DNA of 64,000 bases, taken from NCBI GenBank assembly GCA_035708205.1, contig DASSSY010000008.1, positions 88,314 through 152,313 on the forward strand, in the 5' to 3' direction. The notes under the pieces were generated by a model. That model was not told the DNA's origin. It ran no database searches and was given only the letters and a program-made list of their open reading frames with translations. This stretch comes from Edaphocola sp. (GTDB lineage: Bacteria > Bacteroidota > Bacteroidia > Chitinophagales > Chitinophagaceae). This document shows, piece after piece, positions 1 to 64,000 of the stretch (the stretch's first letter is position 1; each line of letters starts with the position of its first letter). Position numbers and translations under genes: made by a program.

Positions 1-2
1 AT

Positions 3-1079
3 GTTGCTCAAGCGGTGGCCGGCTCTGATCATCCCCGATATTTAAGAGCGAAAAGCCAGCTCTCCGAACATTTGTATAAACAAATCGATTTGGTTGCCGA
101 CACGAACTTCAAGGTTGTCATTTACGGGGAGACGGGGACCGGCAAGGAATCCGTGGCGCGCAGGCTGTGCAATGGTAAATATAAGAACAAGCCGTTCGTC
201 CCGGTTGACTGTGGCTGCCTGAACCGGGAGCTGGCGGGCAGCGAATTATTCGGGCATGTAAAAGGCAGTTTTAGCGGCGCTTATAGTGATAAGAAAGGCG
301 CGTTTGAAGAGGCGAACGGGGGAACTATTTTTTTAGATGAGATCGGTAACCTGGATTATTCCGTGCAGATATTATTGCTGAGGGCCATTGAGGAAAAAAA
401 GATAAAAAGAGTCGGTAGCAATGAGGAAATAGATATCGACGTCAGGATTATTGCCGCCTCTAATGAAAAGCTTTCCGATGCCGTTCAGAACGGTAAGTTC
501 CGGGAAGACCTCTATTACCGGTTAAATGAATTCGAGATCGTTATTCCTCCTCTCAGGGAGAGAATGGATGATGTGGAGCTGTTTATAGATTTCTTTATTG
601 ATGAGGCTAACCGGGATTTAGGGAAAAATATTGCAGGCGTCCAACCTGATCTTCTGGAGAAGTTAAAATCCTATGACTGGCCCGGCAACATCAGGGAATT
701 AAAAAATGTCATAAGACGCGGAAGCCTGATGGCAACTGACAGGATCACCTTTTCCTGTATGTCCTCCGAGTTCTTGCACCGGCTGGAGAATCCGCAAACG
801 GAGCAGGACCTTCCGCTGTTAAACGCCGATACCTCTTCATCTTCAGCAGGGGAGAAAAAAGAAAGCCTGAAGGCGAAAAGCATTATTGCCGAATATGAAG
901 AAATTATTGGTATGCTTAGGAAAGTGAATTTTAATAAAACCAAAGCCGCTCAGCGTTTGAATATCAATAGGACAACGCTATATAACAAGCTACGAGCTTT
1001 TCATGAGCTTATCGCCGTTCAGGGTTTCTCAACGGTCGATGCGACGCCGGATATGCCTTTCTATGGCAGCATTGATTAA
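3..1079 (+). CDS. sigma-54-dependent transcriptional activator (bEBP), 5' end cut by window edge
   Basis: Frame is open back to nt 3. AAA+ motifs GETGTGKE, GAFEEANGGTIFLDEIG and WPGNIRELKNV. C-terminal Fis-type HTH NKTKAAQRLNINRTTLYNKL. The sigma54-contact loop reads GSFSGA instead of GAFTGA. Confidence 0.85.
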   Translation, partial: VAQAVAGSDHPRYLRAKSQLSEHLYKQIDLVADTNFKVVIYGETGTGKESVARRLCNGKYKNKPFVPVDCGCLNRELAGSELFGHVKGSFSGAYSDKKGAFEEANGGTIFLDEIGNLDYSVQILLLRAIEEKKIKRVGSNEEIDIDVRIIAASNEKLSDAVQNGKFREDLYYRLNEFEIVIPPLRERMDDVELFIDFFIDEANRDLGKNIAGVQPDLLEKLKSYDWPGNIRELKNVIRRGSLMATDRITFSCMSSEFLHRLENPQTEQDLPLLNADTSSSSAGEKKESLKAKSIIAEYEEIIGMLRKVNFNKTKAAQRLNINRTTLYNKLRAFHELIAVQGFSTVDATPDMPFYGSID

Positions 1080-1101
1080 AATGCCCTCAACTGAAGGCTT
1101 A

Positions 1102-1156
1102 ATGGCAACATAAATGCCGCCTGTTCGTTCGAAACAGGCGGCATTTATGTTGCCAT
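1102..1156. terminator. Palindrome with a perfect 24-bp stem (atggcaacataaatgccgcctgtt / aacaggcggcatttatgttgccat), 22 nt after the regulator stop; probable terminator
   Basis: Arms 1102-1125 and 1133-1156 are exact reverse complements with a 7-nt loop. There is no clean T-run, so the terminator call is tentative. Confidence 0.4.
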
Positions 1157-1185
1157 GAGAAGTTCCTCATAAAAATAATAATGGT

Positions 1186-1277
1186 GTTTAAGCGGAAACG
1201 GTTGGGTATTAACGCTGTAAGATCTCTTTGGCCAGGTTGAGATAGTTAAGTTTAAGCGGAAACGGTTGGGTATTAAC
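1186..1277 (+). repeat. Two exact 28-bp direct repeats (GTTTAAGCGGAAACGGTTGGGTATTAAC) separated by 36 bp
   Basis: Copies at 1186-1213 and 1250-1277 were read directly. No third copy occurs at the expected 64-bp period on either side. Confidence 0.8.
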
Positions 1278-1480
1278 CCGAGAAGAGAAATTTTAGCCTG
1301 GCTTTCCACGGAACATATAATGATGGCCAAGCGCCATAAGCTCATTTTCAAACGATAAAGACGAAGAATATAATGACCGTAATTTTTGATGGCGGCCGGG
1401 CCGGAACATGACAAACCTCCATAGTAAAACACCCGACGGTATATTTGAATATGAAATACCTGTTTAAATCCAGGCTTCCT

Positions 1481-2347
1481 TTAAGCGACGATTTCACCGC
1501 CGTTTGGATGTAATACCTGTCCTGCAATATAAACGGCGTCATCACTGGCTAAAAATAAAAAACAAGGCGCTATTTCATTAGGTTGTCCGGCCCTGCCCAT
1601 CGGCGTATCGCTTCCAAACTTCGAAACTTCCTTCGGACTTAATGATGATGCGATCAGGGGCGTCCAGACCGGGCCCGGCGCAACGGCATTTACCCGGATC
1701 CCTTTTTTGATCAGATTAATGGCCAGGCTTCTTGTAAAAGACAGGATAGCCCCTTTGCTGGCGGCATAATCCATCAGGTGCGGGCTTCCGCGAAAAGCGG
1801 TAACCGAGGTGGTATTGATTATCGAAGATCCCGGTTTCAAATGGGGAACCGTATATTTTGTCATCCAGAAGCATGAGTAAAAATTGGTCGCGAACGTTCT
1901 CATGAGCTGCTCGGAAGATATATTACCGATGTCATCAATTTCCCAATGTACCGCGGCGTTATTGATCAATATGTCAATACGGCCGAATGCATTCATAGTG
2001 GTCTCGACGACGTTTTCACAGTTCTGCTCGTTGCTTAGATCGGCCGCTATTACCCGGCACCGGCGCCCTGACCGCTCAATTTCATGTTTTGTTTCCAGCG
2101 CGTCATCGTTTTCGTTTAAATAAACGATGACGATATCAGAACCTTCACGGGCAAACAATTTTGCCGTAGCTTTGCCTATGCCGCTATCTCCGCCGCTGAT
2201 AATGGTCACTTTTCCTTTAAGCTTCTGGTGGTTTTGAAAATGTTCAGGATTTGATTCGGGAACAGGGGTCATGTCCGTTTCTTTTCCCGGTTTGGCCTGG
2301 GTTTGTGCTGGACGGACCTTTCTTGTTTCTGTGCTCATACCGTTCAA
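1481..2347 (-). CDS. SDR-family oxidoreductase (general-stress YhxC/YghA-like)
   Basis: Rossmann motif ISGGDSGIGKA, NNAA, and catalytic Y/K in DYAASKGAI. Length of 288 aa is typical. Confidence 0.8.
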   Translation of the reverse strand: MNGMSTETRKVRPAQTQAKPGKETDMTPVPESNPEHFQNHQKLKGKVTIISGGDSGIGKATAKLFAREGSDIVIVYLNENDDALETKHEIERSGRRCRVIAADLSNEQNCENVVETTMNAFGRIDILINNAAVHWEIDDIGNISSEQLMRTFATNFYSCFWMTKYTVPHLKPGSSIINTTSVTAFRGSPHLMDYAASKGAILSFTRSLAINLIKKGIRVNAVAPGPVWTPLIASSLSPKEVSKFGSDTPMGRAGQPNEIAPCFLFLASDDAVYIAGQVLHPNGGEIVA

Positions 2348-2355
2348 TTTTATTA

Positions 2356-2604
2356 TTATTTGTCTGACGGCTTTTTTGATTTTTTCCTTTTTGACTCATC
2401 TGATTTTTCAGACGGGTCATCTGAGGACTCATCTCTCTTTTTCGGAACCTTTGCCCCTTCCTCCCGGGCTTCCGACAAGCCTATTGCTATGGCCTGTTCG
2501 CGGGAAGTGACTTTTTCACCGCTGCTGCTTTTCAGCTTACCTTCCTTCATTTCATGCAATGCCTTTTCTACTTTTTCCTGGGCTTTTTTTGAATACTTTG
2601 CCAT
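2356..2604 (-). CDS. Small Lys/Glu-rich stress-type protein (DUF6496-like)
   Basis: MAKYSKKAQEKVEKALHEMKEGKLKSSSGEKVTSREQAIAIGLSEAR resembles the conserved core of this small-protein family as I recall it. It lies 9 nt upstream of the SDR gene on the same strand. Confidence 0.5.
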   Translation of the reverse strand: MAKYSKKAQEKVEKALHEMKEGKLKSSSGEKVTSREQAIAIGLSEAREEGAKVPKKRDESSDDPSEKSDESKRKKSKKPSDK

Positions 2605-3354
2605 GATTGATATTTTTTCGAATGAAACAATGATATCGTGTCAAAAATGTTTCCAAGATGTATGCCAAACCGTTTGCGCCGGGAAGGCTATTACCGTAAA
2701 AATCCTGTTTCTCGTTAGTATTTAAGCAAAACAAAGTCTTGAAAGCATAGCTAAGACACTATTTATACGATAACAAGGCTATGTGATAAGAAAAAGCTAA
2801 ATAGATATCTGCTTGGATTCATTTGTTTGGGCTTGTTTATTCCGTGTAAGTTGCTATACGCCTGTATAAGTTAATACACGCCTGAAACCTTATCCTGTTC
2901 TGGATAAGCAAAATGGACCCAGAAAAGCTGGTTTTACGCTATAACAAAATGCAATTGATAAGCTGCCAACCTACCGGCTTCCAGCCTGCAATTACTTTGC
3001 TGCCGGCCGGAAGCATTTGATAACCTGTGTTTCAATAGCGTTTCCGCTTCTCTTCAAAAGACAGGAAGATGTTATGTTAAATAAAAAGGACATAAGGATA
3101 TACATGCCGCTAACCGGAGGAGAGGAGGTCATGTCGCGACCGGGTAAATTGAATAGAAGCGCTGCGAAAAGCCTTTTCGCAACTTAATATATTTACGGAG
3201 ATCAAAGATGCGGATATCGTAAACTGTTGACGTTGGCCTAGGACGTTCGGCCAGTAAATTTCCAGCGATAACGTTTTGACTACAACAATCGCAGATCTGA
3301 TTACATCTGTTTCTCGAGGACGCCTCATCTTTGCATAAACGAAAAAGATAAAGA

Positions 3355-4269
3355 ATGAAAATTGTATTAACAGGATCATTAGGTCATATCGGCAAGCCCC
3401 TGGCACAAGATCTGGTTCAGAAAGGCCATGATGTTACGGTCATTAGCAGTCGTGCAGAAAAGCAAAAAGGAATTCAGGAAACGGGGGCATTTCCCGCTAT
3501 CGGCCATCTGGAAGATGCGGATTTCCTGGCGACGGTCTTTACGGGTGCGGATGCCGTATATTGCATGACCCCGACACCCGGTTCATTTTTTCATAATATC
3601 GATCTGGTGGCGCATTATCTCAAATTTGGCCCGAATTATCTGCAGGCCATTCACCGTTCAGGGGTAAAAAGGATCGTACAGCTCAGCAGCGTTGGTGCGC
3701 ATACGGACCAGGGTAACGGTATACTTCGTTACGCGTATGAGACAGAGCGTATTTTGAAACAATTGGCTCCGGAAGTTTCCATTACTTTTATGCGGCCCGT
3801 CGGGTTTTATTACAATTTGCTGGCTTTTATTCCGGAGATAAAAGAAAAAGGTGTTATGGTATCCAACTATGGCGGGGAGGATAAGAAACCCTGGGTGTCC
3901 CCGTTAGATATTGCTGCGGCCTGCGCAGAGGAATTAACTGATCTCCTGCCTGGAAAAAGAAAAATACGGTATGTCGCCAGCGATGAGCTGAGCTGCAATG
4001 ACATAGCCGGCATTTTGGGAGCAGCCGTCGGCCGTCCGGAATTAAAATGGCAGGTCATTTCCGATGGGCAAATGCTGGGCAGACTAACGGAAGCAGGTAT
4101 GTATCCGGATACGGCCCGCGGATTTGTAGAAATGAACGCCAACATGCAAAGTGGCAAATTATATGAAGATTATTATCGTCACAAACCTGTACTGGGCACA
4201 AGAAAAATGACGGATTTTGCCGGAGAATTTGCGAAAGCGTATTATCAGGAATCATTTCATAATAACTAA
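3355..4269 (+). CDS. NmrA-like / NAD(P)H-binding atypical SDR
   Basis: N-terminal MKIVLTGSLGHIGKPLAQDLVQKGHDVTVISS Rossmann fold, 304 aa. Confidence 0.7.
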   Translation: MKIVLTGSLGHIGKPLAQDLVQKGHDVTVISSRAEKQKGIQETGAFPAIGHLEDADFLATVFTGADAVYCMTPTPGSFFHNIDLVAHYLKFGPNYLQAIHRSGVKRIVQLSSVGAHTDQGNGILRYAYETERILKQLAPEVSITFMRPVGFYYNLLAFIPEIKEKGVMVSNYGGEDKKPWVSPLDIAAACAEELTDLLPGKRKIRYVASDELSCNDIAGILGAAVGRPELKWQVISDGQMLGRLTEAGMYPDTARGFVEMNANMQSGKLYEDYYRHKPVLGTRKMTDFAGEFAKAYYQESFHNN

Positions 4270-4277
4270 AAATAAAA

Positions 4278-5003
4278 ATGATGAGAACCGTATTGATCTC
4301 TGGAGCCAATCAGGGAATTGGCTTTGAAACAGCCCGGCAGCTGGCACGATCGGGCTGTTTTGTGTATTTAGGCAGCAGAACTAAAAGCAATGGCGAACAG
4401 GCCGTAAGTAAATTAAAAGAATCGGGAATTTCAAATATAGCATGGATGGAATTGGATGTTACGGACGTCCATTCCGTCAAGCGGGCCCGCCAGGAACTGG
4501 AAAGCCAAACGGGCGTTTTGGATGTATTGATCAATAATGCCGGCATCGCCGGAGAGCAGCCACAAAATATGTCTGCCGGTGACATGGGAAATTTGCGAAA
4601 TGTATTTGAAACCAATTTTTTCGGCGTCGTCCGAACTACGCAACAATTTATTCCGCTTTTAAAAAGATCAAGCCGGCCGGTCATCATCAATGTATCCAGC
4701 GAAATGGGCTCCCTGGCCACTCAAAGCCATACAAAAAATCCCAACCGTGGATCATATGACGCTTATAGTTGTTCCAAAGCGGCGTTGAATGCTTTTACGG
4801 TTATGCTGTCCAATGAACTTATGAGCGCCGGTTTTAGGATAAACAGTGTGACGCCGGGCTATACGGCCACTAACCTGAATCAGTACCAAGGCGCCAAAAC
4901 ACCTGAAGAGGGCGCAAGCGCGATCGTTAAATATGTCACCATGCCGGAAAGCGAAATGGCGTCCGGAAAGTTTTTTAATGGAGACGGTGAGATTCCCTGG
5001 TAA
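4278..5003 (+). CDS. SDR-family oxidoreductase (carbonyl-reductase-like)
   Basis: ISGANQGIGFETARQLA, NNAGI, and YSCSKAALN catalytic Y-x3-K. Confidence 0.8.
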   Translation: MMRTVLISGANQGIGFETARQLARSGCFVYLGSRTKSNGEQAVSKLKESGISNIAWMELDVTDVHSVKRARQELESQTGVLDVLINNAGIAGEQPQNMSAGDMGNLRNVFETNFFGVVRTTQQFIPLLKRSSRPVIINVSSEMGSLATQSHTKNPNRGSYDAYSCSKAALNAFTVMLSNELMSAGFRINSVTPGYTATNLNQYQGAKTPEEGASAIVKYVTMPESEMASGKFFNGDGEIPW

Positions 5004-5190
5004 AGATATTGCCCGGAAATCTTTATTTTCGTAGTGAACTACAAATTGTAAGCTATTTGCACGAGGAGCCATTCATCAAGAGATATTACGCGAACGTAAA
5101 TCCTTATCGTCAGGCTTTGAACCAAGTCGGAATGCTAAACAAGATATCAATTAAACTATTGCAAATTCTAAACGGAAAAACACGCATAAG

Positions 5191-5955
5191 ATGAGCACAA
5201 AAAATAAAACGGCTTTAATTACCGGCGGTAGCCGGGGCCTGGGGCGTAATATGGCCCTGGCCATTGCAAAAAAAGGGATCGATGTGGCGATTACCTATCA
5301 TACCAATCAGCCGGAGGCGGAAAAAGTAGCGGCGGAGGTCCGGGCGCTGGGACAAAAAGCCTGTATCTTCCGGCTCGATACCCGTAATACCCGGCAGTTT
5401 GATGATTTCGTTACACAGCTCACCGGAACCCTTCAGGAACAAAACGGCAACCCTAATATTGATTTCCTGATCAATAATGCGGGTACGGCGCTTTATGCAC
5501 CGGCTGGTGATACGACGGAAGAGCAGCTCGACGACATTTTCAATATTCATTATAAAGGGGTTTTCTTCCTGACTCAGAAGCTGTTGCCCCGTTTGAACGA
5601 TGGCGGCGGCATCATTAATATTTCATCAGGGCTGACGAGAATTATTATCCCCGGCTCTTCGGTATATGGCTCCGTGAAAGCCGCGGTGGAGGTTTATACG
5701 CGTTACCTGGCAAAGGAGCTGGGCGGGCGGAAAATCCGGGTGAATGTTGTCGCCCCGGGTGCTATTGAAACGGATTTCGGTGGCGGACATACCCGTGATA
5801 ATAAAGAGATCAATAGCCGGATCGCCGCCATGACCGCTTTAGGACGTGTTGGCCTGCCGGATGACATTGGCGGTGTGGTTGCCTTTTTGTGTACGGAAGA
5901 TGCTTATTGGATCAATGGACAGCGTATTGAGGCCTCCGGCGGACAATCGCTTTAA
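5191..5955 (+). CDS. SDR-family oxidoreductase (FabG-like)
   Basis: ITGGSRGLGRNMA, NNAG, YGSVKAAV, and a PGAIETD tail. Confidence 0.8.
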   Translation: MSTKNKTALITGGSRGLGRNMALAIAKKGIDVAITYHTNQPEAEKVAAEVRALGQKACIFRLDTRNTRQFDDFVTQLTGTLQEQNGNPNIDFLINNAGTALYAPAGDTTEEQLDDIFNIHYKGVFFLTQKLLPRLNDGGGIINISSGLTRIIIPGSSVYGSVKAAVEVYTRYLAKELGGRKIRVNVVAPGAIETDFGGGHTRDNKEINSRIAAMTALGRVGLPDDIGGVVAFLCTEDAYWINGQRIEASGGQSL

Positions 5956-5967
5956 ACCGATAGCTTC

Positions 5968-6879
5968 GTGATGCCGCATACAAGGCCCGTAAGGATAAAA
6001 ACGATCAGTGAGCTCCACCGTCTGCGCGGGTTGCCCCGGCCGGAACATCCGCTCATCAGCGTAGTGGATTATTCAGCCATGGGGCCGGGAGAGAATATGT
6101 CCATAACTATGGATTTCTATTCGGTCGCCGTAAAAAGAGGCGTAGGAAAGTTGTTCTACGGGCAGCAGCAATATGATTTTGATGAAGGTGTCCTGTATTT
6201 TTTAGCGCCTCATCAGGTCCTGCGGTCCAACCCTGAAGCGGGCAGCCTTCAAGAAAGATCAGGATGGATTTTATATTTTCATCCCGACTTTTTATGGAAT
6301 ACGCCTTTGGCCAGGACCATTAAGCAGTACGATTTTTTTGATTATTCGGTACACGAAGCGTTGTTCCTTTCTCAAAAGGAAGAAGAGGTCATTCATGGAA
6401 TTATCCGGAATATCAAACAAGAGTATCATTCCAATATCGATAAATTCAGCCAGAACATTATCATCTCGCAAATAGAGACCCTGTTAAGCTATTCTCAACG
6501 TTTTTACGAACGCCAGTTCATAACCCGGAAAGTAACCAACCACCAGATACTTGACCGGTTGGAAAGTTTATTGGACGACTGCTTCAACAGCGGTGACGCA
6601 GGAGCGAAAGGGCTGCCCGGGGTACGGTTCATAGCGGATACCCTGAATGTTTCGCCCGGATACCTGAGCGGGCTGCTCAAAAGCCTCACCGGGAAAAGCA
6701 CCCAGGAGCATATTCATGAAAAGCTTATCGAAAAGGCGAAAGAGAGGCTTTCGACGACTGCTTTATCGGTCAGTGAGATTGCTTATGAGCTTGGTTTTGA
6801 ACATTCGCAGTCTTTCAGTAAATTATTTAAAAGCAAAACCAATCAAACTCCTTTGGCGTTTAGACGGTCGTTCAACTGA
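5968..6879 (+). CDS. AraC-family transcriptional regulator
   Basis: C-terminal double HTH (IADTLNVSPGYLSGLLKSLTGKSTQEHI ... VSEIAYELGFEHSQSFSKLFKSKTNQTP). It directly follows three reductase genes. Confidence 0.85.
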   Translation: MMPHTRPVRIKTISELHRLRGLPRPEHPLISVVDYSAMGPGENMSITMDFYSVAVKRGVGKLFYGQQQYDFDEGVLYFLAPHQVLRSNPEAGSLQERSGWILYFHPDFLWNTPLARTIKQYDFFDYSVHEALFLSQKEEEVIHGIIRNIKQEYHSNIDKFSQNIIISQIETLLSYSQRFYERQFITRKVTNHQILDRLESLLDDCFNSGDAGAKGLPGVRFIADTLNVSPGYLSGLLKSLTGKSTQEHIHEKLIEKAKERLSTTALSVSEIAYELGFEHSQSFSKLFKSKTNQTPLAFRRSFN

Positions 6880-7059
6880 TGGAAAGGATCATGATCATAA
6901 AAACAGTATCCCGGACCTTGTTTCGATGCTGCCTTAATTTATAAAAAGGGCACATGGCGGTCGTAAATAGGTATAGCCGGGCATAACTTTTCCAAAACAG
7001 GTAAAGTTGTGGAGCGCCTGGTGGCGGAAGCCTTCATGAGGGTGAAAGGGTGATATTAA

Positions 7060-7097
7060 GGAAGAGGGTAGCTATCATGCTATCCTCTTCCTTTTTT
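7060..7097 (+). terminator. Rho-independent terminator-like hairpin plus T-run
   Basis: ggaagagggtagc tatca tgctatcctcttcc followed by tttttt. Confidence 0.5.
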
Positions 7098-7170
7098 ATC
7101 TGATCCGCTCTATCGGTGATCATTAATCGATTTAAATATCGTCGGCATAAGTGATGGATTATCCTCAAAT

Positions 7171-7202
7171 AAAAAGCCCCATGCTATAGCACAGGGCCTT
7201 TT
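7171..7202 (-). terminator. Hairpin flanked by A- and T-runs; likely the original tRNA-Pro terminator displaced by the island insertion
   Basis: aaaaagcccc atgctatagc acagggcctttt lies immediately outside the distal copy of the tRNA-Pro 3' end. Read on the minus strand, it follows that tRNA fragment. Confidence 0.5.
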
Positions 7203-7206
7203 AGAT

Positions 7207-7222
7207 GTCGGGAAGACAGGAT
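7207..7222. repeat. Distal att core (copy of the tRNA-Pro 3' end)
   Basis: Exact 16-nt match to 23994-24009. Near-match extends about 6 nt further outward. Confidence 0.85.
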
Positions 7223-7283
7223 GAATACCCGTCATTCTAAACCATTGATAATTAATTTCTTACTACCAAACCAAAAAAAAGAG

Positions 7284-7302
7284 GGCCACGAATAGGGCAC
7301 TA
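7284..7302 (+). repeat. 19-mer gggccacgaatagggcact, candidate integrase arm-type site (distal arm)
   Basis: Exact second copy at 23874-23892 in the same orientation. Both lie inside the island, about 60-100 nt from the cores. Confidence 0.6.
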
Positions 7303-7592
7303 AATGAACGGCCTCATCATGTTTGCCTTTATTTTGATGGTTTCAATGAGCATTGTAACAGCAAATGTAAGAAAAAGGATTCAAATCCTTCGGTTCGTGG
7401 CCATTCTGTCTGTGCCGCCAGCAGGCTGATCCAATACCGCTTGATGGCCTATTTATAGTTCTCGTCTGCGATAATATACGCATTTCGGGTATTAACGCAG
7501 ACGAAAACTTAGCGGTGAGGCGTTCTTTTCTGTCTGTCAGGAGCATCAATCCCGATAAATGATTGATGGTTTTCAATCCTTCGGTCAATGTT

Positions 7593-7759
7593 CCATTCGG
7601 CTCACCGATAGGCAGCCAAAATGCAGCGTGGCGGCAAACCCAAATTTTGCCAAAAAATACGATCCGCCGCTTGGCGGATGGAGATTTTTTGAAGCAAACT
7701 CGTCCCAATTTGGGTTTGCCTCGGGCGGCCATACCTTCGCCGGCGGGGGAGCCGAATGG
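7593..7759. repeat. ~170-bp imperfect palindrome (nested inverted repeats)
   Basis: Pairs found: ccattcggctc 7593-7603 with gagccgaatgg 7749-7759; ggcaaacccaaatt 7633-7646 with aatttgggtttgcc 7707-7720; caaaaaat 7651-7658 with attttttg 7684-7691; central hairpin ccgcc-gctt-ggcgg 7664-7677. Confidence 0.8.
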
Positions 7760-7796
7760 TAATTTTTTGAAGTCCTTTTACCCAGCTATCTTTGTT

Positions 7797-8540
7797 TCAG
7801 GCTAACATTTTTTCTAACTTCGTTTTCCACTTCTCCCAGTCTCGCATTTCTTTAGTTTGTAAATCGAAAAACTTCTGTGTATGGTCATGATGTATTAAAT
7901 GACAGAGCTCGTGTATAATAACATACTCAATGCAGCCCTTTGGGGCTTTAATCAGTTCAGGATTAATAATGATTTTGCCTTTAGCAGTGCAACTTCCCCA
8001 ACGGGTGGGCATTTTTCGAAAAGTTATGAGATATGAATTATGAGCTATGAGTTCAATATTGTGTTTAACCACAAACTTTTCAAGTAAGGGAGAGGCTATT
8101 TGTGGCAGGCGTTCCTTCGCTTTTTGCAAGTACCAATCTTCTACCAACCTTTTTGCCTTGCTTTTATCTTTTGTATAGACATTTAAAAAACCTCCGCTCA
8201 TTCTTACACAATCATTTCTAACCCCTAATTCATCATTCATAATTCTTAAACGGTATTGTCGACCCAAATAAAGATGGGTTTCCCCACTAACATATTTTCG
8301 CTTTGGCGTTTTTGGTTGAAAGGAAAGGAAAAAACTTTGCTGTTTGAGTATCCATGGCGCTTTCTTTTTTATTTTCTCTTTTACCTTCTCAATTGACGTG
8401 TCTGCCGGTGCTTTTACCAATACTTCCATTTCTGGGGTTACGGTAATGCCAAGAGATTTCCGGTTGGAATACACCAAACGAAAGTCAATAACCTTACTGC
8501 CAAATTGAATATTACTTAGTTCTTCTTTCCCTACATTCAT
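7797..8540 (-). CDS. YgjP-like / M48-family zinc metallohydrolase (DUF45), R-M associated
   Basis: HExxH motif in IIHELCHLIHHDH. It sits immediately downstream of hsdR, as is typical for this family. Confidence 0.8.
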   Translation of the reverse strand: MNVGKEELSNIQFGSKVIDFRLVYSNRKSLGITVTPEMEVLVKAPADTSIEKVKEKIKKKAPWILKQQSFFLSFQPKTPKRKYVSGETHLYLGRQYRLRIMNDELGVRNDCVRMSGGFLNVYTKDKSKAKRLVEDWYLQKAKERLPQIASPLLEKFVVKHNIELIAHNSYLITFRKMPTRWGSCTAKGKIIINPELIKAPKGCIEYVIIHELCHLIHHDHTQKFFDLQTKEMRDWEKWKTKLEKMLA

Positions 8541-8571
8541 AACTCATAATTCATCGTTCATAATTCATCGT

Positions 8572-11500
8572 TCAAATCTTATATCTCAATTTAGCTACCT
8601 CAATGCAGCCTTCTGCAATCTTGTCCATCTCATCGAATGACAGGTCAATATTGTATTTATCCCTCACTTCATCGATCAAATAGTCTCCTATTTCAATGAA
8701 TAACCTGCCGGTAATATTTGTCTTAATCTGCCAATCAACAATCGGTTTGCCATCATCCAATACGGAATGCTGAATAAAATCATCAATGTGCAAGGCCGTC
8801 TGCGTGGATATATTTTTGCAAGTTAACTTGTCTTGTATCTTTTCAGATAGAACCTCAACAGTCAATCCATAAAATGCCTTAGCGATATCTCTTTCCTTCA
8901 ACTGCTCCGGAATATCCTTGTCGGTATGAGCAAGAACATCATTCATAATTTCCTGAACCCTCTTCAGGTATTGTGCTTCATTGATGCGCTTAGCCTCATA
9001 ATCGGCAATAGCATCTTTCAACATTTGAGAGAACTTTTTATAAAATGCAGGGTCTTCATCCATTTTCTCCCGGATGTGCTTAGCTGTTCTGCTGGCAATT
9101 TTGTCAGCCTTGGCTGCTTTCCCCGTCGTGTTTTCCACTTCCTGCTGAAATTTGTCTTTGTCGAAAATGTTCACCAATTCGGTAATCGTCTCAATCTTTT
9201 CAGTAGTAATATGAGTATCAATCAGCTTTTGAATCTGACCTTCGTACTGTTTGTAATTTATGACATCGCTGTATCTTTCCACCACGGCCAGACGTAACTT
9301 CAAGAACATAGCCAGATCTTCCTTATATCGGTCAATGACCTTTTCCTCCACTTCATTGTGAAACTGGATGGAAGATAAAGCCAGTTTTAGACTTTTGGCG
9401 AAGTCGGCCAGTTTGTCATAAAACAAGACTCTCTTAGCTTCATCTTTCAATAACTGCTGATAGGCTTCTGCATCGCGTTTGTTGGTTATGGTCTTGAATA
9501 TATCCCATAAGTCGGAATGCTTTTGCGGAAGCTTCTTTATTTCCTCAGATATATTGGTAAGGGTACCGGCTAAGTCTTCTTCATCGAAATCTTCAAATGA
9601 GGAATACAACTTCAGCGCATCATCTAAATTTTCAATTACACCGTAGTAGTCAATAATATAACCAAAATCCTTGTCCGGATAAATGCGGTTAACTCTGGCT
9701 ATGGCTTGCAGGAGCTTGTGCCCGCGTAGGTTTCTGGTCAGATAAAGCACGGTATTTTTGGGCTCATCAAAACCCGTAAGCAATTTATCTACCACAATGA
9801 TAATTTCGGGGTCTCGTTGATTCTTGAAACGGTTAATCACATTCGTTTCATATTTTTTAGCATTGCCATGCTCCTCCATCATTCGCTGCCAAAACCGGTT
9901 GACCTTTTCCGATGATTTTTCATAGGCTGTTTCTTCTCCCTCCCGCTCGTCAATGGGAGAAATGAGTACTTCACTGGTTACAATACCAATTTCATCCAAA
10001 AACTCTTTATAGCGGATAGCATTTACCTTTTTATCACAAACTAACTGGGCTTTAAATGGCGTCCCCTGCCAATTACTGCGGAAGTGCCGGCTGATATCCC
10101 AGGCTATCGCATAGATTTTTTGTTCGGCGCCATTGAGTTGGTCTGCCCTTGCAAATTTCTTTTTCAAATCGGCCTTTTGGTAATCGGTCAACGGTTCGGA
10201 AACCATACCGAAAAAGGTGTCTATGGGGTTTTCATTGACCTTTTGACTGGCGACTCTTCCTTCGTACAACAATGGAACAACCGCCCTATCTCTTACGGCC
10301 TCATCAACGGTATAAGCATCAATAATGCCGCCGAATTTTGCTGCGGTACTCTTGTCTTTTTTGAAAAGGGGGGTTCCGGTCATGGCGATAAAACATGCGT
10401 TGGGCAAGGTTTTTTGCATGTCTATATTGAATATGCCATGTTGGGTTCTGTGGCCTTCATCCACCAGTACAAAAATATCAGGGCTTTCCAATGGTTTGTT
10501 GATTTTCTTTACCGCGGCCACAAACTTGTTGATGATTGTGGTAACTACGGCATCGCTTTTGCTTTCCAATAATTCCACCAACCGTTGGCCGGTCGTGGCA
10601 TTTTCTACAAACTTGCCGCATTTTCGGAAAGTCCCGGTGAGCTGGCGGTCTAAGTCAGTGCGATCGGTTACCAATATTATTTTCGGGTTCTGAATGCCTG
10701 GGTCCATTGCAATAGCCTGTGCCAACATGACCATAGTTAGTGATTTCCCGCTTCCTTGTGTATGCCAGATTACGCCACCTTTTCTTCTGCCATTTTCAAT
10801 ATGTTCAATTCGCTGCATTGTCTTTTTAATGGAAAAAAATTGCTGGTAACGAGTTACTTTCTTTTCTCCATTGTCGAACAGGATAAAATTGAAAATGATG
10901 TCCATTAACCTCTTGGGACGACACAATCCATATAAATACCTGTCTTGTTCCGTTGGTAAAATGGTCTCTTGTTTTAATGCATCGAAATATTGACGAACAT
11001 ATTTAAAGCGGTCTGCAAACAACTGATTTTTAATTCCATCAGACAGCGGTTCGTTTTTTATATCCTGTAATCTGGCCTTATAGGTTTGTTCCTCCTCAAC
11101 GGTTTCAAATTTTTCCTTCCATTTCGACCAGAATTCTTCCGGCGTGGCATTGGTTGCATAAAGGGCATCATTACAACTGATGGAAAGCAGTAATTGGGCA
11201 TATACATACAAGCTGCGAATGCCGTCTGCCTGCTGGCTCCTTAATTGCTGGCTGATTGCCTGCGAAAGCGGTTCTTTCCTATCCGGGCGCTTACATTCGA
11301 TGATGCAAAGCGGAATACCATTGACAAATAAGACCAGATCGGGCCTATAATGCTCTTTGCTGGTGCTCCGCATGACGCTAAACTCCTCGGTAACATGAAA
11401 AACATTATTGCTGATATTCTTCCAGTCAATGTATTGAAGCGTGAAACTTTTTTTATCACCGTCCACACTTTGCTCCAATGCCTGCCCCAGGGTAAGCAGG

Positions 11501-11799
11501 TTGTATGCTTTTTCACAGGCGGCAATGTAGCCTTCATTCATGGGCAGGTTTTTGAGCGCTTGTATGCCCCGCTCAATATTTTCATCTGTGAAAATGCTCG
11601 TCCGGGTAGCACTTACCCGAATACTGTTGATTTCCTTCAATTGCCTTCTCAGGATATCTTCCAGCAATACATTAGATGTTTTGCCACCTCTTTGCCGCTC
11701 AGCTTCTGCCGGACTAAGGTAACTGTAACCCAATTTCAGCAGCATTTGCAGCGCCGGAATCTGGCTGATATGATCTTCTTTGAAACTTGGTATATTCAT
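8572..11799 (-). CDS. hsdR: Type I restriction endonuclease subunit R
   Basis: 1075 aa. N-terminal nuclease-type region (MNIPSFKEDHISQIPALQML... CIIECKRP) and SF2 helicase motifs TQGSGKS and VLVDEGHR. Confidence 0.95.
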   Translation of the reverse strand: MNIPSFKEDHISQIPALQMLLKLGYSYLSPAEAERQRGGKTSNVLLEDILRRQLKEINSIRVSATRTSIFTDENIERGIQALKNLPMNEGYIAACEKAYNLLTLGQALEQSVDGDKKSFTLQYIDWKNISNNVFHVTEEFSVMRSTSKEHYRPDLVLFVNGIPLCIIECKRPDRKEPLSQAISQQLRSQQADGIRSLYVYAQLLLSISCNDALYATNATPEEFWSKWKEKFETVEEEQTYKARLQDIKNEPLSDGIKNQLFADRFKYVRQYFDALKQETILPTEQDRYLYGLCRPKRLMDIIFNFILFDNGEKKVTRYQQFFSIKKTMQRIEHIENGRRKGGVIWHTQGSGKSLTMVMLAQAIAMDPGIQNPKIILVTDRTDLDRQLTGTFRKCGKFVENATTGQRLVELLESKSDAVVTTIINKFVAAVKKINKPLESPDIFVLVDEGHRTQHGIFNIDMQKTLPNACFIAMTGTPLFKKDKSTAAKFGGIIDAYTVDEAVRDRAVVPLLYEGRVASQKVNENPIDTFFGMVSEPLTDYQKADLKKKFARADQLNGAEQKIYAIAWDISRHFRSNWQGTPFKAQLVCDKKVNAIRYKEFLDEIGIVTSEVLISPIDEREGEETAYEKSSEKVNRFWQRMMEEHGNAKKYETNVINRFKNQRDPEIIIVVDKLLTGFDEPKNTVLYLTRNLRGHKLLQAIARVNRIYPDKDFGYIIDYYGVIENLDDALKLYSSFEDFDEEDLAGTLTNISEEIKKLPQKHSDLWDIFKTITNKRDAEAYQQLLKDEAKRVLFYDKLADFAKSLKLALSSIQFHNEVEEKVIDRYKEDLAMFLKLRLAVVERYSDVINYKQYEGQIQKLIDTHITTEKIETITELVNIFDKDKFQQEVENTTGKAAKADKIASRTAKHIREKMDEDPAFYKKFSQMLKDAIADYEAKRINEAQYLKRVQEIMNDVLAHTDKDIPEQLKERDIAKAFYGLTVEVLSEKIQDKLTCKNISTQTALHIDDFIQHSVLDDGKPIVDWQIKTNITGRLFIEIGDYLIDEVRDKYNIDLSFDEMDKIAEGCIEVAKLRYKI

Positions 11800-11888
11800 T
11801 TTCCCTGTATCCTTATTGTCTTCTAATAATTTTCTTCACTCCAATTAAAATGAACCGCTCACATACTTATGATTATCAGTATATTGTA

Positions 11889-11924
11889 AATTCTTCTCTT
11901 AATTCTTCTCTTAATTCTTCTCTT
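11889..11924. repeat. 12-bp x3 perfect tandem repeat (aattcttctctt; minus strand AAGAGAAGAATT)
   Basis: Units at 11889-11900, 11901-11912 and 11913-11924. It lies in the 139-nt gap between the AlbA_2-like gene and hsdR. Confidence 0.9.
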
Positions 11925-11938
11925 AAATACTTGCCCAA

Positions 11939-13600
11939 TCACTTTTTAAGAGACCATTTGGGTTTACTATAAGTACCTGTATTTTCAATTCTTTCTTTCA
12001 TCCTTAATTCTGATAGTAGGTTCCCAATCTTGTTTTTCTTCTGCTTATCATCCATCCAGTCTGGTAGCTTCTTCCACAACAATTCGTCTATGTCACTCCT
12101 TTCCAGTATCTTATGTTCTCTGATTGCTTTTTCAATTAAATCCAGATAATAGCTCTTATCAAAAGCCTTGTTTTTAGAATAAGCGGCCTTTTGACCTGTT
12201 TTTGCGGCTACTTTTATTCCTATGTAATAGTTTGGCTTCCTCCCCTCAATCAGGTTTTTGTTCCGTAAGTGCTTCTCTTCAAAAGCCGATAAAGTTTGCT
12301 TCTTCTGAACTTTGTCCAGCATCATAATTTCTTCCAAAGTCAGGTCTTTATTCTGAGCAAGTAATCGGGCATAATTCATGTCCAGGATTTTTCCCGAAAT
12401 GGACACTTTTACTCTATCGTTAGACAAGTCGTAATCAGGTAAAGGAAAAAATCGCGCTCGCTGAAAATTAAATATTTTCTTAATGCCCCCGCCGGCAGTA
12501 TCTACCATTTTAAGATTAAACATAGCGGTTGCCAGGAAACGGTTTCGGTAATATTCTTCGGGTGCATCTTCTATAACCACCTTTTCTACGTTTCCGGGAA
12601 TAAAGGAACCCTGATTGGTGAATACCAGTTGATCGGGCATCTCTATGACGTTTATTCTCGCGTTTTTTGTATAATCCTGATGAGCAATACAGTTATTGAT
12701 GGCTTCACGGATGGAGAACGGCTCATACTTTGATACTTCTGTAGGAAAAATAGTTCCTTCCTGCATATAGCGATACTTGATATTCCGAACCTTTGCATAT
12801 ACCTTTTCTACGGAAAGAATGAAAGGCAACCCAAAAATCTCATAATCTATATCATTGTTCTTTTCATCAACCAACTTCCAACGAATTTTGATATCAGCAG
12901 GACTCAGAAAATGCTCGGATTCATCTTTTCCTAAAAGGATGAGTGCCGTTCGGGTAATTTTTCCTTTGATGGTTACTTTTGATTTATTGAGAAAAGCAAT
13001 ATCATCCCAGGCATCCACTTCTTGCGCTTTATCTGGAAATTTATTTTTAAAGTTTTTTCTGGCCAGCGCAATGGCATCTTCGTCCAAATCTTCCACTGAA
13101 GCACCGGAGACAATGGCCGCACTCCAGTCTTCTTTAATTGCCTGAGCACGAATACGTTCAATTTTTTCAAGATTCAGCGGGGCTAATTCTTCTCCGTCAC
13201 GGGCGTAATAATGCCCATCAAATGCAATTGGAATCCCCCGCGGAGCCGCCGGAATCTGAAACATAATAACACGGCCATCGGTGGTATTGAGCTCGTGAAT
13301 CTCAATAAAAGAAATCCGATTGGTAGTTTTATTGGCAATCTCACCTTTTAAGCTGTCAAGATCCTTTCGTAAAGTTCTAAAATTACTTCCAATAATAGAA
13401 TGATCTTTATCTCTTATACCAAAAACCAGCCAGCTATAAGGCTTGCCTTTTAAATTGGCCTCATTACTTAAGGCAGAAAAGTATTTCCCCAGTTTGGTAA
13501 AGTCATAACCTTTTTTAGCTTCCTTAAATTCAACAATTTCATTCTCGGCCGTGAGATCGAGGAGGCTTTGAAGGATATGTCTTAATTCTGTCATAGGCAT
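11939..13600 (-). CDS. AlbA_2 (Schlafen-like) DNA-binding domain plus HATPase_c_4-type ATPase plus C-terminal wHTH protein ('RecG-like' transcriptional regulator family)
   Basis: The N-terminus ENEIVEFKEAKKGYDFTKLGKYFSALSNEANLKGKPYSWLVFGI is typical of AlbA_2. The central region has NNCIAHQDY and MVDTAGGGIKKIF. Confidence 0.7.
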   Translation of the reverse strand: MPMTELRHILQSLLDLTAENEIVEFKEAKKGYDFTKLGKYFSALSNEANLKGKPYSWLVFGIRDKDHSIIGSNFRTLRKDLDSLKGEIANKTTNRISFIEIHELNTTDGRVIMFQIPAAPRGIPIAFDGHYYARDGEELAPLNLEKIERIRAQAIKEDWSAAIVSGASVEDLDEDAIALARKNFKNKFPDKAQEVDAWDDIAFLNKSKVTIKGKITRTALILLGKDESEHFLSPADIKIRWKLVDEKNNDIDYEIFGLPFILSVEKVYAKVRNIKYRYMQEGTIFPTEVSKYEPFSIREAINNCIAHQDYTKNARINVIEMPDQLVFTNQGSFIPGNVEKVVIEDAPEEYYRNRFLATAMFNLKMVDTAGGGIKKIFNFQRARFFPLPDYDLSNDRVKVSISGKILDMNYARLLAQNKDLTLEEIMMLDKVQKKQTLSAFEEKHLRNKNLIEGRKPNYYIGIKVAAKTGQKAAYSKNKAFDKSYYLDLIEKAIREHKILERSDIDELLWKKLPDWMDDKQKKNKIGNLLSELRMKERIENTGTYSKPKWSLKK

Positions 13601-13610
13601 ACGTAAAATC

Positions 13611-14384
13611 TTATGAGTTTATCAATTCAGCAATTTCATTGGCTATTTCTTCAACGGTAAAATTTGCCGTATTACGGGCAAGCTTATCAGCTATTGAAGG
13701 GGAAAAATCAACTACTTCCTGTTTTGTTATATTGTGCCAAATTGGGAGTAATACTTGTTCCCCACTTACAACCTTTGTAATGATTCCATCCAATTCGTAA
13801 TTTGTCCAACCTTTCTTAATAAAATTCCTTGATAATACAACTATTCCAAATTTACTTTTGGCAAGTCCTTTGTCTATCTTCTGCCTTAAACTGTCACCAA
13901 TTTTCAATTCAAACTCGTCATACCAAACGGATAGCCCTGCGTTTCTAAGTGCGATAGCTAATGGCCGAACTATTTCATCCTTATCTTCGGAGGCATGGGA
14001 AATAAATACATCATGCTCTCTGTAAGCCCCATTATCAAACCCAAATGGAGATTGCGCTCCACCCTGAACCAATGAAGGCACCGACGATAATGGAGCATCT
14101 TGATAAACTGGTAAAGCGGAAGGTAATATCTGTACATTAGCATTTGTGGAGCCTCTCAATCCTTGCATATCAACCGTTACATAGTAGTGCCCCGAACTTG
14201 GAACCCCTAATATAACTGGTGATTTTGTTACTAATCCGCCTACATAACGATGACTCCTTCCCGATTTATAATTATTGTAATTGGAGTTATCCATTAAACG
14301 AACATTCGCAGCATTTCCAGTTAATGTTACCTTAACTCGTTCACCTCTTTTAAGCTGTTTTAAGTCCCAAACTAAATATTCCAT
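13611..14384 (-). CDS. DUF1883-TIR domain protein
   Basis: N-terminal ~95 aa (LKRGERVKVTLTGNAANVRLMDNSNYNNYKSGRSHRYVGG) is DUF1883-like. C-terminal TIR has HDVFISHASEDKD and a candidate catalytic Glu in WTNYELDG. Confidence 0.75.
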   Translation of the reverse strand: MEYLVWDLKQLKRGERVKVTLTGNAANVRLMDNSNYNNYKSGRSHRYVGGLVTKSPVILGVPSSGHYYVTVDMQGLRGSTNANVQILPSALPVYQDAPLSSVPSLVQGGAQSPFGFDNGAYREHDVFISHASEDKDEIVRPLAIALRNAGLSVWYDEFELKIGDSLRQKIDKGLAKSKFGIVVLSRNFIKKGWTNYELDGIITKVVSGEQVLLPIWHNITKQEVVDFSPSIADKLARNTANFTVEEIANEIAELINS

Positions 14385-14406
14385 ATTTTTTATTTTACTT
14401 CTTTTT

Positions 14407-15273
14407 TCAACTTACAGGAAATTTATCTCCAAACAACTGCTTCCAGATATTCAGGGCATTTTTATTACTATTAGTTTGAATTGCTAACTCCGCATCTTTA
14501 AGCATTTGCCGGAACGTTTCTTTGAATTTAGTTCGTTGATCAAAATCCAATTTTAATAAATTATCTTGTGGTGTTGCCGGATTAATAACCTCAGTATCTC
14601 CGTTCCAAAACCCTCCAAAAGTTGATTCAATGGCTTTGGCTGTTTCAAAAAATGCTTTATCATCTCGGCTGTTTGGTTTGTAATTATTAGTAACCCAAAT
14701 CGTGAAAGAGATTCCATTTGGCATTTTTCTGCTCCGCTGATATGCCCATGCTTTAAAGTATTTCACCAGCCGTATTAGCTGCCCATTTTTATCTTTTCTC
14801 TTCTCAAACCAATCACACAGTTCTTTTGGATCACTTTGTAGCCAACCTTTCTTCGTAGCTAAAAAGGGATGTTTGTCATGGGGTGTTTTATAATACACAG
14901 GTAAGTCAATATCATAATCGCCTTGGTAAATGACTCGGATACATTTCTCTCTGTGCTCAACACCTCCTACAGTACAGCCATTTACAGCATTGTGAACATT
15001 TTTTTGTAAACTTAATGATTCAATTTTGGGTTTCTCCAGAAAATAAATTCCTAAGTCAACATCATAAGTGCCATTCTTTTTTACTACCATAGTTCCCATT
15101 TTGTAAGAACCCTGTATATAAAATCTTGGTGTAAGGAATTTTGCATGTGATTTAAAATGTTCACGAATACGATTCTCTAATGCTTTTCGTGAAGCAATCA
15201 GCTTTTTCTTTTTGGCAGGACTAAGCGAAATAGCCCGTTCAAATTGCAAAAATTGCTTATAAGTGTTTCCCAT
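14407..15273 (-). CDS. CD-NTase-like (cGAS/DncV-like) nucleotidyltransferase, short form (288 aa)
   Basis: Pol-beta NTase triad layout: IQGSYKMGT, YDVDLGIYF and DYDIDLPVYY, followed by WLQSDPKELCDWF and LIRLVKYFKAW. Confidence 0.75.
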   Translation of the reverse strand: MGNTYKQFLQFERAISLSPAKKKKLIASRKALENRIREHFKSHAKFLTPRFYIQGSYKMGTMVVKKNGTYDVDLGIYFLEKPKIESLSLQKNVHNAVNGCTVGGVEHREKCIRVIYQGDYDIDLPVYYKTPHDKHPFLATKKGWLQSDPKELCDWFEKRKDKNGQLIRLVKYFKAWAYQRSRKMPNGISFTIWVTNNYKPNSRDDKAFFETAKAIESTFGGFWNGDTEVINPATPQDNLLKLDFDQRTKFKETFRQMLKDAELAIQTNSNKNALNIWKQLFGDKFPVS

Positions 15274-15284
15274 TGCGCTATGAA

Positions 15285-16349
15285 TTACTTAGCATCAAAG
15301 AATTTACTGCCACTCCCAAAATTCTTAATAATATCGGTAGCATTTTTTTGAAATTCTATATTGGCTTTCTCAGCGAGTTTTTTAAGTTTTCCTTTATTTG
15401 TTTCGTCCATTTCAATAGGGCAACTTTCATCTAATTGTGTATCAATTCTTATGTAGTGAAAGTTATCCGGCTCTTGTTTGTCAATACCATTTTTTAAGAT
15501 GCTAATTAAGTTTTGCGCTTGTTGAGTTTGACCTTGCATAAAAACTTCAATCAGCCGTTTCTTTCCATCTCCAAGCATCCAGTAATAAATGCCATATTTC
15601 ACGCGATGTTTTTTCTTCTTGTCTATTCCGGCGTCACAAAAGCGTTGATGTCCCGTTCCGACGGATAAAACAGATAAGTCTTTTAGCTCAAGGTTGAAAG
15701 CTTTTTTTGCTTCGATAATTCCATTTAACGTTGGGTTATTTGCAAATACACCTCCGTCCACTTTATTTTGGAAAGGTTTTTCTAATCCATTCAAATCAAT
15801 GTAAGAAGCTGAATATGGGTCAAAATAAGTGGGGGCAGCTGAAGTCGCCAATGCGGCTTGGTATGCCGGAATATGAAAGTCTCTGACAAAGGCTGGATGA
15901 TATTTACTCTTTAGAACCGAAGGCCTTCCTTCCATTAAATCATAAATGGGAATGGCTACATGTGTTTTACAATGTTTTAATCTTGGGTCTTCTCCATCTT
16001 CTCCATTGTGATAAGCCTTGTATTTGTCCCGGATTAACTTTTCTAAAGCATCACGATTGTAAGCAGCATATTTAAATCGTTTCAGAAAGCCCTTTTTATT
16101 ACCAAAAATAGTCTCAGCATTATTCAAATAGAGTTCGTAAATCTCTTTTGCAGGAATACCCAAGGCCAAAGCAATTGCCATAATTCCGCCTGTGGAAGTA
16201 CCACAGATTAAATCGAAGTTCTGATAAACCTGCCATTTCTCAATGCCTTTGGCTTTGAGTTCTGCTTCATAGTTGGCTAAAAACATTGCTGGGAAAATGC
16301 CTCTGATTCCGCCACCATCTATGGATAATATTTTGAAGGGTTCTGCCAT
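15285..16349 (-). CDS. Patatin-like phospholipase (CapV-like)
   Basis: Oxyanion-hole motif DGGGIRG, nucleophile elbow GTSTG, and catalytic Asp in VDGGVFANNP. 354 aa. Confidence 0.85.
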   Translation of the reverse strand: MAEPFKILSIDGGGIRGIFPAMFLANYEAELKAKGIEKWQVYQNFDLICGTSTGGIMAIALALGIPAKEIYELYLNNAETIFGNKKGFLKRFKYAAYNRDALEKLIRDKYKAYHNGEDGEDPRLKHCKTHVAIPIYDLMEGRPSVLKSKYHPAFVRDFHIPAYQAALATSAAPTYFDPYSASYIDLNGLEKPFQNKVDGGVFANNPTLNGIIEAKKAFNLELKDLSVLSVGTGHQRFCDAGIDKKKKHRVKYGIYYWMLGDGKKRLIEVFMQGQTQQAQNLISILKNGIDKQEPDNFHYIRIDTQLDESCPIEMDETNKGKLKKLAEKANIEFQKNATDIIKNFGSGSKFFDAK

Positions 16350-16350
16350 A

Positions 16351-17607
16351 TTATTTGATTCTGATTTTACCAGTTAATAATTGCTGCATCAATCCTTTCT
16401 TCTGCATCCTTAGTTTCTCCGCTTTGACCTTGAGCAGGTTAATTTCTTTATCTGCTGCTCGCAAGATTTGGACAATCGCTGTTTGCTCCTTAATTGTCGG
16501 GATAAAAAACTTCATTGAACAAAGCCCATCAAAAGATAAGCTATCTCGTACACTACCTTGAACGAACATCGGGATATGGCCGTAAAACCATTGTGTTTTT
16601 AAGTGGAAGTAAAGAAAATCCGCCAGCAGACGTTTTTCGTCCGTTGCAAATATAATATACATCGGGCTTAAAATCCCAGCTTCCAAATTTCTTAGCAAAT
16701 CGAGCGAGCCAACATTAACCCTGGATGGATTGTAGGCAAATTGACCTTTCTTGACTATCTTATAATTTGAAGTATTCTCACTTGCAACGGTTCTATCAAA
16801 TTGGTCCGTTTGGTTAATAAATCCTCTAGAATTGGTTACAGATAAAATGTTTAAAACCTTTGCCTCTTTATTTCTTTCTGAAATTTCCCTTATAAACTGG
16901 CCAACGGCTTTTAGCTTAACTTCCCCACTAAACCCGTTCGACCGTATTTTCCCACTTAACAATTGCTGCATTAGCCATTTTTTGCGAAGTTCTTTTTGGG
17001 CTATGAGTTTATCGGTGGCCGCAATGACAGCATCGCATGATTTTAATATTCTTGCAATTGATTGTTGTTCAGGAATAGTTGGGAGTGGAATTTTAACTTG
17101 AGAAAGGTCTCCTTGTCCAATATTTGTTCTAACCGCACCTTGACCATTTCGTATAATTTGATTCCTTACAATACTTGAACGAAGACAATATCTTTTATAA
17201 AAATCATCTATTGATTTGTTCAATGGTCGCCCTCTTATCACAAAGCCTCCAAATACAACTTCATCTGTTCCATTATAAACGGCAGATAAACCAATTTCTT
17301 CAACCGTTTCCGATGTCCTGTTGAAAAGCACATCTCCATCTTTTACTAAGTATAGTTCTTTCTGCTCATCGGATATTTGGACTGTTCCGGGAATCAAGTC
17401 AGGTGTGATATAGTCATTATAAATAACTTCCATAACGTTAATAAACTTAACACCACTCCCATAACTTTCTTTTCCAGCATTGATACCGTTTTTAAAATCA
17501 AACAGTTTACCTAATTTAATTACATCCCACTCACTTGGAATTACGGCATCAAGGGAAGGCCTTTTTAAATTGCTGTTTTTATTTTTTACTTCTGGTTGCT
17601 TCATCAT
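16351..17607 (-). CDS. hsdS: Type I R-M specificity subunit, full length with two TRDs
   Basis: Two TRD halves, each ending in the conserved PLPTIPEQQSIARIL / IPTIKEQTAIVQIL motif plus a coiled-coil ending LMQQLL(S/T)GKIR. Confidence 0.9.
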   Translation of the reverse strand: MMKQPEVKNKNSNLKRPSLDAVIPSEWDVIKLGKLFDFKNGINAGKESYGSGVKFINVMEVIYNDYITPDLIPGTVQISDEQKELYLVKDGDVLFNRTSETVEEIGLSAVYNGTDEVVFGGFVIRGRPLNKSIDDFYKRYCLRSSIVRNQIIRNGQGAVRTNIGQGDLSQVKIPLPTIPEQQSIARILKSCDAVIAATDKLIAQKELRKKWLMQQLLSGKIRSNGFSGEVKLKAVGQFIREISERNKEAKVLNILSVTNSRGFINQTDQFDRTVASENTSNYKIVKKGQFAYNPSRVNVGSLDLLRNLEAGILSPMYIIFATDEKRLLADFLYFHLKTQWFYGHIPMFVQGSVRDSLSFDGLCSMKFFIPTIKEQTAIVQILRAADKEINLLKVKAEKLRMQKKGLMQQLLTGKIRIK

Positions 17608-18064
17608 TAGTTTCTTTTAGTTTGTTAGCTTGCTTTTCCGCTTCGGTTTCGTTATGAATACCGCCACCACGCCAAGTGCCGGTACATAGCCAAAGTTCAT
17701 AATGACACAGCCATTCGCAGGCCCAAGGAATTAATGTTCGAATATAAAGCATCCCAACATTCCACTCCACACGATTAGGATAATACAAGCACAATCGCTG
17801 GTCAGGTGTCGAATAGACGTGCGGTAAAGTCTTCTTCCCTTCAGCAAGAGCTAATGGTTTCGGTTCTATTACATATACCCTAATGCCGTTATTTCTAATG
17901 TATGTCAATTTTAATTTGTAAGTATTGCTTAGCGGTGATGGTGTAACTGAACCTGTCCAAGTGAGAGATTCTTCGCGGAAGCGTCTTATTGTACAATCAG
18001 GAAATATCTTTTTTAATGTTCCTTCCTGCACAATCAGTGATATCCTATTGTTCTTCTTTACCAT
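17579..18064 (-). CDS. Stand-alone UBC/E2-like protein (candidate catalytic Cys92)
   Basis: YKLKLTYIRNNGIRVYVIEPKPL...LPHVYSTPDQRLCLYYPNRVEW...TLIPWACEWL mirrors the E2 core pattern (beta-meander, His 10 residues before Cys-Leu, downstream Trp and helix). It overlaps the NTase gene by 20 nt and hsdS by 29 nt. The call is by eye only. Confidence 0.55.
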   Translation of the reverse strand: MVKKNNRISLIVQEGTLKKIFPDCTIRRFREESLTWTGSVTPSPLSNTYKLKLTYIRNNGIRVYVIEPKPLALAEGKKTLPHVYSTPDQRLCLYYPNRVEWNVGMLYIRTLIPWACEWLCHYELWLCTGTWRGGGIHNETEAEKQANKLKETNDEATRSKK

Positions 18065-19280
18065 AGAAGTTATGATTTTTCAAAGTTGTGCCAACGCTAC
18101 CTAACATTCCGGAAGATGCCGCCATTTTCAGTTCTCCGTTTTCCCGAAGCAATCTGGTTTTTTCGCTATAATTAGAGAATGCTTTTGCAACCACATTTTC
18201 TCCAAATGGTTTTGATAATGCTTCCTTAATAAAATGCAAGCCTCGTTGTCTTATGGCGTACTGTAGATCAAGTTTAACCTGCTTAATCCACTTATAGAAA
18301 TTTTCTTGCTTTTGCGGGTTCTCCGGCCATTTATCAGCAAAGTTCTCGGTATCATTTACCGGATTACCAATCCATTTGATATTTTTTCTATATTTCTCTG
18401 AATATCGTTCTTCTATGAAAGCTGACATTCTTTCAACTACCTTCAACAAGGCTTCTATAATATCAGTTTCCTTATGATAGGCTCTGGCAGCAAGCGTGGT
18501 AATAATGATGGAAATAGGTTTATCTTCATCCCCGTTGAACATCATATCTCTATGTCGTTTCAAAATTTGAACGACACGTTGTAGAGGTAATTTTCTTGTC
18601 TGGTATTTAGGAACCGGCTGTACCGCTTCGCTCATCAGGCGGAGTTCACTTGTAAGCAATTTTGCTCTGTTTTCGAACCAGATACCATAGCCGAAGGGGT
18701 TACTCTTAGGCCACCATTCCGGTTGGGTTTCCATCCTATAATTTATTTCGAGTTTATCAGTGATGCGAATGGCAAGTGTTTCAAAATCTACGGTGGAAGC
18801 TGAAAGACTTTTTTCTAACAGAACCCGGTATCCACTACTTACAATAGCGGGTAAAATGTCCAGATGGAATTTGGCTGAATCTGCATACTGTAATGTCCAA
18901 CATCTTCTTCCGTCTGGTATTTTTAGCAGACGTTTTAAAGTTCCATGGTTAACCAGTCGCTGACCAACTATTTGTTTCAGATTATATTGCGTCCATTCAG
19001 GCCTTTTACCTTCAAGCCTACAAACTAAGTCAATATCAAGTTCATCATCATCATGTATAGGTTTAATCATTGTGCCCAGCATAAATGAACCTTGTGGCAA
19101 TATTTCCGGGTTATACGGAGAAAGATTCGATTCTGGAGCGGAAAGCCATTCCCCCACAAACTCATAACTTTTAACCGCTGCGTCATGCTGTTCTTTGGTT
19201 ATATCAAGCGACTTTCCTAATTCTTCCAGTATATCACTAAATTGTTTTTTTTGTTCTGCTGTAAGCATATTAAATAGCAT
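18045..19280 (-). CDS. SMODS / CD-NTase-like nucleotidyltransferase (411 aa)
   Basis: QGSFMLGT, ELDIDLVC and FHLDILPAI form the catalytic triad layout. Downstream are WPKSNPFGYGIWF and LQRVVQILKRHRD helices. The start overlaps the hsdM stop by 11 nt. Confidence 0.75.
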   Translation of the reverse strand: MLFNMLTAEQKKQFSDILEELGKSLDITKEQHDAAVKSYEFVGEWLSAPESNLSPYNPEILPQGSFMLGTMIKPIHDDDELDIDLVCRLEGKRPEWTQYNLKQIVGQRLVNHGTLKRLLKIPDGRRCWTLQYADSAKFHLDILPAIVSSGYRVLLEKSLSASTVDFETLAIRITDKLEINYRMETQPEWWPKSNPFGYGIWFENRAKLLTSELRLMSEAVQPVPKYQTRKLPLQRVVQILKRHRDMMFNGDEDKPISIIITTLAARAYHKETDIIEALLKVVERMSAFIEERYSEKYRKNIKWIGNPVNDTENFADKWPENPQKQENFYKWIKQVKLDLQYAIRQRGLHFIKEALSKPFGENVVAKAFSNYSEKTRLLRENGELKMAASSGMLGSVGTTLKNHNFYGKEEQ

Positions 19281-20829
19281 TTAATTGTTTAAGGTATTTA
19301 TCCATTTCCGCTTGTACGGTTTTCAATTCGTCTTCTAATTGCTCTATCTCATTTTGCACCGCAGCAATATCCACTTCTGGTTCTTCTTCAAAAGTATCCA
19401 CATAGCGGGGTATATTCAGGTTAAAGTCGTTTTCCTCTATTTCTTCAAAAGTGGCTATATAACTATATTTATCTTCGACCACACCCGGTTGTAGTTTGCC
19501 GGCGGTAAAACCCCGGTAAGTATTTACAATATGGTCAATATCCTCTGGGCGCAGCTTATTTTGATTTTTGGCGCTTTCATAGTGCTTGCTGGCATCAATG
19601 AACAATACATTATTGCTGCTTTTCACCTTATTAAAGATGAGAATGGCCGCCGGAATACCGGTACCAAAAAACAGGTTGGCCGGTAAGCTAATAACGGCTT
19701 CCAACAGATTTTCTTCAATGGTTTTTTTACGAATCTTCCCTTCGCTGGCTCCACGAAATAACACACCATGAGGTACGACCACGCCCGCTTTTCCGTTCTC
19801 ATTCAACGTTTCTATCATGTGGGTAATGAATGCCCAGTCGCCTTTGCTCTTGGGCGGCACACCCCGCCAAAAGCGGTTGTACTTATCCGTTTCCGGGTCA
19901 TAGCTAACGGTAGTTTTTTCGCCGTCTTTATCTTCCACCTTTCCCCATTTGTCCAAAGAAAAGGGCGGATTGGCTACAACGGTGTCAAATTTCATCAAAG
20001 CATCGCCTTCTTTAAGCTTGGGGTTACGAATAGTATCGCCCCAGCGAATGGTGGCGTTGTCAAAGCCATGCAGGAACATATTCATCACCGCCAGCGCCCA
20101 GGTGCTGCCATTGGCTTCCTGTCCATAGAGCGAAAAATTATCGGAACCTACTTCTTCACCTGCTTTTATCAGCAATGAAGCAGAGCCGCAGGTAGGGTCG
20201 GCAATGCGAGACCCCGGCTTTGATTTAGTAAGTTTGGCAATGAGCGTAGATACTTCCCTCGGGGTGAAAAACTCCCCCGCCTTTTTCCCGGCATCGCTGG
20301 CAAAGTTTTCAATCAGGAACATGTACGCACCACCAATAATATCCACGCCATCTAAATGAGAGGGCCTTAAATCAAGATCTTCTTTATTAAAATCCAGCAA
20401 CAGGTTCTTCAATCGGATATTTTTATCCTTCGTTTCCCCCAACTTGCTGCTGTTAAAGTCGATATTCTGGAATATACCGGCGCCATCTTCACTGTATAAT
20501 TTTTCGCGATTGGCTTCTTCCAAATCCGCCAAGGCAATATTAATCAGTTCGCCGATATTGGCCTCATTACGATGGTCATATAAGTATCTAAAGTGACTTT
20601 GTTCAGGCACAATAAAGCGTTCGTGCTGCATGGCACGCTTGGCGCGTTCTGTATCCCCATTGTATTTTTTCAAGTAAGCTTCATACTTATCGTCATACAC
20701 ATCGCTGAGGTATTTGATGAACATCATGGTCAGCACATAATCTTTGTAAACACTTGGATCAATGCTTCCACGAAACGTATCGCAGGCTTTCCAGACGGCA
20801 TCATTGATTTTTTTTTGGGTTATCTTCAT
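19270..20829 (-). CDS. hsdM: Type I R-M DNA methyltransferase subunit M (N6-adenine)
   Basis: HsdM N-terminal domain, SAM motif DPTCGSASLL, and catalytic VVANPPFS. Confidence 0.95.
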   Translation of the reverse strand: MKITQKKINDAVWKACDTFRGSIDPSVYKDYVLTMMFIKYLSDVYDDKYEAYLKKYNGDTERAKRAMQHERFIVPEQSHFRYLYDHRNEANIGELINIALADLEEANREKLYSEDGAGIFQNIDFNSSKLGETKDKNIRLKNLLLDFNKEDLDLRPSHLDGVDIIGGAYMFLIENFASDAGKKAGEFFTPREVSTLIAKLTKSKPGSRIADPTCGSASLLIKAGEEVGSDNFSLYGQEANGSTWALAVMNMFLHGFDNATIRWGDTIRNPKLKEGDALMKFDTVVANPPFSLDKWGKVEDKDGEKTTVSYDPETDKYNRFWRGVPPKSKGDWAFITHMIETLNENGKAGVVVPHGVLFRGASEGKIRKKTIEENLLEAVISLPANLFFGTGIPAAILIFNKVKSSNNVLFIDASKHYESAKNQNKLRPEDIDHIVNTYRGFTAGKLQPGVVEDKYSYIATFEEIEENDFNLNIPRYVDTFEEEPEVDIAAVQNEIEQLEDELKTVQAEMDKYLKQLNAI

Positions 20830-20848
20830 TAGATATGAGTTATGAGAT

Positions 20849-21211
20849 TTAAGATTTGAGATTTTTTTGTTTGATCGTTAAGATAGTACTTCGAAGCATT
20901 TTCAAAATTTGAGTAGCCTCGTCAGATAGCTTTTCGAATGCACCCTTGTTAATATATTCGGTAAAATAAAGTAATTCCAACCAGTAAAGAGCCTCATCGC
21001 ATTCTTTTTGAGCGATACCAAGTTTATGCACAAAATCATTTTTGCTTTCAGCGTTTTTTGCTTCACGAATATTCGCACCGACCGAAGTACCTGAACGAAG
21101 TAGTTGTTTGCTCATTACAAATTCTTTCTTTTCTTCAGCCAGTGTTTTATACGCCTTCACCACTGAAATAGCAAAAGCAAAGGATTTTTCTTTTAGTATT
21201 GATTGGCTCAT
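20849..21211 (-). CDS. Four-helix-bundle protein (23S rRNA-intervening-sequence protein family)
   Basis: 120 aa with KSFAFAISVVKAYK...QLLRSGTSVGANIREA...SKNDFVHKLGIAQKECDEALYWLELL, typical of TIGR02436-type proteins. Confidence 0.75.
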   Translation of the reverse strand: MSQSILKEKSFAFAISVVKAYKTLAEEKKEFVMSKQLLRSGTSVGANIREAKNAESKNDFVHKLGIAQKECDEALYWLELLYFTEYINKGAFEKLSDEATQILKMLRSTILTIKQKNLKS

Positions 21212-21214
21212 ATC

Positions 21215-21781
21215 TTATCTCTCATAGTTTATAGCTTGAATAATTTGTTGTTGAATTTGTTGCTCCCGAAGTGAATCAATTTTCTGCTTCAGTACTCTTT
21301 CCCTATTCCGGAGTTTGGTAATTCGGAGGATTTTATTTTGTATTTCAATGTTGGGAATGGTAATCTCCAAGCCTTCTAAAACCGTTTTTGAGATAGAAGC
21401 CATCGAAGTTCCGATTGCCTGCTCTTTTAAAATTGTCCGAACAGCATGGTTATTAAGAAACCAAACCAAATATTCCGGCAGCACATTTTCGTCTTTAATC
21501 TTGATGACAAAAAAAGAGGTTGAAGCCACGGCGGGACGGTTATGACTTTCATAAATTGCCGCAAAATTCTTCGTGCCTTTAGCAGCAAAGAGCACATCGC
21601 CCGGCTTTAAAAGATGCCTTTCGGGAATGTCATCTGCAAATAAATCAGGAAAAAGCGTGGTTTGCAACTGACCATAATCGTCAAAATGCTTGACTTGTAG
21701 GTATAGTACATCACCTCTTCCCATTGGTTTTCCAAACAGCCCGGTTCGAATTTTAGCAATATCTTTGATGAGTTTTTCCAA
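21215..21781 (-). CDS. hsdS: Half-size type I specificity subunit (single TRD)
   Basis: 188 aa with one TRD, an ITIPNIEIQNKI motif and a coiled-coil tail. It is the first gene of the operon. Confidence 0.7.
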   Translation of the reverse strand: MEKLIKDIAKIRTGLFGKPMGRGDVLYLQVKHFDDYGQLQTTLFPDLFADDIPERHLLKPGDVLFAAKGTKNFAAIYESHNRPAVASTSFFVIKIKDENVLPEYLVWFLNNHAVRTILKEQAIGTSMASISKTVLEGLEITIPNIEIQNKILRITKLRNRERVLKQKIDSLREQQIQQQIIQAINYER

Positions 21782-21805
21782 ATTTATTCTTTTGTATTGA
21801 AGCTA

Positions 21806-21813
21806 CAAAAATA
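21806..21813 (-). promoter_or_regulatory. Bacteroidota -7 promoter motif TATTTTTG (TAnnTTTG) for the R-M/defence operon
   Basis: The minus strand reads TATTTTTGTAG, 25 nt upstream of the half-hsdS ATG. An identical 11-mer is repeated at 21867-21877. Confidence 0.45.
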
Positions 21814-22096
21814 GATAATGTTTTATAATCAACCAAATTTTTATAAAAAAATCCTAAGTAATTTTTCTACAAAAATACTTCTGCACCAAAAAAGGCCGAG
21901 TTCCGAGTGCCTTTTGTATCTCCGCCGGCGACTTTGGAGCTGGTGTGAAAGACGTTTGTCATACAAACGTACATCTTGTTGCCTGCGCTCCGAGGCAGGG
22001 TACGCTTAAAGTACCTGAGTTGGAGTCTTTCTTCAAATAAAGATATTTGGCCGCAAATTTGCTTTTAAAGTCCATTGTGGAAAGCCGGAAGGAAAA

Positions 22097-22320
22097 CGTT
22101 CCATTTCGTTCCGTTTTTCGTTCCATTTTTAGGAATAAACTATTTGAAAATAAACGGGTTATCCCTGTTTTTCGTTCCGTTCCGTTTTTGAACTGGGGCG
22201 TTCCATTTTCGTTCCATTTTACCGGAGAACGTTCCATTTTTTAAAACATTTACGTTGATAATCAAATAATTATAGACGCCTTGCGTTTCATTTCCGCATA
22301 AAACAAAATGGAACGGAACG
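22097..22320. repeat. Iteron-like cluster of at least 8 copies of CGTTCC(A/G)TTTT
   Basis: Direct copies at 22097, 22107, 22119, 22173 (doubled), 22199, 22210 and 22230. One inverted copy at 22305-22320. Confidence 0.85.
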
Positions 22321-22465
22321 ATGACTGAATTCAGGTGGCTGTGATGCAATATTTTCAATATTATTTGAAGGCTTTTGCGATGATTTATCTATTCGCCCCG
22401 AACTTTTGGGGAAATTGGCCAACGCCACTGAAATTCTCGCCTTTCCCATCCGGGAAAATGCCACA

Positions 22466-23719
22466 TCAAAGATGTAATTTTTTCTTCCTCTGATTCAATC
22501 TTCTTTCAACACTCGACATATCCGCGCCGATTTTTTCCTCATCTACTTCCGCATAAATTTGCGTTGTCGTTATTTTCGTATGTCCAAGCATCTTGGAAAC
22601 CGTTTCGATGGGAACACCGTTTTTCAGGGTTACCGCAGTGGCAAAAGTATGCCGGGCAAGATGGAAGTTCATCTCCTTGGTAATGCCGCAAACGGCACCG
22701 ATAATTTTTAAATTCCGGTTGACTTCCTGATTGGATATTGGTGGGAAAATGGTTCCGTTTTGTAATGCCCGCGGGTCATTTTTGTATTTATCCATGATAA
22801 CAATCGCAGCATTTAGAACAGGAACAGCAGACAATTCTTCCGACTTTTTCCGGTAAGTATCTATCCATAATTTTCCATCGTTGGCGACCAAAAGGTCATC
22901 TTTGGTGAGCTTGGCAACATCCGCATAGGCAAGGCCGGTGTAACAGGAAAATAAAAATAAATCTTGTACCAAAATCAATTTCGGATTACTGAATTGCTTT
23001 TCTTCTATGCTGATTAACTCCGGAATTTGTAATTTTTTTCTTTTGACTTTCTTTTTTTTAATCTGGTAATTTTCAAACGGATTATCTTTTATCCAGCCCA
23101 ATTTCTTCGACCATTTGACCATTTTCTTTAATCGTTCCAGATGTTTGGCAACGCCGTTACCTTTACAAACATCCCATTTTTTGATGGGGTAATGCCGTAT
23201 ATAATGCTCCAGCTCGGTAATAAATTGGTAATCCAGCTCGGAAAGAAAAATATCTTCCCGTTTAAAATTAACCTTCAGAAAACGCCGAATGTATTCCTCG
23301 GTGGTGACATAATTTTTCATTGTTCCGGGCGCCAATATATCGCGGTTAATGTCAAGATGGTATTTAAGCAATTGAAGAAGCGTAGGCGCAGATCGGTCTT
23401 GACCTAAAAATTTTTCTTTCAAAATTTCGGCGGATACCGGTTTTTGATGCAATACCATGTCATCATAAAAGTGATGAATCTTTAGTTTAACTTTTTCAAG
23501 GTAGAGATTAAGCTGTTTGATTTCCGGTGTTGCACCTTTAATTTTATCATCTTTCGCCAGCCAGATATTTACGGGAATTCTTCGTTTCAAGGAAATGTCG
23601 GCATTCTTTCTGTTGACGGAAATGAGCAGATAAAGGGGGGCCGTTCCTTCTTTGGTTTTGTACTTCTTTACAAAAAATGATACACCGAGTGTTGGCGTTT
23701 GTTGAGTCATGACATCCAA
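22466..23719 (-). CDS. Tyrosine site-specific integrase (Bacteroidota arm-binding type)
   Basis: N-terminal arm-DNA-binding-like segment (GVSFFVKKYKTKEGTAPLYLLISVNRK), HLARHTFAT, and LGHTKITTTQIYAEV with the catalytic Tyr. Confidence 0.9.
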   Translation of the reverse strand: MDVMTQQTPTLGVSFFVKKYKTKEGTAPLYLLISVNRKNADISLKRRIPVNIWLAKDDKIKGATPEIKQLNLYLEKVKLKIHHFYDDMVLHQKPVSAEILKEKFLGQDRSAPTLLQLLKYHLDINRDILAPGTMKNYVTTEEYIRRFLKVNFKREDIFLSELDYQFITELEHYIRHYPIKKWDVCKGNGVAKHLERLKKMVKWSKKLGWIKDNPFENYQIKKKKVKRKKLQIPELISIEEKQFSNPKLILVQDLFLFSCYTGLAYADVAKLTKDDLLVANDGKLWIDTYRKKSEELSAVPVLNAAIVIMDKYKNDPRALQNGTIFPPISNQEVNRNLKIIGAVCGITKEMNFHLARHTFATAVTLKNGVPIETVSKMLGHTKITTTQIYAEVDEEKIGADMSSVERRLNQRKKKLHL

Positions 23720-23873
23720 ATTTTAAGGTTTGTGATTAATCTGTTTCAAAAGGGCACGATTTCAGACGAAAAGGGCAAAACCAACATTAATTGAAACCAA
23801 ATAAAATTGAACTAAAAAATTGATAGTCATTGGGTTATCCTATTTTGTGCCCCCGAAGATAGGGCATAAAAAG

Positions 23874-23892
23874 GGGCCACGAATAGGGCACT
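23874..23892 (+). repeat. 19-mer gggccacgaatagggcact, candidate arm-type site (integrase-proximal arm)
   Basis: Exact copy of 7284-7302. A degenerate neighbour, ccccgaagatagggcat, lies within 23848-23868. Confidence 0.6.
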
Positions 23893-23993
23893 TTTTTAAT
23901 GATTTTGGATGGTAAGATTTGACTTGCAAAAAATAGAAAAGCCGCTAAAATCAATGATTTAGCGGCTTTCGGGTTTTGTTGAACCCTGTAAAA

Positions 23994-24009
23994 GTCGGGA
24001 AGACAGGAT
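23994..24009. repeat. tRNA-proximal att core
   Basis: Overlaps the last 15 nt of tRNA-Pro plus 1 nt beyond. Confidence 0.85.
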
Positions 24010-24068
24010 TCGAACCTGCGACCCCCTGGTCCCAAACCAGGTGCGCTACCGGCCTGCGCTACTTCCCG
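23995..24068 (-). tRNA. tRNA-Pro (anticodon TGG)
   Basis: Hand-folded cloverleaf: acceptor CGGGAAG/CTTCCCG, anticodon stem CCTGG/CCAGG with loop TTTGGGA, and T-loop TTCGAAT. 74 nt, CCA not encoded. Confidence 0.9.
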
Positions 24069-24106
24069 AAACCATTTTTGCCATCAACCTGCCGGTGTTG
24101 ACGGAG

Positions 24107-24193
24107 CGGTGAGGGCGGGATTCGAACCCGCGGTACAGTTTCCCGTACGGCAGTTTAGCAAACTACTGATTTCAGCCACTCATCCACCTCACC
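24107..24193 (-). tRNA. tRNA-Ser (anticodon GCT)
   Basis: Acceptor GGTGAGG/CCTCACC, anticodon loop TTGCTAA, long variable arm, and T-loop GGGTTCGAATCCC. 87 nt. Confidence 0.9.
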
Positions 24194-24223
24194 TCGTCTC
24201 AAGCCCGCTTCTGAAGCGGAGCG

Positions 24224-24231
24224 CAAAGGTA
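24224..24231 (-). promoter_or_regulatory. -7 promoter motif TACCTTTG upstream of the tRNA-Ser/tRNA-Pro pair
   Basis: Minus-strand TACCTTTG lies about 31 nt upstream of the tRNA-Ser 5' end. Confidence 0.4.
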
Positions 24232-24283
24232 ATGATTCTTTTTTTTATTCAGCAAGGAAATTTATCACTTTTTTCAAAAAATA

Positions 24284-25759
24284 TTACATGGCCGCCAGCT
24301 GTACTTTGTGTTGTAGTTCCAAAAATTTTTCCCGGTAATCAGGGTCGGTCTCTAACCTGTTTTTGACGGTCTGGCAGGAATGCATGACCGTGGTATGGTC
24401 CTTCCCGTTGAAATGTTCACCGATGCTTTTGAATGAGCTTTGGGTAAATTTTTTGGCTAAATACATCGTGATCTGCCGGGCCTGGACGATCTCTTGTTTC
24501 CGCGAACGGGACATGAGATCGCTGCTGGAAATATTGTAAAAAGAAGACACCATTTTCTGAATAGCCTCGATATCCAGTTCCCGGCTGCTGGTTTTGATAA
24601 AATTACGGAGTACCGCCTTGGCCAGTGCCAGATCGATCTCTTTTTTGTTGAGCGTGGCCTGGGCAAAAAGGGAAATAACAGTTCCTTCCAGGTCACGGAT
24701 ATTATCCTGGACATTATAAGCAATATATTGCACCACTTCATCTTCTATTTCCAGGCCTTCATTGTGCATTTTCATTTCCAGGATGGCTTTTCTGGTATCG
24801 TAATCCGGACGGGTAATTTCGGCATGCAGGCCCCAGCGGAAACGGCTTAACAGGCGTTCCTGCATCCCTTCTAAATTTTTAGGTGGCGTGTCGCTGCTCA
24901 ATACGATCTGCTTACCGTTTTGGTGCAAATGATTAAAAATGGCGAAGAACACGTCCTGGGTCTTTGCCGCACTAACGAAGAAGTGAATATCATCCAGGAG
25001 CAAGACATCGATCATCTGGTAAAAATGGATGAAATCGTTGATCTCGTTATTTTTGGAATGGTCGATGAACTGGTTGATAAATTTCTCAGCGCTGACATAC
25101 AAAACCGATTTTGCCGGATGCGCTCTCCTGATCTCGTTGCCGATGGCCTGCAGTAAATGCGTTTTTCCGCAGCCGGTGCTGCCAAATACCATTAGCGGGT
25201 TAAAAGCCGTTGTACCGGGCTTTTGCGCGATGTGCATGCTGGCATTCCTGGCCAGGCGGTTGCAGTCGCCTTCGATATAGTTCTCGAAAGTAAGATTGGC
25301 ATTCAATTGCGGGTCGATCTGCACCCGTTTCATGCCGGGAATGGTAAACGGATTCTTTATTTTATTGGGGTCTTCGACCACATAATCCATTTGTACATAG
25401 TTGCTCGTATTCTTTTTGGGATAGCTGCTCCCGGGCAGCTGCATAGTTGCCGGGGCCTGCTTCTGACGGGTATCGCTTTCCATCTGAATACGGTATTCCA
25501 GCCGTCCTTCCCGGCCCAGAACACGTTTTATGGTCTTGCCTACAAGCTCTACATAATGTTCCTCCAGCCATTCGTAAAAAAACTGGCTGGGCACCTGAAT
25601 GGTCAATACGCTGTTCTGTAAATGGACGGGTCTTATGGGGGCAAACCAGGTCTCAAATGCGCGCCAATTTACGTTGTCCTTAATGATCCTAAGGCAATCT
25701 TCCCAAGCTTTTTGCGAATCCAAAGATTCAGGTGAAGTTGTAAATTGTTTTGCTGTCAT
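24284..25759 (-). CDS. dnaA: Chromosomal replication initiator DnaA
   Basis: AAA+ Walker A GSTGCGKTHLLQAIGN and C-terminal DNA-binding signature (IVQARQITMYLAKKFT...GKDHTTVMHSCQ). Confidence 0.97.
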   Translation of the reverse strand: MTAKQFTTSPESLDSQKAWEDCLRIIKDNVNWRAFETWFAPIRPVHLQNSVLTIQVPSQFFYEWLEEHYVELVGKTIKRVLGREGRLEYRIQMESDTRQKQAPATMQLPGSSYPKKNTSNYVQMDYVVEDPNKIKNPFTIPGMKRVQIDPQLNANLTFENYIEGDCNRLARNASMHIAQKPGTTAFNPLMVFGSTGCGKTHLLQAIGNEIRRAHPAKSVLYVSAEKFINQFIDHSKNNEINDFIHFYQMIDVLLLDDIHFFVSAAKTQDVFFAIFNHLHQNGKQIVLSSDTPPKNLEGMQERLLSRFRWGLHAEITRPDYDTRKAILEMKMHNEGLEIEDEVVQYIAYNVQDNIRDLEGTVISLFAQATLNKKEIDLALAKAVLRNFIKTSSRELDIEAIQKMVSSFYNISSSDLMSRSRKQEIVQARQITMYLAKKFTQSSFKSIGEHFNGKDHTTVMHSCQTVKNRLETDPDYREKFLELQHKVQLAAM

Positions 25760-26421
25760 TTGTTTCTGATAATCATTTTAAAGTTTCCCTCATTCTTCCG
25801 TGACAATTATTGAGCCAAAAGTGCCTCAGGCAAGTTGCTGCCGGGGGGTGACGCGTTGTTTAAATTGTCGAGAAAAAATGTTGCCTCTGTCCGTTCAAAG
25901 GTATCCTATCCGGAAACGAAATTCTCAACATTTTGTTGAAAAAAAAAATCTTTTACCTATTGTTTGTTTCAAAAAAAATACAGTTAGGCGTTTGGGCAGT
26001 TTGGAATATTTTTTGCATGCCGGAAAAATCTTCTTTTGCGAACAAAATATTTTCGCCTGAAAGAAACGAAACGGATTTCTGAAGGCAGGAATCTTTATTT
26101 TATTGAATCCTTCCCTGCATGGGGCTATTTTTCTTTTCGTATTCCGGAATGGAAAGCCTGTTGAACGTATTTTTTGCAGTCCATTGAAAATGATGACCTG
26201 GCAATGCTTTGGATATATAAGCCTATGTTATTTGTTCCGGCAACCCGGTAAAGGCCTGCAGGCGCTCAGGGATGATGCGGGCTGGCAATTCCTGAGCAGG
26301 CAGGAATTGCCGGCCTGGAACGTAAGGTATAGCGAATGGTCCGGGATAAAACCGACCAGGACCTGAGCATAATTTTGCCTGTCCAGATGGCAATGATTAT
26401 CCCGGTTTGCTAATTTCTGAT

Positions 26422-26429
26422 TACTTTTG
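26422..26429 (+). promoter_or_regulatory. -7 promoter motif TACTTTTG
   Basis: 19 nt upstream of the ATG at 26448. Confidence 0.35.
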
Positions 26430-26447
26430 AGGCTAAATATATACTTT

Positions 26448-27401
26448 ATGAGTGTAAAAGCGGGAAAGGAATGGAAAATAGGATTGGTAGTCGTTATTGC
26501 CGTTCTCTTATTTATTTTCGGTTTGAACTTCCTAATGGGGAAGAAGATATTTTCTTCCGAGGATCAGTTTTATACTTATTACAGCAATGTCCAGGGACTT
26601 CAGGAGTCTGCTGCCGTTCAGGTCAGTGGGATGACGGTTGGCCGGGTATCAGGAATAGAATTGCAGCCTGACCGCCGGGTAAAGGTAACTTTTACGACAA
26701 ATGATGACCTGAAGATTCCCAAAGGTTCTTTTGCGAAGCTGGCGGCTGCCGATCTGATTTCCGGGACGAAGATCATTACACTTGAATTTTCAGACAGCAA
26801 CCAATATTATCCAGATGGCGCCATGATCCCGCCCCATAATTTTTCCGGATTGCTGGACAATATTTCGGAAAATGTTTCTCCTCTGCTGACATCGGTGCAA
26901 CATGCCGTTGTGACCCTTGATACCCTGATCAGTTCGGTCAATAGCTTGTTTAATACGGAAACCCAGAAGCATTTGAGCAATAGCCTGGCTTCCCTGGACC
27001 AGTCACTGGCACAATTGGCCATACTTTCCAAAAGCCTGAATGAACAAAGCCGGGACCTTGCGGCTGTGCTTCAGAATGTTAACAGCATTACCACTAACCT
27101 GGCCGGCAATAATGAAAATATCAGCCATACCCTGTCTAATTTAAACGATTTTTCATCTGAGCTGGCGGCTTCGGATGTTCAAAAGACCATGCAAAGCCTC
27201 CAGGAAGCATCCGCTAATTTAAAAGGGATAACCGAAAAGATCAATACTAACCAGGGTTCCCTGGGATTGATGCTTAACGATAAACAGCTGTATAATAACC
27301 TGACGCAAACCCTTTCCTCCATGGATGTGCTTCTTGATGATTTAAAGGCCCACCCGGCAAAGTATATTAATGTTTCTGTCTTTGGCCGGAAAGCCCGATA
27401 G
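26448..27401 (+). CDS. MlaD/MCE-family protein
   Basis: N-terminal TM segment, then the MCE domain (VQGLQESAAVQVSGMTVGRVSGIEL), then a long helical tail. The ATG at 26448 is preferred over the upstream TTG listed in the ORF track. Confidence 0.75.
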   Translation: MSVKAGKEWKIGLVVVIAVLLFIFGLNFLMGKKIFSSEDQFYTYYSNVQGLQESAAVQVSGMTVGRVSGIELQPDRRVKVTFTTNDDLKIPKGSFAKLAAADLISGTKIITLEFSDSNQYYPDGAMIPPHNFSGLLDNISENVSPLLTSVQHAVVTLDTLISSVNSLFNTETQKHLSNSLASLDQSLAQLAILSKSLNEQSRDLAAVLQNVNSITTNLAGNNENISHTLSNLNDFSSELAASDVQKTMQSLQEASANLKGITEKINTNQGSLGLMLNDKQLYNNLTQTLSSMDVLLDDLKAHPAKYINVSVFGRKAR

Positions 27402-27423
27402 GGCCGGATCGGCTGAAGGCGGC

Positions 27424-27900
27424 TCACAAATAGCCGTTGGTAATTAAATAGGTGGCCAGAATTTTAACGCGGGCGGTGTTGTTGATGACATTGATCTCCA
27501 CCTGCGCCATCTTATTGTCTTTAAAGGTCGTAATGCTGCAGGCGTCTTTTGAAATGCCCAGGATCATGGCTTCCGCAGCCTTTACACCGTTGGGCAGATA
27601 GAAGGTAAAGGTCTTGACCAGCTTTCCTTCCCAGCTGCCGTCGGTAATGGTGTAATTAGCGATCAGTACGCTGTCCTGCCGGATCTTTCCCGGGAATACC
27701 ATCACCGGCAATGTTGTATTCCGCTTTACGGGTTTAAACGATTGTTGAAGGCTGTCGGCGGAAGAGTATTTTTCCGGTTGGGCCTGGCTTTTTTGCCGGT
27801 CGGGAGATGAGGCGTGTCGCTTTTTCTTTTGCGCCTGCAAAGGATGTATGGCGGTAAAAAGCATAACGAACAGCAGGATAAATTGTGGCAAGCTTTTCAT
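27424..27900 (-). CDS. Hypothetical secreted protein
   Basis: Signal peptide MKSLPQFILLFVMLFTAIHPLQA. No recognisable domain. Confidence 0.45.
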   Translation of the reverse strand: MKSLPQFILLFVMLFTAIHPLQAQKKKRHASSPDRQKSQAQPEKYSSADSLQQSFKPVKRNTTLPVMVFPGKIRQDSVLIANYTITDGSWEGKLVKTFTFYLPNGVKAAEAMILGISKDACSITTFKDNKMAQVEINVINNTARVKILATYLITNGYL

Positions 27901-28218
27901 ATTTTCCGTTTTGAAACATTCAAATGTACCACTAATTACCGCTACTGCAAAGGCGGCGGCTTTGATTAAATGAGGCCTCGTTGCTGGTCCTCAAGTTGTT
28001 ATGTAGGATTTGAAAGCGTGTCGTTTGGTGAATTTTAACGCCATTGTGACACATGGTTTGGATGGTCCCCTGTGTTACATTTTCCCGGGATCCATCCTTT
28101 GAGATGACGTTGCTGGGTCGCCTGGCCGGTTACGAAGCTCGCAGGGATATGGCCGGCAGTAACGCCTGGCTTGATCTTATTGATGATTACCAGGAAGCAC
28201 TGTAACGGTTCATAATGA

Positions 28219-28959
28219 CTATGGCCTTTCCATAAGGGGCATTTTTTCCGTAACCGGCCGAATGCCGGCTTCAAATACCCGGGCGAATTTTTCTAAAAAT
28301 ATTCTTTCTACTTCTTTTTCATCTACCGGGATACCCAATTCTTTGTGCATACTGGTAACCCCTTTGTCGGAAATGCCGCAAGGCACGATATAATCGAAGT
28401 ATTTAAGATCAGTATTGATGTTCAGCGCCAGGCCGTGAATAGTGATCCAGCGGCTGCTGCGCACGCCCATGGCACAGATTTTCCTGGCTTTTCCGGGAAT
28501 GCCGGCATCTAACCAGACACCGGTTGAGCCGGGTAGGCGTCCGGCTTCAATGCCGTATTCCTGAAGCATCAGGATAATGGATTCTTCTAAAGAACGCATA
28601 TATCTGCCCAGGTCGGTAAAGAATTGTTCCAAATCTAAAATAGGGTAGGCCACCAGCTGGCCGGGGCCATGATAAGTGATATCGCCGCCACGGTTGGTCT
28701 TATAAAAGCTGACATCCAGGTCTTTCATACGCTGATCATTAATTAGGAGGTGTTCAATGACCCCGCTTTTGCCTAAGGTATAAACGTGCGGATGGCGGCA
28801 TAATAAAAGGTAATTCTGGATCTCGGCTTCCGGTTTTTTTTCGGGATGATGAAATAACTCGGCTTTGATATCCAGGCCTTTTTTCATCAGTGATTCCTGT
28901 AGCTCCCAGGCTTTGCCATATTCTATCGTTCCTAAATCTCTGAGCAGTATATTCTTCAT
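28219..28959 (-). CDS. lipB: Lipoyl(octanoyl) transferase
   Basis: RGGDITYHGPGQLVAYPILDL and the KICAMGV catalytic Lys/Cys region. Confidence 0.9.
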   Translation of the reverse strand: MKNILLRDLGTIEYGKAWELQESLMKKGLDIKAELFHHPEKKPEAEIQNYLLLCRHPHVYTLGKSGVIEHLLINDQRMKDLDVSFYKTNRGGDITYHGPGQLVAYPILDLEQFFTDLGRYMRSLEESIILMLQEYGIEAGRLPGSTGVWLDAGIPGKARKICAMGVRSSRWITIHGLALNINTDLKYFDYIVPCGISDKGVTSMHKELGIPVDEKEVERIFLEKFARVFEAGIRPVTEKMPLMERP

Positions 28960-28983
28960 GGTCAGTCAGTGTAACGGCGTTTA

Positions 28984-29382
28984 TTATTCTTTATCAACCG
29001 CCAGTACGGTGCGTACCTTTAATGCATGCGCGGCACGCATGACGGCAACAATATTATCAGCGGTTGCCTGTTTGTCGGCGTTAATGACAATGGTAGGCTG
29101 CGCCTCTTCATTTTCATGAAGCACTTCCGCGATAGTGCTTTGCAAAACATCTGCCTGAACGGGTTTGGTATTCACGTAAAACGCTTGCGTGGCGTCAATG
29201 GATACGACAATCGTTTGTTTGGCCCTGTCCTGGCTGGCCGCTTTGGGGATCGACAGTTTGATCACGTTAGGGTTGGCCAGCGTAGCGACGATCAGGAAGA
29301 AAAACAATAAAATAAAAAGGATATCGTTAAGCGCTGAAGTTTCCGCGCCACCTTCATCTCGTTTGTTTTTTCTTAAATTCAT
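28984..29382 (-). CDS. exbD: ExbD/TolR-family biopolymer transport protein
   Basis: 132 aa. An N-terminal basic segment is followed by TM ALNDILFILLFFFLIV, with a periplasmic domain ending in the typical ...VMRAAHALKV. Confidence 0.8.
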   Translation of the reverse strand: MNLRKNKRDEGGAETSALNDILFILLFFFLIVATLANPNVIKLSIPKAASQDRAKQTIVVSIDATQAFYVNTKPVQADVLQSTIAEVLHENEEAQPTIVINADKQATADNIVAVMRAAHALKVRTVLAVDKE

Positions 29383-29432
29383 GTTTTGCTTTTTTCACCC
29401 GTACAAAAGTACGTAATTATGGTTTACTCTTT

Positions 29433-30824
29433 CTAACATTCCTTCTGATGACGCTTGTCCCACATCTGGTTGAATGATCTTGGTGCGAAAACAATGGATT
29501 GCCGTCTCGGTCCCCAGGCGGTGGCAAATAATTTTTGGAAAACCTTGTTTTTGATCTTTCCGCTGGCCGCATTCATTAACGGGCGATGAAGCACGCCTTG
29601 CTTAAATAGCTTCCATGCAATTTTTTCAGTAATGTTGCCATAACCTTCTTTGATATACATCCGCCGATTTTCGAGCAACATGCCGTGGATATTGATATGT
29701 ACAGGACAGGTTTCCGTGCAGGCGCCGCAAAGCGAGGATGCATAGCTAAGATGTCCGTTGTGCTTTAAATCGGTCAAATGCGGGGTGATGACCGAACCGA
29801 TAGGGCCGGAATAAGTGCTGTCATAAGTGTGCCCGCCGATGTTCTTATAGACCGGGCAGACATTAAGGCAGGCGCCGCACCGAATACAGTACATCGCCTC
29901 GCGCACCCGCTTTTGCAATAAATTGGTACGGCCGTTATCCAGCAAGATAACATACATTTCATTAGGGCCGTCGGTTTCTTCCTGTTGCTTAGAACCTGAA
30001 AGAACGGTATTGTAGGTGGTTAAGGTCTGACCGGTGCCATAAGTAGATAATAACGGCCAGAACAGGTTAAGGTCTGTCAAGGATGGTAATATCTTTTCTA
30101 TGCCCGCAATGGCGATATGCGTTTTGGGAAATGTCGTGGTCAGCCGTCCGTTGCCTTCATTCTCCGTAATACAGACGGCGCCTTCATCGGCAATGAGGAA
30201 ATTCCCGCCCGTAATACCTATTTCCGCTTCCGTAAATTTCTTTCTTAGCTTTTCCCGGGCAATTAAGGTTAGCTTTTCGGGAGGCAGACCGGGCTCTGTG
30301 CCTAATTTTTCATGGAATAACCGGGCAATATCTTCCTTGCTCTTGTGCATGGCAGGCGTAACAATATGGTACGGCGGCTCGCCATCCAGTTGCTGAATAT
30401 ATTCGCCCAGGTCCGTTTCTATGGATTCGATACCCTGAAGTTCCAGAAAATGATTCAGGTGGATCTCTTCCGTGACCATGGATTTAGACTTAACCACCAA
30501 TTTAGCTTTTTTGACCTGGCAAATTTCCCGGATAGCCGCCAGCGCCTCTTCTGTATTTTCTGCCCAGATGACCTTACCGCCTTTTTCGGTAAATTTCTTT
30601 TCAAACTTTTCCAGGAGTTCGTCCAGATGCTCAATGGCATACCATTTGGTATTTTTAGCCTGGCGACGTGCCCGCTCTATATCGCTAAATTGCGTTTTTC
30701 CCTTCCTGACGGCATCATTATATCTGCCTATATTGAAGTTTATGGTTTTCTTATGGGCAAGATCATGCGCTTTAATGTTGCTTTTTTCAAGGAAAACTTC
30801 TTTTCGGGATAAGGGATGGCTCAT
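29433..30824 (-). CDS. lutB: LutB-like lactate-utilisation iron-sulfur protein (LUD domain plus 2x[4Fe-4S])
   Basis: CIRCGACLNVCPVY and CGACTETCPV ferredoxin motifs plus an N-terminal LUD/DUF162-like region. 463 aa. Confidence 0.75.
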   Translation of the reverse strand: MSHPLSRKEVFLEKSNIKAHDLAHKKTINFNIGRYNDAVRKGKTQFSDIERARRQAKNTKWYAIEHLDELLEKFEKKFTEKGGKVIWAENTEEALAAIREICQVKKAKLVVKSKSMVTEEIHLNHFLELQGIESIETDLGEYIQQLDGEPPYHIVTPAMHKSKEDIARLFHEKLGTEPGLPPEKLTLIAREKLRKKFTEAEIGITGGNFLIADEGAVCITENEGNGRLTTTFPKTHIAIAGIEKILPSLTDLNLFWPLLSTYGTGQTLTTYNTVLSGSKQQEETDGPNEMYVILLDNGRTNLLQKRVREAMYCIRCGACLNVCPVYKNIGGHTYDSTYSGPIGSVITPHLTDLKHNGHLSYASSLCGACTETCPVHINIHGMLLENRRMYIKEGYGNITEKIAWKLFKQGVLHRPLMNAASGKIKNKVFQKLFATAWGPRRQSIVFAPRSFNQMWDKRHQKEC

Positions 30825-31245
30825 GGTTAATAATTGCGTTTACGCTTATGGCGTAAAGATAGGCACAAAATTACTTATAGCCTGTTATGCCGAACCTAAA
30901 TAATTTTAAGGGATTTATCGGTCACTAACGGACATTCGTTTTGGGGATGCGCTGATAAAAGCGCAGGCGCTTGCTGTCGGCGCTTTTACCATGGACGTCA
31001 CTTGAGAGATCATCTTAAGTAAACCGCTTTGAAGTGGACAAAATGCTGTCACCGTTCATTAGCCGGAAGTCCCCCATCGTTTAAGTAAAAGGTGTTGGCT
31101 TCAGGCTGGGATTGTTACGGGACGGCCGGTAGATTGCAGCGCCGCTTGGTGGTTTATTGAATGACGGATTATCAAAAACGAAGCGATGTTGTTTAGGAAT
31201 ATAGCTTTACGGCGTGCCGTTAACGGATTTTTTGAGATTCCGGCT

Positions 31246-31253
31246 TATCTTTG
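31246..31253 (+). promoter_or_regulatory. -7 promoter motif TATCTTTG (4 nt before the ATG; implies a leaderless mRNA)
   Basis: Exact TAnnTTTG match ending 4 nt upstream of the ATG at 31258. Confidence 0.4.
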
Positions 31254-31257
31254 GAAC

Positions 31258-32445
31258 ATGTCCGCCAAAATTTTTTTAAGAAAGAAGATCGCCCCCCGGA
31301 TCGCCCAGGGACATCCTTGGGTTTTTGCCAGTGAAATCGGCGATGTTGCCGGGTTTGAAGATGATGGGGCGATTGTTTCCGTCTATTCCTCCAATGGTTC
31401 TTTTATCGGTAAGGGCTATTATAATCCGGCGTCAAAAATCAGCATTCGACTGCTGACACGCGGGGAACAGGTGGCTATCCGTCAGGATTTTTTCCTTGAG
31501 CGGATCCGTGCGGCGATCGGGCTTCGCCCCGGGTATCTTTTCCATTTGCCTTTTGTCCGGTTAGTGGCCTCAGAGGCTGATTTCCTGCCGGGCCTAATTG
31601 TCGATAAAATCCAGGATTATATTGTTTTTCAGATACATACTTTGGGCATGGAATTATGGAAAGATTGTATCGCTACATGCTTGCGGGCTCTTTTTCCCCA
31701 ATGCCATATCTATGAGAAAAATGATGGCCGGTTCCGGATGGCGGAACATCTTGGAACCATTCGCCAGTGCTGGTTTTCGGAATTCGGGGAACAAATCGTT
31801 ATTGAACATTCAGGGCTATTATCAACGGTTGACCTGGCCAGTGCACCCAGGACCGGGTTATATTGGGAACAGCTATTATTAAGCCGCTTTCTGGCCCCGT
31901 ATGTTCGGGGCAGGAAAATGTTGGATGCTTTTTGTTATCATGGTTACCTGGTGTTGTCCGCGCTGCGCGACGGAGCATTGGTGGCGGTTGGCCTGGATTG
32001 GTCGGAACAGGTCATTGACCTGGCGCGGCAACAGGCGGAAATGAACGGCATGGCAGGAAACGCCGATTTCCTTGTGGCTAATTCATTTTTGAGTTTGTCA
32101 AAAGCTTCTCTTAATGAGCAAACCTTTGACTTGATCATTCTGGATCCGCCATCCCTGAACGGTGTTGGCAAGAATGAGGAAACTGTTCTTTCAGGATATG
32201 AAAAATTATTGTTGAACGCCTTGGGTGTATTGACGAACGGGGGGCTGCTCTTATTAACCATGAGCGGTAAGTTATTGGCCGATGAGGTGTTGATGGAAAA
32301 GATTAATCAGATTGCCCAAAAACAGCAAAAGCGTTGGCGTATTGTTGAATTTTTCGGGCAGGGGCCGGATCATCCGGTATTGGCATTGGTGCCGGCCACC
32401 CGGTATTTTAAAGCATGGTTGCTGGCTTTCGATGCTGGAAATTAA
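31258..32445 (+). CDS. rlmI: Class I SAM-dependent rRNA (cytosine-C5) methyltransferase, RlmI-like
   Basis: PUA-like N-terminus (RIAQGHPWVFASEI) and SAM motif LDAFCYHGY...IILDPP. The start was chosen at MSAKIF because of the promoter motif. Confidence 0.75.
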   Translation: MSAKIFLRKKIAPRIAQGHPWVFASEIGDVAGFEDDGAIVSVYSSNGSFIGKGYYNPASKISIRLLTRGEQVAIRQDFFLERIRAAIGLRPGYLFHLPFVRLVASEADFLPGLIVDKIQDYIVFQIHTLGMELWKDCIATCLRALFPQCHIYEKNDGRFRMAEHLGTIRQCWFSEFGEQIVIEHSGLLSTVDLASAPRTGLYWEQLLLSRFLAPYVRGRKMLDAFCYHGYLVLSALRDGALVAVGLDWSEQVIDLARQQAEMNGMAGNADFLVANSFLSLSKASLNEQTFDLIILDPPSLNGVGKNEETVLSGYEKLLLNALGVLTNGGLLLLTMSGKLLADEVLMEKINQIAQKQQKRWRIVEFFGQGPDHPVLALVPATRYFKAWLLAFDAGN

Positions 32446-32506
32446 TGAATTATTGTAAGGTTTTGGTCATTTCCTGAATTCAATTGTCCGCCCGCTGATC
32501 CTTACT

Positions 32507-32514
32507 TATCTTTG
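32507..32514 (+). promoter_or_regulatory. -7 promoter motif TATCTTTG
   Basis: It overlaps the ORF-track start at 32512, arguing for a downstream start codon. Confidence 0.4.
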
Positions 32515-32535
32515 CAGCCTGAAATCCTTATCAAA

Positions 32536-33609
32536 GTGTCCGCTACAGAAATTTCCCGCAAAAAGAAAATCGTTGCCTGCTGGCTGCTCTTCGGCGTTTT
32601 TATGATTATGGTTCAGGTTGTTTTGGGCGGCATCGTCCGCCTGACGGATTCCGGCTTGTCCATGACGGAATGGAATCCGATTATGGGGGCCATTCCGCCG
32701 CTCAATCAGCATGACTGGCAGGAAGCTTTTCAGCGCTATCAGGGTATTGCCCAATATAAGTACGTCAACAACCATTTTACTTTACCCGACTTTAAATTCA
32801 TATTCTTCTGGGAATGGTTCCACCGGCTTTGGGCTCGGTCTTTGAGCGTGGTCTTTATCATTCCGTTTGTATATTTTCTTTTGAAAAGATATTTTTTAAA
32901 AGAGATGGTCTGGCCGCTGATTTTATTGTTCTTGCTGGGCGGATTGCAGGGCTTTATCGGTTGGTATATGGTTGAAAGCGGTTTGAATGGTTCCAGCCTT
33001 TTAAGGGTAAGTCACATCCGCTTAGCGATTCACTTTATTTCCGCGTTGGTGCTGCTGTGCTATACCTTATGGTTTGCCTTGAAACTTTTAATCCCGGATG
33101 AAAAAAGGGTAGTGGAGAAAAGCGCGAAGAATTACATGCTTCTGGTTATCGTATTGTTGACGATCCAGCTGTTCTACGGCGCTTTTATGGCAGGTTTGAG
33201 GGCCGCTCTTTCAGCACCTACCTGGCCAAAAATGAATGGTGTTTGGGTGCCGGCAAATATGTTTTTGCATAATTGGATAAACGATCCCGTTAATGTGCAG
33301 TTTGTGCACCGGGGCATTGCCTATACCCTGTTTATTTTAATCTTTTTCGGTTTTTTTAAAACCTGGAAGGCCGGTAAAGACGCTGGCTCTTCACTTTTGA
33401 AAAAAGCGGCCGGCTGGCCTTTGGTCCTTGTTTCTGTTCAGGTGGTTCTGGGCGTTTTGACGGTCGTGGAATCACCCCGTATCCTCAAAGGGCACTTCGG
33501 CATTTATGAAATCTTTGCCCAAAGTCATCAATTAGTGGCCATGTGTTTACTGATGGCGCTTTTTGTGGTATATTACCTGTTGCGGTGGACGCCGAAGCAA
33601 GCCAGTTAA
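32536..33609 (+). CDS. ctaA: Heme A synthase (COX15/CtaA family)
   Basis: Multi-TM protein with GGIVRLTDSGLSMTEW and conserved His residues (FHRLWA, VHRGIAY). The GTG start at 32536 is inferred and uncertain. Confidence 0.75.
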   Translation: MSATEISRKKKIVACWLLFGVFMIMVQVVLGGIVRLTDSGLSMTEWNPIMGAIPPLNQHDWQEAFQRYQGIAQYKYVNNHFTLPDFKFIFFWEWFHRLWARSLSVVFIIPFVYFLLKRYFLKEMVWPLILLFLLGGLQGFIGWYMVESGLNGSSLLRVSHIRLAIHFISALVLLCYTLWFALKLLIPDEKRVVEKSAKNYMLLVIVLLTIQLFYGAFMAGLRAALSAPTWPKMNGVWVPANMFLHNWINDPVNVQFVHRGIAYTLFILIFFGFFKTWKAGKDAGSSLLKKAAGWPLVLVSVQVVLGVLTVVESPRILKGHFGIYEIFAQSHQLVAMCLLMALFVVYYLLRWTPKQAS

Positions 33610-33644
33610 TTGATCTTTCAGGGAAAAATATTTTTGGCCTGATT

Positions 33645-34610
33645 ATGGAAAAAGAATTAATTATTATCGGCGCCGGGCCCATTGGGTTGGCTTGTGCTAT
33701 CGCGGCGCAGGAAGCGGGGCTGGATTATCTGATTTTAGAAAAAGGCACCCTGGTCAATAGCCTGTTTAACTATCCGTTACTGATGACATTCTTTTCGACC
33801 GCTGAAAAGCTTGAGATTGGTGGTGTCCCATTTACCTGTATCCGGCCTAAACCCGGCAGGCCGGAAGCCCTGGAATATTATCGGAAGGTAGCTGCGGATA
33901 AACATTTATCCCTGAAGCTTTTCACAATGGTGGAACGGCTGGAAAAATTAGCGGACGGCCGTTTTTTTATTCAGTCCGCCAATGGTGGTTATTATGCGCG
34001 CCATGTTGTGGTGGCCACTGGATTTTACGATATTGCCTATCCCTTAAATATTCCGGGAGAGCATTTGCCTAAGGTGCGGCATTATTATAAGGAGCCTCAC
34101 GGGTTCGCCTTTCAGAAGATAGTTGTTGTCGGCGCGCAAAACTCCGCCGTTGACGCGGCCTTGGAAACTTATCGGAAAGGTGCGGAAGTGACAATGGTGG
34201 TTCGCGGTCGGCAAATTGGCCAGCGGGTAAAATATTGGGTGCGCCCGGATATCATTAATCGTATTGAAGAGGGGAGCATAACCGCTTATTTTGGATCCTC
34301 GCTGTTGGAGATCAGGGAAAAATCCGTGCTCATCCGGAGCGATGATGGAATTGATGAAATTGATAATGATTTTGTCCTGGCCATGACCGGGTACCGGCCT
34401 GATAAAAAGCTCCTGGAAAGTGTGGGTGTCGCTTTTTCGGATGATGGAAAAGAACGGCCCTTTTACGACCCGGCGTCTATGGAAACGAATATTCCCGGTT
34501 TGTTCCTGGCCGGGGTCATCTGCGGCGGGGTTGAGACGCATAAATGGTTTATCGAAAATTCCCGCGCCCATGCCGGGTTAATTATAGATACTATCGTGAA
34601 GCGGAAATAA
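33645..34610 (+). CDS. YpdA-family FAD-dependent (putative bacillithiol) disulfide reductase
   Basis: MEKELIIIGAGPIGLACA dinucleotide fold and a second Rossmann motif VVVGAQNSAVDAA. The ATG at 33645 avoids overlap with ctaA. Confidence 0.7.
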   Translation: MEKELIIIGAGPIGLACAIAAQEAGLDYLILEKGTLVNSLFNYPLLMTFFSTAEKLEIGGVPFTCIRPKPGRPEALEYYRKVAADKHLSLKLFTMVERLEKLADGRFFIQSANGGYYARHVVVATGFYDIAYPLNIPGEHLPKVRHYYKEPHGFAFQKIVVVGAQNSAVDAALETYRKGAEVTMVVRGRQIGQRVKYWVRPDIINRIEEGSITAYFGSSLLEIREKSVLIRSDDGIDEIDNDFVLAMTGYRPDKKLLESVGVAFSDDGKERPFYDPASMETNIPGLFLAGVICGGVETHKWFIENSRAHAGLIIDTIVKRK

Positions 34611-34686
34611 TTTTCAAAGGAATTTGATTTTGGCGCTTTGCTGGCGCTGATTACGGTATTTTTGCCGTTTCGTAAAAATACAGGCG

Positions 34687-35967
34687 ATGAAACAAAATAA
34701 GGCTATCATCATTACCATTGGCGATGAATTGCTTCTGGGACAGGTCGTCGATACCAATTCTTCCTGGATGGCGCAGCAATTGGATGTCCTGGGCATTAAA
34801 ACTGTCAGGCGGGTAGCGGTTGCCGATGAGATACGACCGCTCAGGGATGAGTTGGATGCTGCCATTTCCCAGGCAGGCTATGTGTTCCTGACCGGCGGGC
34901 TGGGGCCTACCAAAGATGATTTGACCAAGCAGGCCCTTGCTGAATATTTTGATACCCCTTTGGTACAAAATGATGAGGTATTGCATTATATAGAGCAGAT
35001 TTTTGAACGGTCGGGCAGGGTATTGACTTTAGCTAACAAACGACAGGCATTGCTGCCGGAAAGCTGCCTGGTATTGCCTAATAAGATCGGTACGGCTTCG
35101 GGCATGTGGTTCCATAAGCCGGAGTGCCATATTATATCCCTTCCCGGTGTTCCTTACGAAATGAAGGCGATTTTTATTAATGAGGTCATTCCAAAGATCA
35201 AAGCCCGGCAACAGGCATTTTTTCGCGGTCACCGGCATTTTTTACTGATGAATGTCAGCGAAACCGTTATTGCCCAAAAGATTGCAGGCATCGAAACCGG
35301 CTTGCCGTCATTTGCCCGGATAGCTTACCTGCCGGGAATCGGCGCCTTGCGTTTGCGCCTGAGCGGCAGTCATTCGGATGAACGCTATCTCAATTCAGTC
35401 CTGGATGAGGCCGCCGCGCAGATTAAAGCTATCCTTGGCACGCTCATCGCGGCAACCGAAGATTTGTCGATAGCGGAAGTTGTCGGGGGGATATTAAAGG
35501 ATAAGGGACTTACGCTTGGCCTGGCGGAGAGCTGTACCGGTGGCCTGATAGCGAGTAAAATAACAGATGTTGCCGGTAGCTCGGCGTATTTTAACGGCGG
35601 CATTGTCTGCTATGCCAATGCTGTCAAAGAAAACATATTGGATGTTAGCCGGCAAACACTTGAGCATAACGGCGCGGTAAGCGAGGCCGCTGTTTTGCAA
35701 ATGGCCATTTGTGCCCGTCAAAGGCTTCGGACCGATTATGCACTGGCTGTTTCGGGCATTCTCGGACCGGATGGCGGCACTGAAGAAAACCCGGTAGGAA
35801 CGGTTTGGATGGCTATTGCCGGCAGCTCGGGAACGAAAGCAAAACGCTTTCATTTCAGGTTTGAGAGGCGGCATAATAAAGAGCTGGCCGCCAATACGGC
35901 TTTAGAATGGTTAAGGCAATATATTCTTATTGACAAGGCGTCAATTTCAGGATTTACGCAGTTGTAG
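34687..35967 (+). CDS. cinA: Competence/damage-inducible protein CinA (MoCF-binding plus PncC NMN deamidase domains)
   Basis: IITIGDELLLGQVVDTNSSWMAQ at the N-terminus and LGLAESCTGGLIASKITDVAGSS in the C-terminal domain. Confidence 0.9.
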   Translation: MKQNKAIIITIGDELLLGQVVDTNSSWMAQQLDVLGIKTVRRVAVADEIRPLRDELDAAISQAGYVFLTGGLGPTKDDLTKQALAEYFDTPLVQNDEVLHYIEQIFERSGRVLTLANKRQALLPESCLVLPNKIGTASGMWFHKPECHIISLPGVPYEMKAIFINEVIPKIKARQQAFFRGHRHFLLMNVSETVIAQKIAGIETGLPSFARIAYLPGIGALRLRLSGSHSDERYLNSVLDEAAAQIKAILGTLIAATEDLSIAEVVGGILKDKGLTLGLAESCTGGLIASKITDVAGSSAYFNGGIVCYANAVKENILDVSRQTLEHNGAVSEAAVLQMAICARQRLRTDYALAVSGILGPDGGTEENPVGTVWMAIAGSSGTKAKRFHFRFERRHNKELAANTALEWLRQYILIDKASISGFTQL

Positions 35968-36148
35968 CCTTTGGTTCGGACCCGACACCACTGGCAGGAG
36001 CGATCACGGCTGCTATCGTCTGGCCGGCGTTAGTCAAAAACAGGTCGCCGTATATATTAATAGTATTCAATGTGTTTAATGTATCAAAGCGGGCTGTCAT
36101 TTTGAAGCCGTTTGCTTTTATTGTCGGGGAAATGAAAACAATATGATC

Positions 36149-36156
36149 TATCTTTG
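36149..36156 (+). promoter_or_regulatory. -7 promoter motif TATCTTTG
   Basis: 82 nt upstream of the ATG at 36238. Confidence 0.35.
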
Positions 36157-36237
36157 AGGAATTAAAAGAAAAGAATGCTACCGGGTCGATCTATCGGGTC
36201 CACCTGGCAGGAATGACCGGAGAGACAATGGCATAAC

Positions 36238-36867
36238 ATGGACAAATACGAGGAAACATTTGAGACCTGGAACAATATAGCCGCCATATACCAGGACAAG
36301 TTTATGGGAATAGATCTTTATAATGAGACCTATGATTATATTTGTGACGTTCTTAAGCCCAACGCGAAATTGTTAGAAATTGGCTGTGGTCCCGGGAATA
36401 TAACAAAATATCTTTTATCCAAAAGACCTGATTTTAATGTTTTCGGAATTGACATTTCGCCAAATATGATCGAATTGGCCGGAAAGAATAATCCCGCAGC
36501 CCGTTTTGCTGTTATGGACAGCCGGCAGATCAGCCGTCTTAAAACAAAATACGATGGTGTTATTGGCGGGTTTTGCTTACCTTATCTGTCATCTCCGGAA
36601 AGCAGGAAGCTGATTTCTGACGCGTATGATCTGCTACACGGAAATGGCGTTATATATCTGAGCTTTGTTGACGGTGATCCCGGGAAATCGGGTTTTAAAG
36701 AAGGGCCGGCGGGCCGGGTGTTTTTTTATTTTCACAGATCGGGCAATTTGAAATCACAGCTTACGGCTAAAGGATTTGAAGACATCAAAACCTTTAAAGT
36801 GCCCTTTAGAAAAGCAAAGGCTGAATTTGACATGCATACCATATTGATAGCGAAGAAAAATAATTGA
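36238..36867 (+). CDS. Class I SAM-dependent methyltransferase
   Basis: SAM motif I LLEIGCGPGNIT. 209 aa. Confidence 0.75.
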   Translation: MDKYEETFETWNNIAAIYQDKFMGIDLYNETYDYICDVLKPNAKLLEIGCGPGNITKYLLSKRPDFNVFGIDISPNMIELAGKNNPAARFAVMDSRQISRLKTKYDGVIGGFCLPYLSSPESRKLISDAYDLLHGNGVIYLSFVDGDPGKSGFKEGPAGRVFFYFHRSGNLKSQLTAKGFEDIKTFKVPFRKAKAEFDMHTILIAKKNN

Positions 36868-36997
36868 AATGGTGCGTACATGCCTAAAATTCATCCTTTT
36901 TGTCACGCAGTATGACATTCTTTCACTATTTCTGTTTTGGCATATTCCTTGTTGCTCATATTAAGCAAGTAAATTTAAGTATTAAAAATTAATTAGA

Positions 36998-38917
36998 ATG
37001 AGTAAAATAATAGGAATTGACCTTGGTACCACAAACTCATGTGTTGCCGTAATGGAAGGCAATGAGCCGGTGGTTATCGCCAATGATGAGGGTCGTCGTA
37101 CCACACCATCGATTGTGGCTTTTTTGAAAAATGGAGAAAGAAAGGTTGGCGATCCTGCCAAGCGGCAAGCCATCACTAACCCTTCTAATACGATCATGTC
37201 CATTAAGCGTTATATGGGACGCCGGTTTGATGAAGTGCAGGATGAAATGACTCATAATTCTTATAAAATCGTAAAGGGTGATAACAATACGCCTCGGGTG
37301 GATATTGACGGCCGTTTGTATACGCCTCAGGAAATCTCTGCCATGATCCTGCAGAAGATGAAAAAAACCGCTGAAGATTTTCTGGGCCAGGATGTCACCG
37401 AAGCCGTTATTACGGTTCCGGCATATTTTAACGACTCTCAGCGTCAGGCCACTAAAGAAGCGGGGGAAATTGCGGGGTTAACAGTGCGTCGTATCATCAA
37501 CGAACCGACGGCAGCTGCTTTGGCTTACGGGTTGGATAAACAAAATAAGGATAGTAAGATTGCTGTATTCGACCTTGGTGGCGGTACCTTTGACGTTTCT
37601 ATCCTCGAATTGGGTGACGGCGTTTTCGAAGTAAAATCTACTAATGGTGATACCCATCTTGGCGGTGATGATTTTGATAAAGTGATTATGGATTGGTTGG
37701 CTGATGAATTTAAAAAAGATATGCCAACCATTGATTTACACAAAGATCCCATGGCCTGGCAGCGTTTGAAAGAGGCTGCCGAAAAGGCTAAAATCGAGCT
37801 CAGCTCTTCCCAGGAAACGGAGATCAACCTGCCTTACATTACCGCGGTCGACGGTGTTCCCCAGCATCTGGTCCGTAAGTTGACCCGTGCCAAATTTGAA
37901 CAATTGGCCGACAGTCTTGTAGAACGTACCCTTGAACCTTGCCGCAAGGCCCTGCAGGATGCCGGCATGCAAACTTCGGATATTGATGAAGTGATCCTTG
38001 TCGGTGGTTCCACACGTATTCCGAAAATTCAGGAAGTTGTTGAAAAATTCTTTGGCAAGAAACCCAATAAAGGCGTTAACCCCGATGAAGTTGTGGCCAT
38101 AGGTGCCGCTATTCAGGGCGGGGTATTAACCGGCGATGTCAAAGATGTTTTATTGTTAGACGTTACGCCGCTTTCTTTAGGCATTGAAACCTACGGGGGC
38201 GTGATGACCCGTTTAATCGAGTCCAATACCACCATTCCGACCAAGAAAAGTGAAACTTTTTCTACGGCCAGCGATAACCAGCCCAGCGTGGAAATTAATG
38301 TCCTGCAGGGTGAGCGCCCGATGGCTAATCAGAACAAATCTTTAGGCCGCTTTATCCTGGATGGCATTCCGCCGGCTCCCCGTGGCGTACCACAGGTAGA
38401 GGTGACTTTCGATATTGACGCTAACGGTATCATTCATGTGTCTGCAAAAGATAAGGGCACCGGAAAACAACAAAATATCCGCATTGAGGCGGGCAGCGGC
38501 TTGAGTAAGGAGGAGATCGAGAAGATGAAAAATGAAGCCAAAGCCAATGAAGATGAAGATAAAAAAGTGCGTGAAAGAGTAGAAAAGCTCAATACCGCCG
38601 ACGGTTTGATCTTCAATACCGAAAAACAACTGAAGGAATTCGGCGATAAAGTGCCAGCGGATAAGAAAGCGCCCATTGAAGAGGCTTTAAACAAGTTGAA
38701 AGAAGCCCATAAGAACCAGGATATGGCCGCTTTGGATAGCGCCACTGAGGCTTTGAATGCTGCCTGGACGGCAGCCAGTGAAGAGCTTTATAAAGCGCAG
38801 CAGCAACAGAGTGGCGGCGCTGCTGAAGGACAGGGACAGGCTGAGCAGCAGGGCCAGGCTACGGATGCCGGCGGTGGCGATGATGTTGCCGATGCCGATT
38901 TTGAAGAAGTAAAGTAA
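36998..38917 (+). CDS. dnaK: Molecular chaperone DnaK (Hsp70)
   Basis: [26 protein letters not shown] and [14 protein letters not shown]-type motifs. 639 aa. Confidence 0.98.
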
Positions 38918-38926
38918 ACATATATC

Positions 38927-38979
38927 AACGCATATTAAGAAAGGCTTTCCGCAACGGAAAGCCTTTCTTAATATGCGTT
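38927..38979. terminator. Bidirectional terminator: perfect 25-bp stem hairpin between convergent dnaK and rfbG
   Basis: aacgcatattaagaaaggctttccg caa cggaaagcctttcttaatatgcgtt, followed by atttcgttt. Confidence 0.6.
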
Positions 38980-39017
38980 ATTTCGTTTATAATGCCCGCT
39001 TACAAACGGAAGAAGTT

Positions 39018-40085
39018 TCAGGAGAAAAACGATATTATTTGTTGTCTCATCTTTTCCGATGCGCTTTGCTCTTTATTGGCATACCACTCGGCGGTTAAAC
39101 GAATAGCTTCATCCGCATGATACTTAGGCTGCCAGCCCAGATCATTTTGTAGCGCGCTGTTGTCCAGAAGTAAAGTGCCGGCTTCATGAAGTCTTTTGGC
39201 ATCTTCGGCCACTTCATAGTTTCCGGCACCGTAATATCGAATGAATTTCCGGGTCACCGTTTCAACCGTGAGCATATCTTTGGCATCCGGGCCGATATTA
39301 TATGCCGGCAGAAGCTTGTCAGGATCGTTGGTCAGGAGTGTTTGCGCGACTTCAAGATAGACGCCTAAAGGTTCTAGAACATGCTGCCAGGGCCGGATGG
39401 CGCCGGGATTTCTTAGCTTTACGGTTTCTTCATTAATGATGGCACGATAAATATCCGGAATAATGCGGTCATCTGAATAGTCCCCTCCGCCGATAACATT
39501 GCCGGCACGCAGGGCAATGACGGATTTTTGGTGCATGGGAAAGGCCTGTGGTGGAAAATAGCTTTTGCGATAGCTGGCAATGGCGATTTCCGCAGCGGCT
39601 TTGCTTGAGGAATAAGGATCATATCCGCCCAGCTTATCGGATTCAATAAAAGCTTTACCGTTTTCCGGGTTTTCATACACCTTATCGGTTGTGATCATAA
39701 TAGCGGCGCATGGATTTGTCAATCCCCGCATAGCTTCCAAAACATGCACCGTGCCCATGACATTGGTTTCAAAAGTATCAACCGGTTCATCATAACTTTT
39801 TCTGACCAGGGGCTGGGCCGCCAGGTGAAAAATGATATCCGGTTCAAAACGGACAATTTCCCCCATCAGGGAATGCTGGTCACGAATGTCGGCAATGACC
39901 GAAGTGTAACACATTTCATCGCCGTTCATCTGGTAATACAGGTCCGTACTGTTCCCGGGCGCTAAGGCATAACCTTTTACTTCCGAGCCAAGCAGATAGA
40001 GCATATGCAGCAGCCAGCTACCTTTAAAGCCGGTATGGCCGGTCAGAAAAATTTTTTTGCCTTTGAAAAAATCCGGCAATACCAT
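39018..40085 (-). CDS. rfbG: CDP-glucose 4,6-dehydratase
   Basis: FKGKKIFLTGHTGFKGSWL at the N-terminus and YSSSKAAAE catalytic Y-x3-K. 355 aa. Confidence 0.8.
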   Translation of the reverse strand: MVLPDFFKGKKIFLTGHTGFKGSWLLHMLYLLGSEVKGYALAPGNSTDLYYQMNGDEMCYTSVIADIRDQHSLMGEIVRFEPDIIFHLAAQPLVRKSYDEPVDTFETNVMGTVHVLEAMRGLTNPCAAIMITTDKVYENPENGKAFIESDKLGGYDPYSSSKAAAEIAIASYRKSYFPPQAFPMHQKSVIALRAGNVIGGGDYSDDRIIPDIYRAIINEETVKLRNPGAIRPWQHVLEPLGVYLEVAQTLLTNDPDKLLPAYNIGPDAKDMLTVETVTRKFIRYYGAGNYEVAEDAKRLHEAGTLLLDNSALQNDLGWQPKYHADEAIRLTAEWYANKEQSASEKMRQQIISFFS

Positions 40086-40260
40086 GGTTCGGAATTAATT
40101 TTATAATAATTAATAATGCCGGCCGGCGCGGATGGTTTATTTACGGCCGGCGCGGGATCAAAGATAATTTAATTTGCAGGAAATCCGGGTATGTCGGTGC
40201 ATGTTGTGTAAATATTAAGTAATAAAAACGCAACCCGCGCGCTAACCGTGTAAATATGGT

Positions 40261-40268
40261 TATCTTTG
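40261..40268 (+). promoter_or_regulatory. -7 promoter motif TATCTTTG for pnp
   Basis: 113 nt upstream of the pnp ATG. The leader contains mutually exclusive or pseudoknot-capable pairings (see findings). Confidence 0.4.
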
Positions 40269-40380
40269 CGCCGTTCAAAAGATTTTTAGTAAAAATTTAA
40301 TGTTTAACCGTCCTTTTAATTTTGAGGCAAAAGGACAACTGATGAATAAAGCCTCAAGCTGATTAGAAAAATATATAAAT

Positions 40381-42633
40381 ATGGCGTTGAATCCCATTTC
40401 CGTCTCTTTCCCTTTGACCAACGGCAGGGAAGTAACTATTGAAACCGGTAAGCTTGCCCGTCAGGCCGACGGAGCCGTTACCGTAAAATGTGGTAATTGT
40501 GTCTTGTTCGCATCTGTTGTAGCAAGCAAGGAACCCAAACCCGGTCAGAGCTTTTTCCCGCTGACCGTAGATTATCAGGAAAAATTTGCTTCCGCGGGGC
40601 AAATTCCCGGTTCTTTCTTTAAAAGAGAAGGCCGTTTGAATGATTATGAAATCCTTATTTCCCGCCTGATTGACCGTGCTTTGAGGCCTTTATTCCCTGA
40701 GGGTTATTTTTGTGATGTTCAGGTGATTGTCAACCTGATTTCTTCCGACCCTGAAGTGATGCCCGATGCCCTGGCTTGTCTGGCGGCTTCCGCGGCATTG
40801 GCTGTATCTGATGTGCCTATTCAGGAAATTATTTCTGAAGTGCGGATTGCCCGTGTCAACAATGAATTTGTGATTAATCCTGATCGGTCCTTAATCGAAT
40901 CTGCCGATATGGATTTCATCGTGGCGGCTACCGATAAAAACATCATGATGGTAGAAGGCGAATCCAAAGAATGTCAGGAAGAAGATTTAATTAAAGCGAT
41001 TGAAGCGGCTCATGAAGCCATCAGAATTCAGGTAAAAGCGCAGGAAGAATTAAGACAAAAAGTAGGCGCTCCGGCCAAAAGAGAAGTGGCCGCCCTTCCG
41101 GAAGATGCTGCTATCAAAGCTAAAGTTGAAGAAATTGCCGGCGAGAAAGTTAAGGCGATCATCCATGCGGCTTCTGCAAAACACGACCGCAGTGATGCCT
41201 TTGCACAGATAAAAGAAGAAGTGATTGCCGCTTTTGGCGAAGAAGCCGAAGAAGAAACCATTAGCCTGGCCAAAAGATATTATGAAGACCTGCTGTACTA
41301 TTCTGTAAGAAACATGATCCTGGACGACAAAGTTCGTTTGGATGGCCGTGCTTTAGATGTTGTCCGGCCGTTGGAAATGGAAACCAGCATTCTGCCTTCA
41401 CCGCACGGTTCCGCATTGTTTACCCGTGGTGAAACCCAGTCTTTGTCCACCGTTACCTTAGGGACTAAAAATGACGAGTTACTGGTGGAAACCGCCGGTA
41501 CTTCCAACTACGATACTTTTATTCTGCATTATAATTTCCCGCCGTTCTCTACCGGTGAGACCAAGCCGATGCGCGGCCCTTCCCGTCGTGAGGTGGGTCA
41601 TGGTAACTTAGCCAAACGTTCCCTGTATCAGATGATGCCGAAGGATTATCCCTACACGGTTCGTGTGGTTTCGGATATCCTGGAATCTAACGGTTCTTCT
41701 TCTATGGCCACCGTTTGTGCCGGTTCTTTAGCACTGATGGATGCCGGTGTGCCTTTCCCCAAACATGTCGGTGGTGTGGCCATGGGCCTGATCAGCCGCT
41801 CAGAAGATGGCAATTGGGCCGTGCTGACCGATATTTTAGGCGACGAAGACCACTTGGGCGATATGGACTTTAAAGTGACCGGAACGCGCGATGGTATTTG
41901 TGGTATCCAGATGGATATCAAAGTGGATGGCTTAAGCATGGACGTGATGCGTCAGGCATTGGCACAAGCGCATAAAGGAAGAATGCACATCCTGGACGCC
42001 ATGTATAGTTGTATGCCGGAATATCGTCCTGATTTGAAACCGCAGACGCCGCGTATTGAACAAATGATCATCGACCGCGAATTTATCGGCGCCATTATCG
42101 GGCCCGGCGGTAAAGTGATTCAGGAAATTCAGCGCGAAACCGGTACGGAAATCAATATCGAAGAAGTGGATGAAAAAGGTATTATTAAGATTTTCTCTAA
42201 GGATGCCGAATCTAATGCTAAAGCCATTCAATGGATCAGAGGTATTGTGGCCATTCCGGAAGTGGGCGAAACCTATGAAGCCGTGGTGAAATCCATTATG
42301 CCTTACGGGGCCTTTGTAGAGTTTATGCCCGGCAAACAAGGACTACTGCACATTTCTGAAGTGAGCTGGAAACGTTTGGACAATCTGGACGGTGTTCTAA
42401 CCGAAAATGATAATCTGAAGGTGAAATTGGTAGGTCTTGATCCCAAAACCGGTAAATTCCGTTTAAGCCGCAAAGTGCTGATGCCGAAACCGGAAGGTTA
42501 TGTTGAAAAACCGGAAGGTGAAGGCCGTGGTGGCCGCAGCAACAACAATCGTCATGGAAATGATGATTTTAAAGGCCGGAAAGAACGCCATAAAGCGCCT
42601 GAGCAAAATGAAGCCGGTGCTTCTGAAAACTAA
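40381..42633 (+). CDS. pnp: Polyribonucleotide nucleotidyltransferase (PNPase)
   Basis: Two RNase PH domains (GSSSMATVCAGSLALMDAGVP) plus KH and S1 domains, with a basic C-terminal tail. Confidence 0.97.
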   Translation: MALNPISVSFPLTNGREVTIETGKLARQADGAVTVKCGNCVLFASVVASKEPKPGQSFFPLTVDYQEKFASAGQIPGSFFKREGRLNDYEILISRLIDRALRPLFPEGYFCDVQVIVNLISSDPEVMPDALACLAASAALAVSDVPIQEIISEVRIARVNNEFVINPDRSLIESADMDFIVAATDKNIMMVEGESKECQEEDLIKAIEAAHEAIRIQVKAQEELRQKVGAPAKREVAALPEDAAIKAKVEEIAGEKVKAIIHAASAKHDRSDAFAQIKEEVIAAFGEEAEEETISLAKRYYEDLLYYSVRNMILDDKVRLDGRALDVVRPLEMETSILPSPHGSALFTRGETQSLSTVTLGTKNDELLVETAGTSNYDTFILHYNFPPFSTGETKPMRGPSRREVGHGNLAKRSLYQMMPKDYPYTVRVVSDILESNGSSSMATVCAGSLALMDAGVPFPKHVGGVAMGLISRSEDGNWAVLTDILGDEDHLGDMDFKVTGTRDGICGIQMDIKVDGLSMDVMRQALAQAHKGRMHILDAMYSCMPEYRPDLKPQTPRIEQMIIDREFIGAIIGPGGKVIQEIQRETGTEINIEEVDEKGIIKIFSKDAESNAKAIQWIRGIVAIPEVGETYEAVVKSIMPYGAFVEFMPGKQGLLHISEVSWKRLDNLDGVLTENDNLKVKLVGLDPKTGKFRLSRKVLMPKPEGYVEKPEGEGRGGRSNNNRHGNDDFKGRKERHKAPEQNEAGASEN

Positions 42634-42666
42634 GTCACAATAGCCGGGATAAGCTTTTCCGGTTAT

Positions 42667-42704
42667 CAAAATCGTCGCTGATACCCTTAGCGGCGATTTT
42701 TTAT
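42667..42704 (+). terminator. Rho-independent terminator after pnp
   Basis: aaaatcgtcgctg ataccctt agcggcgatttt followed by ttatt. Confidence 0.6.
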
Positions 42705-42772
42705 TGTAACAAATTCTTTAAGGAAAAGTCAGCGGCTTTGCTTATTTTTACCCACCTTAAATCAATAGCACA

Positions 42773-43987
42773 ATGGATCAGAATATCTTAGCCGCTGAAC
42801 CTGGAAACTTAAAACCGAGGAAAGGATTGGGCATTTATGTTTTACAATTCATTCGGATTGTTGTCGGTTTATTGTTCATTTTTTCCGGCCTGGTAAAGGC
42901 AAATGATCCTTCCGGCCTGGCTTATAAAATGCAGGAATTTTTTGAAGCCTGGCACATGACCGGTCTGTCTTCTTTTGCCTTGGCTTTAGCCATTATCATG
43001 ATTATTTTTGAGATCATTGCGGGCGTGGCGCTGTTGTTGGGTTATGCCTTTAAGGTGTTTTCTTTTTTGTTGCTGGTGCTGATGATTTTCTTCTGCTTCC
43101 TGACGGGCTACGCGGCACTTTCGGGAAGAATTAAAGAGTGCGGCTGTTTTGGCGATTGTATTCCCCTGCAGGCCATGCAGAGTTTCCTGAAAGATGTGGT
43201 ATTGGTTGTTCTGGTGGTCATTTTGTTTCTGGCCCGAAAGCATATTCATCCTTTGTTTAAACGGCATATCGGCACTTCGTTGATGATTTTATGCCTGTTT
43301 GCTTCCGGCTTTATTCAATGGTATGCTTTGCAGCATTTGCCTTTCGTGGATTGCCTGCCCTATAGGGTAGGCAATAATCTCTGGTCTGAAATGCAGCCAC
43401 CGGCCAATGCCACGCCGGATGTGTATCAAACCACCTATAATCTGAAAAATGAACAAACCGGTGCGACGAAAAGCATGAGCGACAAGGAATATTTAGATTC
43501 CGGCATTTGGAAAGATACAACCTGGGTGATTGACGGCGACCCGATACAAAAGCTGATTCAGAAAGGTAATAATCTGCCGGCCATTCAGGACTTCCATATT
43601 ATGGACTATAGCGGTAACGACTATACCGAATACCTTTTGAAAGAACCGGGCTATAACTTCCTGTTGTTTATTAAGGATGTGCAGGACGCGGATGCCCGTA
43701 ATGTGGCCCGTTTACAGCAGATCATTCAGGATTGCCAGAAGAGCAATGTGGGCTTTTATGTCCTGTCCGCCAGTCCCGAAAGCGCTACCCAGGAATTTTT
43801 GAAAGCCAATAATCTGTCGGCGCCTGTTTATGCCATTGACGCCACGGTTTGTAAAACGGCCTTGCGCTCTAATCCCGGTTTGATGCTCATTAAGGCCGGT
43901 ACGGTGTTAGGCAAATGGAGCTATAACGATTATCCCACAGGCTTTAGCTGGGAAAACGCCCAGAAGTTGAAACTGGGTTTTAAGTAG
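42773..43987 (+). CDS. DoxX-family membrane protein fused to a thioredoxin-like (TlpA-like) C-terminal domain
   Basis: N-terminal DoxX TM helices (IVVGLLFIFSGLVKANDP), a CGCFGDC motif, and a C-terminal soluble domain. Confidence 0.6.
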   Translation: MDQNILAAEPGNLKPRKGLGIYVLQFIRIVVGLLFIFSGLVKANDPSGLAYKMQEFFEAWHMTGLSSFALALAIIMIIFEIIAGVALLLGYAFKVFSFLLLVLMIFFCFLTGYAALSGRIKECGCFGDCIPLQAMQSFLKDVVLVVLVVILFLARKHIHPLFKRHIGTSLMILCLFASGFIQWYALQHLPFVDCLPYRVGNNLWSEMQPPANATPDVYQTTYNLKNEQTGATKSMSDKEYLDSGIWKDTTWVIDGDPIQKLIQKGNNLPAIQDFHIMDYSGNDYTEYLLKEPGYNFLLFIKDVQDADARNVARLQQIIQDCQKSNVGFYVLSASPESATQEFLKANNLSAPVYAIDATVCKTALRSNPGLMLIKAGTVLGKWSYNDYPTGFSWENAQKLKLGFK

Positions 43988-45106
43988 GGGAAGTTGCTTA
44001 GGGTTTGGTTGCTAGCGTATCTGTTTTCATTTTGTCACGGTTTTTTCCGGTTTCGAAAAAATGCACGCCAAAACCAAAGAGAGTGACGTTGTAATCTCCG
44101 GGTGTTCCCTCGGGATTATGTATAGGATATACGTGCCTGGTATTTCTTTCGCTTGATATTGTGGTGCCGAAAAAAACCTTGTGTCCCTGTGTCTTCGTGA
44201 GAAAAAATGAGTTGCTTTTAAAGAACCATTAAGGCATGGAGAGGCATTAAGAACGCTTCGCGCCTTTGCGAAAGCTTTGCAGCTTAATAAGAAATATGCC
44301 TTTTTGCCCGCTGTGTCACTGGGAGCGATAAGAAAACATGCTGTTCGGGGATGTTCCGCAGGGCATCCTGAACGGGAGATAATTAGGATTTTAATCCGGA
44401 AATATATTATTTTGCGGTATAGCGTTAACCTGTGTTTTATGCTTTCCATTCCTGCATTAATAACTATTTATATTTTTGCCTTATGGCAAGGTATTGATGG
44501 AAAATAATATCGAAAGCTGATTTTTATTGGATTTGCGACGAAGAAGAAGCAGTCCGTAAAAGGAATATTAAATGACATTTGCGAAGCAGGTGTATTATAT
44601 ATATAACAGTCTTTTTTTGCTGGTGTTTTTTTGGTGAAAAATATGAATCGTTTACCGTGTATTATCCTTATCCTAAGGTTTTTTAACCGTAACATCTCAT
44701 TGCTTTTTTAATGACGCCTTTATTGATTGTTCTGGATTGAAGTCTTTTCTGCTAAAAATCTTTGTATCCCCGCGGCTCCGTGGGAAAAAATTCGGTATTA
44801 TACACTTTAATTAGGCAGCAATTAACACAATGTCATTTTGATATAAATGTTTGTTTGGTTGTGAATGTTGCAAATAATGGATTTACAGTTAGTTGCGTTG
44901 TTTGTTTTCTTTCTGATAACTTTATTTTGTTCTGAGATTTCCGTAACTTTACGTCAATCCGTTTTTTCCAGTATCAAAGCCCTGAAACATAAGTGCTTGG
45001 TTGGTGGCAAACCAATATAAGCAGGCAATTAGAGTTTGTATGTGAGGGCTGTAGATTTCAGGAATGGTGAGGTTATTCTTTTTTTTGGCATTAAAATGCG
45101 CCGCCT

Positions 45107-45925
45107 ATGGCTAAGCGATTTATCGTACTCATTGATTTTTCGGAATATTCATCGCATTTGCTGCAATACGTTTATGCCTGGAGCCGTCGGGAGGATGCCG
45201 AACTGCTGTTACTGCATCAGAATTTGGTGATTTTTCCCGCTTTGGTAGATGCCGAGGTTAAGCAAAGCATTATCCGGCAAGCCAATGCGGACGCGCTTCA
45301 GCAACTCAAAACACTTGCTTCCGATCATATTTCGCAGTGTCCAAAGTTGTCTTTTGTTGTCAATGAAAAGCCTCTACCCACCTTGTTGTCGGAATTATTG
45401 TCGGAATCCTATGAGCATTTGATTTTTCTGGGTTTAAAAGGTACCGGTGTTTTGAAAAAATGGTTTTTGGGCAGTGTGGCGGTGGATGTTGTGGAAACAG
45501 TATCGGATATAATCGTGGCCTTACCCAAGGACGCACCGATGACTGTGCCGGAAACCTTATTTGTCGGCGTTAAAGAAGCACATCCACTGAATGTTCCGGC
45601 GTTGCAAAAGTTGTTGACGCATTTTTGCCATCTGCTACCGGCGATTCATTTTTTTACGATTGCGAAACCACAGGACGACCGGTTGACGGTTGAACGTCAT
45701 CTCAAAAGCCTTGTCAGCAGGTTTTCGGCGCAGACAATGACCACATTTTCCGTTTATGAAACAGGAAATACTCTTGACTTTATAAAGGAAATGATTGCTC
45801 ATAACCCGGATGTGCTGATGGTGATTCAAAAAGGCTCCCGGATGCTGAAAGACCATTTTATGAGACAATTCCTGACCAATGAACTGGTTTACGACGGAAA
45901 ACTACCTTTAGTTATTTTACCTTAA
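45107..45925 (+). CDS. Universal stress protein family (tandem USP domains)
   Basis: 272 aa. Pattern KRFIVLIDFSEYS...LLLLH, with a second half ending ...LPLVILP. Confidence 0.6.
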   Translation: MAKRFIVLIDFSEYSSHLLQYVYAWSRREDAELLLLHQNLVIFPALVDAEVKQSIIRQANADALQQLKTLASDHISQCPKLSFVVNEKPLPTLLSELLSESYEHLIFLGLKGTGVLKKWFLGSVAVDVVETVSDIIVALPKDAPMTVPETLFVGVKEAHPLNVPALQKLLTHFCHLLPAIHFFTIAKPQDDRLTVERHLKSLVSRFSAQTMTTFSVYETGNTLDFIKEMIAHNPDVLMVIQKGSRMLKDHFMRQFLTNELVYDGKLPLVILP

Positions 45926-45939
45926 TACACAAAACGCGA

Positions 45940-48216
45940 ATGGGACATTTACCGGATTTAATTTATGATCTAGCCCTGATTTTGATTACTGGCGCAGCGG
46001 CCACCATTATTTTCCGAAAAATAAGACAACCGTTAGTGCTGGGCTATATCATCGCGGGTTTTTTGGTTGGCCCCTATTTTCATTTATTTCCGACTGTTGC
46101 CGATAAGGATAATATCAAAATACTGGCCGAAATAGGCGTCATATTTTTACTGTTCAGCCTTGGTCTGGAGTTTAGTTTTAAGAAGCTGATCCGGGTGGGT
46201 GGTGCCGCTTCTATTACGGCTTTGGTGGAAATTGTAGTGATCACGGTGGCCGGTTATTATGCCGGTAAATTTCTCGGATGGTCCACCATGGATAGCCTTT
46301 TTCTCGGGGGTATGCTGGCCAGTTCGTCAACAACGATTATTATCCGTGCTTTTGAGGAGTTGGGTATTAAATCAAGACCTTTTGCCCGTATTGTATTTGG
46401 CGTTTTAATTGTAGAAGATATTGTGGTCATCCTTCTGATGGTGCTTCTGTCCACGATTGCGGTGACCCAACAAGTGGAAGGCGCGGAAATCGTTTTTACC
46501 ATTTCCAAGCTGCTCTTTTTTCTGGCCATCTGGTTTATTGTGGGCATCTACCTGCTGCCGACTTTTCTCAAAAAAGCAAAATCGCTTTTGAACGAAGAAA
46601 CCATCTTGATCCTGTCGCTGGGCCTTTGTCTCGGTATGGTGGTTCTGGCCACAAGAGTTGGATTTTCGGCAGAATTGGGCGCCTTTATTATGGGTTCTAT
46701 TATGGCTGAAACCACAGCGGCAGAAAAAGTGGAACATATTACCAAACCGGTGAAAGACCTCTTTGGCGCGGTGTTTTTCGTTTCTGTGGGCATGATGATT
46801 GACCCGCGGGCGATGGTGGAATATGGCATACCGGTCATTATCATTACACTGCTGACTTTGTTTGGTAAACTTATCAGCACAACTATTGGGGCTTTGCTTT
46901 CCGGCCAGCCGCTGAAACAATCCGTACAGGTGGGTATGAGCATGGCACAGATTGGAGAATTTGCTTTTATTGTCGCCACTTTAGGCTTGTCATTGGGTGT
47001 GATTTCAGAATTTTTATTTCCGGTTGCCGTCGCCGCTTCCGCCATCACGACTTTCAGTACGCCGTATCTGATAAAATATTCGGGGCCGTTTTACGACTTT
47101 ATTGAGCGTCGCCTTCCGGCAAAATGGGTGGATTATTTGAATAGTTATACCAGAAGTACGCAGACTATTCAGGCGGAAAGTCACTGGAAAAAAGCGTTGG
47201 TTGGCTATATAAAAATCATCGCGGTTAACGGCATTATTATTTTGAGTATTGTTTTGTTGTCGGTTAATTTTTTAGTTCCCTTTTTGAGGGAGACGATTCC
47301 GAATAGCCTGCTGGCCGGGGTTTTAGCTTTGGTCGTGACACTTGGGGTATGTTTGCCTTTTCTGTATGCCCTGATGGCCAAACGTTCCCGGAACATGGCC
47401 TATAAAACCCTTTGGACGAAGACTAAATACAGCCACGGCCCCTTGCTGGTGCTGGAAGTGGCCCGGTTGGCCGCGGGCGTGTTGCTCATCGGCTTTTGTG
47501 TGTCGCAAATATATAACGATCTCACGGCGCTTATTGTGTCCATTCCTTTAATCGTGGTCATCATTTTTGTCTTTTCTAAAAAAGTACAGGGCATTTATCA
47601 ACGCATTGAAGAACGGTTTTTCGGGAATCTTAATGCCCGGGAATATGCGGAATATCATACCCTTTCCGCACATGTCAACCGGAAAGCCAGCGAAATTCAA
47701 AGTGAACTGATGCCCTGGAATGCCTCCATTATTTCCTTGACAGTACCTCAAATGGCGGTTTATATCGGCAAAAACTTAGTGGAACTGGCATGGCGGGAAA
47801 GGTTTGGTATCAATATCGTTTACATTAAGCGCGGTGAAAAAATCATTCATCCACCCGGAAAAGCGGATGTTTTGCTGCCTTTGGACACGATTGGCGTGAT
47901 TGCGACGGATGAACAAATGCAGGTGTTTAAACCTTATTTTGATACTGAGGAAAAGGTTGTGACCAACGAAAAACTGTTAGATACAATTGTTTTGGACAAA
48001 ATACTCGTGAAAGAAAATAGTCCATTGATTGGTATTGATATTCATTCTTCGGGCATTAAAGAAAAAACCGATGGTCTGGTGATTGGTATTGAGCGGCAAA
48101 ATGTCCGGTTGCTAAACCCCGAATCCACAACCGTTTTTGAAAAAGACGATTTAGTCTGGATTGTAGGTAATAAAGAAAAAATCATGGCTTTCAAAAAACC
48201 GGGAATGGTTGTGTAA
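45940..48216 (+). CDS. CPA2-type cation:proton antiporter with C-terminal RCK_C (TrkA-C) domains
   Basis: Na+/H+-exchanger TM core (QPLVLGYIIAGFLVGP) and two C-terminal TrkA-C-like repeats. Confidence 0.8.
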   Translation: MGHLPDLIYDLALILITGAAATIIFRKIRQPLVLGYIIAGFLVGPYFHLFPTVADKDNIKILAEIGVIFLLFSLGLEFSFKKLIRVGGAASITALVEIVVITVAGYYAGKFLGWSTMDSLFLGGMLASSSTTIIIRAFEELGIKSRPFARIVFGVLIVEDIVVILLMVLLSTIAVTQQVEGAEIVFTISKLLFFLAIWFIVGIYLLPTFLKKAKSLLNEETILILSLGLCLGMVVLATRVGFSAELGAFIMGSIMAETTAAEKVEHITKPVKDLFGAVFFVSVGMMIDPRAMVEYGIPVIIITLLTLFGKLISTTIGALLSGQPLKQSVQVGMSMAQIGEFAFIVATLGLSLGVISEFLFPVAVAASAITTFSTPYLIKYSGPFYDFIERRLPAKWVDYLNSYTRSTQTIQAESHWKKALVGYIKIIAVNGIIILSIVLLSVNFLVPFLRETIPNSLLAGVLALVVTLGVCLPFLYALMAKRSRNMAYKTLWTKTKYSHGPLLVLEVARLAAGVLLIGFCVSQIYNDLTALIVSIPLIVVIIFVFSKKVQGIYQRIEERFFGNLNAREYAEYHTLSAHVNRKASEIQSELMPWNASIISLTVPQMAVYIGKNLVELAWRERFGINIVYIKRGEKIIHPPGKADVLLPLDTIGVIATDEQMQVFKPYFDTEEKVVTNEKLLDTIVLDKILVKENSPLIGIDIHSSGIKEKTDGLVIGIERQNVRLLNPESTTVFEKDDLVWIVGNKEKIMAFKKPGMVV

Positions 48217-48244
48217 GCGATAAGTCATCACTGTTTTTGTGTTC

Positions 48245-48285
48245 GAAAATGGAAGTCGCCGGTTTACCGGGCGACTTCCATTTTC
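48245..48285. terminator. Bidirectional terminator hairpin between convergent genes
   Basis: gaaaatggaagtcgcc ggtttacc gggcgacttccattttc. Confidence 0.6.
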
Positions 48286-48306
48286 ACAACTATAAGCGTC
48301 ACTTTG

Positions 48307-48879
48307 CTATGATGCTTCTCCCATAATAATATTCTGAAGTTTGTAAGCGAACTGGGCATTCAGGATGCCATAAAGAATGGAAAAACCGCCGATAATAACA
48401 AATGAGGCCGTCGGGCCGAATTTTCCCGAAATTAAACCTACGGCAATGATACAGCCTACATTTAATGAAACGAACCGGGCAATTAGGTTCTTGGCATGAA
48501 AGATATCCGCCAGCAATAAAGTAAACCCGTAAATAAATTGTACAATAACAATAAACAGGATCCCGTAACTCATGAAGAGCAAAAAATGCTGAAGGTCATG
48601 AACAAAAAAAGTAAAGGTAATGCCTGCGGCAAATTCTACCAGGGATTCTAACAACAGCCATTGCTTTGAAATGCTTAAATGGGCGTTTTTCAGGCTGAAC
48701 AACAGTGTCAGTATACCGGCCAGAATGTTGAGAACGCCAAAAGTATAAACTAAAATAAGCGGATTGCTCATCGTGCCGGCAAATAATGCAAAAATACCCC
48801 ATAAAATGGCCAACGCTCCTTTAATGACCAACAAATTGTTTTGTCGGGTCTCGATTTGATTATGAATGACCGTTTCCAT
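48307..48879 (-). CDS. HdeD/DUF308-family membrane protein
   Basis: Six TM helices with a repeated ~60-aa pattern. 190 aa. Confidence 0.55.
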   Translation of the reverse strand: METVIHNQIETRQNNLLVIKGALAILWGIFALFAGTMSNPLILVYTFGVLNILAGILTLLFSLKNAHLSISKQWLLLESLVEFAAGITFTFFVHDLQHFLLFMSYGILFIVIVQFIYGFTLLLADIFHAKNLIARFVSLNVGCIIAVGLISGKFGPTASFVIIGGFSILYGILNAQFAYKLQNIIMGEAS

Positions 48880-48957
48880 GACCTTATAGTTTTAGTGCAT
48901 AGACATAACAATCGGGAATGCTAAAATGTTTTGACCTGTACCGGGTTTAAGATTTTA

Positions 48958-51213
48958 TTATCTTATCAGCGTAATATCGCCCTGAAGATGAAGTTTGGTG
49001 CCATCGGCAAAACGGATATCGAGAAAATAATAGTAAACTCCTGCCTCCGCCGGCTGACCGTTGGCGTAAGTGCCGTTCCAGCCATTCGTTAAGCTTCTGT
49101 CTGTCCGATAGACCAGTTGCCCGTAGCGGTTAAAAATTTTAAAAGTGCCTACTTCAAATCCGCTCTTGTTCACAAAATAAGGCCTGAAGATGTCATTAAG
49201 GCCGTCTCCATTGGGTGAAAATGCCGTAGGCATAAAAGCATTCGGATACAAACTGTCTACTGATACATTCAGGGTATCGCTGGCCGGACAGCCGTCGTCG
49301 TCCTGACCGGACACGATAAATGTATATATGCCGGGGTGAAGAGGGATGAAGTGTTGATCGTAGGCATTTTGAACCGGGAATTCACTTACTGGCTGCCAGG
49401 AAAGCACCTGGTAACTATTGTCGTTGGCATGGGTTTTCAAGCGGACAAAGACATTGGTCGCCGGCGAATCCGGATCGGCAGTCAGGCTGATCTGGAAATG
49501 TACGGGACTGATAGTGACATATCTAATAGCGCTGTCACAGCCCATCGTATTTTGGAAAGTGTCAATGAGGGTAATATTATTGTAATAGGTTTTTCCTTCG
49601 TAAATCACGCTGTCACAATTAACCACACTATAATAATGAGGCTCGTAATGATTCGGGTAAACAATAATATGAGTGATCCGGTAAATGCTGTCGCAGCCGT
49701 ATTGATTGCGGATGGTGTCTTGTAGCGTTTGCGTGCTGTGATATTGCTTGCCATTAAACCATACCAGCCCGCAGCCCGCAGTGTCTGTAATTTCAGAAAC
49801 GGTATCGATGGGATGGACAATAATATCTAATTGCGCGTAAACGCTGTCACAGCCATAGCTGCTGATGATCGTGTCTGATGCGGTTTGTGTCTGGGTGTAG
49901 GTCTGATTGTTGAATACGACTTCGCCGCAGCCTTCCAGATGATAGGAAGTTGCTGTAGGATATTGAACCGTAAGGTTGAGATAGGTCAAAGAGTCACAAC
50001 CGGCAGCAGACTGGGTGAAATAACTGGCGGCATGCGTTCCGCCGGCGTTAACGACAATGCCGTTCCAGGTATAGGGCAAGGCGTCCGGGCAAATGGTAAC
50101 ATGCTCGTTGGCCAGGATGGTATCCGTAACGATCAGGTTGAGCGTCACCACCGAATCGCAACCGCTGACGTTTGGAAAGGTGGCCTGAGCGACGGCCTGG
50201 CCGCCGTGTGTGATGATCTGGCCATACCAATGATAGGGTAGCTGGTTTTCGCAAATATGATCAGTAACGGTGGAATTTAGTTTATAGACCTGCATGTTCA
50301 GGGAATCCGGCAGCATTAACGGGTTATCGCATAAATCCAGCAACGTGTTGCCGTCAGTGCCATTTTGGGCATGAATGATGTATTGTCCCGGCAAAAGCGG
50401 GTTGTTGAACAATAATTTTACCTGATTGGTATAGCCCTGGCTGCCGGTGCAGTTTATACCTTGTGCGGAAGCAATGCTGCCGCTGCTAAGAGAAAAATCG
50501 CTGCCGTCAGAGGCGATCGAGGCGCAGGTTACCGGTTTATTGAGGGTAATGATGGCGTAATGGCTGTCAGTGCATGGATTTTGGATGCTGTCCAATGTTG
50601 GCGGAGCAGCATTATTGAACGTGGCGGTGGAGCCTGAAAAATCTATCGTAAAACCGGAACTTGGATTGCCGTTATAGCCGAAATTATTGATCATGATCAG
50701 GTACACATCTCCGGCCTGGGCGGAAATATATTTGCAATAGTTATGGCCAATGGTGCCGGCGGTAACACCGGTTTCGGCGGAGACCATATTTAAGCCGGTA
50801 ATGCCGTTATTGGTGACCTGCGCGTTCTGATTAAAATTGCAACGTACCACCTGTGAAGGACTTAGGTTGTTGCAATTGCTACTGGTAATATTTAAAACCG
50901 CCCAGTCATAATCGTCCAGGTAATTAGCCGGTGTGATCTCAAAGACAATAGTGCCCGGAGTGCTGACCTCTAAGCGCAGCCACATATCATTACCTTCTCC
51001 CGTACTGGAGCCAAAGGAAACTTCACAGGGCGTGGTGCTGAGATCTTTTTTTGTGCCATGTCCGACGTAGCTGTAAGGCGTATGAAAACTGTTCCCGCAA
51101 AGCAGAAGTGCATTGCAGGCATCCTGTTCCGGCTGATCGGGAGGCAGTTGTTGTCCTATAGCCGAAAGGCTTACCGCTAAATAGCAAAGCATCAGTATAC
51201 AGACTTTTTTCAT
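48958..51213 (-). CDS. T9SS type B sorting-domain (gliding-motility C-terminal domain) secreted protein with internal Cys-containing repeats
   Basis: Signal peptide. C-terminus reads FSPNGDGLNDIFRP...NRYGQLVY...WNG. There are five or more ~50-aa modules ending in GCDS(V/L/I/A). Confidence 0.8.
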   Translation of the reverse strand: MKKVCILMLCYLAVSLSAIGQQLPPDQPEQDACNALLLCGNSFHTPYSYVGHGTKKDLSTTPCEVSFGSSTGEGNDMWLRLEVSTPGTIVFEITPANYLDDYDWAVLNITSSNCNNLSPSQVVRCNFNQNAQVTNNGITGLNMVSAETGVTAGTIGHNYCKYISAQAGDVYLIMINNFGYNGNPSSGFTIDFSGSTATFNNAAPPTLDSIQNPCTDSHYAIITLNKPVTCASIASDGSDFSLSSGSIASAQGINCTGSQGYTNQVKLLFNNPLLPGQYIIHAQNGTDGNTLLDLCDNPLMLPDSLNMQVYKLNSTVTDHICENQLPYHWYGQIITHGGQAVAQATFPNVSGCDSVVTLNLIVTDTILANEHVTICPDALPYTWNGIVVNAGGTHAASYFTQSAAGCDSLTYLNLTVQYPTATSYHLEGCGEVVFNNQTYTQTQTASDTIISSYGCDSVYAQLDIIVHPIDTVSEITDTAGCGLVWFNGKQYHSTQTLQDTIRNQYGCDSIYRITHIIVYPNHYEPHYYSVVNCDSVIYEGKTYYNNITLIDTFQNTMGCDSAIRYVTISPVHFQISLTADPDSPATNVFVRLKTHANDNSYQVLSWQPVSEFPVQNAYDQHFIPLHPGIYTFIVSGQDDDGCPASDTLNVSVDSLYPNAFMPTAFSPNGDGLNDIFRPYFVNKSGFEVGTFKIFNRYGQLVYRTDRSLTNGWNGTYANGQPAEAGVYYYFLDIRFADGTKLHLQGDITLIR

Positions 51214-51397
51214 TTTATATCATACTTTCTGTAAAAAAAATAACTTAACGAAGCGGGACCGGGATTATTTCAGTAAAAATATAATTAATTCTTAAAATAG
51301 AAGCATAGCTTTTTCCTATGGATTGTTTATTTTCGTTAATCAGGCTTATTCCCGGTAAAGAATGAAATTGTACCTTTGCTAAAGAAAAATTCAAATT

Positions 51398-52345
51398 ATG
51401 TCTGAAACTGCATTGAACGATAAATTCTTAAAAACCATTGCGGATGATTCTAAAATAGAACCCCGGGACTGGATGCCGGAAGACTATCGTAAAACGCTTA
51501 TCCGCCAGATTTCCCAGCATGCGCACAGTGAAATAGTGGGCATGCTGCCCGAAGGCAATTGGATCACCCGTGCGCCGTCGTTGCGTCGTAAAGCCGTTTT
51601 GCTGGCGAAGGTTCAGGACGAGGCCGGGCATGGCTTATATCTTTATAGCGCTGCTGAAACTTTAGGCATCAGCCGGGATGAGATGCTGGAACAATTGCAT
51701 TCGGGTAAAGCAAAGTATTCCTCAATTTTTAATTATCCTACCATTACCTGGGCTGACATGGGAGCTATCGGATGGCTGGTCGATGGCGCGGCCATTATGA
51801 ACCAGGTGCCGTTGTGCCGTTGCTCTTACGGGCCTTACAGCCGGGCCATGATCCGGGTATGCAAGGAAGAAAGTTTTCATCAACGCCAGGGCTTTGAGAT
51901 ATTACTGAGCCTTTGCAGGGGAACGGCATTGCAGAAGAAGATGGCGCAGGATGCTTTAAACCGCTGGTGGTGGCCTTCGATCATGATGTTTGGGCCCAAC
52001 GATGAGGATAGCCCCCATTCCAAACAAAGCATGGCCTGGAAAATCAAGCGCTTTAGCAACGATGACCTGCGCCAGAAGTTTATTGATGTGACCGCCGAAC
52101 AGGCTAAGGTCCTGGGGCTGACTATCCCGGACAAGGACCTGAAATGGAATGAAGAGCGCGGGCATTACGATTTCGGTGATATCAACTGGGACGAGTTCTG
52201 GAATGTGGTCAAAGGCAACGGTCCCTGCAACAAAGAACGCTTAGCCGCCAGGAAATCAGCTTGGGAAGAAGGTGCCTGGGTGAGGGAAGCAGCGGCCGCT
52301 TTTGCAGAGAAACGCGGAGCTAAAAAACGTAAGGAGGCCGCGTAG
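51398..52345 (+). CDS. paaA: 1,2-phenylacetyl-CoA epoxidase subunit A-like di-iron protein
   Basis: Ferritin-like di-iron motifs ([28 protein letters not shown]). Confidence 0.75.
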
Positions 52346-52410
52346 TATTTTTTCATGAATTGTTTGTTTCTGTAAATAATTGATTATCTTTAAACTAAAG
52401 TTTTATTGGA

Positions 52411-53022
52411 ATGGAAATCGACAAAATAAAGAATAAAGGTCAGGCCAGGCTTTTTAAAAGTGAATATATGGAAATGATGACCAAGACACATCCTATTGTT
52501 ATTTACAGCATGTATTTTCCGGTTATTTTTTTCCTGCCTTATTATGGTCATTTTTTTCAGGAATTATCCTGGGGCAGAATAGCCTGGGTTTTTATTGCCG
52601 GCATCTTTGTCTGGACGTTTTTGGAATATATCCTGCATCGTTTCGTATTTCATATGACCTCGGAAAATCCCCGGATAAAAAGAATCGCTTATACCATGCA
52701 TGGTGTCCATCATGAGTATCCGCGGGACAGGGAACGCTTGTTCATGCCGCCGATCCCAAGCATTATCGCGGCTTCACTGTTTTTCTGCCTTTTTTACCTG
52801 ATTATGGGCTGGAACGCTCTGGCATTTTTCCCCGGCTTTATGCTGGGCTATATTTCTTATGGCTCCATGCACTATGCCATCCATGCTTTTAAACCACCGC
52901 ATTGGTTAAAGGCGCTTTGGCGTAATCATCATTTACATCATTATAAATATCCTGAACTGGGTTTTGGCGTGAGCTCGGTGCTTTGGGATCATGTTTTCCG
53001 CACCATTCCCCCTAAAAAATAA
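52411..53022 (+). CDS. Fatty-acid hydroxylase / sterol desaturase family membrane protein
   Basis: His boxes HRFVFH, HGVHHEYP and HHLHHY. Confidence 0.75.
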   Translation: MEIDKIKNKGQARLFKSEYMEMMTKTHPIVIYSMYFPVIFFLPYYGHFFQELSWGRIAWVFIAGIFVWTFLEYILHRFVFHMTSENPRIKRIAYTMHGVHHEYPRDRERLFMPPIPSIIAASLFFCLFYLIMGWNALAFFPGFMLGYISYGSMHYAIHAFKPPHWLKALWRNHHLHHYKYPELGFGVSSVLWDHVFRTIPPKK

Positions 53023-53251
53023 GGGAAAATGAGAAATTTTATCCTGACCGGCTTTATGAGCCGGTCTTTTCATTATCTTTCACGGGAGCAGGGACTATGC
53101 TCATGCCGTTATGAGTTATGTTAGCGATCCTTGTTGATCCTCGTGCTTTTGAAAGCTATTGAGCAAAATTAAATTATTCGGTAACCTATATTGAGAAGAA
53201 TAACTTTAATGTTCGAATGCTATTATGGCCCATAGGTGTTACTTTCTTTTG

Positions 53252-53259
53252 TAATTTTG
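53252..53259 (+). promoter_or_regulatory. -7 promoter motif TAATTTTG (5 nt before the purB ATG)
   Basis: Exact TAnnTTTG match. It supports the ATG at 53265 as the start and a leaderless or near-leaderless mRNA. Confidence 0.35.
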
Positions 53260-53264
53260 TCCAC

Positions 53265-54617
53265 ATGAATTTTTCTTCGCTTACCGCAATTAGCCCGGTT
53301 GATGGCCGGTACCGTCAAAAAACAGCTGCTCTGGCGCCTTATTTTTCTGAATTTGGATTGATCCGCTATCGGGTGCGCATTGAGATTGAATATTTTCTGG
53401 CCTTGTCTGAGGAAGGCATTTTCCAATTGCCCAAAAGTTTTTCTCCGGTAGTGCTGCGCCGTCTTTACCAGGAATTTTCTGAAGAAGACGCACAGGTGGT
53501 CAAGGATATTGAACGGGAAACGAACCATGACGTCAAAGCAGTTGAATATTTTATCAAACGGCAATTAAAAGCTATTGATGCCAAAGATGCTGAAGCAGCA
53601 GGAGAGTGGATACATTTTGGCCTAACCTCACAGGACATCAATAACACTGCAATGCCTTTGTTGTGGAAAGAGGCCATCGAGGAGGTGTATTTACCATCCC
53701 TGCTAAACGTATTGTCCGCTTTGAAACGCATGGCTAACGACTGGATGGCTGTTCCCATGCTGGCGCGTACCCACGGCCAGCCGGCGTCCCCCACAAGACT
53801 GGGTAAAGAAATCATGGTTTTTGCGGAGCGACTGGACAACCAGATCCAGCAATTTTCACATGTGCCGTATGAAGCTAAATTTGGCGGGGCGACCGGTAAT
53901 TTTAACGCTCATGTCGTCGCCTTTCCGGAAAGGGATTGGGTAGCGTTTGGCAATCGTTTTGTGGATGAGAAGTTAGGTTTGGAACGGCTGCAATACACGA
54001 CCCAGATCGCTCATTACGATAATTTAGCCGCGCAGTTTGATGCTTTAAAGCGGATCAATACCATTGTCATTGATCTCTGCCGGGATATCTGGACCTATAT
54101 TTCCATGGAATATTTCAAACAGAAAACCAAGGCCGGAGAAGTAGGCTCCAGCGCCATGCCCCATAAGGTTAATCCCATAGATTTTGAGAATGCGGAAGGG
54201 AATCTGGGCTTGGCCAACGCTCTTTACGAGCATCTTTCGGCCAAATTGCCGGTTAGCCGTCTTCAACGTGACCTGACCGATTCTACCGTTTTGCGGAACG
54301 TTGGTATTCCACTGGCGCATAGTCTGATTGCCTTGCAATCCCTGGACAAAGGCTTAGGTAAGCTGATCTTAAATGAAACGGCTCTTGATCATGATCTGGA
54401 AGCCAATTGGGCGGTAGTGGCAGAAGCTATTCAAACTATCCTGCGCCGGGAGCAGTATCCGCGGCCTTATGAAGCCTTGAAAGCCCTGACCAGGGGAAAA
54501 GACGGCATCGATAAAAAGGCGATCCAGGAATTTGTGAAAGGATTGGAAGTATCCGACAAAATCAAAAAAGAGCTGTTAGCCATCACACCCCGGAATTATA
54601 TCGGCGTATCTTATTAA
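53265..54617 (+). CDS. purB: Adenylosuccinate lyase
   Basis: MNFSSLTAISPVDGRY at the N-terminus and the fumarate-lyase signature GSSAMPHKVNP. Confidence 0.95.
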   Translation: MNFSSLTAISPVDGRYRQKTAALAPYFSEFGLIRYRVRIEIEYFLALSEEGIFQLPKSFSPVVLRRLYQEFSEEDAQVVKDIERETNHDVKAVEYFIKRQLKAIDAKDAEAAGEWIHFGLTSQDINNTAMPLLWKEAIEEVYLPSLLNVLSALKRMANDWMAVPMLARTHGQPASPTRLGKEIMVFAERLDNQIQQFSHVPYEAKFGGATGNFNAHVVAFPERDWVAFGNRFVDEKLGLERLQYTTQIAHYDNLAAQFDALKRINTIVIDLCRDIWTYISMEYFKQKTKAGEVGSSAMPHKVNPIDFENAEGNLGLANALYEHLSAKLPVSRLQRDLTDSTVLRNVGIPLAHSLIALQSLDKGLGKLILNETALDHDLEANWAVVAEAIQTILRREQYPRPYEALKALTRGKDGIDKKAIQEFVKGLEVSDKIKKELLAITPRNYIGVSY

Positions 54618-54735
54618 GTGCTGAATATCGGGAGCAGCTCTCCGGCATTAGGTCATGTGGTACTTTGGAAGGTATTAAGGCCTCCCGGCTTTCGGTAATT
54701 TATGCGAATTATTTCTCAGGTGTCAGATATTACTT

Positions 54736-54743
54736 TATCTTTG
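54736..54743 (+). promoter_or_regulatory. -7 promoter motif TATCTTTG for rlmN
   Basis: 19 nt upstream of the ATG at 54763. Confidence 0.4.
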
Positions 54744-54762
54744 CAAAAATTTTAATACACAG

Positions 54763-55809
54763 ATGCAAAATCTGCGACATATTCCAGCTGAAGAGTTGAA
54801 ACTGAAGTTGAAAGAATGGAATGAACCTCTATTCCGGGCAAATCAGATCCGGGAATGGCTTTGGAAGAAGCACGCTGCCTCGGTTGAGGACATGAGTAAT
54901 TTGCCTAAATCATTACGGCAAAAGCTTTCCGGACACTATTTTATTCCCAAGGTGAAAGTGGATCACAGCCAGTTTAGCGCTGACGGTACGATTAAAAACC
55001 GTCTTCGTCTCCATGACGGGCAGATCATCGAAAGTGTTTTGATCCCCACCGAAAAACGGATGACGGCTTGCGTGTCTTCCCAGGCAGGCTGTAGCCTTAA
55101 TTGCAAATTTTGCGCTACCGGCTATTTAAAAAAAGGCCGGAACGTGGACTTTGATGAGATTGTCGATGAGGTGTCCCTGATTAATCAACAGGCCATTGAT
55201 CATTATGGCCGGCCATTGACCAACATTGTGTATATGGGCATGGGCGAACCTTTGCTGAATTATAAAAATGTGCTGCGTTCCATTGATATTATTACCGGTG
55301 CGGAAGGTATGGGGATGAGTCCCCGACGGATCACGGTTTCGACTTCCGGCATTGCCAAAATGATCAAAAAATTAGGCGATGATGAGGTGCGGTTTAAGCT
55401 GGCATTGTCCCTGCATTCGGGCAATGATGCAGTGCGCAGCGGGATGATGCCGTTTAATGATGCCAACAATATCCAGTCGCTGGTAGAGGCATTGAATTAT
55501 TTCTATCAGAAAACGAGGAATGAGATTACACTTGAATATATTTTGTTCAAAAACCTGAACGATAATGCTGAAGCTGCCACTGAACTCACAAAAGTCTATC
55601 GCCAGATTCCCGCGGACCTGGTCAATGTGATTGAATACAACGCCATTGACCAGGCTGATTTTGCGAAATCTGACGAGCGTACCACACAGGAATTTATGAA
55701 TTATCTTGAGCGGAACGGGGTCAATGCTCGCTTACGGCGCAGCCGCGGAAAAGATATTGACGCGGCTTGCGGCCAATTAGCGGACATCAACCGGCAGCCG
55801 GCGCTCTGA
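54763..55809 (+). CDS. rlmN: 23S rRNA/tRNA adenine-C2 methyltransferase RlmN (radical SAM)
   Basis: Radical-SAM CSLNCKFCATG, plus MGMGEPLLN and a C-terminal Cys (DIDAACGQL). Confidence 0.95.
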   Translation: MQNLRHIPAEELKLKLKEWNEPLFRANQIREWLWKKHAASVEDMSNLPKSLRQKLSGHYFIPKVKVDHSQFSADGTIKNRLRLHDGQIIESVLIPTEKRMTACVSSQAGCSLNCKFCATGYLKKGRNVDFDEIVDEVSLINQQAIDHYGRPLTNIVYMGMGEPLLNYKNVLRSIDIITGAEGMGMSPRRITVSTSGIAKMIKKLGDDEVRFKLALSLHSGNDAVRSGMMPFNDANNIQSLVEALNYFYQKTRNEITLEYILFKNLNDNAEAATELTKVYRQIPADLVNVIEYNAIDQADFAKSDERTTQEFMNYLERNGVNARLRRSRGKDIDAACGQLADINRQPAL

Positions 55810-55897
55810 GGGATCCGACAGGGTTTTTCCCTATTTCCTTTTCTGTTTCAAACATTGTTTTAAAGACATTATTTACATTATTAATAACCCTTGCGCT

Positions 55898-57103
55898 ATG
55901 CGTTCAACATCCAAAGACCATAAGAAACCCAAGCCTTTCCAGAAATTCTATAAGGATAATAAGAAAAGCGGGAAGCCATTCCCTAAAAATGAAAACCGCT
56001 TTGACCGGGAAGAAGATAAAAAAGAGCGCGATGGAAAGAAGGCGGAGCGCCCTAAGCCCCGTAAATTTGAAGAAGAGGATTTATCATTTGGTCGCCAAAA
56101 AAAGGTTCCCGGCACCCATAAAGCCAGGCCAGAGGAAGAGATTACCTTTACCAAGGAACTGATGAACAAATGGGCGGAGAAGCCCGTGAAACCGGCGATA
56201 TTTCAATCCAAAGGCAACAGAAATAATGCCAAAGGAAAAGGAATGGACGACCAGAAACGGCATCAGCACAAGCGTAAAACCATAGAACGGTATATGGATG
56301 ATGAGGGCGATTTTGAAAAAGCTTACAGCCACCATTCCGGAGGTAAAAGGGACGGGCAGGAAGATCGGAACTATTACGGCGCACCCGCAGAAGATGTATC
56401 CATGCCTTTGAATAAGTTTATCGCTCATTGTGATGTTTGCGGCAGAAGGGAAGCGGCCCAGCTGGTGCGCGAAGGAAAGGTCAAGGTTAACGGCGAACTG
56501 ATTACCGAACCGGGGCATAAAGTAACGCTTAAAGACCAGGTCAGCCTGAGCGGGAAAAAACTTCAGCTCCAGGAAAACCGGATTTATGTATTGATGAATA
56601 AGCCCAAGGGCTTTATTACCACGATGGATGATCCGAAAGGCCGTCGAACGGTTATGGATTTAGTGGTCAACCAGATTGATGAGCGCATTTATCCTGTGGG
56701 ACGCTTAGACCGGAATACAACCGGTTTGTTGTTATTAACCAATGACGGTCAGCTGGCGCAAAAGCTTTCTCATCCCAGTAATGAGATTAAAAAGGTCTAT
56801 CAGGTGGTGCTGGACAGGCCGGTATCCGAAGCTGATTTCACGAAGATTAAGAATGGTGTTGTTTTGGAGGACGGCCCTGCTCCCGTTAATCAGCTGGCTT
56901 ACCTGGAGTCTAAAAATGAAATTGGCCTTGAAATCCATAATGGCCGTAATCGTATTGTCCGGCGCATCTTTGAATCTTTGGGCTATACGGTAGAAAAGCT
57001 GGATCGCGTGGTTTACGCGGGGTTGACCAAAAAGAATATTCCACGCGGTAAATGGCGTTTTTTATCTAAGCAGGAAGTGATCAACTTGAAGCATTTACGT
57101 TGA
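55898..57103 (+). CDS. RluB/RsuA-family pseudouridine synthase with ~165-aa basic low-complexity N-terminal extension
   Basis: S4 domain (MPLNKFIAHCDVCGRREAAQLVREGKVKVNG) and catalytic VGRLDRNTTGLLLLTNDG. Confidence 0.85.
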   Translation: MRSTSKDHKKPKPFQKFYKDNKKSGKPFPKNENRFDREEDKKERDGKKAERPKPRKFEEEDLSFGRQKKVPGTHKARPEEEITFTKELMNKWAEKPVKPAIFQSKGNRNNAKGKGMDDQKRHQHKRKTIERYMDDEGDFEKAYSHHSGGKRDGQEDRNYYGAPAEDVSMPLNKFIAHCDVCGRREAAQLVREGKVKVNGELITEPGHKVTLKDQVSLSGKKLQLQENRIYVLMNKPKGFITTMDDPKGRRTVMDLVVNQIDERIYPVGRLDRNTTGLLLLTNDGQLAQKLSHPSNEIKKVYQVVLDRPVSEADFTKIKNGVVLEDGPAPVNQLAYLESKNEIGLEIHNGRNRIVRRIFESLGYTVEKLDRVVYAGLTKKNIPRGKWRFLSKQEVINLKHLR

Positions 57104-57131
57104 ATGATCGATCATATCATTAACCGTAAAT

Positions 57132-57168
57132 AAAAAGCGCCCGGAAATTGAATTTCGCGGGCGTTTTT
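57132..57168. terminator. Bidirectional terminator between convergent genes
   Basis: aaaaagcgcccggaaatt g aatttcgcgggcgttttt. Confidence 0.55.
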
Positions 57169-57190
57169 ATGTCGTGTCGTGTGGGCTTAT

Positions 57191-59182
57191 TTATTTCCGG
57201 ATCACGATTTTATGGGTGCTCAGCGCATTAATGCCTTCATTGATGAGACGCATGGTGTAAATGCCATTGGCCAAGCCTTTTGTACTGATATTTAAGGCCG
57301 TGTTTTGTGTGCTGGTTTGATAAACCTTCTGGCCCAGGATGTTGAACAGCTCAATGGTAACAGCCTGTGCGGACGGGTTGCTGAACGTTACATGAATGAA
57401 ATCCCTGGCCGGGTTAGGGTAGATACTCAGGTTATTGCTCAGGCCTATTTCATTGACGGCGGAAGTGCCGGGGGCAGCTACCGTAAAGTATAGTACATAT
57501 TCGGTACCGAAATCATCATGAGGCGTACCGGAGTAGGCATAGTTGCGCATCGGAATCTTCGTGCCATCCATCTTTGCTGCGGTAAAATACCCGGAGTGTA
57601 ATTGCGAATATTGATCAAATGCCCACCAATGTAAGCCTGCGCCACCCGGGCTGGATATGGTTAATTTATACATTCCGGCGGCCGGCAGGGCAACGGTATC
57701 CACGTATTTGGTATCTGAAGCCGTATTATCCCGGGCAACAATGTAATTACTGTTGACATCAGTGATCGCCCATTTTTGATCGGGATTTGACAGCGTTATG
57801 CTGCCATCGTCATGCAACATGAAATTGCTGGTTTTTAAAGTCAGGATCAGGTCACCGGGCCAAAGAGGCGCCACATTGAATGTGGAGGACAGCGTATTGT
57901 TAGTGCTGTCTTCGTCAGTTTGCCCGTTTACGCCCGTAATGGACACGTTGAACTGGTGTGGGCCGCTAAGTTCCCGGATGGACATATTGGTTATTTCGGA
58001 AAGCGCCGGTAAGCTGATGAGCGTATCCGCCAATGGTGCAAGTGTACCCTGCCAGCTATAGCTGTGTACCGAGGAATCGGCAATGCCATAACTGAAATCA
58101 ATGCCGGTAATGGTTGTGCTGCCGGAATTGTGTACCAGGATTTGCGGAATATCTCCGGACGGGTTGGCGCGATAGTGTTCCGGGTTGTTGGTCGGCGCGA
58201 TAATGTCCTCTAATGATGCGTCTAAGGATTTGTTCATGCCGCCGTAGTAAAATACGATAGCGTTTGAGGTATAGCTCCCAAAGTTGGAGCTGGCACTATA
58301 GTTTTCAAACTGGATATTAATGTCATATTGTGTGCCGGCGGCGACGTTAGGTATATTGTGGTAGATCGGGCGTACTAATGCCCCCGGACACCAGTTGCCA
58401 CGGTTAAACACCCAGGTGCCGCCCTGGGGGTACAGGTCGTTCAGGCCGCAGTCATCCCGCCAGAGTAAGTGGTGCGCAATCGAGCTGCCGTTGACATTGA
58501 CGTCGTAGGCATGCGCCGCGAATTCGCAGCAGCCGTTATCATCATTGCCATGACCGGTGACAATATATTTCAGTGTAGCGCTTTGTGTTCCTGCAGGCGC
58601 GGTTTCCGTCTTGGTGGGGAAATAGTTGTTGATGGGAGCGGAAGAATCGCCGTAGGAATGGGAAAAGTCGTAAAGCGGTGCAATGCCGGTCACCTCCCTG
58701 TCCGGAGTTCCTTCAATAAAGGCGAATTTGACATCCGCGGTAAAGCCTCCCGAATACCCCGAATAGTGAATACGAACCCCGGCCGTATCTTTTAATAAAG
58801 GATAAAAATCGGTAACGTCAAAGACATAAGGCTGTTGCCAGGAGTTGCCGAAACGGGACCATCCCGAAGTGGCAAAAGGCGTAATGAAACGGCCTAATTC
58901 AACAGTGTCGCCCGTCCTGGTCATTAAATAGTTCTGTACGGTATAATCCCATTGGTGGCAGTATTGGGACCCTGAAGGGCAATTATACTGTCCCAGGGTA
59001 AAGATCATATATATTTTGCGATAGGTCTTGCTGCCGTCCGGGAAGGCAACCGTAGTGTCAAAGTTGTTGTAGTAATCTAAATTGACGTGGTTGGCCTGTA
59101 CCCATGTTGTGTCCCCCGGACCTGCTTGCGCCATGCCTGCGCCAAACAAAAGGCATACCAGAAAGAGTAAAATCTTTTTCAT
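57191..59182 (-). CDS. T9SS type A sorting-domain secreted protein (catalytic region not identified)
   Basis: Signal peptide MKKILLFLVCLLFGAGMAQA and C-terminal Por_Secre_tail (LSIYPNPARDFIHVTF...GIYTMRL). Confidence 0.75.
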   Translation of the reverse strand: MKKILLFLVCLLFGAGMAQAGPGDTTWVQANHVNLDYYNNFDTTVAFPDGSKTYRKIYMIFTLGQYNCPSGSQYCHQWDYTVQNYLMTRTGDTVELGRFITPFATSGWSRFGNSWQQPYVFDVTDFYPLLKDTAGVRIHYSGYSGGFTADVKFAFIEGTPDREVTGIAPLYDFSHSYGDSSAPINNYFPTKTETAPAGTQSATLKYIVTGHGNDDNGCCEFAAHAYDVNVNGSSIAHHLLWRDDCGLNDLYPQGGTWVFNRGNWCPGALVRPIYHNIPNVAAGTQYDINIQFENYSASSNFGSYTSNAIVFYYGGMNKSLDASLEDIIAPTNNPEHYRANPSGDIPQILVHNSGSTTITGIDFSYGIADSSVHSYSWQGTLAPLADTLISLPALSEITNMSIRELSGPHQFNVSITGVNGQTDEDSTNNTLSSTFNVAPLWPGDLILTLKTSNFMLHDDGSITLSNPDQKWAITDVNSNYIVARDNTASDTKYVDTVALPAAGMYKLTISSPGGAGLHWWAFDQYSQLHSGYFTAAKMDGTKIPMRNYAYSGTPHDDFGTEYVLYFTVAAPGTSAVNEIGLSNNLSIYPNPARDFIHVTFSNPSAQAVTIELFNILGQKVYQTSTQNTALNISTKGLANGIYTMRLINEGINALSTHKIVIRK

Positions 59183-59314
59183 AAGTAAAAATGAATGTGC
59201 AAAAAAAATAATAAAACTAAAGAGCGGTAAAAATAATCCTTTTTAATTATTCTTAGAGATTTAATGACCTACATTTCTATGTTTATTCATTAATGCATGC
59301 TCCTTTGACAACGT

Positions 59315-61504
59315 TTACTTTTCTTCACGGTTGGGCTTTGATTTATTTTTCCACAGGTTATTGAACATGCTTCCCGCACGTTCCGCCATTTTCCGTCCTT
59401 CCGTGAAGAGGTCGATTAAATTGCCCTCTTCCTGATGCAGGTCGCCCAGCTTGGAATAAGACATGGTCTGCTGGGGATAGATGACGATATTGCTGTTTTT
59501 TTGAAAATACCGGGACAGGTAATAAGCTGTTTTTTCAAGTTTCTTATGGTAGGTCAGGTAGCCGGCCCTCGACGATATAATAATCAGTAAATCGTTGGCG
59601 TTTAGCTCCCTGCCGACAATAAGAAAGTCATCCCAGTCCTCAAACGTGTTGAAACCAAGAGTTAAAGGTTTAGCGGTATTATTGTTGATGATCTGGATGC
59701 TGCGCTCGGTGCTTTTGCCCGCATAGAACGATAAGGGCAAGCCGCTTTCCCTCGACAGCATAAAGAGTTTGTTGACCCAATGACTGAAACCGTCCTCCAT
59801 TTCGGCGTGCATATTGACGGCTACAACGATTTTTTTCAGAGTATTAAAAGGCTGAATGGGATTATAGACATACACGGTTTCATTGGTGCTGGCTAAGATT
59901 TGAGCGGTTGTGGCGCCTATTTTTTTGTTTTGAATGCCATTGGGAGTGGTGACGCCAAGGATGAGGTCTGTTATTTTGTGCTCCCGGCAGGTAAACAAAA
60001 TGCCGTTAGGAACGTTTTTATCGAAGCGGGTTAACGTTTTGATCTCTACATCCGACCCGGCGCCTTTGTCCCTCACGGCATTGAGCATTTTCTCGGACGA
60101 TTTCCTGGTAGTTTCCTTGTCTTCATCGGCTTCAACCACATTAACGGCAAACAAGGCTTCTTTGCTTTTCTTTGGCGTGATCATCATCCCTAAATCGACC
60201 AGGCTGCCAATGGACTCCGGGTTGTTGACGGAAATAAGCGTTTTGCCCGTGGATTCGGTGTCATTATGGTCTTCTGAACCCTCCTGCGCCACTAATTTTT
60301 TAGAAGATCTTTCCACGACAAAAGAGCTGACGGTACAGGAGACTAAAATTAAAAGTATAGAACCATTCAGTATGTTTTCATTAAGCAAGCGTATCGGCTC
60401 GCCGGAAGGTGTTTCGCCCAAAATCACATTGTAGCCCACCAGGACCGTGGCTAATGTGGCTGCAGCCTGTGCGGAACTCAGGCCAAAGATCAGCGAGCCT
60501 TCTGCACGGGAGAGCTTAAAGGTTTTTTCCGCAAGAAAACAGGCTAAGAATTTACCGGTCAGGGCGCCACCGATCATGATGGCCGCTACTTTTATTGTTT
60601 CCCAGTTCATGAATGCCGCCCGGATATTGACCAGCATACCTACCCCGACAAGGAAGAAGGGAATGAACAGCGCATTGCCCACAAATCCGATCCTATTCAT
60701 CAGCGCGGAGTTATGGGGAATGAATTTATTAAGCGCCAGGCCGGCCAGAAAGGCCCCGATAATGGCTTCAATTCCCGCCAGCTCTGCCAGGAAGCCGCCC
60801 ATGAAGACCATGGCCAGCACAAAAATATATTGACCTATACCGTCTTCAAAGCGCTTAAAAAACCAGCGGGCGATGACCGGAAAAATGAAAATAATAATAG
60901 CGGAAGCCAGTATTACGGAAATGGAAAGCCTTGTCCAGAAGGCCGGGGTCAAGCTGCCCTGCGCCATGCCCACAATAACCGCTAACACCAGGAGGGTCAG
61001 CAGATCCGTGATCATTGTGGCGCCAACGGTTATCGTGACCGCCCTGTTGTTGGCCAGACCGTATTTACTGATCAGCGGATAAGTCACTAAGGTATGCGAG
61101 GCGAATGTACTGGCCAGTAAAATGGAAGTCGGTAACGAAAAGGCCAGAAAATAATAGGAAACAGCGAATCCTATGGAAATAGGAATGATGAATGTATAAA
61201 GGCCTAAAAGCAGGCTTTTCAGCGTATTCTTCTTAAATTCCGCCATATCAATTTCCAGGCCGGCCAAAAACATGATATAGAGCAATCCGACTGTTCCGAA
61301 CAAAACAATGCTGCTGTCCCGTGACAGTAAATTAAAACCATAAGGCCCGACAATGATGCCGGCAATGATTAAACCGATAATATGGGGTACTTTTATTTTG
61401 TTCAGTAAAATGGGAGCGAATAAAATAATAAATAACACCAGTGAGAAAATGATCACCGGGTTGGTAAACGGAAGTGAAAAATTCAGATCGGCCAATAATG
61501 TCAT
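59315..61504 (-). CDS. Cation:proton antiporter with large cytoplasmic C-terminal (USP-like) domain
   Basis: N-terminal 11-13 TM Na+/H+-exchanger core (HIIGLIIAGIIVGPYGFNLL). 729 aa. Confidence 0.75.
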   Translation of the reverse strand: MTLLADLNFSLPFTNPVIIFSLVLFIILFAPILLNKIKVPHIIGLIIAGIIVGPYGFNLLSRDSSIVLFGTVGLLYIMFLAGLEIDMAEFKKNTLKSLLLGLYTFIIPISIGFAVSYYFLAFSLPTSILLASTFASHTLVTYPLISKYGLANNRAVTITVGATMITDLLTLLVLAVIVGMAQGSLTPAFWTRLSISVILASAIIIFIFPVIARWFFKRFEDGIGQYIFVLAMVFMGGFLAELAGIEAIIGAFLAGLALNKFIPHNSALMNRIGFVGNALFIPFFLVGVGMLVNIRAAFMNWETIKVAAIMIGGALTGKFLACFLAEKTFKLSRAEGSLIFGLSSAQAAATLATVLVGYNVILGETPSGEPIRLLNENILNGSILLILVSCTVSSFVVERSSKKLVAQEGSEDHNDTESTGKTLISVNNPESIGSLVDLGMMITPKKSKEALFAVNVVEADEDKETTRKSSEKMLNAVRDKGAGSDVEIKTLTRFDKNVPNGILFTCREHKITDLILGVTTPNGIQNKKIGATTAQILASTNETVYVYNPIQPFNTLKKIVVAVNMHAEMEDGFSHWVNKLFMLSRESGLPLSFYAGKSTERSIQIINNNTAKPLTLGFNTFEDWDDFLIVGRELNANDLLIIISSRAGYLTYHKKLEKTAYYLSRYFQKNSNIVIYPQQTMSYSKLGDLHQEEGNLIDLFTEGRKMAERAGSMFNNLWKNKSKPNREEK

Positions 61505-61538
61505 ATGGATAATTTTGGTCGTGTGCTATTAAGTGAGA

Positions 61539-62138
61539 TTAATTTTGTTTCTTTAGGTCCAGGGTATAGGTAATGTGGCAGCCTTCGGGCTGGATAATGT
61601 CCCGTTGGCCTTGCATGACATCATTTTTGGTTTGTTTCAGCTGGATAGTGATTTGTGCATATTGGGCAATGCTCAGGCTGTCTTCCGGAGCTTGCGCTTT
61701 GAGAGAAAGCTGACCGTCAGCGGTAATAGAGCCGGTATAAATACGGGTTAGCTGGAATTTATTATTCATGGCTTTGACTACTACCATATTATTTTGAAAG
61801 GTTATCGCCCATTGCTCCACTTTAGTATCGCCTAAGGCAGAGCCTGGACAGGTAGCTTCCGTACAAACCATTTTGACCAGCCAGCGGCCGGGAATAGCCG
61901 GATAAATGGTTGATAGTGTATCTTTCCCCACTAAAACACTGTCCATTTTTTTTTGCCGCTCATTCAGGATCTGCTCCCTGGCGTCCAATTCCTGCTTCCG
62001 AAGCATTAATTCCTGCTCTTTTTGTCTCAGAACAATAGCTTCCTGTTTTAATTTATCCCGTTGTTCCTGAAGTCCGCAACTGGACAATAACAATAGACTT
62101 AAACCTGAAAAAACGGTAAAGCATTTGAATACACGCAT
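61539..62138 (-). CDS. Hypothetical lipoprotein with coiled-coil segment
   Basis: Lipobox LLLLSSC after MRVFKCFTVFSGLS. The start was moved to the internal Met at 62138. Confidence 0.45.
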   Translation of the reverse strand: MRVFKCFTVFSGLSLLLLSSCGLQEQRDKLKQEAIVLRQKEQELMLRKQELDAREQILNERQKKMDSVLVGKDTLSTIYPAIPGRWLVKMVCTEATCPGSALGDTKVEQWAITFQNNMVVVKAMNNKFQLTRIYTGSITADGQLSLKAQAPEDSLSIAQYAQITIQLKQTKNDVMQGQRDIIQPEGCHITYTLDLKKQN

Positions 62139-62815
62139 AAAATTATCCTGGATGAAAAACGAATTATACAATATGGATACTGGTAAAGATACGGATTTGA
62201 AAGGAATGATCACCATTGTTCCATAACAGGCCGTAATCGGGTAAAGCTAAAGGATTCCGGTGTGACGCCTGAAACGCGTGGCCTGATTTATGATTTTATC
62301 TTTTGAGGGGTAAAGGCTGGCTGAATCATATGTGACCTGTTGCTATTGTTTGCTTTTGATCTCAATTTTCAGTATCAGGAACAAAAGCCTGATAAGAGGG
62401 TTGCCTTAAAATGGTATGTTTGGACATGGATGCTTTTTATGGACTGGTGGAGTGGCTTGAATGGGCCACAGCAAGTGATGAGCGGGACTTCAGTGGTCAT
62501 TCGGGATGCCTTCTGGAACCGCCGCACAGTGGTTATGCCCGGATGTTATTTTTTTATATCATATATTATTGATCTTCGTCCATAAAAAAGCATCCCGGGA
62601 AATTTATGAAATCTTCCGTAGAAGGAAGAAGACCAGACCAAAAATGGCGCTTGCTTCTGGCGCTGAATGTCCTTTTTGGCGTCATGAAGGATGCGGTTGC
62701 TCATTGGGATTATCCGGATGTGATCCTTCTCAGGCGGACAGATTTTATGCCTTATGACTTTTTTAATGGCTGGAAAATTGCTTCTTTTGCAGGAAATGAA
62801 AAACTTTAAAAGAAA

Positions 62816-63691
62816 ATGATGAAAATATTTATTTCAGGTGCTTCAGGTCTCGTGGGTGGCAATTGTTTAAAACATTTTACTGCAAAAGGTTGGATGGTAA
62901 AAGGGTCTCACCGAACCTTTCCGACGGCGGAAACCGTATTTTTTGATACGCTGGACCTGGTTTCGGAGAATAATTTTGATCTGGAAGCTTTCGGCCCTGA
63001 TGTTATTGTTCATTGCGGGGCGCTTACGCATGTGGATTATTGTGAAAATAATCCGGATGAAAGTTTTGAGAAAACCGTGACGTCGACGAAAAACCTTTTG
63101 GAAATCGCGGTCCGTTGCCGGGCTAAATTTGTTTTTTTATCCACTGATTATGTTTTTGACGGTAAAGAGGGGCCTTACCGGGAAACGGCTGACGTCAACC
63201 CTTTGAGCGTGTATGGGAAGCATAAGCTGGCGGCAGAGCAGTTGGTACAACAAATGTCACCGGACCATTTGATCCTGCGGGTGACCAATGTTTATGGCCC
63301 TGAAATACGGATGAAAAACTTCGTGGCCAGGATTATCAGCCAGTGCGAAGAGGAAAAGGTATTGGAGTTGAAATTACCTTTTGATCAGTTTGCCAATCCA
63401 ACCAATGCTTTTGATATTGCCCGGGCTATGGGGCTGCTCTTGGAGCATCAGAAATCCGGTATTTACCACGTTGGCAGCACCGATTACATGAACCGGGTAA
63501 GCTTAGCGCTCCGGGTGCTGAAATATTTTCCCGGCGCCAAATATAACCTCCAGCCCATCTCTACCGAAAGCCTTTCTCAGCCAGCCGCCCGGCCTTTATT
63601 TGGAGGCTTTATAACCGCTAAGTTTTTATCAGAGTTTCCTGACTTTTTGTTTAGTACGGTGGATGAATATTTAAAAGACTGCACCCGATGA
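62816..63691 (+). CDS. RmlD-like NAD(P)-dependent sugar reductase (dTDP-4-dehydrorhamnose reductase family)
   Basis: MMKIFISGASGLVGGN Rossmann fold and YGKHKLAAE catalytic Y-x3-K. 291 aa. Confidence 0.6.
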   Translation: MMKIFISGASGLVGGNCLKHFTAKGWMVKGSHRTFPTAETVFFDTLDLVSENNFDLEAFGPDVIVHCGALTHVDYCENNPDESFEKTVTSTKNLLEIAVRCRAKFVFLSTDYVFDGKEGPYRETADVNPLSVYGKHKLAAEQLVQQMSPDHLILRVTNVYGPEIRMKNFVARIISQCEEEKVLELKLPFDQFANPTNAFDIARAMGLLLEHQKSGIYHVGSTDYMNRVSLALRVLKYFPGAKYNLQPISTESLSQPAARPLFGGFITAKFLSEFPDFLFSTVDEYLKDCTR

Positions 63692-63763
63692 TCATCAACG
63701 TTAAAAGAAATAAGAGGCTATCAAAATGAGGCCGATTATTTCTTTTTAATGCTTATGGCTTGA

Positions 63764-64000
63764 TTATTGTACCTGTACTTTTTGCGTTATTGTTCCTTCT
63801 TTTGTCTTGACTTGCAATAAATACAGGCCTGCCGCCACGCCCGACAGATTCAGCGTTTTGCTTTCTGCCGAAAATGTTTTGACTTTCCTGCCGGAAAGGT
63901 CGGTTAATGTGAGGCTTTGGATTTTTAAATTGTTGTCTTGCAATAAGAACGTGTTTTTAGCCGGATTGGGGAAGATCTTTAATTTATCCTTGAAAGAAGA
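63764..64000 (-). CDS. 3' end of a T9SS type A sorting-domain protein (5' part lies outside the window)
   Basis: Hand translation of the minus strand gives ...KIFPNPAKNTFLLQDNNLKIQSLTLTDLSGRKVKTFSAESKTLNLSGVAAGLYLLQVKTKEGTITQKVQVQ*. It is absent from the ORF track because no Met start lies inside the window. Confidence 0.7.
   Translation of the reverse strand, partial: SSFKDKLKIFPNPAKNTFLLQDNNLKIQSLTLTDLSGRKVKTFSAESKTLNLSGVAAGLYLLQVKTKEGTITQKVQVQ

What the first reader, a model, noticed from the sequence alone, without database searches (positions are those of the whole stretch)
11939..21781. Ten-gene, essentially gap-free operon in which type I R-M subunits alternate with signalling and defence genes
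The minus-strand order is: half-hsdS, 4-helix-bundle protein, hsdM, NTase(411), E2-like, hsdS, patatin, CD-NTase(288), DUF1883-TIR, AlbA_2-ATPase. A 139-nt gap follows, then hsdR and the YgjP-like gene. Junctions within the operon are overlaps of 11, 20 and 29 nt or gaps of 1-22 nt. Only one promoter-like motif is visible, upstream of half-hsdS. 'Restriction-linked ORFs' such as prrC and rloC are established knowledge. Two separate CD-NTase modules splitting M from S and S from R is an unusual density. It forces co-transcription and likely translational coupling of R-M subunits with abortive-infection-type effectors. This suggests layered or cross-regulated immunity rather than accidental co-location.
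Basis: partly seen in the sequence, partly recalled or inferred. Interest (0 to 1): 0.85.

Follow-up and report, generated by a model that had tools for sequence, protein, structure and literature searches.

The report
Restriction operon carrying a split CBASS
A mobile 16.8-kb island holds one long same-strand gene array in which a conserved Bacteroidota type I restriction system carries other anti-phage genes; this kind of embedding is already known, but here the restriction specificity gene sits inside a two-cyclase CBASS signalling system.

Summary
All ten ORFs, their coordinates, their junctions and nine of the ten family labels check out; AlbA_2 was not detected.

The interpretation needs revising. 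The array is one instance of a widespread Bacteroidota type I R-M frame, halfS-[slot]-hsdM-[slot]-hsdS-[slot]-hsdR-ygjP. In 41 related loci that contain both hsdM and full hsdR, all 182 ORFs of 120 aa or more between them are on the same strand. A Bacteroidota promoter motif lies upstream of halfS in 77 of 83 loci and is rare elsewhere. Embedding of defence genes in type I R-M is published (Payne 2024, TgvAB, DarTG2).

The two CD-NTase modules are not separate. CdnG-E2 has no effector on its side of hsdS. In 8 of 8 genome loci, and in about 15 further loci, a CBASS effector (HNH-SAVED or patatin) follows hsdS. It is absent from 51 of 51 loci that lack CdnG-E2. Outside R-M loci the same genes are contiguous (CdnG-E2-patatin-CdnB). 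CdnB-patatin was accompanied by a second cyclase in 12 of 13 sampled contexts, and all four genes are under purifying selection.

TIR and the 553-aa protein are independent cargo. The whole array lies on a tRNA-Pro island next to dnaA.

Verdict: a new variant of a known kind, of moderate interest.

The parts
7207..7222 (.). Distal att core. A 16-nt direct repeat (GTCGGGAAGACAGGAT) of the 3' end of tRNA-Pro that marks the far end of the island.
   Evidence: Repeat family D17. The second copy, 23994-24009, lies inside tRNA-Pro.
7277..7301 (.). 25-nt box (GGGCCACGAATAGGGCACT core) repeated near both island ends. The other copy is at 23868-23892. Candidate integrase arm-type site.
   Evidence: Repeat family D16, 92% identical. 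The layout was checked. The binding function is inferred.
7662..7679 (-). Terminator-like GC-rich hairpin followed by a T-run, 118 nt downstream of ygjP. Likely end of the transcription unit.
   Evidence: 7-bp stem with 5 GC pairs, then a T-run.
7797..8540 (-). ygjP-like metallopeptidase gene, the last conserved gene of the R-M frame.
   Evidence: Pfam YgjP-like 4e-49. It follows hsdR in nearly all related loci.
8572..11799 (-). hsdR (1075 aa): HSDR_N nuclease, SWI2/SNF2 ATPase, T1R_D3 and a C-terminal domain.
   Evidence: 69-86% amino-acid identity in related loci.
11800..11938 (-). 139-nt gap upstream of hsdR holding three tandem copies of a 12-nt unit (11889-11926). It contains no Bacteroidota -7 motif.
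11939..13600 (-). 553-aa HATPase_c_4 protein. It is independent cargo that usually sits last before hsdR.
   Evidence: Pfam HATPase_c_4 2.7e-10 only. No PDB relative. Homologues of 73-80% identity occupy the same position in about 11 loci without CBASS.
13611..14384 (-). DUF1883-TIR protein (257 aa), an AbTIR/TcpB-like TIR domain. It is a single-gene defence candidate and independent cargo.
   Evidence: Pfam DUF1883 9e-28 and TIR_2 4e-21. PADLOC PDC-S66 7.7e-72 on the TIR part. PDB AbTIR 3.8e-55. 90% identical in L056 without CBASS. It follows CdnB in L132-L135.
14407..15273 (-). CdnB-clade CD-NTase (288 aa) with an intact catalytic set: G55 S56, D71xD73, D121xD123.
   Evidence: PDB 7LJO (BfCdnB, subclade CdnB04 per PMC10442399) 2.8e-52. 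NCBIfam cGAS hit above its cut-off. The motifs are invariant in 120 homologues.
15285..16349 (-). CapV-like patatin phospholipase (354 aa), the CBASS effector. It has GGGxRG and GxS52xG motifs.
   Evidence: NCBIfam CBASS_lipase 1.3e-75, above its cut-off. PADLOC phospholipase effector 2.5e-96. PDB CapV about 1e-34.
16351..17607 (-). hsdS (418 aa, two target-recognition domains), nested between E2 and the CBASS effector.
   Evidence: Methylase_S in two stretches. PADLOC Specificity_I 1.7e-85. Identity to other loci ranges from 28% to 82%.
17579..18064 (-). CBASS E2 (161 aa). Cys92 lies in RLCLY and aligns with the SmE2 RLCLF motif.
   Evidence: PADLOC E2 1.4e-51. PDB 8hsb_B 5.5e-18. Pfam E2-CBASS on the identical protein.
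18045..19280 (-). CdnG-clade CD-NTase (411 aa; the likely start at 19268 gives 407 aa). It has G64 S65, D82xD84 and D141, and the C-terminal NFYG407-KEEQ.
   Evidence: PADLOC cyclase 8.9e-134. PDB 9woo 1.8e-60, SmCdnG 8hsb 1.6e-34 and BdCdnG 7ljn. The C-terminal Gly plus short tail is conserved in about 50 homologues. Catalytic motifs are invariant.
19270..20829 (-). hsdM (519 aa), a frame gene.
   Evidence: N6_Mtase 8e-101 and HsdM_N. 81-91% amino-acid identity in 80 genomes across Bacteroidota.
20849..21211 (-). Four-helix-bundle protein (23S_rRNA_IVP / TIGR02436, 120 aa). It is optional cargo in the slot between halfS and hsdM.
   Evidence: Present in about 11 of roughly 130 related loci.
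21215..21781 (-). Half-size HsdS-like gene (188 aa from a TTG start). It is the conserved first gene of the frame, not a remnant.
   Evidence: Methylase_S 8.6e-8. Present upstream of hsdM at 48-69% identity in essentially every related locus.
21782..21880 (-). Conserved promoter and leader. It holds -33 TTTG (21837-21834), -7 TATTTTTG (21813-21806) and two TTTGTAG-N6/7-TAC boxes (21873-21858 and 21809-21794).
   Evidence: Alignment A1 shows invariant columns across 34 loci.
22466..23719 (-). Tyrosine integrase (Arm-DNA-bind_5, SAM_5 and Phage_integrase domains).
23994..24068 (-). tRNA-Pro(TGG), the integration target. Its last 16 nt form the proximal att core.

Best explanation
Window 7207-24009 is a 16.8-kb integrative island inserted in tRNA-Pro. 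It has its own tyrosine integrase, and its payload is a single 12-gene array, all on one strand.

The scaffold is a type I R-M frame that is widespread in Bacteroidota: halfS-hsdM...hsdS...hsdR-ygjP. Promoter-less cargo sits at three gene junctions: halfS|M, M|S and S|R. Transcription most likely starts at the one conserved Bacteroidota promoter upstream of halfS and ends at the hairpin after ygjP (inferred; there is no RNA data).

The main cargo here is one CBASS with two cyclases, laid out around hsdS. A CdnG-clade cyclase and its E2 regulator lie upstream of hsdS. A CapV-like patatin effector and a CdnB-clade cyclase lie downstream.

By analogy with characterised E2-CBASS and CapV systems, the likely mechanism (all inferred) is:
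- E2 processes and tethers the C-terminal glycine of CdnG to control its activity.
- On infection, one or both cyclases make a cGAMP-type signal.
- The signal activates the phospholipase, which destroys the membrane (abortive infection).
- The R-M enzyme cuts unmethylated incoming DNA as the first line of defence.

DUF1883-TIR (a candidate NADase), the 553-aa HATPase_c_4 protein and the four-helix-bundle gene are separately acquired cargo.

The tight or overlapping junctions mean that hsdS and the effector are expressed as part of the same polycistron. There is no evidence that R-M and CBASS regulate each other.
For: Island.
- tRNA-Pro, a 16-nt direct repeat of its 3' end, and the integrase.
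- Island GC 0.394 against 0.457 in the flanks.

Frame.
- 80 genome loci have hsdM at 81-91% identity and the same order of frame genes.
- All 182 ORFs of >=120 aa between hsdM and hsdR are on the same strand; the median junction is 6 nt.
- The promoter motif is upstream of halfS in 77 of 83 loci, against 10 hits in 242 tests upstream of hsdM, hsdS, hsdR and ygjP. The leader is conserved.

One CBASS unit.
- CdnG-E2 is always between hsdM and hsdS.
- An effector (HNH-SAVED or patatin) always follows hsdS: 8 of 8 genome loci with CdnG-E2, against 0 of 51 without it, Fisher p=4.5e-10. About 15 more such loci came.
- L109 is M-CdnG-E2-S-patatin-R with nothing else.
- Outside R-M the genes are contiguous: Cap5-CdnG-E2 (about 25 loci), CdnG-E2-Cap5 (L082, L112), CdnG-E2-patatin (L121), and CdnG-E2-patatin-CdnB (L097, L144).
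- CdnB contexts sampled by CdnB homology have a second cyclase in 12 of 13 cases.
- The hsdS|Cap5 junction is -4 nt in 9 of 9 loci.

The genes look functional.
- Catalytic residues are invariant.
- The CdnG C-terminal Gly is conserved, as reported for E2-CBASS (PMC12948482).
- The E2 Cys aligns with that of SmE2.
- dN/dS is 0.05-0.08 for CdnG, E2, patatin and CdnB among loci lacking Cap5.

Independent cargo. TIR is 90% identical in L056, in a locus without CBASS. The 553-aa protein is present in about 11 loci without CBASS.
Against: - There is no transcript, methylation, nucleotide-product or phage data. The operon, the signal molecule and the cyclase-effector pairing are all inferred.
- Isolated -7-like motifs occur inside hsdM (19396), hsdS (16654), the patatin gene (16110) and the TIR gene (13854), so internal promoters cannot be excluded.
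- The co-variation statistic ignores shared ancestry. R-M-embedded CdnGs form largely one clade, so part of the linkage may be inheritance rather than selection.
- CdnB plus an effector is normally a self-sufficient type I CBASS (PMC10402079). One sampled context (L146) shows patatin-CdnB with no recognisable second cyclase.
- In L137 the whole unit sits downstream of hsdS, so nesting of hsdS is not obligatory.
- The window's CdnG is far from every relative (pN >= 0.237), whereas its patatin and CdnB are almost identical to those of L132. The partners have therefore been recombined, and their compatibility is not shown.
Confidence: 0.7

Rival explanations
1. Two independent CD-NTase modules (CdnG-E2, and patatin-CdnB) were inserted separately, one splitting M from S and the other S from R. 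The arrangement is selected because it forces co-transcription and cross-regulation of R-M with abortive-infection effectors (layered, cross-regulated immunity).
For: The genes share a strand and have tight or overlapping junctions, and there is a single conserved promoter. Published cases show that embedded systems complement the host system (TgvAB in a type I R-M, PMC11411939; BrxU in BREX, cited in 10.1101/2024.01.29.577857).
Against: CdnG-E2 has no effector of its own on its side of hsdS. The effector co-varies with CdnG-E2 across hsdS. The four genes are contiguous outside R-M loci (L097, L144). Most other cargo is shuffled independently between loci. Nothing in the sequence points to a regulatory link between R-M subunits and CBASS.
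Confidence: 0.12
2. Patatin-CdnB is a complete type I CBASS that displaced the original HNH-SAVED (Cap5-like) effector. CdnG-E2 is now an effector-less leftover that is merely carried along.
For: CdnB systems are typically two-gene type I operons (PMC10402079). L060 has both Cap5-like and patatin-CdnB after hsdS, which looks like an intermediate. Cap5 and patatin-CdnB swap several times on the CdnG tree. L146 has patatin-CdnB without a recognisable second cyclase.
Against: CdnG and E2 are intact and under purifying selection in 16 Cap5-less loci that are diverged to synonymous saturation (dN/dS about 0.08). Their catalytic residues and C-terminal Gly are invariant. L109 and L121 pair CdnG-E2 with patatin and no CdnB. 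A second cyclase accompanies CdnB-patatin in 12 of 13 sampled contexts, including free cassettes.
Confidence: 0.15
3. Pure hotspot accumulation. The junctions of this R-M frame are recombination hotspots where promoter-less cassettes collect, much as in an integron. The position of hsdS inside the CBASS is a frozen accident of one ancestral rearrangement, inherited by descent, with no functional meaning.
For: Cargo is highly variable and mosaic at the same junctions. R-M-embedded CdnGs are largely one clade. L137 shows the unit working-order intact downstream of hsdS. GC3 of the cargo and hsdS (0.29-0.38) differs from that of hsdM and hsdR (0.47-0.48). The hsdS-hsdR junction has been proposed as a hotspot elsewhere (PMC12255303).
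Against: The nesting persists although hsdS itself has been swapped repeatedly (28-82% identity) and the effector has been exchanged. The same nesting recurs with a different first cyclase, a CdnG-like protein fused to AGS_C in L136, whose free form L139 is contiguous. This rival is compatible with most of the best explanation; it differs only on whether the nesting matters.
Confidence: 0.45

Closest known systems
Defence genes embedded in type I R-M systems: 'guilt by embedding' (Payne et al. 2024, bioRxiv 10.1101/2024.01.29.577857), TgvAB in V. cholerae VPI-2 (PMC11411939), DarTG2 between hsdS and hsdR with RptR (PMC12255303), and PrrC / restriction-linked ORFs
   Same: Foreign defence genes sit between hsd genes in the same orientation (96.7% in Payne et al.; 182 of 182 here). 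The hsdS-hsdR junction is a hotspot. The TIR gene matches a PADLOC 'PDC' model that was itself derived from such embedded genes.
   Different: Here a multi-gene signalling system is itself interrupted by an R-M gene, so the embedding is mutual. There are three slots, all filled. The frame has a conserved half-hsdS as first gene and a conserved leader. No small repressor gene like rptR is present.
E2-CBASS (type II 'short' CBASS): SmCdnG-SmE2 of Serratia marcescens (PDB 8HSB; PMC12948482)
   Same: A CdnG-clade cyclase of about 410 aa with a conserved C-terminal Gly and a short tail, followed by an E2 of about 160 aa with the aligned Cys. There is no E1 or JAB. Relatives use the HNH-SAVED effector.
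   Different: The effector is a patatin and is separated from cyclase-E2 by hsdS. A second cyclase, of the CdnB clade, belongs to the unit.
Type I CBASS CapV/cyclase pairs and CdnB systems (BfCdnB, PDB 7LJO; BtCdnB-Cap14, PMC10402079; CapV, PMC12480259)
   Same: The order patatin-then-cyclase, a CapV-like effector above the NCBIfam cut-off, and a CdnB-clade cyclase with an intact active site.
   Different: The pair is not a stand-alone two-gene operon. In 12 of 13 sampled contexts a second cyclase is adjacent: CdnG plus E2, a CdnG-like protein fused to AGS_C, or a CdnB-like protein plus E2.
Panoptes (mCpol decoy nucleotides guarding a 2TM effector; PMC12657218)
   Same: This is only a conceptual parallel: a nucleotide synthase whose product might serve something other than direct activation.
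   Different: There is no homology. Nothing here shows an inhibitory or decoy role for either cyclase.

Membership tests
Type I restriction-modification system | HsdM with an N6-adenine methyltransferase domain and the HsdM N-terminal domain | tested here: met
   N6_Mtase 7.7e-101 and HsdM_N 6.5e-26.
Type I restriction-modification system | HsdS with two target-recognition domains | tested here: met
   Methylase_S in two stretches in the 418-aa protein. Full-length PADLOC Specificity_I match, 1.7e-85.
Type I restriction-modification system | HsdR with an N-terminal nuclease domain and an SF2 motor | tested here: met
   HSDR_N 2.6e-37, SWI2_SNF2 2.7e-76, T1R_D3 and T1RH-like_C.
Type I restriction-modification system | Sequence-specific methylation and restriction activity | not testable with these tools
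   This needs methylome sequencing and restriction assays.
E2-CBASS (type II short CBASS) | A CD-NTase, mostly clade G and about 400 aa, with an intact GS / DxD / D active site | tested here: met
   PDB CdnG hits. G64 S65, D82xD84 and D141 are invariant in 51 homologues.
E2-CBASS (type II short CBASS) | A conserved C-terminal glycine on the cyclase, used for E2 processing and linkage | tested here: met
   NF[YH]G followed by 1-4 residues in about 50 homologues; NFYG-KEEQ in the window. The feature is described in PMC12948482.
E2-CBASS (type II short CBASS) | A stand-alone E2 with the conserved Cys, and no E1 or JAB partner | tested here: met
   PADLOC E2 1.4e-51 and 8hsb_B 5.5e-18, with RLC92LY aligned to the SmE2 RLCLF. 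No E1 or JAB gene lies in the island. That this Cys is the catalytic residue rests on my recollection of the SmE2 work, not on a test here.
E2-CBASS (type II short CBASS) | An effector gene in the same operon as cyclase and E2 | tested here: inconclusive
   No effector is adjacent. A CapV-like patatin follows the intervening hsdS. Comparative linkage supports it as the effector, but activation by the CdnG product is untested.
Type I CBASS (two-gene cyclase plus effector) | A cyclase and an effector only, with no ancillary CBASS genes | tested here: not met
   Patatin-CdnB is accompanied by CdnG-E2 here, and by a second cyclase in 12 of 13 sampled contexts.
Thoeris | A ThsB-like TIR protein together with a ThsA (SIR2 or Macro/SLOG) effector | tested here: not met
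   TIR matches ThsB models, but no ThsA-like gene lies in the island.
PADLOC candidate PDC-S66 | A match to the PDC-S66 profile | tested here: inconclusive
   7.7e-72, but only residues 121-256 match profile positions 146-281 of 282, which is the TIR part. The DUF1883 N-terminus is not covered by the model.
Phase-variable hsdS shufflon | Inverted repeats shared by alternative hsdS copies, with a nearby recombinase acting on them | tested here: not met
   No direct or inverted repeat of >=14 nt links halfS and hsdS, and both are on the same strand. The integrase is associated with the tRNA att repeats instead.
tRNA-integrated genomic island | A tyrosine integrase next to a tRNA gene, with a direct repeat of the tRNA 3' end at the far boundary | tested here: met
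   There is also a compositional step. Excision and an empty site were not tested.

The most novel reading that the evidence does not exclude
hsdS is kept inside a two-cyclase CBASS because the two systems are functionally coupled.

One possibility is that translation of the lethal phospholipase is made dependent on passage through hsdS. A second is that CBASS monitors the state of the R-M complex, for instance its inhibition by phage anti-restriction proteins. A third is that the second cyclase (CdnB) supplies a constitutive or guard signal.

If any of these holds, 'CdnG-E2 / CapV / CdnB' would be a distinct CBASS class in which two cyclases converge on one effector, and the R-M frame would be an integrated part of its control.
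Probability: 0.12. Interest if true: 0.85.

Novelty: new variant of a known kind. Interest (0 to 1): 0.55.

Why it matters
Embedding of defence genes in R-M loci is known. Two points found here were not in any paper I could search.

1. A conserved CBASS unit with two active-looking cyclases, one E2 and one patatin effector. This raises the question of why two sensors or synthases feed one effector.
2. A recurrent layout in which the R-M specificity gene lies between the CBASS sensor half and its effector.

The Bacteroidota frame, with its conserved leader and three cargo slots, is also a practical handle for discovering new defence genes. It offers a natural system for testing whether co-transcription of first-line defence (R-M) and abortive-infection defence (CBASS, TIR) is functionally important or merely a way of expressing promoter-less cassettes. 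Cultured carriers exist: Lacibacter cauensis, Cryomorpha ignava, and Parasediminibacterium sp. JCM 36343, which has the free cassette.

Tried and rejected
- Phase-variable hsdS shufflon (halfS recombining with hsdS by means of the integrase): rejected. There are no shared repeats, and the two genes are on the same strand.
- Sigma-70 promoter scan: 53 hits against 44.8 expected. This is uninformative for Bacteroidota, so I replaced it with a TAnnTTTG scan.
- Idea that the CdnB C-terminal 'FGxKFP' is a second E2 substrate site: rejected, because the motif is equally present in CdnBs from E2-less cassettes.
- Promoter test on free CBASS cassettes as a positive control: only 3 of 29 carry the motif, so the control is uninformative.
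- AlbA_2 label for the 553-aa protein: not detected by Pfam at E<=1, and there is no PDB relative.
- Viral contigs searched with CdnB: nothing found.
- Plasmid search with CdnG: only distant hits (42% or less) in unrelated contexts, for example Haliscomenobacter pHALHY02.
- Literature. None found a paper on a CBASS split by hsdS or on two-cyclase CBASS. Burroughs et al. 2015 and Millman et al. 2020 are not held, so prior mention there cannot be excluded.
- How hsdS came to lie inside the CBASS (tandem duplication followed by deletion, or two separate insertions) could not be resolved from the data.

Full report
**1. Observation**

With longest ORFs the junctions are +3, +19, -11, -20, -29, +1, +11, +22 and +10 nt. 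A 139-nt gap, hsdR (11799-8572), a 31-nt gap and ygjP (8540-7797) follow.

An independent gene call on the only other contig carrying the identical HsdM (a Logan contig of the same locus) starts the 411-aa NTase 1 nt after the hsdM stop. It also starts halfS at an internal ATG.

The family assignments hold:
- half-size Methylase_S;
- 23S_rRNA_IVP / TIGR02436 four-helix bundle;
- HsdM;
- CD-NTase (PADLOC cyclase, 8.9e-134);
- CBASS E2 (1.4e-51);
- HsdS with two target-recognition domains;
- CBASS phospholipase (NCBIfam CBASS_lipase, above its cut-off);
- a second CD-NTase;
- DUF1883 plus TIR;
- a 553-aa protein in which only HATPase_c_4 is detectable. AlbA_2 was not found.

**2. Setting**

The array sits on an integrative island.
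- tRNA-Pro lies at 23994-24068, on the minus strand.
- A tyrosine integrase lies at 23719-22466.
- The last 16 nt of the tRNA are repeated at 7207-7222.
- A 25-nt box is repeated just inside both ends, at 7277-7301 and 23868-23892.
- Island GC is 0.394, against 0.457 in the flanks.
- dnaA and the cumulative GC-skew minimum lie immediately beyond the tRNAs.

**3. The R-M frame is a widespread scaffold**

A scan of one genome per species with HsdM returned 80 loci with 81-91% amino-acid identity. They span Chitinophagales, Flavobacteriales, Cytophagales, Bacteroidales, Sphingobacteriales and a few Chlorobiota and Ignavibacteriota MAGs.

Every locus has the order halfS-(4HB in some)-hsdM-(0-4 genes)-hsdS-(1-6 genes)-hsdR-ygjP.

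The half-hsdS is conserved at 48-69% identity in every locus, whereas hsdS ranges from 28% to 82%. halfS is therefore a conserved component of the frame, not debris.

In the 41 loci that contain hsdM and full-length hsdR:
- all 182 ORFs of >=120 aa between them are on the frame strand;
- the median junction is 6 nt.

The cargo is diverse and mosaic:
- Metallophos;
- HATPase_c_4 proteins;
- Fic, RhuM, KilA-N and Bro-N;
- a DUF3010-kinase-phosphatase trio;
- SMODS-AGS_C plus SLATT;
- short pAgo;
- TIR plus SLOG;
- OLD-like ATPase;
- PDC-M04;
- GGDEF;
- Pycsar.

**4. Promoter**

The generic sigma-70 scan is uninformative here. I therefore used the Bacteroidota -7 consensus, TAnnTTTG.
- In the window, the only -33/-7 matches on the coding strand lie just upstream of halfS: -33 at 21837-21834 and -7 at 21813-21806.
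- Across the related loci, the -7 motif occurs within 250 nt upstream of halfS in 77 of 83 loci, 48 of them with a -33 element.
- The corresponding figures are 2/88 upstream of hsdM, 6/71 of hsdS, 2/46 of hsdR and 0/37 of ygjP.
- The leader is conserved at the nucleotide level and carries two TTTGTAG-N6/7-TAC boxes (alignment A1).
- No credible terminator lies inside the block. A hairpin with a T-run follows ygjP at 7679-7662.

A single transcript of about 14 kb is thus the best-supported reading. It remains an inference.

**5. The two CD-NTase modules are one system arranged around hsdS**

The 411-aa enzyme is CdnG-like.
- PDB hits: 9woo, SmCdnG 8hsb and BdCdnG 7ljn.
- The next gene is an E2 that aligns with SmE2, including the Cys.
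- The cyclase ends in NFYG-KEEQ. A Gly followed by 1-4 residues is conserved in about 50 homologues. This is the hallmark reported for E2-CBASS (PMC12948482).

This pair has no effector on its side of hsdS. The evidence that the effector lies on the other side is:
- In the genome set, which was fetched by HsdM and is therefore unbiased with respect to CBASS, CdnG-E2 occurs in 8 loci, always between hsdM and hsdS.
- All 8 have a CBASS effector downstream of hsdS. It is a 375-aa HNH-SAVED protein (Cap5-like) or a patatin.
- None of the 51 loci without CdnG-E2 has either effector (Fisher p=4.5e-10). Shared ancestry inflates this figure.
- A metagenome scan with CdnG added about ten more R-M loci with the same layout. 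One is L109, which is M-CdnG-E2-S-patatin-R and nothing else.
- The same scan found about 30 loci outside R-M where the genes are contiguous: Cap5-CdnG-E2, CdnG-E2-Cap5, CdnG-E2-patatin (L121) and CdnG-E2-patatin-CdnB (L097).
- The hsdS|Cap5 junction is a 4-nt overlap in 9 of 9 loci. hsdS|patatin is usually +1 and E2|hsdS usually -26.

**6. The second cyclase belongs to the same unit**

The 288-aa enzyme is closest to BfCdnB (7LJO, 2.8e-52). That structure is assigned to subclade CdnB04 in PMC10442399. CdnB systems are normally two-gene type I CBASS (PMC10402079).

I sampled 13 genomic contexts of CdnB homologues (54-95% identity), chosen only for contig length. The results were as follows:

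| Layout | Loci |
|---|---|
| M-CdnG-E2-S-(small ORF)-patatin-CdnB | L132/L133, L138 (Lacibacter cauensis isolate), L141, L142, L145 |
| Free CdnG-E2-patatin-CdnB | L144 (Parasediminibacterium) |
| Patatin-CdnB-like(338)-E2-CdnB | L137 (Cryomorpha ignava, downstream of hsdS); L143 (free) |
| CdnG-like cyclase fused to AGS_C, then patatin-CdnB | L139/L140 (contiguous, free); L136 (split by hsdS, in the R-M frame) |
| No recognisable second cyclase | L146 |

Patatin-CdnB is therefore accompanied by another cyclase in 12 of 13 contexts.

Both cyclase families keep their GS / DxD / D residues invariant.

Among 16 loci that have patatin-CdnB and no Cap5:
- synonymous sites are saturated (pS about 0.78), while pN is 0.21-0.26;
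- pairs with dS<2 give dN/dS of 0.05-0.08 for CdnG, E2, patatin and CdnB alike.

CdnG-E2 is therefore not a decaying leftover.

The window is itself a mosaic. Its patatin and CdnB are almost identical to those of L132, but its CdnG is far from all relatives.

**7. Other cargo**

- DUF1883-TIR has an AbTIR/TcpB-type TIR domain (3.8e-55). It hits PADLOC PDC-S66 on the TIR part only.
- It occurs at 90% identity in L056 without any CBASS, and directly after CdnB in L132-L135.
- In other loci the position after CdnB is taken by GGDEF, DUF4917, PLDc_2 or Fic.
- The 553-aa protein recurs at 73-80% identity as the last gene before hsdR in about 11 loci that lack CBASS.

These genes are independent cassettes.

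**8. Mechanism (inferred)**

The island expresses its array from the halfS promoter. R-M restricts unmethylated DNA.

By analogy with SmCdnG-SmE2, the E2 cleaves after the C-terminal Gly of CdnG and links to it, which controls cyclase activity. On infection, CdnG and/or CdnB make a cGAMP-type dinucleotide that activates the CapV-like phospholipase. The TIR protein probably adds NAD+ depletion or signalling.

Three points remain unknown:
- why two cyclases serve one effector;
- why hsdS lies between them;
- how the nested arrangement arose.

**9. Comparison with the literature**

Embedding of defence genes within type I R-M is established. Same-strand orientation and the use of embedding to predict defence genes are also published. 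The sources are Payne et al. 2024 (10.1101/2024.01.29.577857), TgvAB (PMC11411939), DarTG2/RptR (PMC12255303) and PrrC.

I found no paper describing a CBASS interrupted by hsdS or a conserved two-cyclase patatin CBASS. Millman et al. 2020 and Burroughs et al. 2015 could not be read.

**10. Verdict**

The single-promoter, tightly packed array is real. The 'two separate modules', the 'unusual density' and the 'cross-regulation' are not supported.
- The locus is a new variant of a known kind: a known embedding phenomenon, with a specific, recurrent and apparently undescribed CBASS architecture.
- Interest is moderate.

Noticed in passing
window 7207-24009: The whole array lies on a 16.8-kb island inserted in tRNA-Pro. 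It has a tyrosine integrase, a 16-nt att repeat and a 25-nt box repeated inside both ends. It sits directly beside tRNA-Ser, dnaA (25759-24284) and the cumulative GC-skew minimum, that is, next to the likely replication origin.
   Followed up: partly
window 21782-21880; alignment A1 of 34 loci: The leader upstream of halfS is conserved at the nucleotide level across orders of Bacteroidota. It contains two TTTGTAG-N6/7-TAC boxes about 64 nt apart, and the second overlaps the -7 promoter element. They look like operator sites for an unidentified regulator.
   Followed up: partly
window 21215-21781 and all loci L002-L081: A half-size HsdS-like gene is the conserved first gene of this R-M family (48-69% identity), while the full hsdS is hypervariable. 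It may specify a second, symmetric methylation target or play a structural role.
   Followed up: partly
window 22097-22315: Six of the seven ATGGAACG octamers in the 64-kb window cluster here, in the 680-nt spacer between the integrase gene and the operon promoter. There are many further GGAACG variants. A 92-aa ORF (21959-22237) called across the cluster has no family match and is probably not a gene.
   Followed up: partly
window 11889-11926: Three perfect tandem copies of a 12-nt unit (AATTCTTCTCTT on the plus strand) lie in the 139-nt gap before hsdR. In many related loci a small ORF of 94-132 aa ends 1 nt before hsdR at this position.
   Followed up: no
window 8534-8582 and 20824-20860: Short repeats with 7-nt or 14-nt periodicity (ATGAATT / ATGAACG-like) fill the hsdR-ygjP junction. 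A related run in inverse orientation lies in the 4HB-hsdM junction, and a partly complementary stretch lies inside ygjP (8017-8053). Their meaning is unknown.
   Followed up: no
L136 (Logan ERR4195052) and the ENA contig listed: One R-M frame carries nine cargo genes with three nucleotide-cyclase systems. These are a CdnG-like cyclase fused to AGS_C, then hsdS and patatin-CdnB, followed by DUF4917 and a Pycsar-like set (Guanylate_cyc, a second weak cyclase-like protein, PycTM).
   Followed up: partly
L003, L035, L060, L107, L137, L138: A GGDEF-domain protein of about 253-269 aa repeatedly follows CdnB, in the position that DUF1883-TIR occupies in the window. It may be a further nucleotide-signalling partner of this CBASS.
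   Followed up: no
window 8572-11799 and 19270-20829 compared with 11939-19280: The frame genes hsdM and hsdR have GC3 of 0.47-0.48, close to the host flanks. hsdS and all the cargo have GC3 of 0.29-0.38. The inner block and the frame therefore have different histories.
   Followed up: partly
L009, L066; L043, L057; L079: The same R-M frame carries a short pAgo (Piwi) with a partner of about 300 aa, Thoeris-like TIR plus SLOG trios, and an OLD/AAA_15 ATPase in the slot between hsdS and hsdR.
   Followed up: no

Follow-up and report, generated by a model that had tools for sequence, protein, structure and literature searches.

A DUF1883-TIR gene beside CBASS genes, carried within the type I restriction-modification operon of a tRNA-Pro island: probably a defence module of its own

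A patatin gene, a short CD-NTase gene and a TIR gene follow one another in the window (the whole 64-kb stretch of DNA analysed here, from an Edaphocola MAG). Does the TIR protein serve the CBASS genes next to it, or is it simply their neighbour? An earlier note on this DNA had taken the three for a single CBASS-like cassette with an unusual third gene, possibly a TIR effector bearing a new sensor. The three open reading frames were indeed found where that note had placed them, all on the minus strand:

15285-16349, minus strand, CapV-type patatin phospholipase effector gene, 354 aa
14407-15273, minus strand, short CD-NTase gene, 288 aa
13611-14384, minus strand, DUF1883-TIR gene, 257 aa (ORF, Pfam, PADLOC)

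Patatin and cyclase are separated by 11 nt (15274-15284), cyclase and TIR by 22 nt (14385-14406).

Identity of the patatin and the short cyclase

All motifs quoted earlier for the patatin, the cyclase and the TIR protein can be read in their translations. The patatin carries DGGGIRG (residues 11-17), GTSTG (50-54) and DGG (around residue 199). It matched Pfam Patatin (3.1e-25), the PADLOC phospholipase effector (2.5e-96) and PDB entries of CapV and cGAMP-activated phospholipase (1e-31 to 1e-34), and scored 254.6 bits with NCBIfam CBASS_lipase (cut-off 200). The short cyclase, with motifs GSYKMGT, YDVDL and YDIDL, matched Pfam DncV-like_NTFase (3.2e-17) and SMODS (2.1e-10), the PADLOC cyclase (6.5e-99) and PDB 7ljo (2.8e-52, residues 1-286 aligned on 2-289 of the 341-residue chain), and reached 183.6 bits with NCBIfam cGAS (cut-off 150). 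Both proteins pass the curated NCBIfam cut-offs, and their identification as patatin and CD-NTase was correct; the domain assignments of these two and of the TIR protein all go well beyond chance. The CapV patatin, a known class of CBASS effector, adjoins a CD-NTase whose GS / DxD / D active site is intact: G55, S56, D71, D73, D121 and D123 are invariant in an alignment of 17 homologues (A4).

The three genes are cargo of a type I R-M operon

The cassette lies between hsdS and hsdR, and a second CD-NTase and an E2 gene stand just upstream of hsdS; neither had been noticed before. The surrounding genes are the following:

21215-21781, minus strand, half-HsdS-like gene upstream of hsdM, 188 aa (ORF; Methylase_S on its homologues in L081-L083)
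20849-21211, minus strand, 23S_rRNA_IVP four-helix protein gene upstream of hsdM (Pfam 23S_rRNA_IVP 5.2e-28)
19270-20829, minus strand, hsdM, type I R-M methyltransferase (Pfam N6_Mtase 7.7e-101, HsdM_N 6.5e-26)
18045-19280, minus strand, CdnG-like CD-NTase, E2 partner, 411 aa (PADLOC cyclase 8.9e-134)
17579-18064, minus strand, E2-only CBASS regulator (Cap2-like E2), 161 aa (PADLOC E2 1.4e-51)
16351-17607, minus strand, hsdS, specificity subunit (Pfam Methylase_S 2.6e-20; PADLOC Specificity_I 1.7e-85)
11939-13600, minus strand, cargo gene with a HATPase_c_4 domain (Pfam 2.7e-10), 553 aa, next after the TIR gene with a gap of 10 nt
8572-11799, minus strand, hsdR, restriction subunit (NCBIfam TIGR00348 hsdR 4.6e-139)
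7797-8540, minus strand, YgjP-like / SprT-like metallopeptidase gene (ORF; cluster 7 of the locus comparison)

With hsdM, hsdS and hsdR at one locus, recognised by Pfam, NCBIfam and PADLOC, this is a type I R-M system, in the order hsdM, CdnG-like, E2, hsdS, capV, short cyclase, TIR, HATPase_c_4 gene, hsdR. Operon genes overlap or are spaced by 1-22 nt. Between them, none of the terminator-like sites exceeded 6 stem pairs, the only one being a weak 6-bp stem inside hsdM. That type I R-M operons can harbour other defence genes has been documented (PMC11411939; Payne et al. bioRxiv 2024.01.29.577857). The position of the HATPase_c_4 gene is held by Fic in related islands, and a remote homologue (L177, 569 aa) combines SLFN_AlbA_2 with HATPase_c_4. 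The YgjP-like gene is conserved after hsdR in the island family, with PF01863 on the homologues in L081-L083, L087 and L175.

The operon sits on an island of about 16.8 kb integrated at tRNA-Pro:

23994-24068, minus strand, tRNA-Pro (ARAGORN)
23984-24009 and 7197-7222, att-type direct repeat D6, whose two copies are identical over a 16-nt core
7277-7301, second repeat of 25 nt (D5), marking with 7197-7222 the far end of the island
22466-23719, minus strand, the island's putative tyrosine integrase gene, 417 aa (ORF)

From about 8 to 24 kb the GC content drops to 0.35-0.43; the flanks have 0.45-0.50. The element has the features of an integrative island: a putative integrase by the tRNA, a far repeat of the tRNA 3′ end and a deviating composition. 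The integrase function is suggested by the ORF sequence and by its position beside the tRNA att site.

In closely related islands, all four combinations of TIR and CBASS were seen: both, TIR only, CBASS only and neither. Two near-identical R-M islands carry the TIR gene (90% identical in L001, 89% in L087) without any CBASS; conversely, L095-L097 (HsdR 85-86%, patatin 71-89% identical) have the CBASS genes and no TIR. Sampling via the cyclase gave some 30 islands of this R-M family, none of which had the TIR. On the 17 contigs of the window's lineage, TIR (91% identical), cyclase (95%) and patatin (91%) move as a block, while the CdnG-like gene is only 63% identical. There may be a lineage-specific functional link among the three.

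Patatin and short cyclase as a probable part of an E2-type CBASS

The CdnG-like cyclase matched PDB 9woo (1.8e-60) and SmCdnG of 8hsb (1.6e-34); its E2 partner matched SmE2 (8hsb_B, 5.5e-18), and E2 homologues carry Pfam PF26395 E2-CBASS. The E2 gene overlaps both the cyclase stop (20 nt) and the hsdS start. With a CD-NTase beside an E2-only Cap2-like protein, and no E1 or JAB, the pair has the core of a type II-short CBASS. No effector gene adjoins this pair; the patatin comes after hsdS, on the same strand. In other genomes the parts are found joined: CdnG-like, E2, DUF2188 and patatin are contiguous in one operon in Dyadobacter, and CdnG-like, E2, patatin and short cyclase are all contiguous in L099. 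All four CBASS genes also stand together in Ekhidna, with a two-gene insert between E2 and patatin and a fragmented short cyclase. At least 10 loci have their CBASS genes split by hsdS, and HsdR identity among them goes down to 41%.

Among the closest described systems is E2-CBASS (type II-short) such as SmCdnG-SmE2 of Serratia marcescens (8hsb; PMC12948482), with a homologous cyclase and E2; the two genes of the window overlap as in an operon. Here, however, hsdS parts the pair from the patatin, after which comes a second, tail-less cyclase. Over its full length this short cyclase shares 41% identity with an E2-linked cyclase of 337 aa, which has 50 extra C-terminal residues, and it is devoid of the C-terminal tail of such relatives. 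Its order with the patatin, effector then cyclase, is that of type I CBASS CapV-DncV (patatin and cGAMP synthase). In contrast to CapV-DncV, all 15 informative relatives of the short cyclase have a second, larger cyclase with E2 or AGS-C, which makes it improbable that patatin and short cyclase form a type I system on their own. The "minimal type I CBASS" proposed earlier is right as to patatin and CD-NTase but incomplete, because the genes are enclosed by a type I R-M operon with a second CD-NTase and an E2 upstream of hsdS. The two fit better into an E2-type CBASS that hsdS divides.

In its relatives, the usual partner of the short cyclase is a 2TM-GGDEF gene, of which none was found in the window. 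The TIR gene fills the slot held by this gene in the closest other short-cyclase relatives, which could mean that one partner was exchanged for another and that the insertion is not unrelated. The locus and these relatives recall Panoptes (PMC12657218), a CBASS-adjacent guard module made up of OptS (mCpol) and OptE (2TM-SAVED): in both cases a small extra nucleotide-synthase module lies directly beside a CBASS with patatin and a ubiquitin-conjugation-like gene, and the short-cyclase relatives pair with a 2TM protein bearing a palm (GGDEF) domain. The synthase here is, however, a CD-NTase and not mCpol, the TM protein of the relatives has GGDEF and not SAVED, and the window itself has no GGDEF gene.

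The DUF1883-TIR protein: an AbTir-type TIR with a different N-terminus

The TIR protein comprises two domains:

14118-14384, minus strand, DUF1883 N-terminal beta-sandwich domain, residues 1-89 (Pfam DUF1883 8.9e-28)
13617-14021, minus strand, TIR domain, residues ~122-256 (Pfam TIR_2 3.6e-21)

The TIR domain carries FISHASEDKD at residues 127-136 and a catalytic-type glutamate, E197, in WTNYELDG, which is invariant in an alignment of DUF1883-TIR homologues (A1). By phmmer against PDB it matched AbTIR (3.8e-55), BtTir (5.9e-53), PdTIR (6.2e-43) and TcpB (6.5e-42), and Foldseek gave about 60% identity and a TM-target of 0.82 (range 0.80-0.85) to AbTir-type structures; the TIR part of the full-length model is of moderate confidence (pLDDT 60-80). 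It is a TIR domain of the AbTir clade with its catalytic Glu, sharing the fold and the WTNYELDG motif with AbTir, BtTir, TcpB (BtpA) and PdTir. AbTir and BtTir produce 2′cADPR, with E208 as the catalytic Glu of AbTir (bioRxiv 2022.05.07.491051). From this homology we predict an NAD+ glycohydrolase/cyclase of AbTir/BtTir type, with 2′cADPR as the likely product. Like AbTir, the protein is small and two-domained with the TIR at the C-terminus. Its N-terminus differs: AbTir has a coiled-coil domain, whereas here the domain is an all-beta DUF1883 sandwich (2b1y-like) with one short helix.

The DUF1883 domain matches PDB 2b1y (Atu1913) at 5.6e-13. Its AlphaFold2 model (pLDDT 89.5), searched with Foldseek against PDB, yielded generic beta-sandwiches (best E=0.013) and no significant SAVED, STING, SLOG or CARF match; structure prediction thus reveals no resemblance to a known nucleotide sensor. 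Similarly, Pfam found neither SAVED nor STING on the TIR protein, as had been noted before, and the PADLOC SAVED_TIR profiles cover the TIR domain alone, in contrast with the sensor-domain fusions of TIR-SAVED and TIR-STING.

PADLOC profiles PDC-S66 (7.7e-72) and ThsB1 (1.9e-44) also matched strongly, in the TIR part only: residues 121-256 cover positions 146-281 of 282 in PDC-S66, and the TIR half covers positions 166-298 of 303 in ThsB1. Since only C-terminal profile positions are matched, the N-terminal halves differ, and the protein is not a full-length PDC-S66. PDC-S66 is listed by PADLOC as a candidate single-gene system only.

DUF1883-TIR is widespread and mostly found apart from CBASS

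More than 7,980 DUF1883-TIR homologues were found, and the gene occurs in at least 525 species-representative genomes. The DUF1883+TIR architecture, in 232-263 aa, was present in all 120 best matches listed. In the best 80 of the at least 525 genomes the proteins are 61-90% identical and spread over Bacteroidota, Cyanobacteria, Proteobacteria, Firmicutes, Planctomycetota, Gemmatimonadota and other phyla, a patchy occurrence that indicates horizontal transfer. Among 40 long DUF1883 representatives the fusion partner is TIR in 28 and caspase once.

We compared loci of the TIR and of the short cyclase, each sample being the best-scoring 80 of a larger set, with genes called by a crude greedy ORF filter. 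The CBASS genes of this locus are absent from 77 of the best 80 TIR loci. L032 is the only one with patatin and short cyclase, apart from L043, whose patatin is truncated; L012 has the CdnG-like gene and E2 only. Moreover, L032 and L043 show the order hsdS, TIR, patatin, cyclase, with the TIR upstream of the patatin, unlike the window. Reciprocally, DUF1883-TIR occurs in none of 79 loci of short-cyclase relatives. Neighbours of the TIR gene belong to 125 Pfam families at one gene on either side and 137 at two, and SMODS was present in 5 of 294 neighbour proteins within two genes; the family is not regularly found beside a CD-NTase in the best 80 TIR loci or the 79 cyclase loci. Across genomes, then, the TIR is independent of CBASS. 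With 2-3 of 80 TIR loci near CBASS genes, the reading of the trio as a single cassette is not supported, and by the condition that the earlier note had set it is refuted: DUF1883-TIR mostly stands alone or keeps unrelated partners.

The family has other recurrent surroundings. In 16 of the best 80 loci hsd genes are near the TIR, and 64 have none within 10 kb. A second context recurs in 10-12 Bacteroidales loci, where the TIR comes last in a row after AAA ATPase, WYL and a small GIY-YIG-like protein.

Possible roles of the TIR protein

If DUF1883 were a new cyclic-nucleotide sensor, the product of the 288-aa cyclase could trigger the TIR NADase as a second CBASS effector. Local arrangement favours this: the TIR gene starts 22 nt past the cyclase on the same strand, directly 3′ of it in the 2TM-GGDEF slot, and the block of three is conserved in the window's lineage. 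CBASS operons are also known to swap effectors. The reading is nevertheless extremely unlikely given the TIRs 85-90% identical in cyclase-free sister islands (L001, L002, L087), the two locus surveys, the inverted order in L032 and the sensor-less DUF1883 model. The ThsB1 match and the 2′cADPR made by AbTir and BtTir, the closest characterised TIRs, could instead point to a ThsB-like generator, which would sense phage and, through a cADPR isomer, activate either the patatin next door or a ThsA-type effector encoded elsewhere; a few neighbours in the family carry ThsB_TIR (3) or STALD (1) domains. However, no ThsA-type protein (SIR2/Macro-SLOG) was found in the island or the rest of the window, so that the ThsB + ThsA pair of Thoeris is absent, and no effector-like neighbour recurs in the family. 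Patatin adjoins the TIR in only 1-2 of the best 80 loci, and CapV-type patatins are known to respond to cyclic dinucleotides, not to cADPR. Taken together, this makes such a generator very improbable.

The R-M surroundings could suggest a guard like PrrC, which is cited as hardly ever found outside type I R-M operons (bioRxiv 2024.01.29.577857): the Hsd complex would hold the TIR inactive until a phage anti-restriction protein, by blocking restriction, released it. In the closest Bacteroidota relatives the TIR comes directly or nearly directly after hsdS, as would suit such a guard, and hsd genes accompany it in the 16 loci mentioned. We consider it unlikely in view of the 64 loci without hsd genes, the AAA ATPase/WYL context and the absence of the TIR from the roughly 30 cyclase-sampled islands of this R-M family. 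A role outside defence (NAD-RNA decapping, NAD+ housekeeping or a Tcp-like factor acting on other organisms) appears quite improbable. According to PMC10937652, AbTir-type TIRs strip the nicotinamide moiety off NAD-capped RNA; PDB titles describe TcpB/BtpA as immune-interfering virulence proteins, and 61-90% identity across phyla is unusual for a phage-facing sensor. Yet the gene lies almost always amid defence or mobile genes (hsd, AbiE, GmrSD, ThsB, SMODS, WYL, integrases), and its patchy distribution indicates horizontal transfer. The host, an environmental Bacteroidota, also makes a role against animal TLR signalling unlikely.

Among the three alternatives raised earlier, the distribution data agree best with an independent single-gene system. 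The locus thus probably holds two defence modules, the TIR gene lying merely beside CBASS and both being cargo of the R-M operon on a mobile island.

A model of two modules and its precedents

Separate defence modules would, in this model, occupy cargo slots of the type I R-M operon. By analogy with CapV and CdnG-E2 systems that have been characterised, a cyclase would become active upon phage infection, and its cyclic nucleotide would switch on the patatin and lead to destruction of the membrane; one of the cyclases presumably feeds the patatin. DUF1883-TIR would act as an autonomous one-gene module from a very widespread, horizontally mobile family. [quoted passage not shown] The DUF1883 beta-sandwich, in place of the coiled coil, would most likely control self-association, and it possibly binds a phage component. 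Assembly of the TIR would then deplete NAD+ and abort the infection; the NADase activity, trigger and defence phenotype are all predictions.

SpbK of Bacillus subtilis, a one-gene TIR abortive-infection system described in PMC12847820, would be a precedent by functional analogy only: a single protein in which a non-TIR part recognising a phage protein is joined to a TIR NADase. Variable cargo among hsdM, hsdS and hsdR is likewise known from TgvAB (Vibrio VPI-2), from PrrC and from the 'guilt by embedding' study (Payne et al. 2024). The present operon differs from these in that two slots are filled, hsdM-hsdS and hsdS-hsdR, and in that the CBASS genes hold their positions even at 41% HsdR identity.

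The trio is carried by a type I restriction-modification island

The three open reading frames which the earlier note had taken as one CBASS-like cassette, a CapV-type patatin, a short CD-NTase and a DUF1883-TIR gene, were all borne out in the sequence at 15285-16349, 14407-15273 and 13611-14384, together with the 22-nt spacer from cyclase to TIR gene, and every motif quoted for them was found in the translations. Their identities were likewise upheld by profile searches. The patatin matched Pfam Patatin (3.1e-25) and the NCBIfam 'CBASS cGAMP-activated phospholipase' (254.6 bits, cut-off 200), the CD-NTase matched DncV-like_NTFase (3.2e-17), SMODS (2.1e-10) and the NCBIfam 'CBASS cGAMP synthase' (183.6 bits, cut-off 150), and the third protein carries DUF1883 (8.9e-28, residues 1-89) fused N-terminal to TIR_2 (3.6e-21). 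PADLOC agreed with the Pfam and NCBIfam calls.

We observed that the trio is cargo of a type I restriction-modification (R-M) operon.

Genes of the island in order of transcription, from the integrase to the YgjP/SprT-like gene
22466-23719, minus strand, tyrosine integrase, 417 aa
21215-21781, minus strand, half-HsdS-like, 188 aa
20849-21211, minus strand, 23S_rRNA_IVP four-helix protein, 120 aa
19270-20829, minus strand, hsdM, 519 aa
18045-19280, minus strand, CD-NTase (CdnG-like), 411 aa
17579-18064, minus strand, E2 (E2-only Cap2-like CBASS regulator), 161 aa
16351-17607, minus strand, hsdS, 418 aa
15285-16349, minus strand, patatin, 354 aa
14407-15273, minus strand, CD-NTase (short), 288 aa
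13611-14384, minus strand, DUF1883-TIR, 257 aa
11939-13600, minus strand, HATPase_c_4 protein, 553 aa
8572-11799, minus strand, hsdR, 1075 aa
7797-8540, minus strand, YgjP/SprT-like, 247 aa

The CdnG-like cyclase and E2 occupy the gap between hsdM and hsdS, with no effector adjoining. From hsdM through the 553-aa gene, adjacent genes overlap or are separated by 1-22 nt, and no terminator-like hairpin of more than six stem pairs was found on the operon strand of this segment; the sole weak terminator-like site (19777-19762) falls within hsdM. The scan did not differ from shuffled sequence (53 against 42 ± 6 promoters, 17 against 17 terminators) and, as its sigma-70 consensus is probably unsuited to Bacteroidota, serves only for the lack of a strong intra-operon terminator.

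The whole R-M/CBASS/TIR unit is a mobile integrative island of ~16.8 kb at tRNA-Pro. The tRNA gene (23994-24068) adjoins the integrase, 16 nt of the tRNA 3′ end are repeated exactly at 7197-7222, and a 25-nt repeat lies at both borders (7277-7301 and 23868-23892). GC content is 0.35-0.43 within the island and 0.45-0.50 outside. Defence genes embedded in a type I R-M operon have been described for TgvAB (PMC11411939), and 'guilt by embedding' has PrrC as its classic case (bioRxiv 2024.01.29.577857). The window is one more case of type I R-M embedding, with an E2/patatin CBASS and a stand-alone TIR gene of the AbTir clade.

DUF1883-TIR and the CBASS genes behave as independent modules

Few TIR architectures in bacteria are as common as DUF1883-TIR. 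An identical protein is known from a MAG of Edaphocola sp. (Chitinophagaceae). More than 7,980 homologues were found, all 120 of the best matches listed have the DUF1883+TIR architecture (232-263 aa), and a review counts it among the predominant ones (PMC9153377). Relatives are encoded by at least 525 genomes in GTDB contigs with one genome per species, the best 80 of them being 61-90% identical over the full length and distributed over Bacteroidota, Cyanobacteria, several proteobacterial classes, Firmicutes, Planctomycetota, Gemmatimonadota, Ignavibacteriota, Omnitrophota and others. Such identity across distant phyla is unusually high conservation for a presumed phage-sensing defence protein. 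A viral origin of the gene was considered and rejected: a relative turned up in only 4 of 2.9 million viral contigs, so it is not typically phage-borne.

The window proteins were then searched against ±10 kb of the best 80 DUF1883-TIR loci. Patatin and short cyclase were found together near the TIR gene only in L032 (Flavobacterium), and with a truncated patatin in L043; the CdnG-like cyclase and E2 were found in L012 and L032, and hsd genes in 16 of the 80. The locus sets, on the TIR side as on the cyclase side, are the best-scoring 80 of larger sets, with genes called by a simple greedy ORF filter that sometimes loses overlapping genes. The gene order of L032 and L043 (hsdS, TIR, patatin, cyclase) places the TIR gene on the opposite side of the pair from that in the window. 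Pfam scans of the immediate TIR neighbours (150 proteins, 125 families) and of the next shell (144 proteins, 137 families) returned SMODS two and three times respectively, and Patatin was missing from the 25 most frequent families of both shells. From the cyclase side, none of 79 metagenome loci with short-cyclase relatives (37-81% identical) had a DUF1883-TIR gene within 6 kb, in a sample that is incomplete as it comprises no JGI contigs of the window's own lineage.

Two contexts of the TIR gene were recurrent among the 80 loci. In R-M islands of Bacteroidota it stands straight or nearly straight after hsdS. In 10-12 Bacteroidales loci it follows genes for an AAA-ATPase (~745 aa), a WYL/WCX regulator (~337 aa) and a GIY-YIG-like protein (~100 aa), an arrangement which may be a separate multi-gene system; these three genes lie upstream of TIR in L013, L018, L019, L022, L024, L027, L028, L038, L041 and L046. 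The remaining loci of the 80 showed no conserved partner.

Comparison of sister islands gave the same picture.

Modules in islands related to that of the window (percentages are identities to the window proteins)
L081-L086 (window's own lineage, 17 contigs): HsdM 91% and HsdR 86% (from L081-L083); TIR 91%; CBASS genes in the window's order, patatin 91%, cyclase 94-95%; Fic replaces the 553-aa gene
L001: HsdM 86%, HsdR 82%; TIR 90%; no CBASS genes
L087: HsdM 82%, HsdR 80%; TIR 89%; no CBASS genes
L095-L097: HsdR 85-86%; no TIR; CdnG-like, E2, hsdS, patatin 71-89%, short cyclase 64-65%

Under L087, one island carries HAD and Fic as cargo, and the other a DEAD-helicase, DUF2971 and PycTM. In L095-L097, a Fic or AlbA-type gene follows the short cyclase, and L175 has the CdnG-like cyclase, E2 and a SAVED effector without TIR and without the patatin pair. 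As both modules, either alone or neither occur within one island family, TIR and CBASS behave as independent modules. No scar of a clean TIR indel could be defined between the window and the TIR-less sister islands, because the flanking cargo also differs (Fic, or remotely similar AlbA-type genes of 24-28% identity).

The suggestion that the TIR gene is the third gene of a CBASS was therefore abandoned, since the 80 TIR loci, the 79 cyclase loci and the sister islands all show the two to be separable. Had the CBASS possessed a novel TIR effector with a novel sensor, the known effector repertoire would have been widened; the evidence points otherwise. The 'trio' is a neighbourhood rather than a system, and its adjacency is the usual crowding of independent defence modules in the type I R-M cargo slots of a mobile island. 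A link of TIR with patatin and cyclase restricted to this lineage is very improbable, and is kept in mind only because the three genes stay a block in the window's own lineage and the TIR gene sits in the slot of the cyclase's usual partner.

DUF1883-TIR as a stand-alone TIR protein

The TIR domain matches AbTIR (3.8e-55) and BtTir (5.9e-53), and also PdTIR and TcpB/BtpA, in the PDB; its predicted structure aligns with these TIRs at TM-target 0.80-0.85 and about 60% identity. The WTNYELDG motif of AbTir is identical in the window protein, and the counterpart of the catalytic glutamate E208 of AbTir (bioRxiv 2022.05.07.491051) is E197, invariant in 15 homologues. AbTir and BtTir cleave NAD+ and make 2'cADPR, and both the TIR domain and an N-terminal coiled-coil domain are involved in AbTir self-association (bioRxiv 2022.05.07.491051); the window protein has DUF1883 in place of the coiled-coil. 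The gene is a stand-alone TIR of the AbTir clade. The PADLOC profiles PDC-S66 (a candidate system) and ThsB cover the TIR half only, and neither the island nor the rest of the window yielded a ThsA-type protein. PADLOC recognized no defence system among 37 ORFs of at least 100 aa outside the island, with matches only to mad2 and an RtcR-type regulator.

DUF1883 had also been proposed as a novel sensor. The domain matches Atu1913 (2b1y) at 5.6e-13 and is modelled as a compact beta-sandwich with one helix (pLDDT 89.5). Structure prediction and Foldseek gave no sensor-type fold: against the PDB the best match had E=0.013, only generic sandwiches of collagen-binding, GOLD and PliG type were retrieved, and no likeness to SAVED, STING, SLOG or CARF appeared. 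The full-length model returned TIR matches only. DUF1883 is present in 796 of 1.84 billion representative proteins, mostly as ~90-aa stand-alone proteins or fragments; 28 of the 40 longer representatives have it fused to TIR and one to a caspase. In that single case, Peptidase_C14 replaces TIR (alignment A3). Two long proteins, P0341 and P0349, contain 11-12 repeats that resemble DUF1883.

We infer that the TIR gene is a one-gene abortive-infection module. DUF1883 would govern TIR self-association and might bind a phage component by analogy with SpbK (PMC12847820); once assembled, the TIR domains would deplete NAD+. For such a phage-facing sensor, conservation this strong across phyla is odd. 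In the literature searched, no functional work on DUF1883 or DUF1883-TIR was found and PDC-S66 appeared in genome surveys only. As a single gene, DUF1883-TIR would be easy to assay for defence and NADase activity.

The patatin probably belongs with the E2-type CBASS genes

The 411-aa cyclase is recognized by PADLOC (8.9e-134) and matches PDB 9woo (1.8e-60) and SmCdnG (8hsb, 1.6e-34); E2 is recognized similarly (PADLOC 1.4e-51; SmE2, 8hsb_B, 5.5e-18). The CdnG-like cyclase, E2 and patatin form a contiguous operon in Dyadobacter, with a DUF2188 gene before the patatin, and are contiguous with the short cyclase in L099. In Ekhidna all four CBASS genes are present, with a 331-aa gene and PycTM between E2 and patatin and a fragmented short cyclase. 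Elsewhere hsdS divides this set of four, an arrangement seen in at least 10 loci, whose HsdR can be as little as 41% identical. From these contiguous and split arrangements, we read the window patatin as the effector of an E2-type CBASS interleaved with hsdS, in which the short cyclase would be an additional synthase. Persistence of the split over deep divergence hints that restriction and abortive infection are expressed together.

Some sister islands provide the CdnG-like/E2 pair with a SAVED effector of its own (L012:4113-5255, L092:1661-2791, L175:5823-7007), that of L092 with a weakly detected HNH_2 domain. No SAVED homologue was found in the window, and the difference shows that effectors are exchanged within the same slot.

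The two cyclases of the window are barely alignable to each other. The 288-aa enzyme aligns end to end with residues 1-287 of a 337-aa E2-linked cyclase (41% identity), which has 50 extra C-terminal residues, and with residues 2-289 of 341 in 7ljo; its catalytic residues are invariant among the homologues aligned. A C-terminal E2-binding motif has been reported for E2-linked CdnG enzymes (PMC12948482). By its sequence, the short cyclase looks like a tail-less paralogue.

The short cyclase is accompanied by a second cyclase and a 2TM-GGDEF protein

Where the cyclase is at least 52% identical to the 288-aa enzyme (L090-L111), a second, larger cyclase was present in all 15 loci that extend far enough upstream: CdnG-like with E2 in eight, a cyclase-AGS_C fusion in five and the 337-aa cyclase with E2 in two. 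Relatives at a greater distance (37-43%) are the only cyclase of their operon, which is of the ordinary patatin-cyclase(-E2) kind. Outside the window's lineage, the nearest relatives (cyclases 91% and 87% identical) have, directly after the short cyclase, a gene for a ~255-aa protein in which two hydrophobic helices at the N-terminus accompany a full GGDEF domain (Pfam 2.9e-32), with conserved motifs D.D.FK..N, KRxTD and rGDEF.

2TM-GGDEF gene directly after the short cyclase
L105:6866-7639
L094:6879-7640
L177:7875-8636
L178:4828-5589
12 more loci

The pair stays intact whether it follows patatin or E2. The window has no GGDEF homologue, and DUF1883-TIR fills the slot. The 2TM-GGDEF protein could act as effector, as receptor or as one more synthase, and is reminiscent of add-on modules of the Panoptes type.

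The 288-aa enzyme might thus be, instead of a plain type I cyclase, the synthase of an add-on module on E2/patatin CBASS operons, a reading we consider unlikely and retain because all 15 informative relatives have a second, regulated cyclase and because, in the closest relatives outside the window's lineage, the conserved 2TM-GGDEF gene follows the short one. The short cyclase would then make its nucleotide constitutively, as decoy or second signal, with the 2TM-GGDEF protein as its membrane partner; in the window's lineage it would be orphaned or, less likely, would have recruited TIR as a replacement output. Panoptes guard modules are reported directly beside CBASS operons that have a patatin effector and genes of ubiquitin-conjugation type (PMC12657218), and the short cyclase might have a role analogous to that of Panoptes or Panoptoo modules. 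Two-cyclase CBASS loci, and the pattern in which the short-cyclase clade always has a second cyclase and often 2TM-GGDEF, were not found described in the literature searched; the pattern deserves its own look.

Further features of the island

The gene dnaA (24284-25759) immediately adjoins the island. The half-HsdS-like and 23S_rRNA_IVP genes (20849-21781, minus strand) stand before hsdM, and the position of the former is kept across the island family (L081-L083, L175, L177). Finally, the 139-nt gap from the 553-aa cargo gene to hsdR contains three exact tandem copies of the 14-nt unit AATTCTTCTCTTAA (11889-11926), spaced by 12 nt with neighbours overlapping by 2 nt, an array which may be a regulatory element.

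Follow-up and report, generated by a model that had tools for sequence, protein, structure and literature searches.

The window analysed here, a stretch of 64,000 nucleotides from Edaphocola sp., contains an operon with two CD-NTase cyclases and one E2-like gene, which raises the question of whether the single E2 acts on both cyclases or on only one of them. A sequence-only reading had favoured the first possibility: it had noted that both cyclases end in an aromatic residue and a glycine followed by a short tail, and had proposed that the E2 primes both, which would link two cassettes across an hsdS gene and give the NTase/E2 pair access to a patatin and a TIR effector. We arrive at a different answer. 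The stretch is likely to represent a single, composite anti-phage CBASS whose genes are interwoven with a type I restriction-modification (R-M) operon, and it is equally likely that the long cyclase is the only one on which the E2 acts, with the patatin as the effector and the 288-aa cyclase as an E2-independent second input.

Organization of the operon

Both cyclases, the E2, HsdS, the patatin and a DUF1883-TIR protein are all encoded on the minus strand, the patatin lying in a gap-free operon with the CdnG-E2 pair. Read from the upstream end, the genes are the ORF of a long, CdnG-type cyclase (411 aa, 18045-19280; PADLOC cyclase PDLC00780, E = 9e-134), a stand-alone E2 (161 aa, 17579-18064; PADLOC E2 PDLC00863, E = 1.4e-51), a full-length HsdS that belongs to the type I R-M operon around it (16351-17607; Pfam Methylase_S in two stretches; PADLOC Specificity_I, E = 1.7e-85), a CapV-like patatin phospholipase (15285-16349; Pfam Patatin, E = 3e-25; PADLOC CBASS phospholipase effector, E = 2.5e-96), a short, clade-B-like CD-NTase (288 aa, 14407-15273; PADLOC cyclase PDLC00774, E = 6.5e-99) and the DUF1883-TIR protein (13611-14384; Pfam DUF1883 and TIR_2; PADLOC PDC-S66, E = 7.7e-72). 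The hsdS gene forms the spacer between the E2 and the patatin effector, and it is interleaved in the same way in 18 of the 61 CdnG loci that made up the set of related loci.

The earlier count of a single E2-like gene was confirmed and extends to the whole 2.74-Mb genome, which contains one E2 gene and two cyclases, namely the 411-aa and 288-aa ORFs. No E1 or JAB domain was found in any ORF of the operon (Pfam), nor any further CBASS effector besides the patatin (Pfam, PADLOC). Between positions 8000 and 22500, promoter-like sites were not more frequent than in shuffled sequences when a sigma-70 consensus was used, which is unsuited to Bacteroidota, and terminators were fewer than in the shuffles, which supports only the statement that there is no obvious internal terminator.

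The long cyclase and its E2

The 411-aa protein is a CD-NTase, with Pfam matches to DncV-like_NTFase and SMODS and PDB matches to 9woo (deposited as a cyclic GMP-AMP synthase; E = 1.8e-60) and to SmCdnG (8hsb; E = 1.6e-34). Its catalytic motifs QGS (63-65), DIDLV (82-86) and HLD (139-141) are intact, and the respective columns are invariant in the family alignment. Because homologues begin with MLT.EQK, the true start is probably M5 (ATG at 19266-19268), which would yield a protein of 407 aa.

The two C-termini had been quoted correctly, as rereading of the sequence confirmed, and the long ORF ends with ...KNHNFYG-KEEQ*. Y406-G407 and the KEEQ tail (18048-18065, minus strand) form a ubiquitin-like C-terminus and a putative site of E2 processing or attachment; the ATG of the E2 gene straddles the codons of Y406 and G407, so that the coding sequence of the cyclase tail overlaps the E2 start. 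All 120 homologues of the long cyclase terminate in (H/Y/F)G followed by zero to five variable residues, with 57 distinct tails, and G407 is invariant in the family alignment. In the monomer model, residues 394-411 have pLDDT values below 50, i.e. the end is disordered, which matches SmCdnG of Serratia. A second aromatic-glycine pair, F359-G360 (18201-18206, minus strand), is internal, and about 50 residues follow it according to hhalign. G360 is invariant in the family and F359 is conserved in at least 90% of the sequences; in the model, helix 348-359 is followed by G360 and then by helix 361-380. The predicted three-stranded sheet was not reproduced in this monomer model, in which residues 381-411 are of low confidence.

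The E2 carries H82, the catalytic C92, H137 and the C-terminal lysines K144, K148 and K150. It matches SmE2 (8hsb_B; E = 5.5e-18), with PHVY...RLCLY and GGGIH aligned to the SmE2 motifs, i.e. at the residues that matter in SmE2, and its homologues are annotated as PF26395, E2-CBASS. In the Serratia marcescens system, the key residues are G406 of SmCdnG and C101, H87 and K159 of SmE2 (10.1101/2022.05.25.493364, PMC12948482). SmE2 itself trims the SmCdnG tail, then bonds to the glycine, passes CdnG on to lysines and forms chains (10.1101/2022.05.25.493364); docking takes place through CdnG residues 352-398, and linkage is lost when R360D is introduced at the interface (PMC12948482).

The 411-aa cyclase, the E2 and the patatin together display the hallmarks of E2-CBASS: an intact cyclase active site, an E2 Cys/His pair without E1 or JAB, a terminal glycine with a short tail beyond the core, and an effector of a nucleotide-activated type in the operon, the CapV-like patatin being encoded two genes downstream of the E2-cyclase pair, beyond hsdS. 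The CdnG and E2 of the window are thus a known E2-CBASS pair, and a terminal glycine such as that of its long cyclase is textbook for this class. Given the published E2-CBASS mechanism and the presence of all family hallmarks that were tested, G407 is, by analogy, almost certainly the residue that is handled by the adjacent E2.

The system resembles that of Serratia (8HSB/8YJY/9KKB; type II "short") in several further respects: the cyclase is of clade-G type, measures about 407 aa and has an additional region at its C-terminus, with a conserved terminal glycine and a short tail; the genes overlap; E1 and JAB are lacking; and the stand-alone E2 of 161-162 aa carries GGG(K/I)H as well as the pair of His and Cys. 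However, the effector in the window is a patatin lipase instead of the 2TM-SAVED protein of Serratia, the tail has four residues (KEEQ) instead of one, and hsdS precedes the effector, with a second, tail-less cyclase and R-M interleaving. Type II CBASS with Cap2 and Cap3 (Ledvina et al. / Jenson et al. 2023; PMC10097602) also uses a ubiquitin-like cyclase C-terminal glycine to prime signalling, but the operon lacks both the E1 domain of Cap2 (E1-E2) and the JAB protease (Cap3). Systems with an E2 only differ further in that this enzyme removes the tail itself and depends on a part of the cyclase that is reserved for docking.

If the mechanism follows SmCdnG-SmE2, the E2 would dock on the extra C-terminal region of CdnG (residues ~361-400), its Cys92/His82 centre would cleave off KEEQ after G407, and it would then keep G407 as a thioester or isopeptide. 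Nucleotide synthesis by E2-bound CdnG would be licensed or boosted upon infection, and the CdnG-E2 pair would signal to the patatin, with only hsdS in between. The 288-aa cyclase would probably be a second input, also signalling to the patatin.

The C-terminus of the short cyclase

The catalytic motifs of the 288-aa cyclase, QGS (54-56), DVD (71-73) and D123, are likewise intact. A degraded remnant was considered and rejected, since no member of the family deviates at GS, DxD or the third Asp. The protein matches BfCdnB (7LJO, which is CdnB04; PMC10442399) with E = 2.8e-52 and 36% identity, and a Foldseek search with its AF2 model (mean pLDDT 93) retrieved BfCdnB with a TM-score of 0.93, followed by DwCdnB. 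It can be termed clade-B-like, judged by its nearest relatives in sequence and predicted structure rather than by placement on the published CD-NTase tree.

The ORF ends with ...WKQLFG-DKFPVS*, and the stretch F281-G282-D-K-F285-P-V-S (14410-14433, minus strand) forms the end of the CD-NTase core, capping helix 270-281 and including a conserved K/R-F. The protein terminates six residues past the last helix of the fold and the core glycine, and residues 281-288, directly after helix 270-281, have a mean pLDDT of 92 in the AF2 monomer. Within the family, the glycine is present in 110 of 115 sequences, K/R at position +2 in 105 of 115 and F at position +3 in 114 of 115, so that F285 is even better conserved than the glycine. 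An hhalign comparison of the family profiles pairs WKQLFGDKF (277-285) of the short cyclase with LSKPFGENV (355-363) of the long one, and not with Y406-G407. The two proteins had been called paralogous, and they are indeed paralogues, but distant ones, with 18% identity over the hhalign match. In BfCdnB (280-289 of 341) and DwCdnB (305-313 of 334), this core motif lies inside the protein, and the 290 residues of BfCdnB that are ordered can be superposed on the entire 288-aa model with a TM-score of 0.93. As modelled and aligned, FG-DKFPVS concludes the CD-NTase fold and is not a removable tail.

Therefore, the aromatic-glycine end that had been read as common to both cyclases is not one homologous feature, the short FG being the counterpart of the internal F359-G360. 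Conservation of the glycine, which had been suggested as a check, holds for both families, but only the long cyclase has it as a tail site; in the short cyclase it is a core residue. The resemblance of the two C-termini is a cheap coincidence due to where the short protein stops, because, of the 1617 ORFs in this genome that are 200 aa or longer, 3.8% have an aromatic-glycine pair no more than six residues from the C-terminus.

The distribution of C-terminal extensions points in the same direction. All 34 clade-B-like cyclases encoded directly upstream of an E2 run on for 52-59 residues past the core glycine, keep the core motif, and end in a second terminal glycine with at most five further residues. 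In contrast, 50 tail-less clade-B-like cyclases have 1-11 residues past the core glycine. The 288-aa protein shares the fold and the end-of-core motif [FL]G.[KR]F with BfCdnB and with Bacteroidota patatin-CdnB-E2 operons, but BfCdnB (341 aa), like the 34 E2-adjacent relatives, runs about 50-59 residues further to a second terminal glycine. Furthermore, [FLI]G.[KR]F is kept in the tail-less cyclases of E2-less Cdn-AGS_C/patatin cassettes (seven loci, L114, L129, L132, L133, L136, L054 and L076, plus the P0142 context), where the primary cyclase is AGS-C-fused. The 288-aa cyclase thus shows neither a docking extension, nor a flexible glycine followed by variable, removable residues, nor a tie between its motif and an E2, and judging from sequence and an AF2 monomer model, which would be compatible with recognition in trans, it most likely has no E2 handle and is E2-independent.

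It should be noted that the 288-aa protein falls within a clade of 49 rows (SH-aLRT 97), 46 of which are tail-less. Because the remaining 3 are extended, the tail state must have changed more than once. Monophyly of the tail-less state was considered and holds only partly, with four label changes on a quick tree, at least two of them forced, and with several long-branch rows that render any finer reading unsafe.

Effectors and the link across hsdS

The proposed functional link across hsdS is supported, albeit through gene neighbourhoods and not through shared E2 priming. Among the 61 CdnG loci, 56 contain an E2 and 25 a downstream patatin. In 15 loci that have neither R-M genes nor a second cyclase, the patatin directly follows CdnG-E2. 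A second cyclase is present in 12 of the 61, and a patatin accompanies it in all 12; indeed, the tail-less cyclase always has a patatin alongside. As CdnG, E2 and patatin are contiguous in relatives, gene order marks the patatin as the effector that naturally belongs to the NTase/E2 pair, and this membrane-destroying lipase probably serves both cyclases.

The proposed access of the NTase/E2 pair to effectors is supported for the patatin but not for the TIR protein, in which neither Pfam nor PADLOC recognised a domain for sensing cyclic nucleotides (of SAVED, STING or CNBD type) and which occurs in none of the 61 related loci. It was found only in three loci (L195-L197), in which the short cyclase is 95% identical. 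A role of the TIR protein as CBASS effector was rejected on these grounds; the cGMP-activated PucTIR, moreover, has a CNBD and not DUF1883. The DUF1883-TIR gene is probably a separate single-gene module in a variable slot, which in relatives is taken by a GGDEF, PycC-like or other gene.

Alternative explanations

One alternative, which we regard as unlikely, is that two independent systems are neighbours, the patatin and the 288-aa cyclase forming a type I CBASS and CdnG-E2 being an orphan or using another effector. The order of patatin and cyclase is the classical capV-dncV order, hsdS separates the two pairs, and R-M-embedded CdnG-E2 pairs without patatin exist (L009, L034, L062 and L072), some patatin-less loci having an HNH-SAVED effector instead (L009). 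Nevertheless, the 15 loci with contiguous CdnG-E2-patatin and the lack of any other CBASS effector in this operon speak against independence, as does the fact that a stand-alone pair of patatin and tail-less cyclase was found in 0 of 18 informative loci. As in type I CBASS (capV plus CD-NTase), the patatin immediately precedes a minimal, appendage-free CD-NTase, but unlike in the two-gene systems, the tail-less clade was accompanied by a longer, regulated cyclase wherever loci were examined: of the close short-cyclase loci, 18 have sufficient sequence upstream, and all 18 contain a long cyclase, a count based on tblastn-level annotation.

Still less probable is that CdnG-E2 regulates the short cyclase in another way, for example with the latter as a lysine acceptor, as a partner in a hetero-complex, or as a relay enzyme activated by the product of the first cyclase. 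The strict co-occurrence of the short cyclase with a long regulated one (E2-linked or AGS-C-fused) and the transfer of SmCdnG onto lysines would fit this explanation. However, the module of the partner is interchangeable (E2 or AGS-C), which argues against an E2-specific tie, though not against a relay.

That both cyclases are processed and conjugated at (F/Y)G by one E2, which extends the original proposal of shared priming, is very improbable: the similar ends, the single E2 of the genome and an E2 encoded in 13 of 18 informative short-cyclase loci are outweighed by an ordered, conserved core glycine homologous to G360, by the missing extension and SmCdnG-like docking helix/sheet, which SmE2 requires, and by the persistence of the motif in cassettes without E2.

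A possible two-cyclase CBASS arrangement in Bacteroidota

The preferred reading, i.e. an E2-controlled long cyclase and an E2-independent short one, leaves as worth keeping an hsdS-split E2-CBASS combined with a second cyclase from a handle-less clade that was not seen without a regulated partner. The insertion of unrelated defence genes between hsd genes of one operon is reminiscent of TgvAB in VPI-2 of Vibrio cholerae (PMC11411939), but the cargo in the window is a CBASS that hsdS itself divides, and many families of Bacteroidota show this arrangement. No description of operons with two CD-NTases was found in the literature, the sole match to "two CD-NTases" concerning in vitro assays.

We tentatively suggest, as a possibility that falls short of an even chance, that these loci represent a recurrent and apparently undescribed two-cyclase CBASS of Bacteroidota, in which a regulated long cyclase and a minimal tail-less cyclase flank one patatin, a third, GGDEF or PycC-like cyclase is frequent, R-M genes are interleaved gene by gene, and the tail-less cyclase serves as second input or amplifier. 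If both cyclases converge on one patatin, this would be a simple natural system for the integration of several infection cues by CBASS, and it could also show why ubiquitin-like priming is needed by some cyclases and not by close relatives.

In this reading, the regulated long cyclase would be an E2-controlled CdnG, an AGS-C-fused CdnG or an E2-controlled CdnB, and the tail-less cyclase would often be membrane-anchored at its N-terminus.

Operon layout and the long cyclase-E2 pair

All genes of interest share the minus strand and form a compact operon, in which neighbours overlap or lie no more than 22 nt apart as far as the gene for a 553-aa HATPase_c_4 protein. The order is integrase, hsdS fragment, 23S-IVP-like gene, hsdM (19270-20829), the 411-aa long cyclase (18045-19280), E2 (17579-18064), full hsdS (16351-17607), patatin (15285-16349), the 288-aa short cyclase (14407-15273), DUF1883-TIR (13611-14384), the HATPase_c_4 gene and hsdR, with roles assigned from Pfam and PADLOC with strong scores. 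Further copies of either cyclase, E2 or patatin were not found elsewhere in the genome (2.74 Mb, 8 contigs).

By sequence, the long cyclase forms a standard E2-CBASS pair with E2. Its matches are PDLC00780, a PADLOC cyclase model (E=9e-134), and, in the PDB, SmCdnG of Serratia marcescens (8hsb); E2 is matched by PADLOC E2 models (E=1.4e-51) and by SmE2, the partner of SmCdnG. The PHVY...RLCLY stretch of E2 aligns with the His87/Cys101 region of SmE2 and GGGIH with the His152 region; by this alignment, the corresponding residues of E2 are H82, C92 and H137, together with lysines 144, 148 and 150 of the C-terminal tail.

The C-termini quoted for the two cyclases in the sequence-only reading are exact, as confirmed from the codons of both ORFs (long cyclase, AAT CAT AAC TTC TAT GGT AAA GAA GAA CAA TAG; short cyclase, TTG TTT GGA GAT AAA TTT CCT GTA AGT TGA). 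The terminal glycine on which that reading relied is kept, with variable tails, in all 120 listed long-cyclase homologues (59-96% identical). The residue before it is H (59), Y (29), F (27), N (4) or D (1), and the 0-5 residues after it come in 57 versions; in the family alignment, G407 is invariant. The AF2 model of the long cyclase is confident through the helix 361-380, and residues 394-411 have pLDDT values below 50.

The start codon of E2 spans the Y406/G407 boundary of the long cyclase, taking two bases from the end of the Y406 codon and one from the beginning of the G407 codon (overlap 18045-18064), and the coding sequence of the KEEQ tail wholly overlaps E2 codons 2-6 (E2 N-terminus MVKKNN). 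KEEQ is the commonest tail among the homologues (13 of 120), and its identity may be set in part by the overlap with the E2 start. At the other end, the true start of the 411-aa ORF is probably the second ATG, M5 (19266-19280 region), giving 407 aa, because all homologues begin MLT.EQK. The upstream start would run into the hsdM stop.

In Serratia CdnG, G406 is conserved (Yan et al., Xiao et al.; 10.1101/2022.05.25.493364, PMC12948482), the residue following it is cut off by the Cys/His protease activity of E2 itself, after which the exposed G406 forms a bond with C101 or K159 of SmE2 (10.1101/2022.05.25.493364, PMC12948482). Recruitment of E2 is mediated by SmCdnG residues 352-398, a helix and a three-stranded sheet, and the linkage is lost in interface mutants, e.g., R360D (PMC12948482). 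The terminal glycine, tail and E2 residues in the window match this description; trimming of a tail behind a terminal glycine has already been published for E2-linked cyclases. By analogy with Serratia, the docking site for E2 on the long cyclase would be residues ~361-400, and E2 would remove KEEQ and carry G407 on C92 or on a C-terminal lysine; this handling of G407 would activate nucleotide synthesis upon infection, and the nucleotide would activate the patatin, leading to destruction of the membrane.

Gene neighbourhoods and the probable effector

Neighbourhoods were compared for those 61 CdnG loci whose downstream sequence extends for 5.5 kb or more (overall, the analysis covered 80 CdnG loci out of more than 573), related loci being annotated by tblastn with the window's proteins and a few Pfam and PADLOC scans. 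E2 is present in 56 of the 61 loci and a downstream patatin in 25, including 15 without R-M genes that have the plain order CdnG-E2-patatin. On these counts, the patatin is most plausibly the effector serving CdnG-E2, from which it is separated by an inserted hsdS. Where CdnG-E2 is embedded in R-M genes, hsdS is followed in some loci by an effector of the HNH-SAVED (Cap5-like) type, alongside patatin (L004:12867-13997) or in its place (L009:12927-14054).

The short cyclase stops soon after its FG and is here called tail-less. Its gene order is best read as that of a habitual second cyclase beside the patatin of CdnG-E2, and, going by gene order, it probably works without E2 as a second input to the same patatin. 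A second cyclase is present in 12 of the 61 loci, each time together with patatin. In the search from the short cyclase, all 18 close relatives whose upstream sequence is long enough also encode a long cyclase in the vicinity: CdnG+E2 in eight cases, CdnG-AGS-C without E2 in five and CdnB-long+E2 in five. Two unrelated systems lying side by side are considered unlikely, and trans-regulation of some other kind, exerted by the long cyclase on the short one, less probable still. A literature search of incomplete coverage yielded no account of operons in which a regulated cyclase and a tail-less one lie on either side of a patatin, nor of a CBASS split by hsdS.

In sister loci, a ~510-aa CdnG-like cyclase fused to AGS-C (L114:5409-6953, L054:10001-11542, L076:9974-11533, L129, L132, L133, L136) takes the place that CdnG and E2 otherwise have with respect to hsdS, patatin and the tail-less cyclase, as if the regulatory module had been exchanged.

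The C-terminus of the short cyclase

Five agreeing lines of evidence from sequences and models indicate that the FG of the short cyclase differs in kind from the terminal YG of the long cyclase. When the profiles of the two families are aligned (hhalign, probability 94.8%), WKQLFGDKF (277-285) of the short cyclase pairs with LSKPFGENV (355-363) of the long one, and the FG thus falls on the invariant internal G360, ~47 residues before G407. The motif is also internal in two solved CdnB relatives, BfCdnB (WKKHLGNRFH at 280-289 of 341 aa) and DwCdnB (DHFGSEFPV at 305-313 of 334 aa). In the short-cyclase family, the motif could be parsed in 115 homologues, of which 110 have the Gly; position +2 is K/R in 105 and position +3 is F in 114. 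The positions after the glycine are constrained at least as strongly as the glycine, contrary to what a removable tail would show. The AF2 model has a mean pLDDT of 93; helix 270-281 ends at F281, and residues 281-288 average 92. It superposes on 290 ordered BfCdnB residues with a TM score of 0.93 in both directions, so that the ~50 extra C-terminal residues of BfCdnB lie outside the ordered core.

An alignment of 118 clade-B-like cyclases from the fetched loci separates the two ends. Those encoded directly before an E2 gene keep the core glycine in 34 of 34 cases, with F (33) or Y (1) at +3, and all 34 have 52-59 residues more, with a second glycine and at most five residues at the end (e.g., ...HRFYGE, ...KNYGGQK). 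Tail-less proteins (n=50, the window's included) have 1-11 residues beyond the core glycine. Tail-less homologues in E2-less cassettes, in which the long cyclase carries AGS-C instead (L114, L129, L132, L133, L136, L054, L076 and the context of P0142), still end ...[FLI]G.[KR]F.... In a quick maximum-likelihood tree of core columns, the window's short cyclase falls into a 49-row clade (SH-aLRT 97), of which 46 members are tail-less. Of the long ORFs in this genome, 3.8% have an aromatic-Gly pair within six residues of the end; in the short cyclase, the pair is there because the protein stops right after the core motif. Thus, the proposal that the single E2 primes both cyclases is considered very unlikely, as the FG belongs to an ordered, conserved core motif that is retained in E2-less cassettes, and the short cyclase lacks the E2-linked extension.

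Interleaving with restriction-modification genes and variable neighbours

The CBASS genes are interleaved gene by gene with type I R-M genes in the window (8572-21781), in the order hsdS fragment, hsdM, CdnG, E2, hsdS, patatin, cyclase, ..., hsdR. The same arrangement is found in 18 of the 61 CdnG loci, placed after hsdM, in several Bacteroidota families (L002, L004, L007, L028, L036, L047, L079, L119-L123 and others). A different E2-CBASS (patatin-CdnB-E2) lies between hsdS and hsdR in L105, L113, L120, L138-L143, L150 and L173.

Different genes occupy the slot behind the short cyclase. In most relatives, it is filled by a 253-aa GGDEF protein whose N-terminus is hydrophobic (GGDEF domain, Pfam E=4e-29; L079:15490-16251, L002, L004, L028, L047, L054, L113, L116-L133; 7 of the 61 CdnG loci), which by homology would be the third nucleotide cyclase of one operon. 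Other relatives have a PycC-like cyclase with PycTM, and L008 has a TIR-like protein. DUF1883-TIR occurs in none of the 61 CdnG loci and fills the slot only in the window and in L195-L197, near-identical metagenomic loci with a short cyclase 95% identical to that of the window. At the place of the window's 553-aa HATPase_c_4 protein, these three loci encode a SoFic-like Fic protein, and they have an extra 105-aa ORF between hsdS and patatin.

An N-terminal hydrophobic helix (MLPILLRVLGVAVGGLIL...), absent from the short cyclase of the window, is present in about half of the tail-less homologues (310-320 aa; P0156, P0159-P0162 and others; L028:10010-10969, L119, L121-L123, L076). Its presence suggests that these CD-NTases are membrane-anchored, and its coding sequence overlaps the 3' end of the patatin gene.
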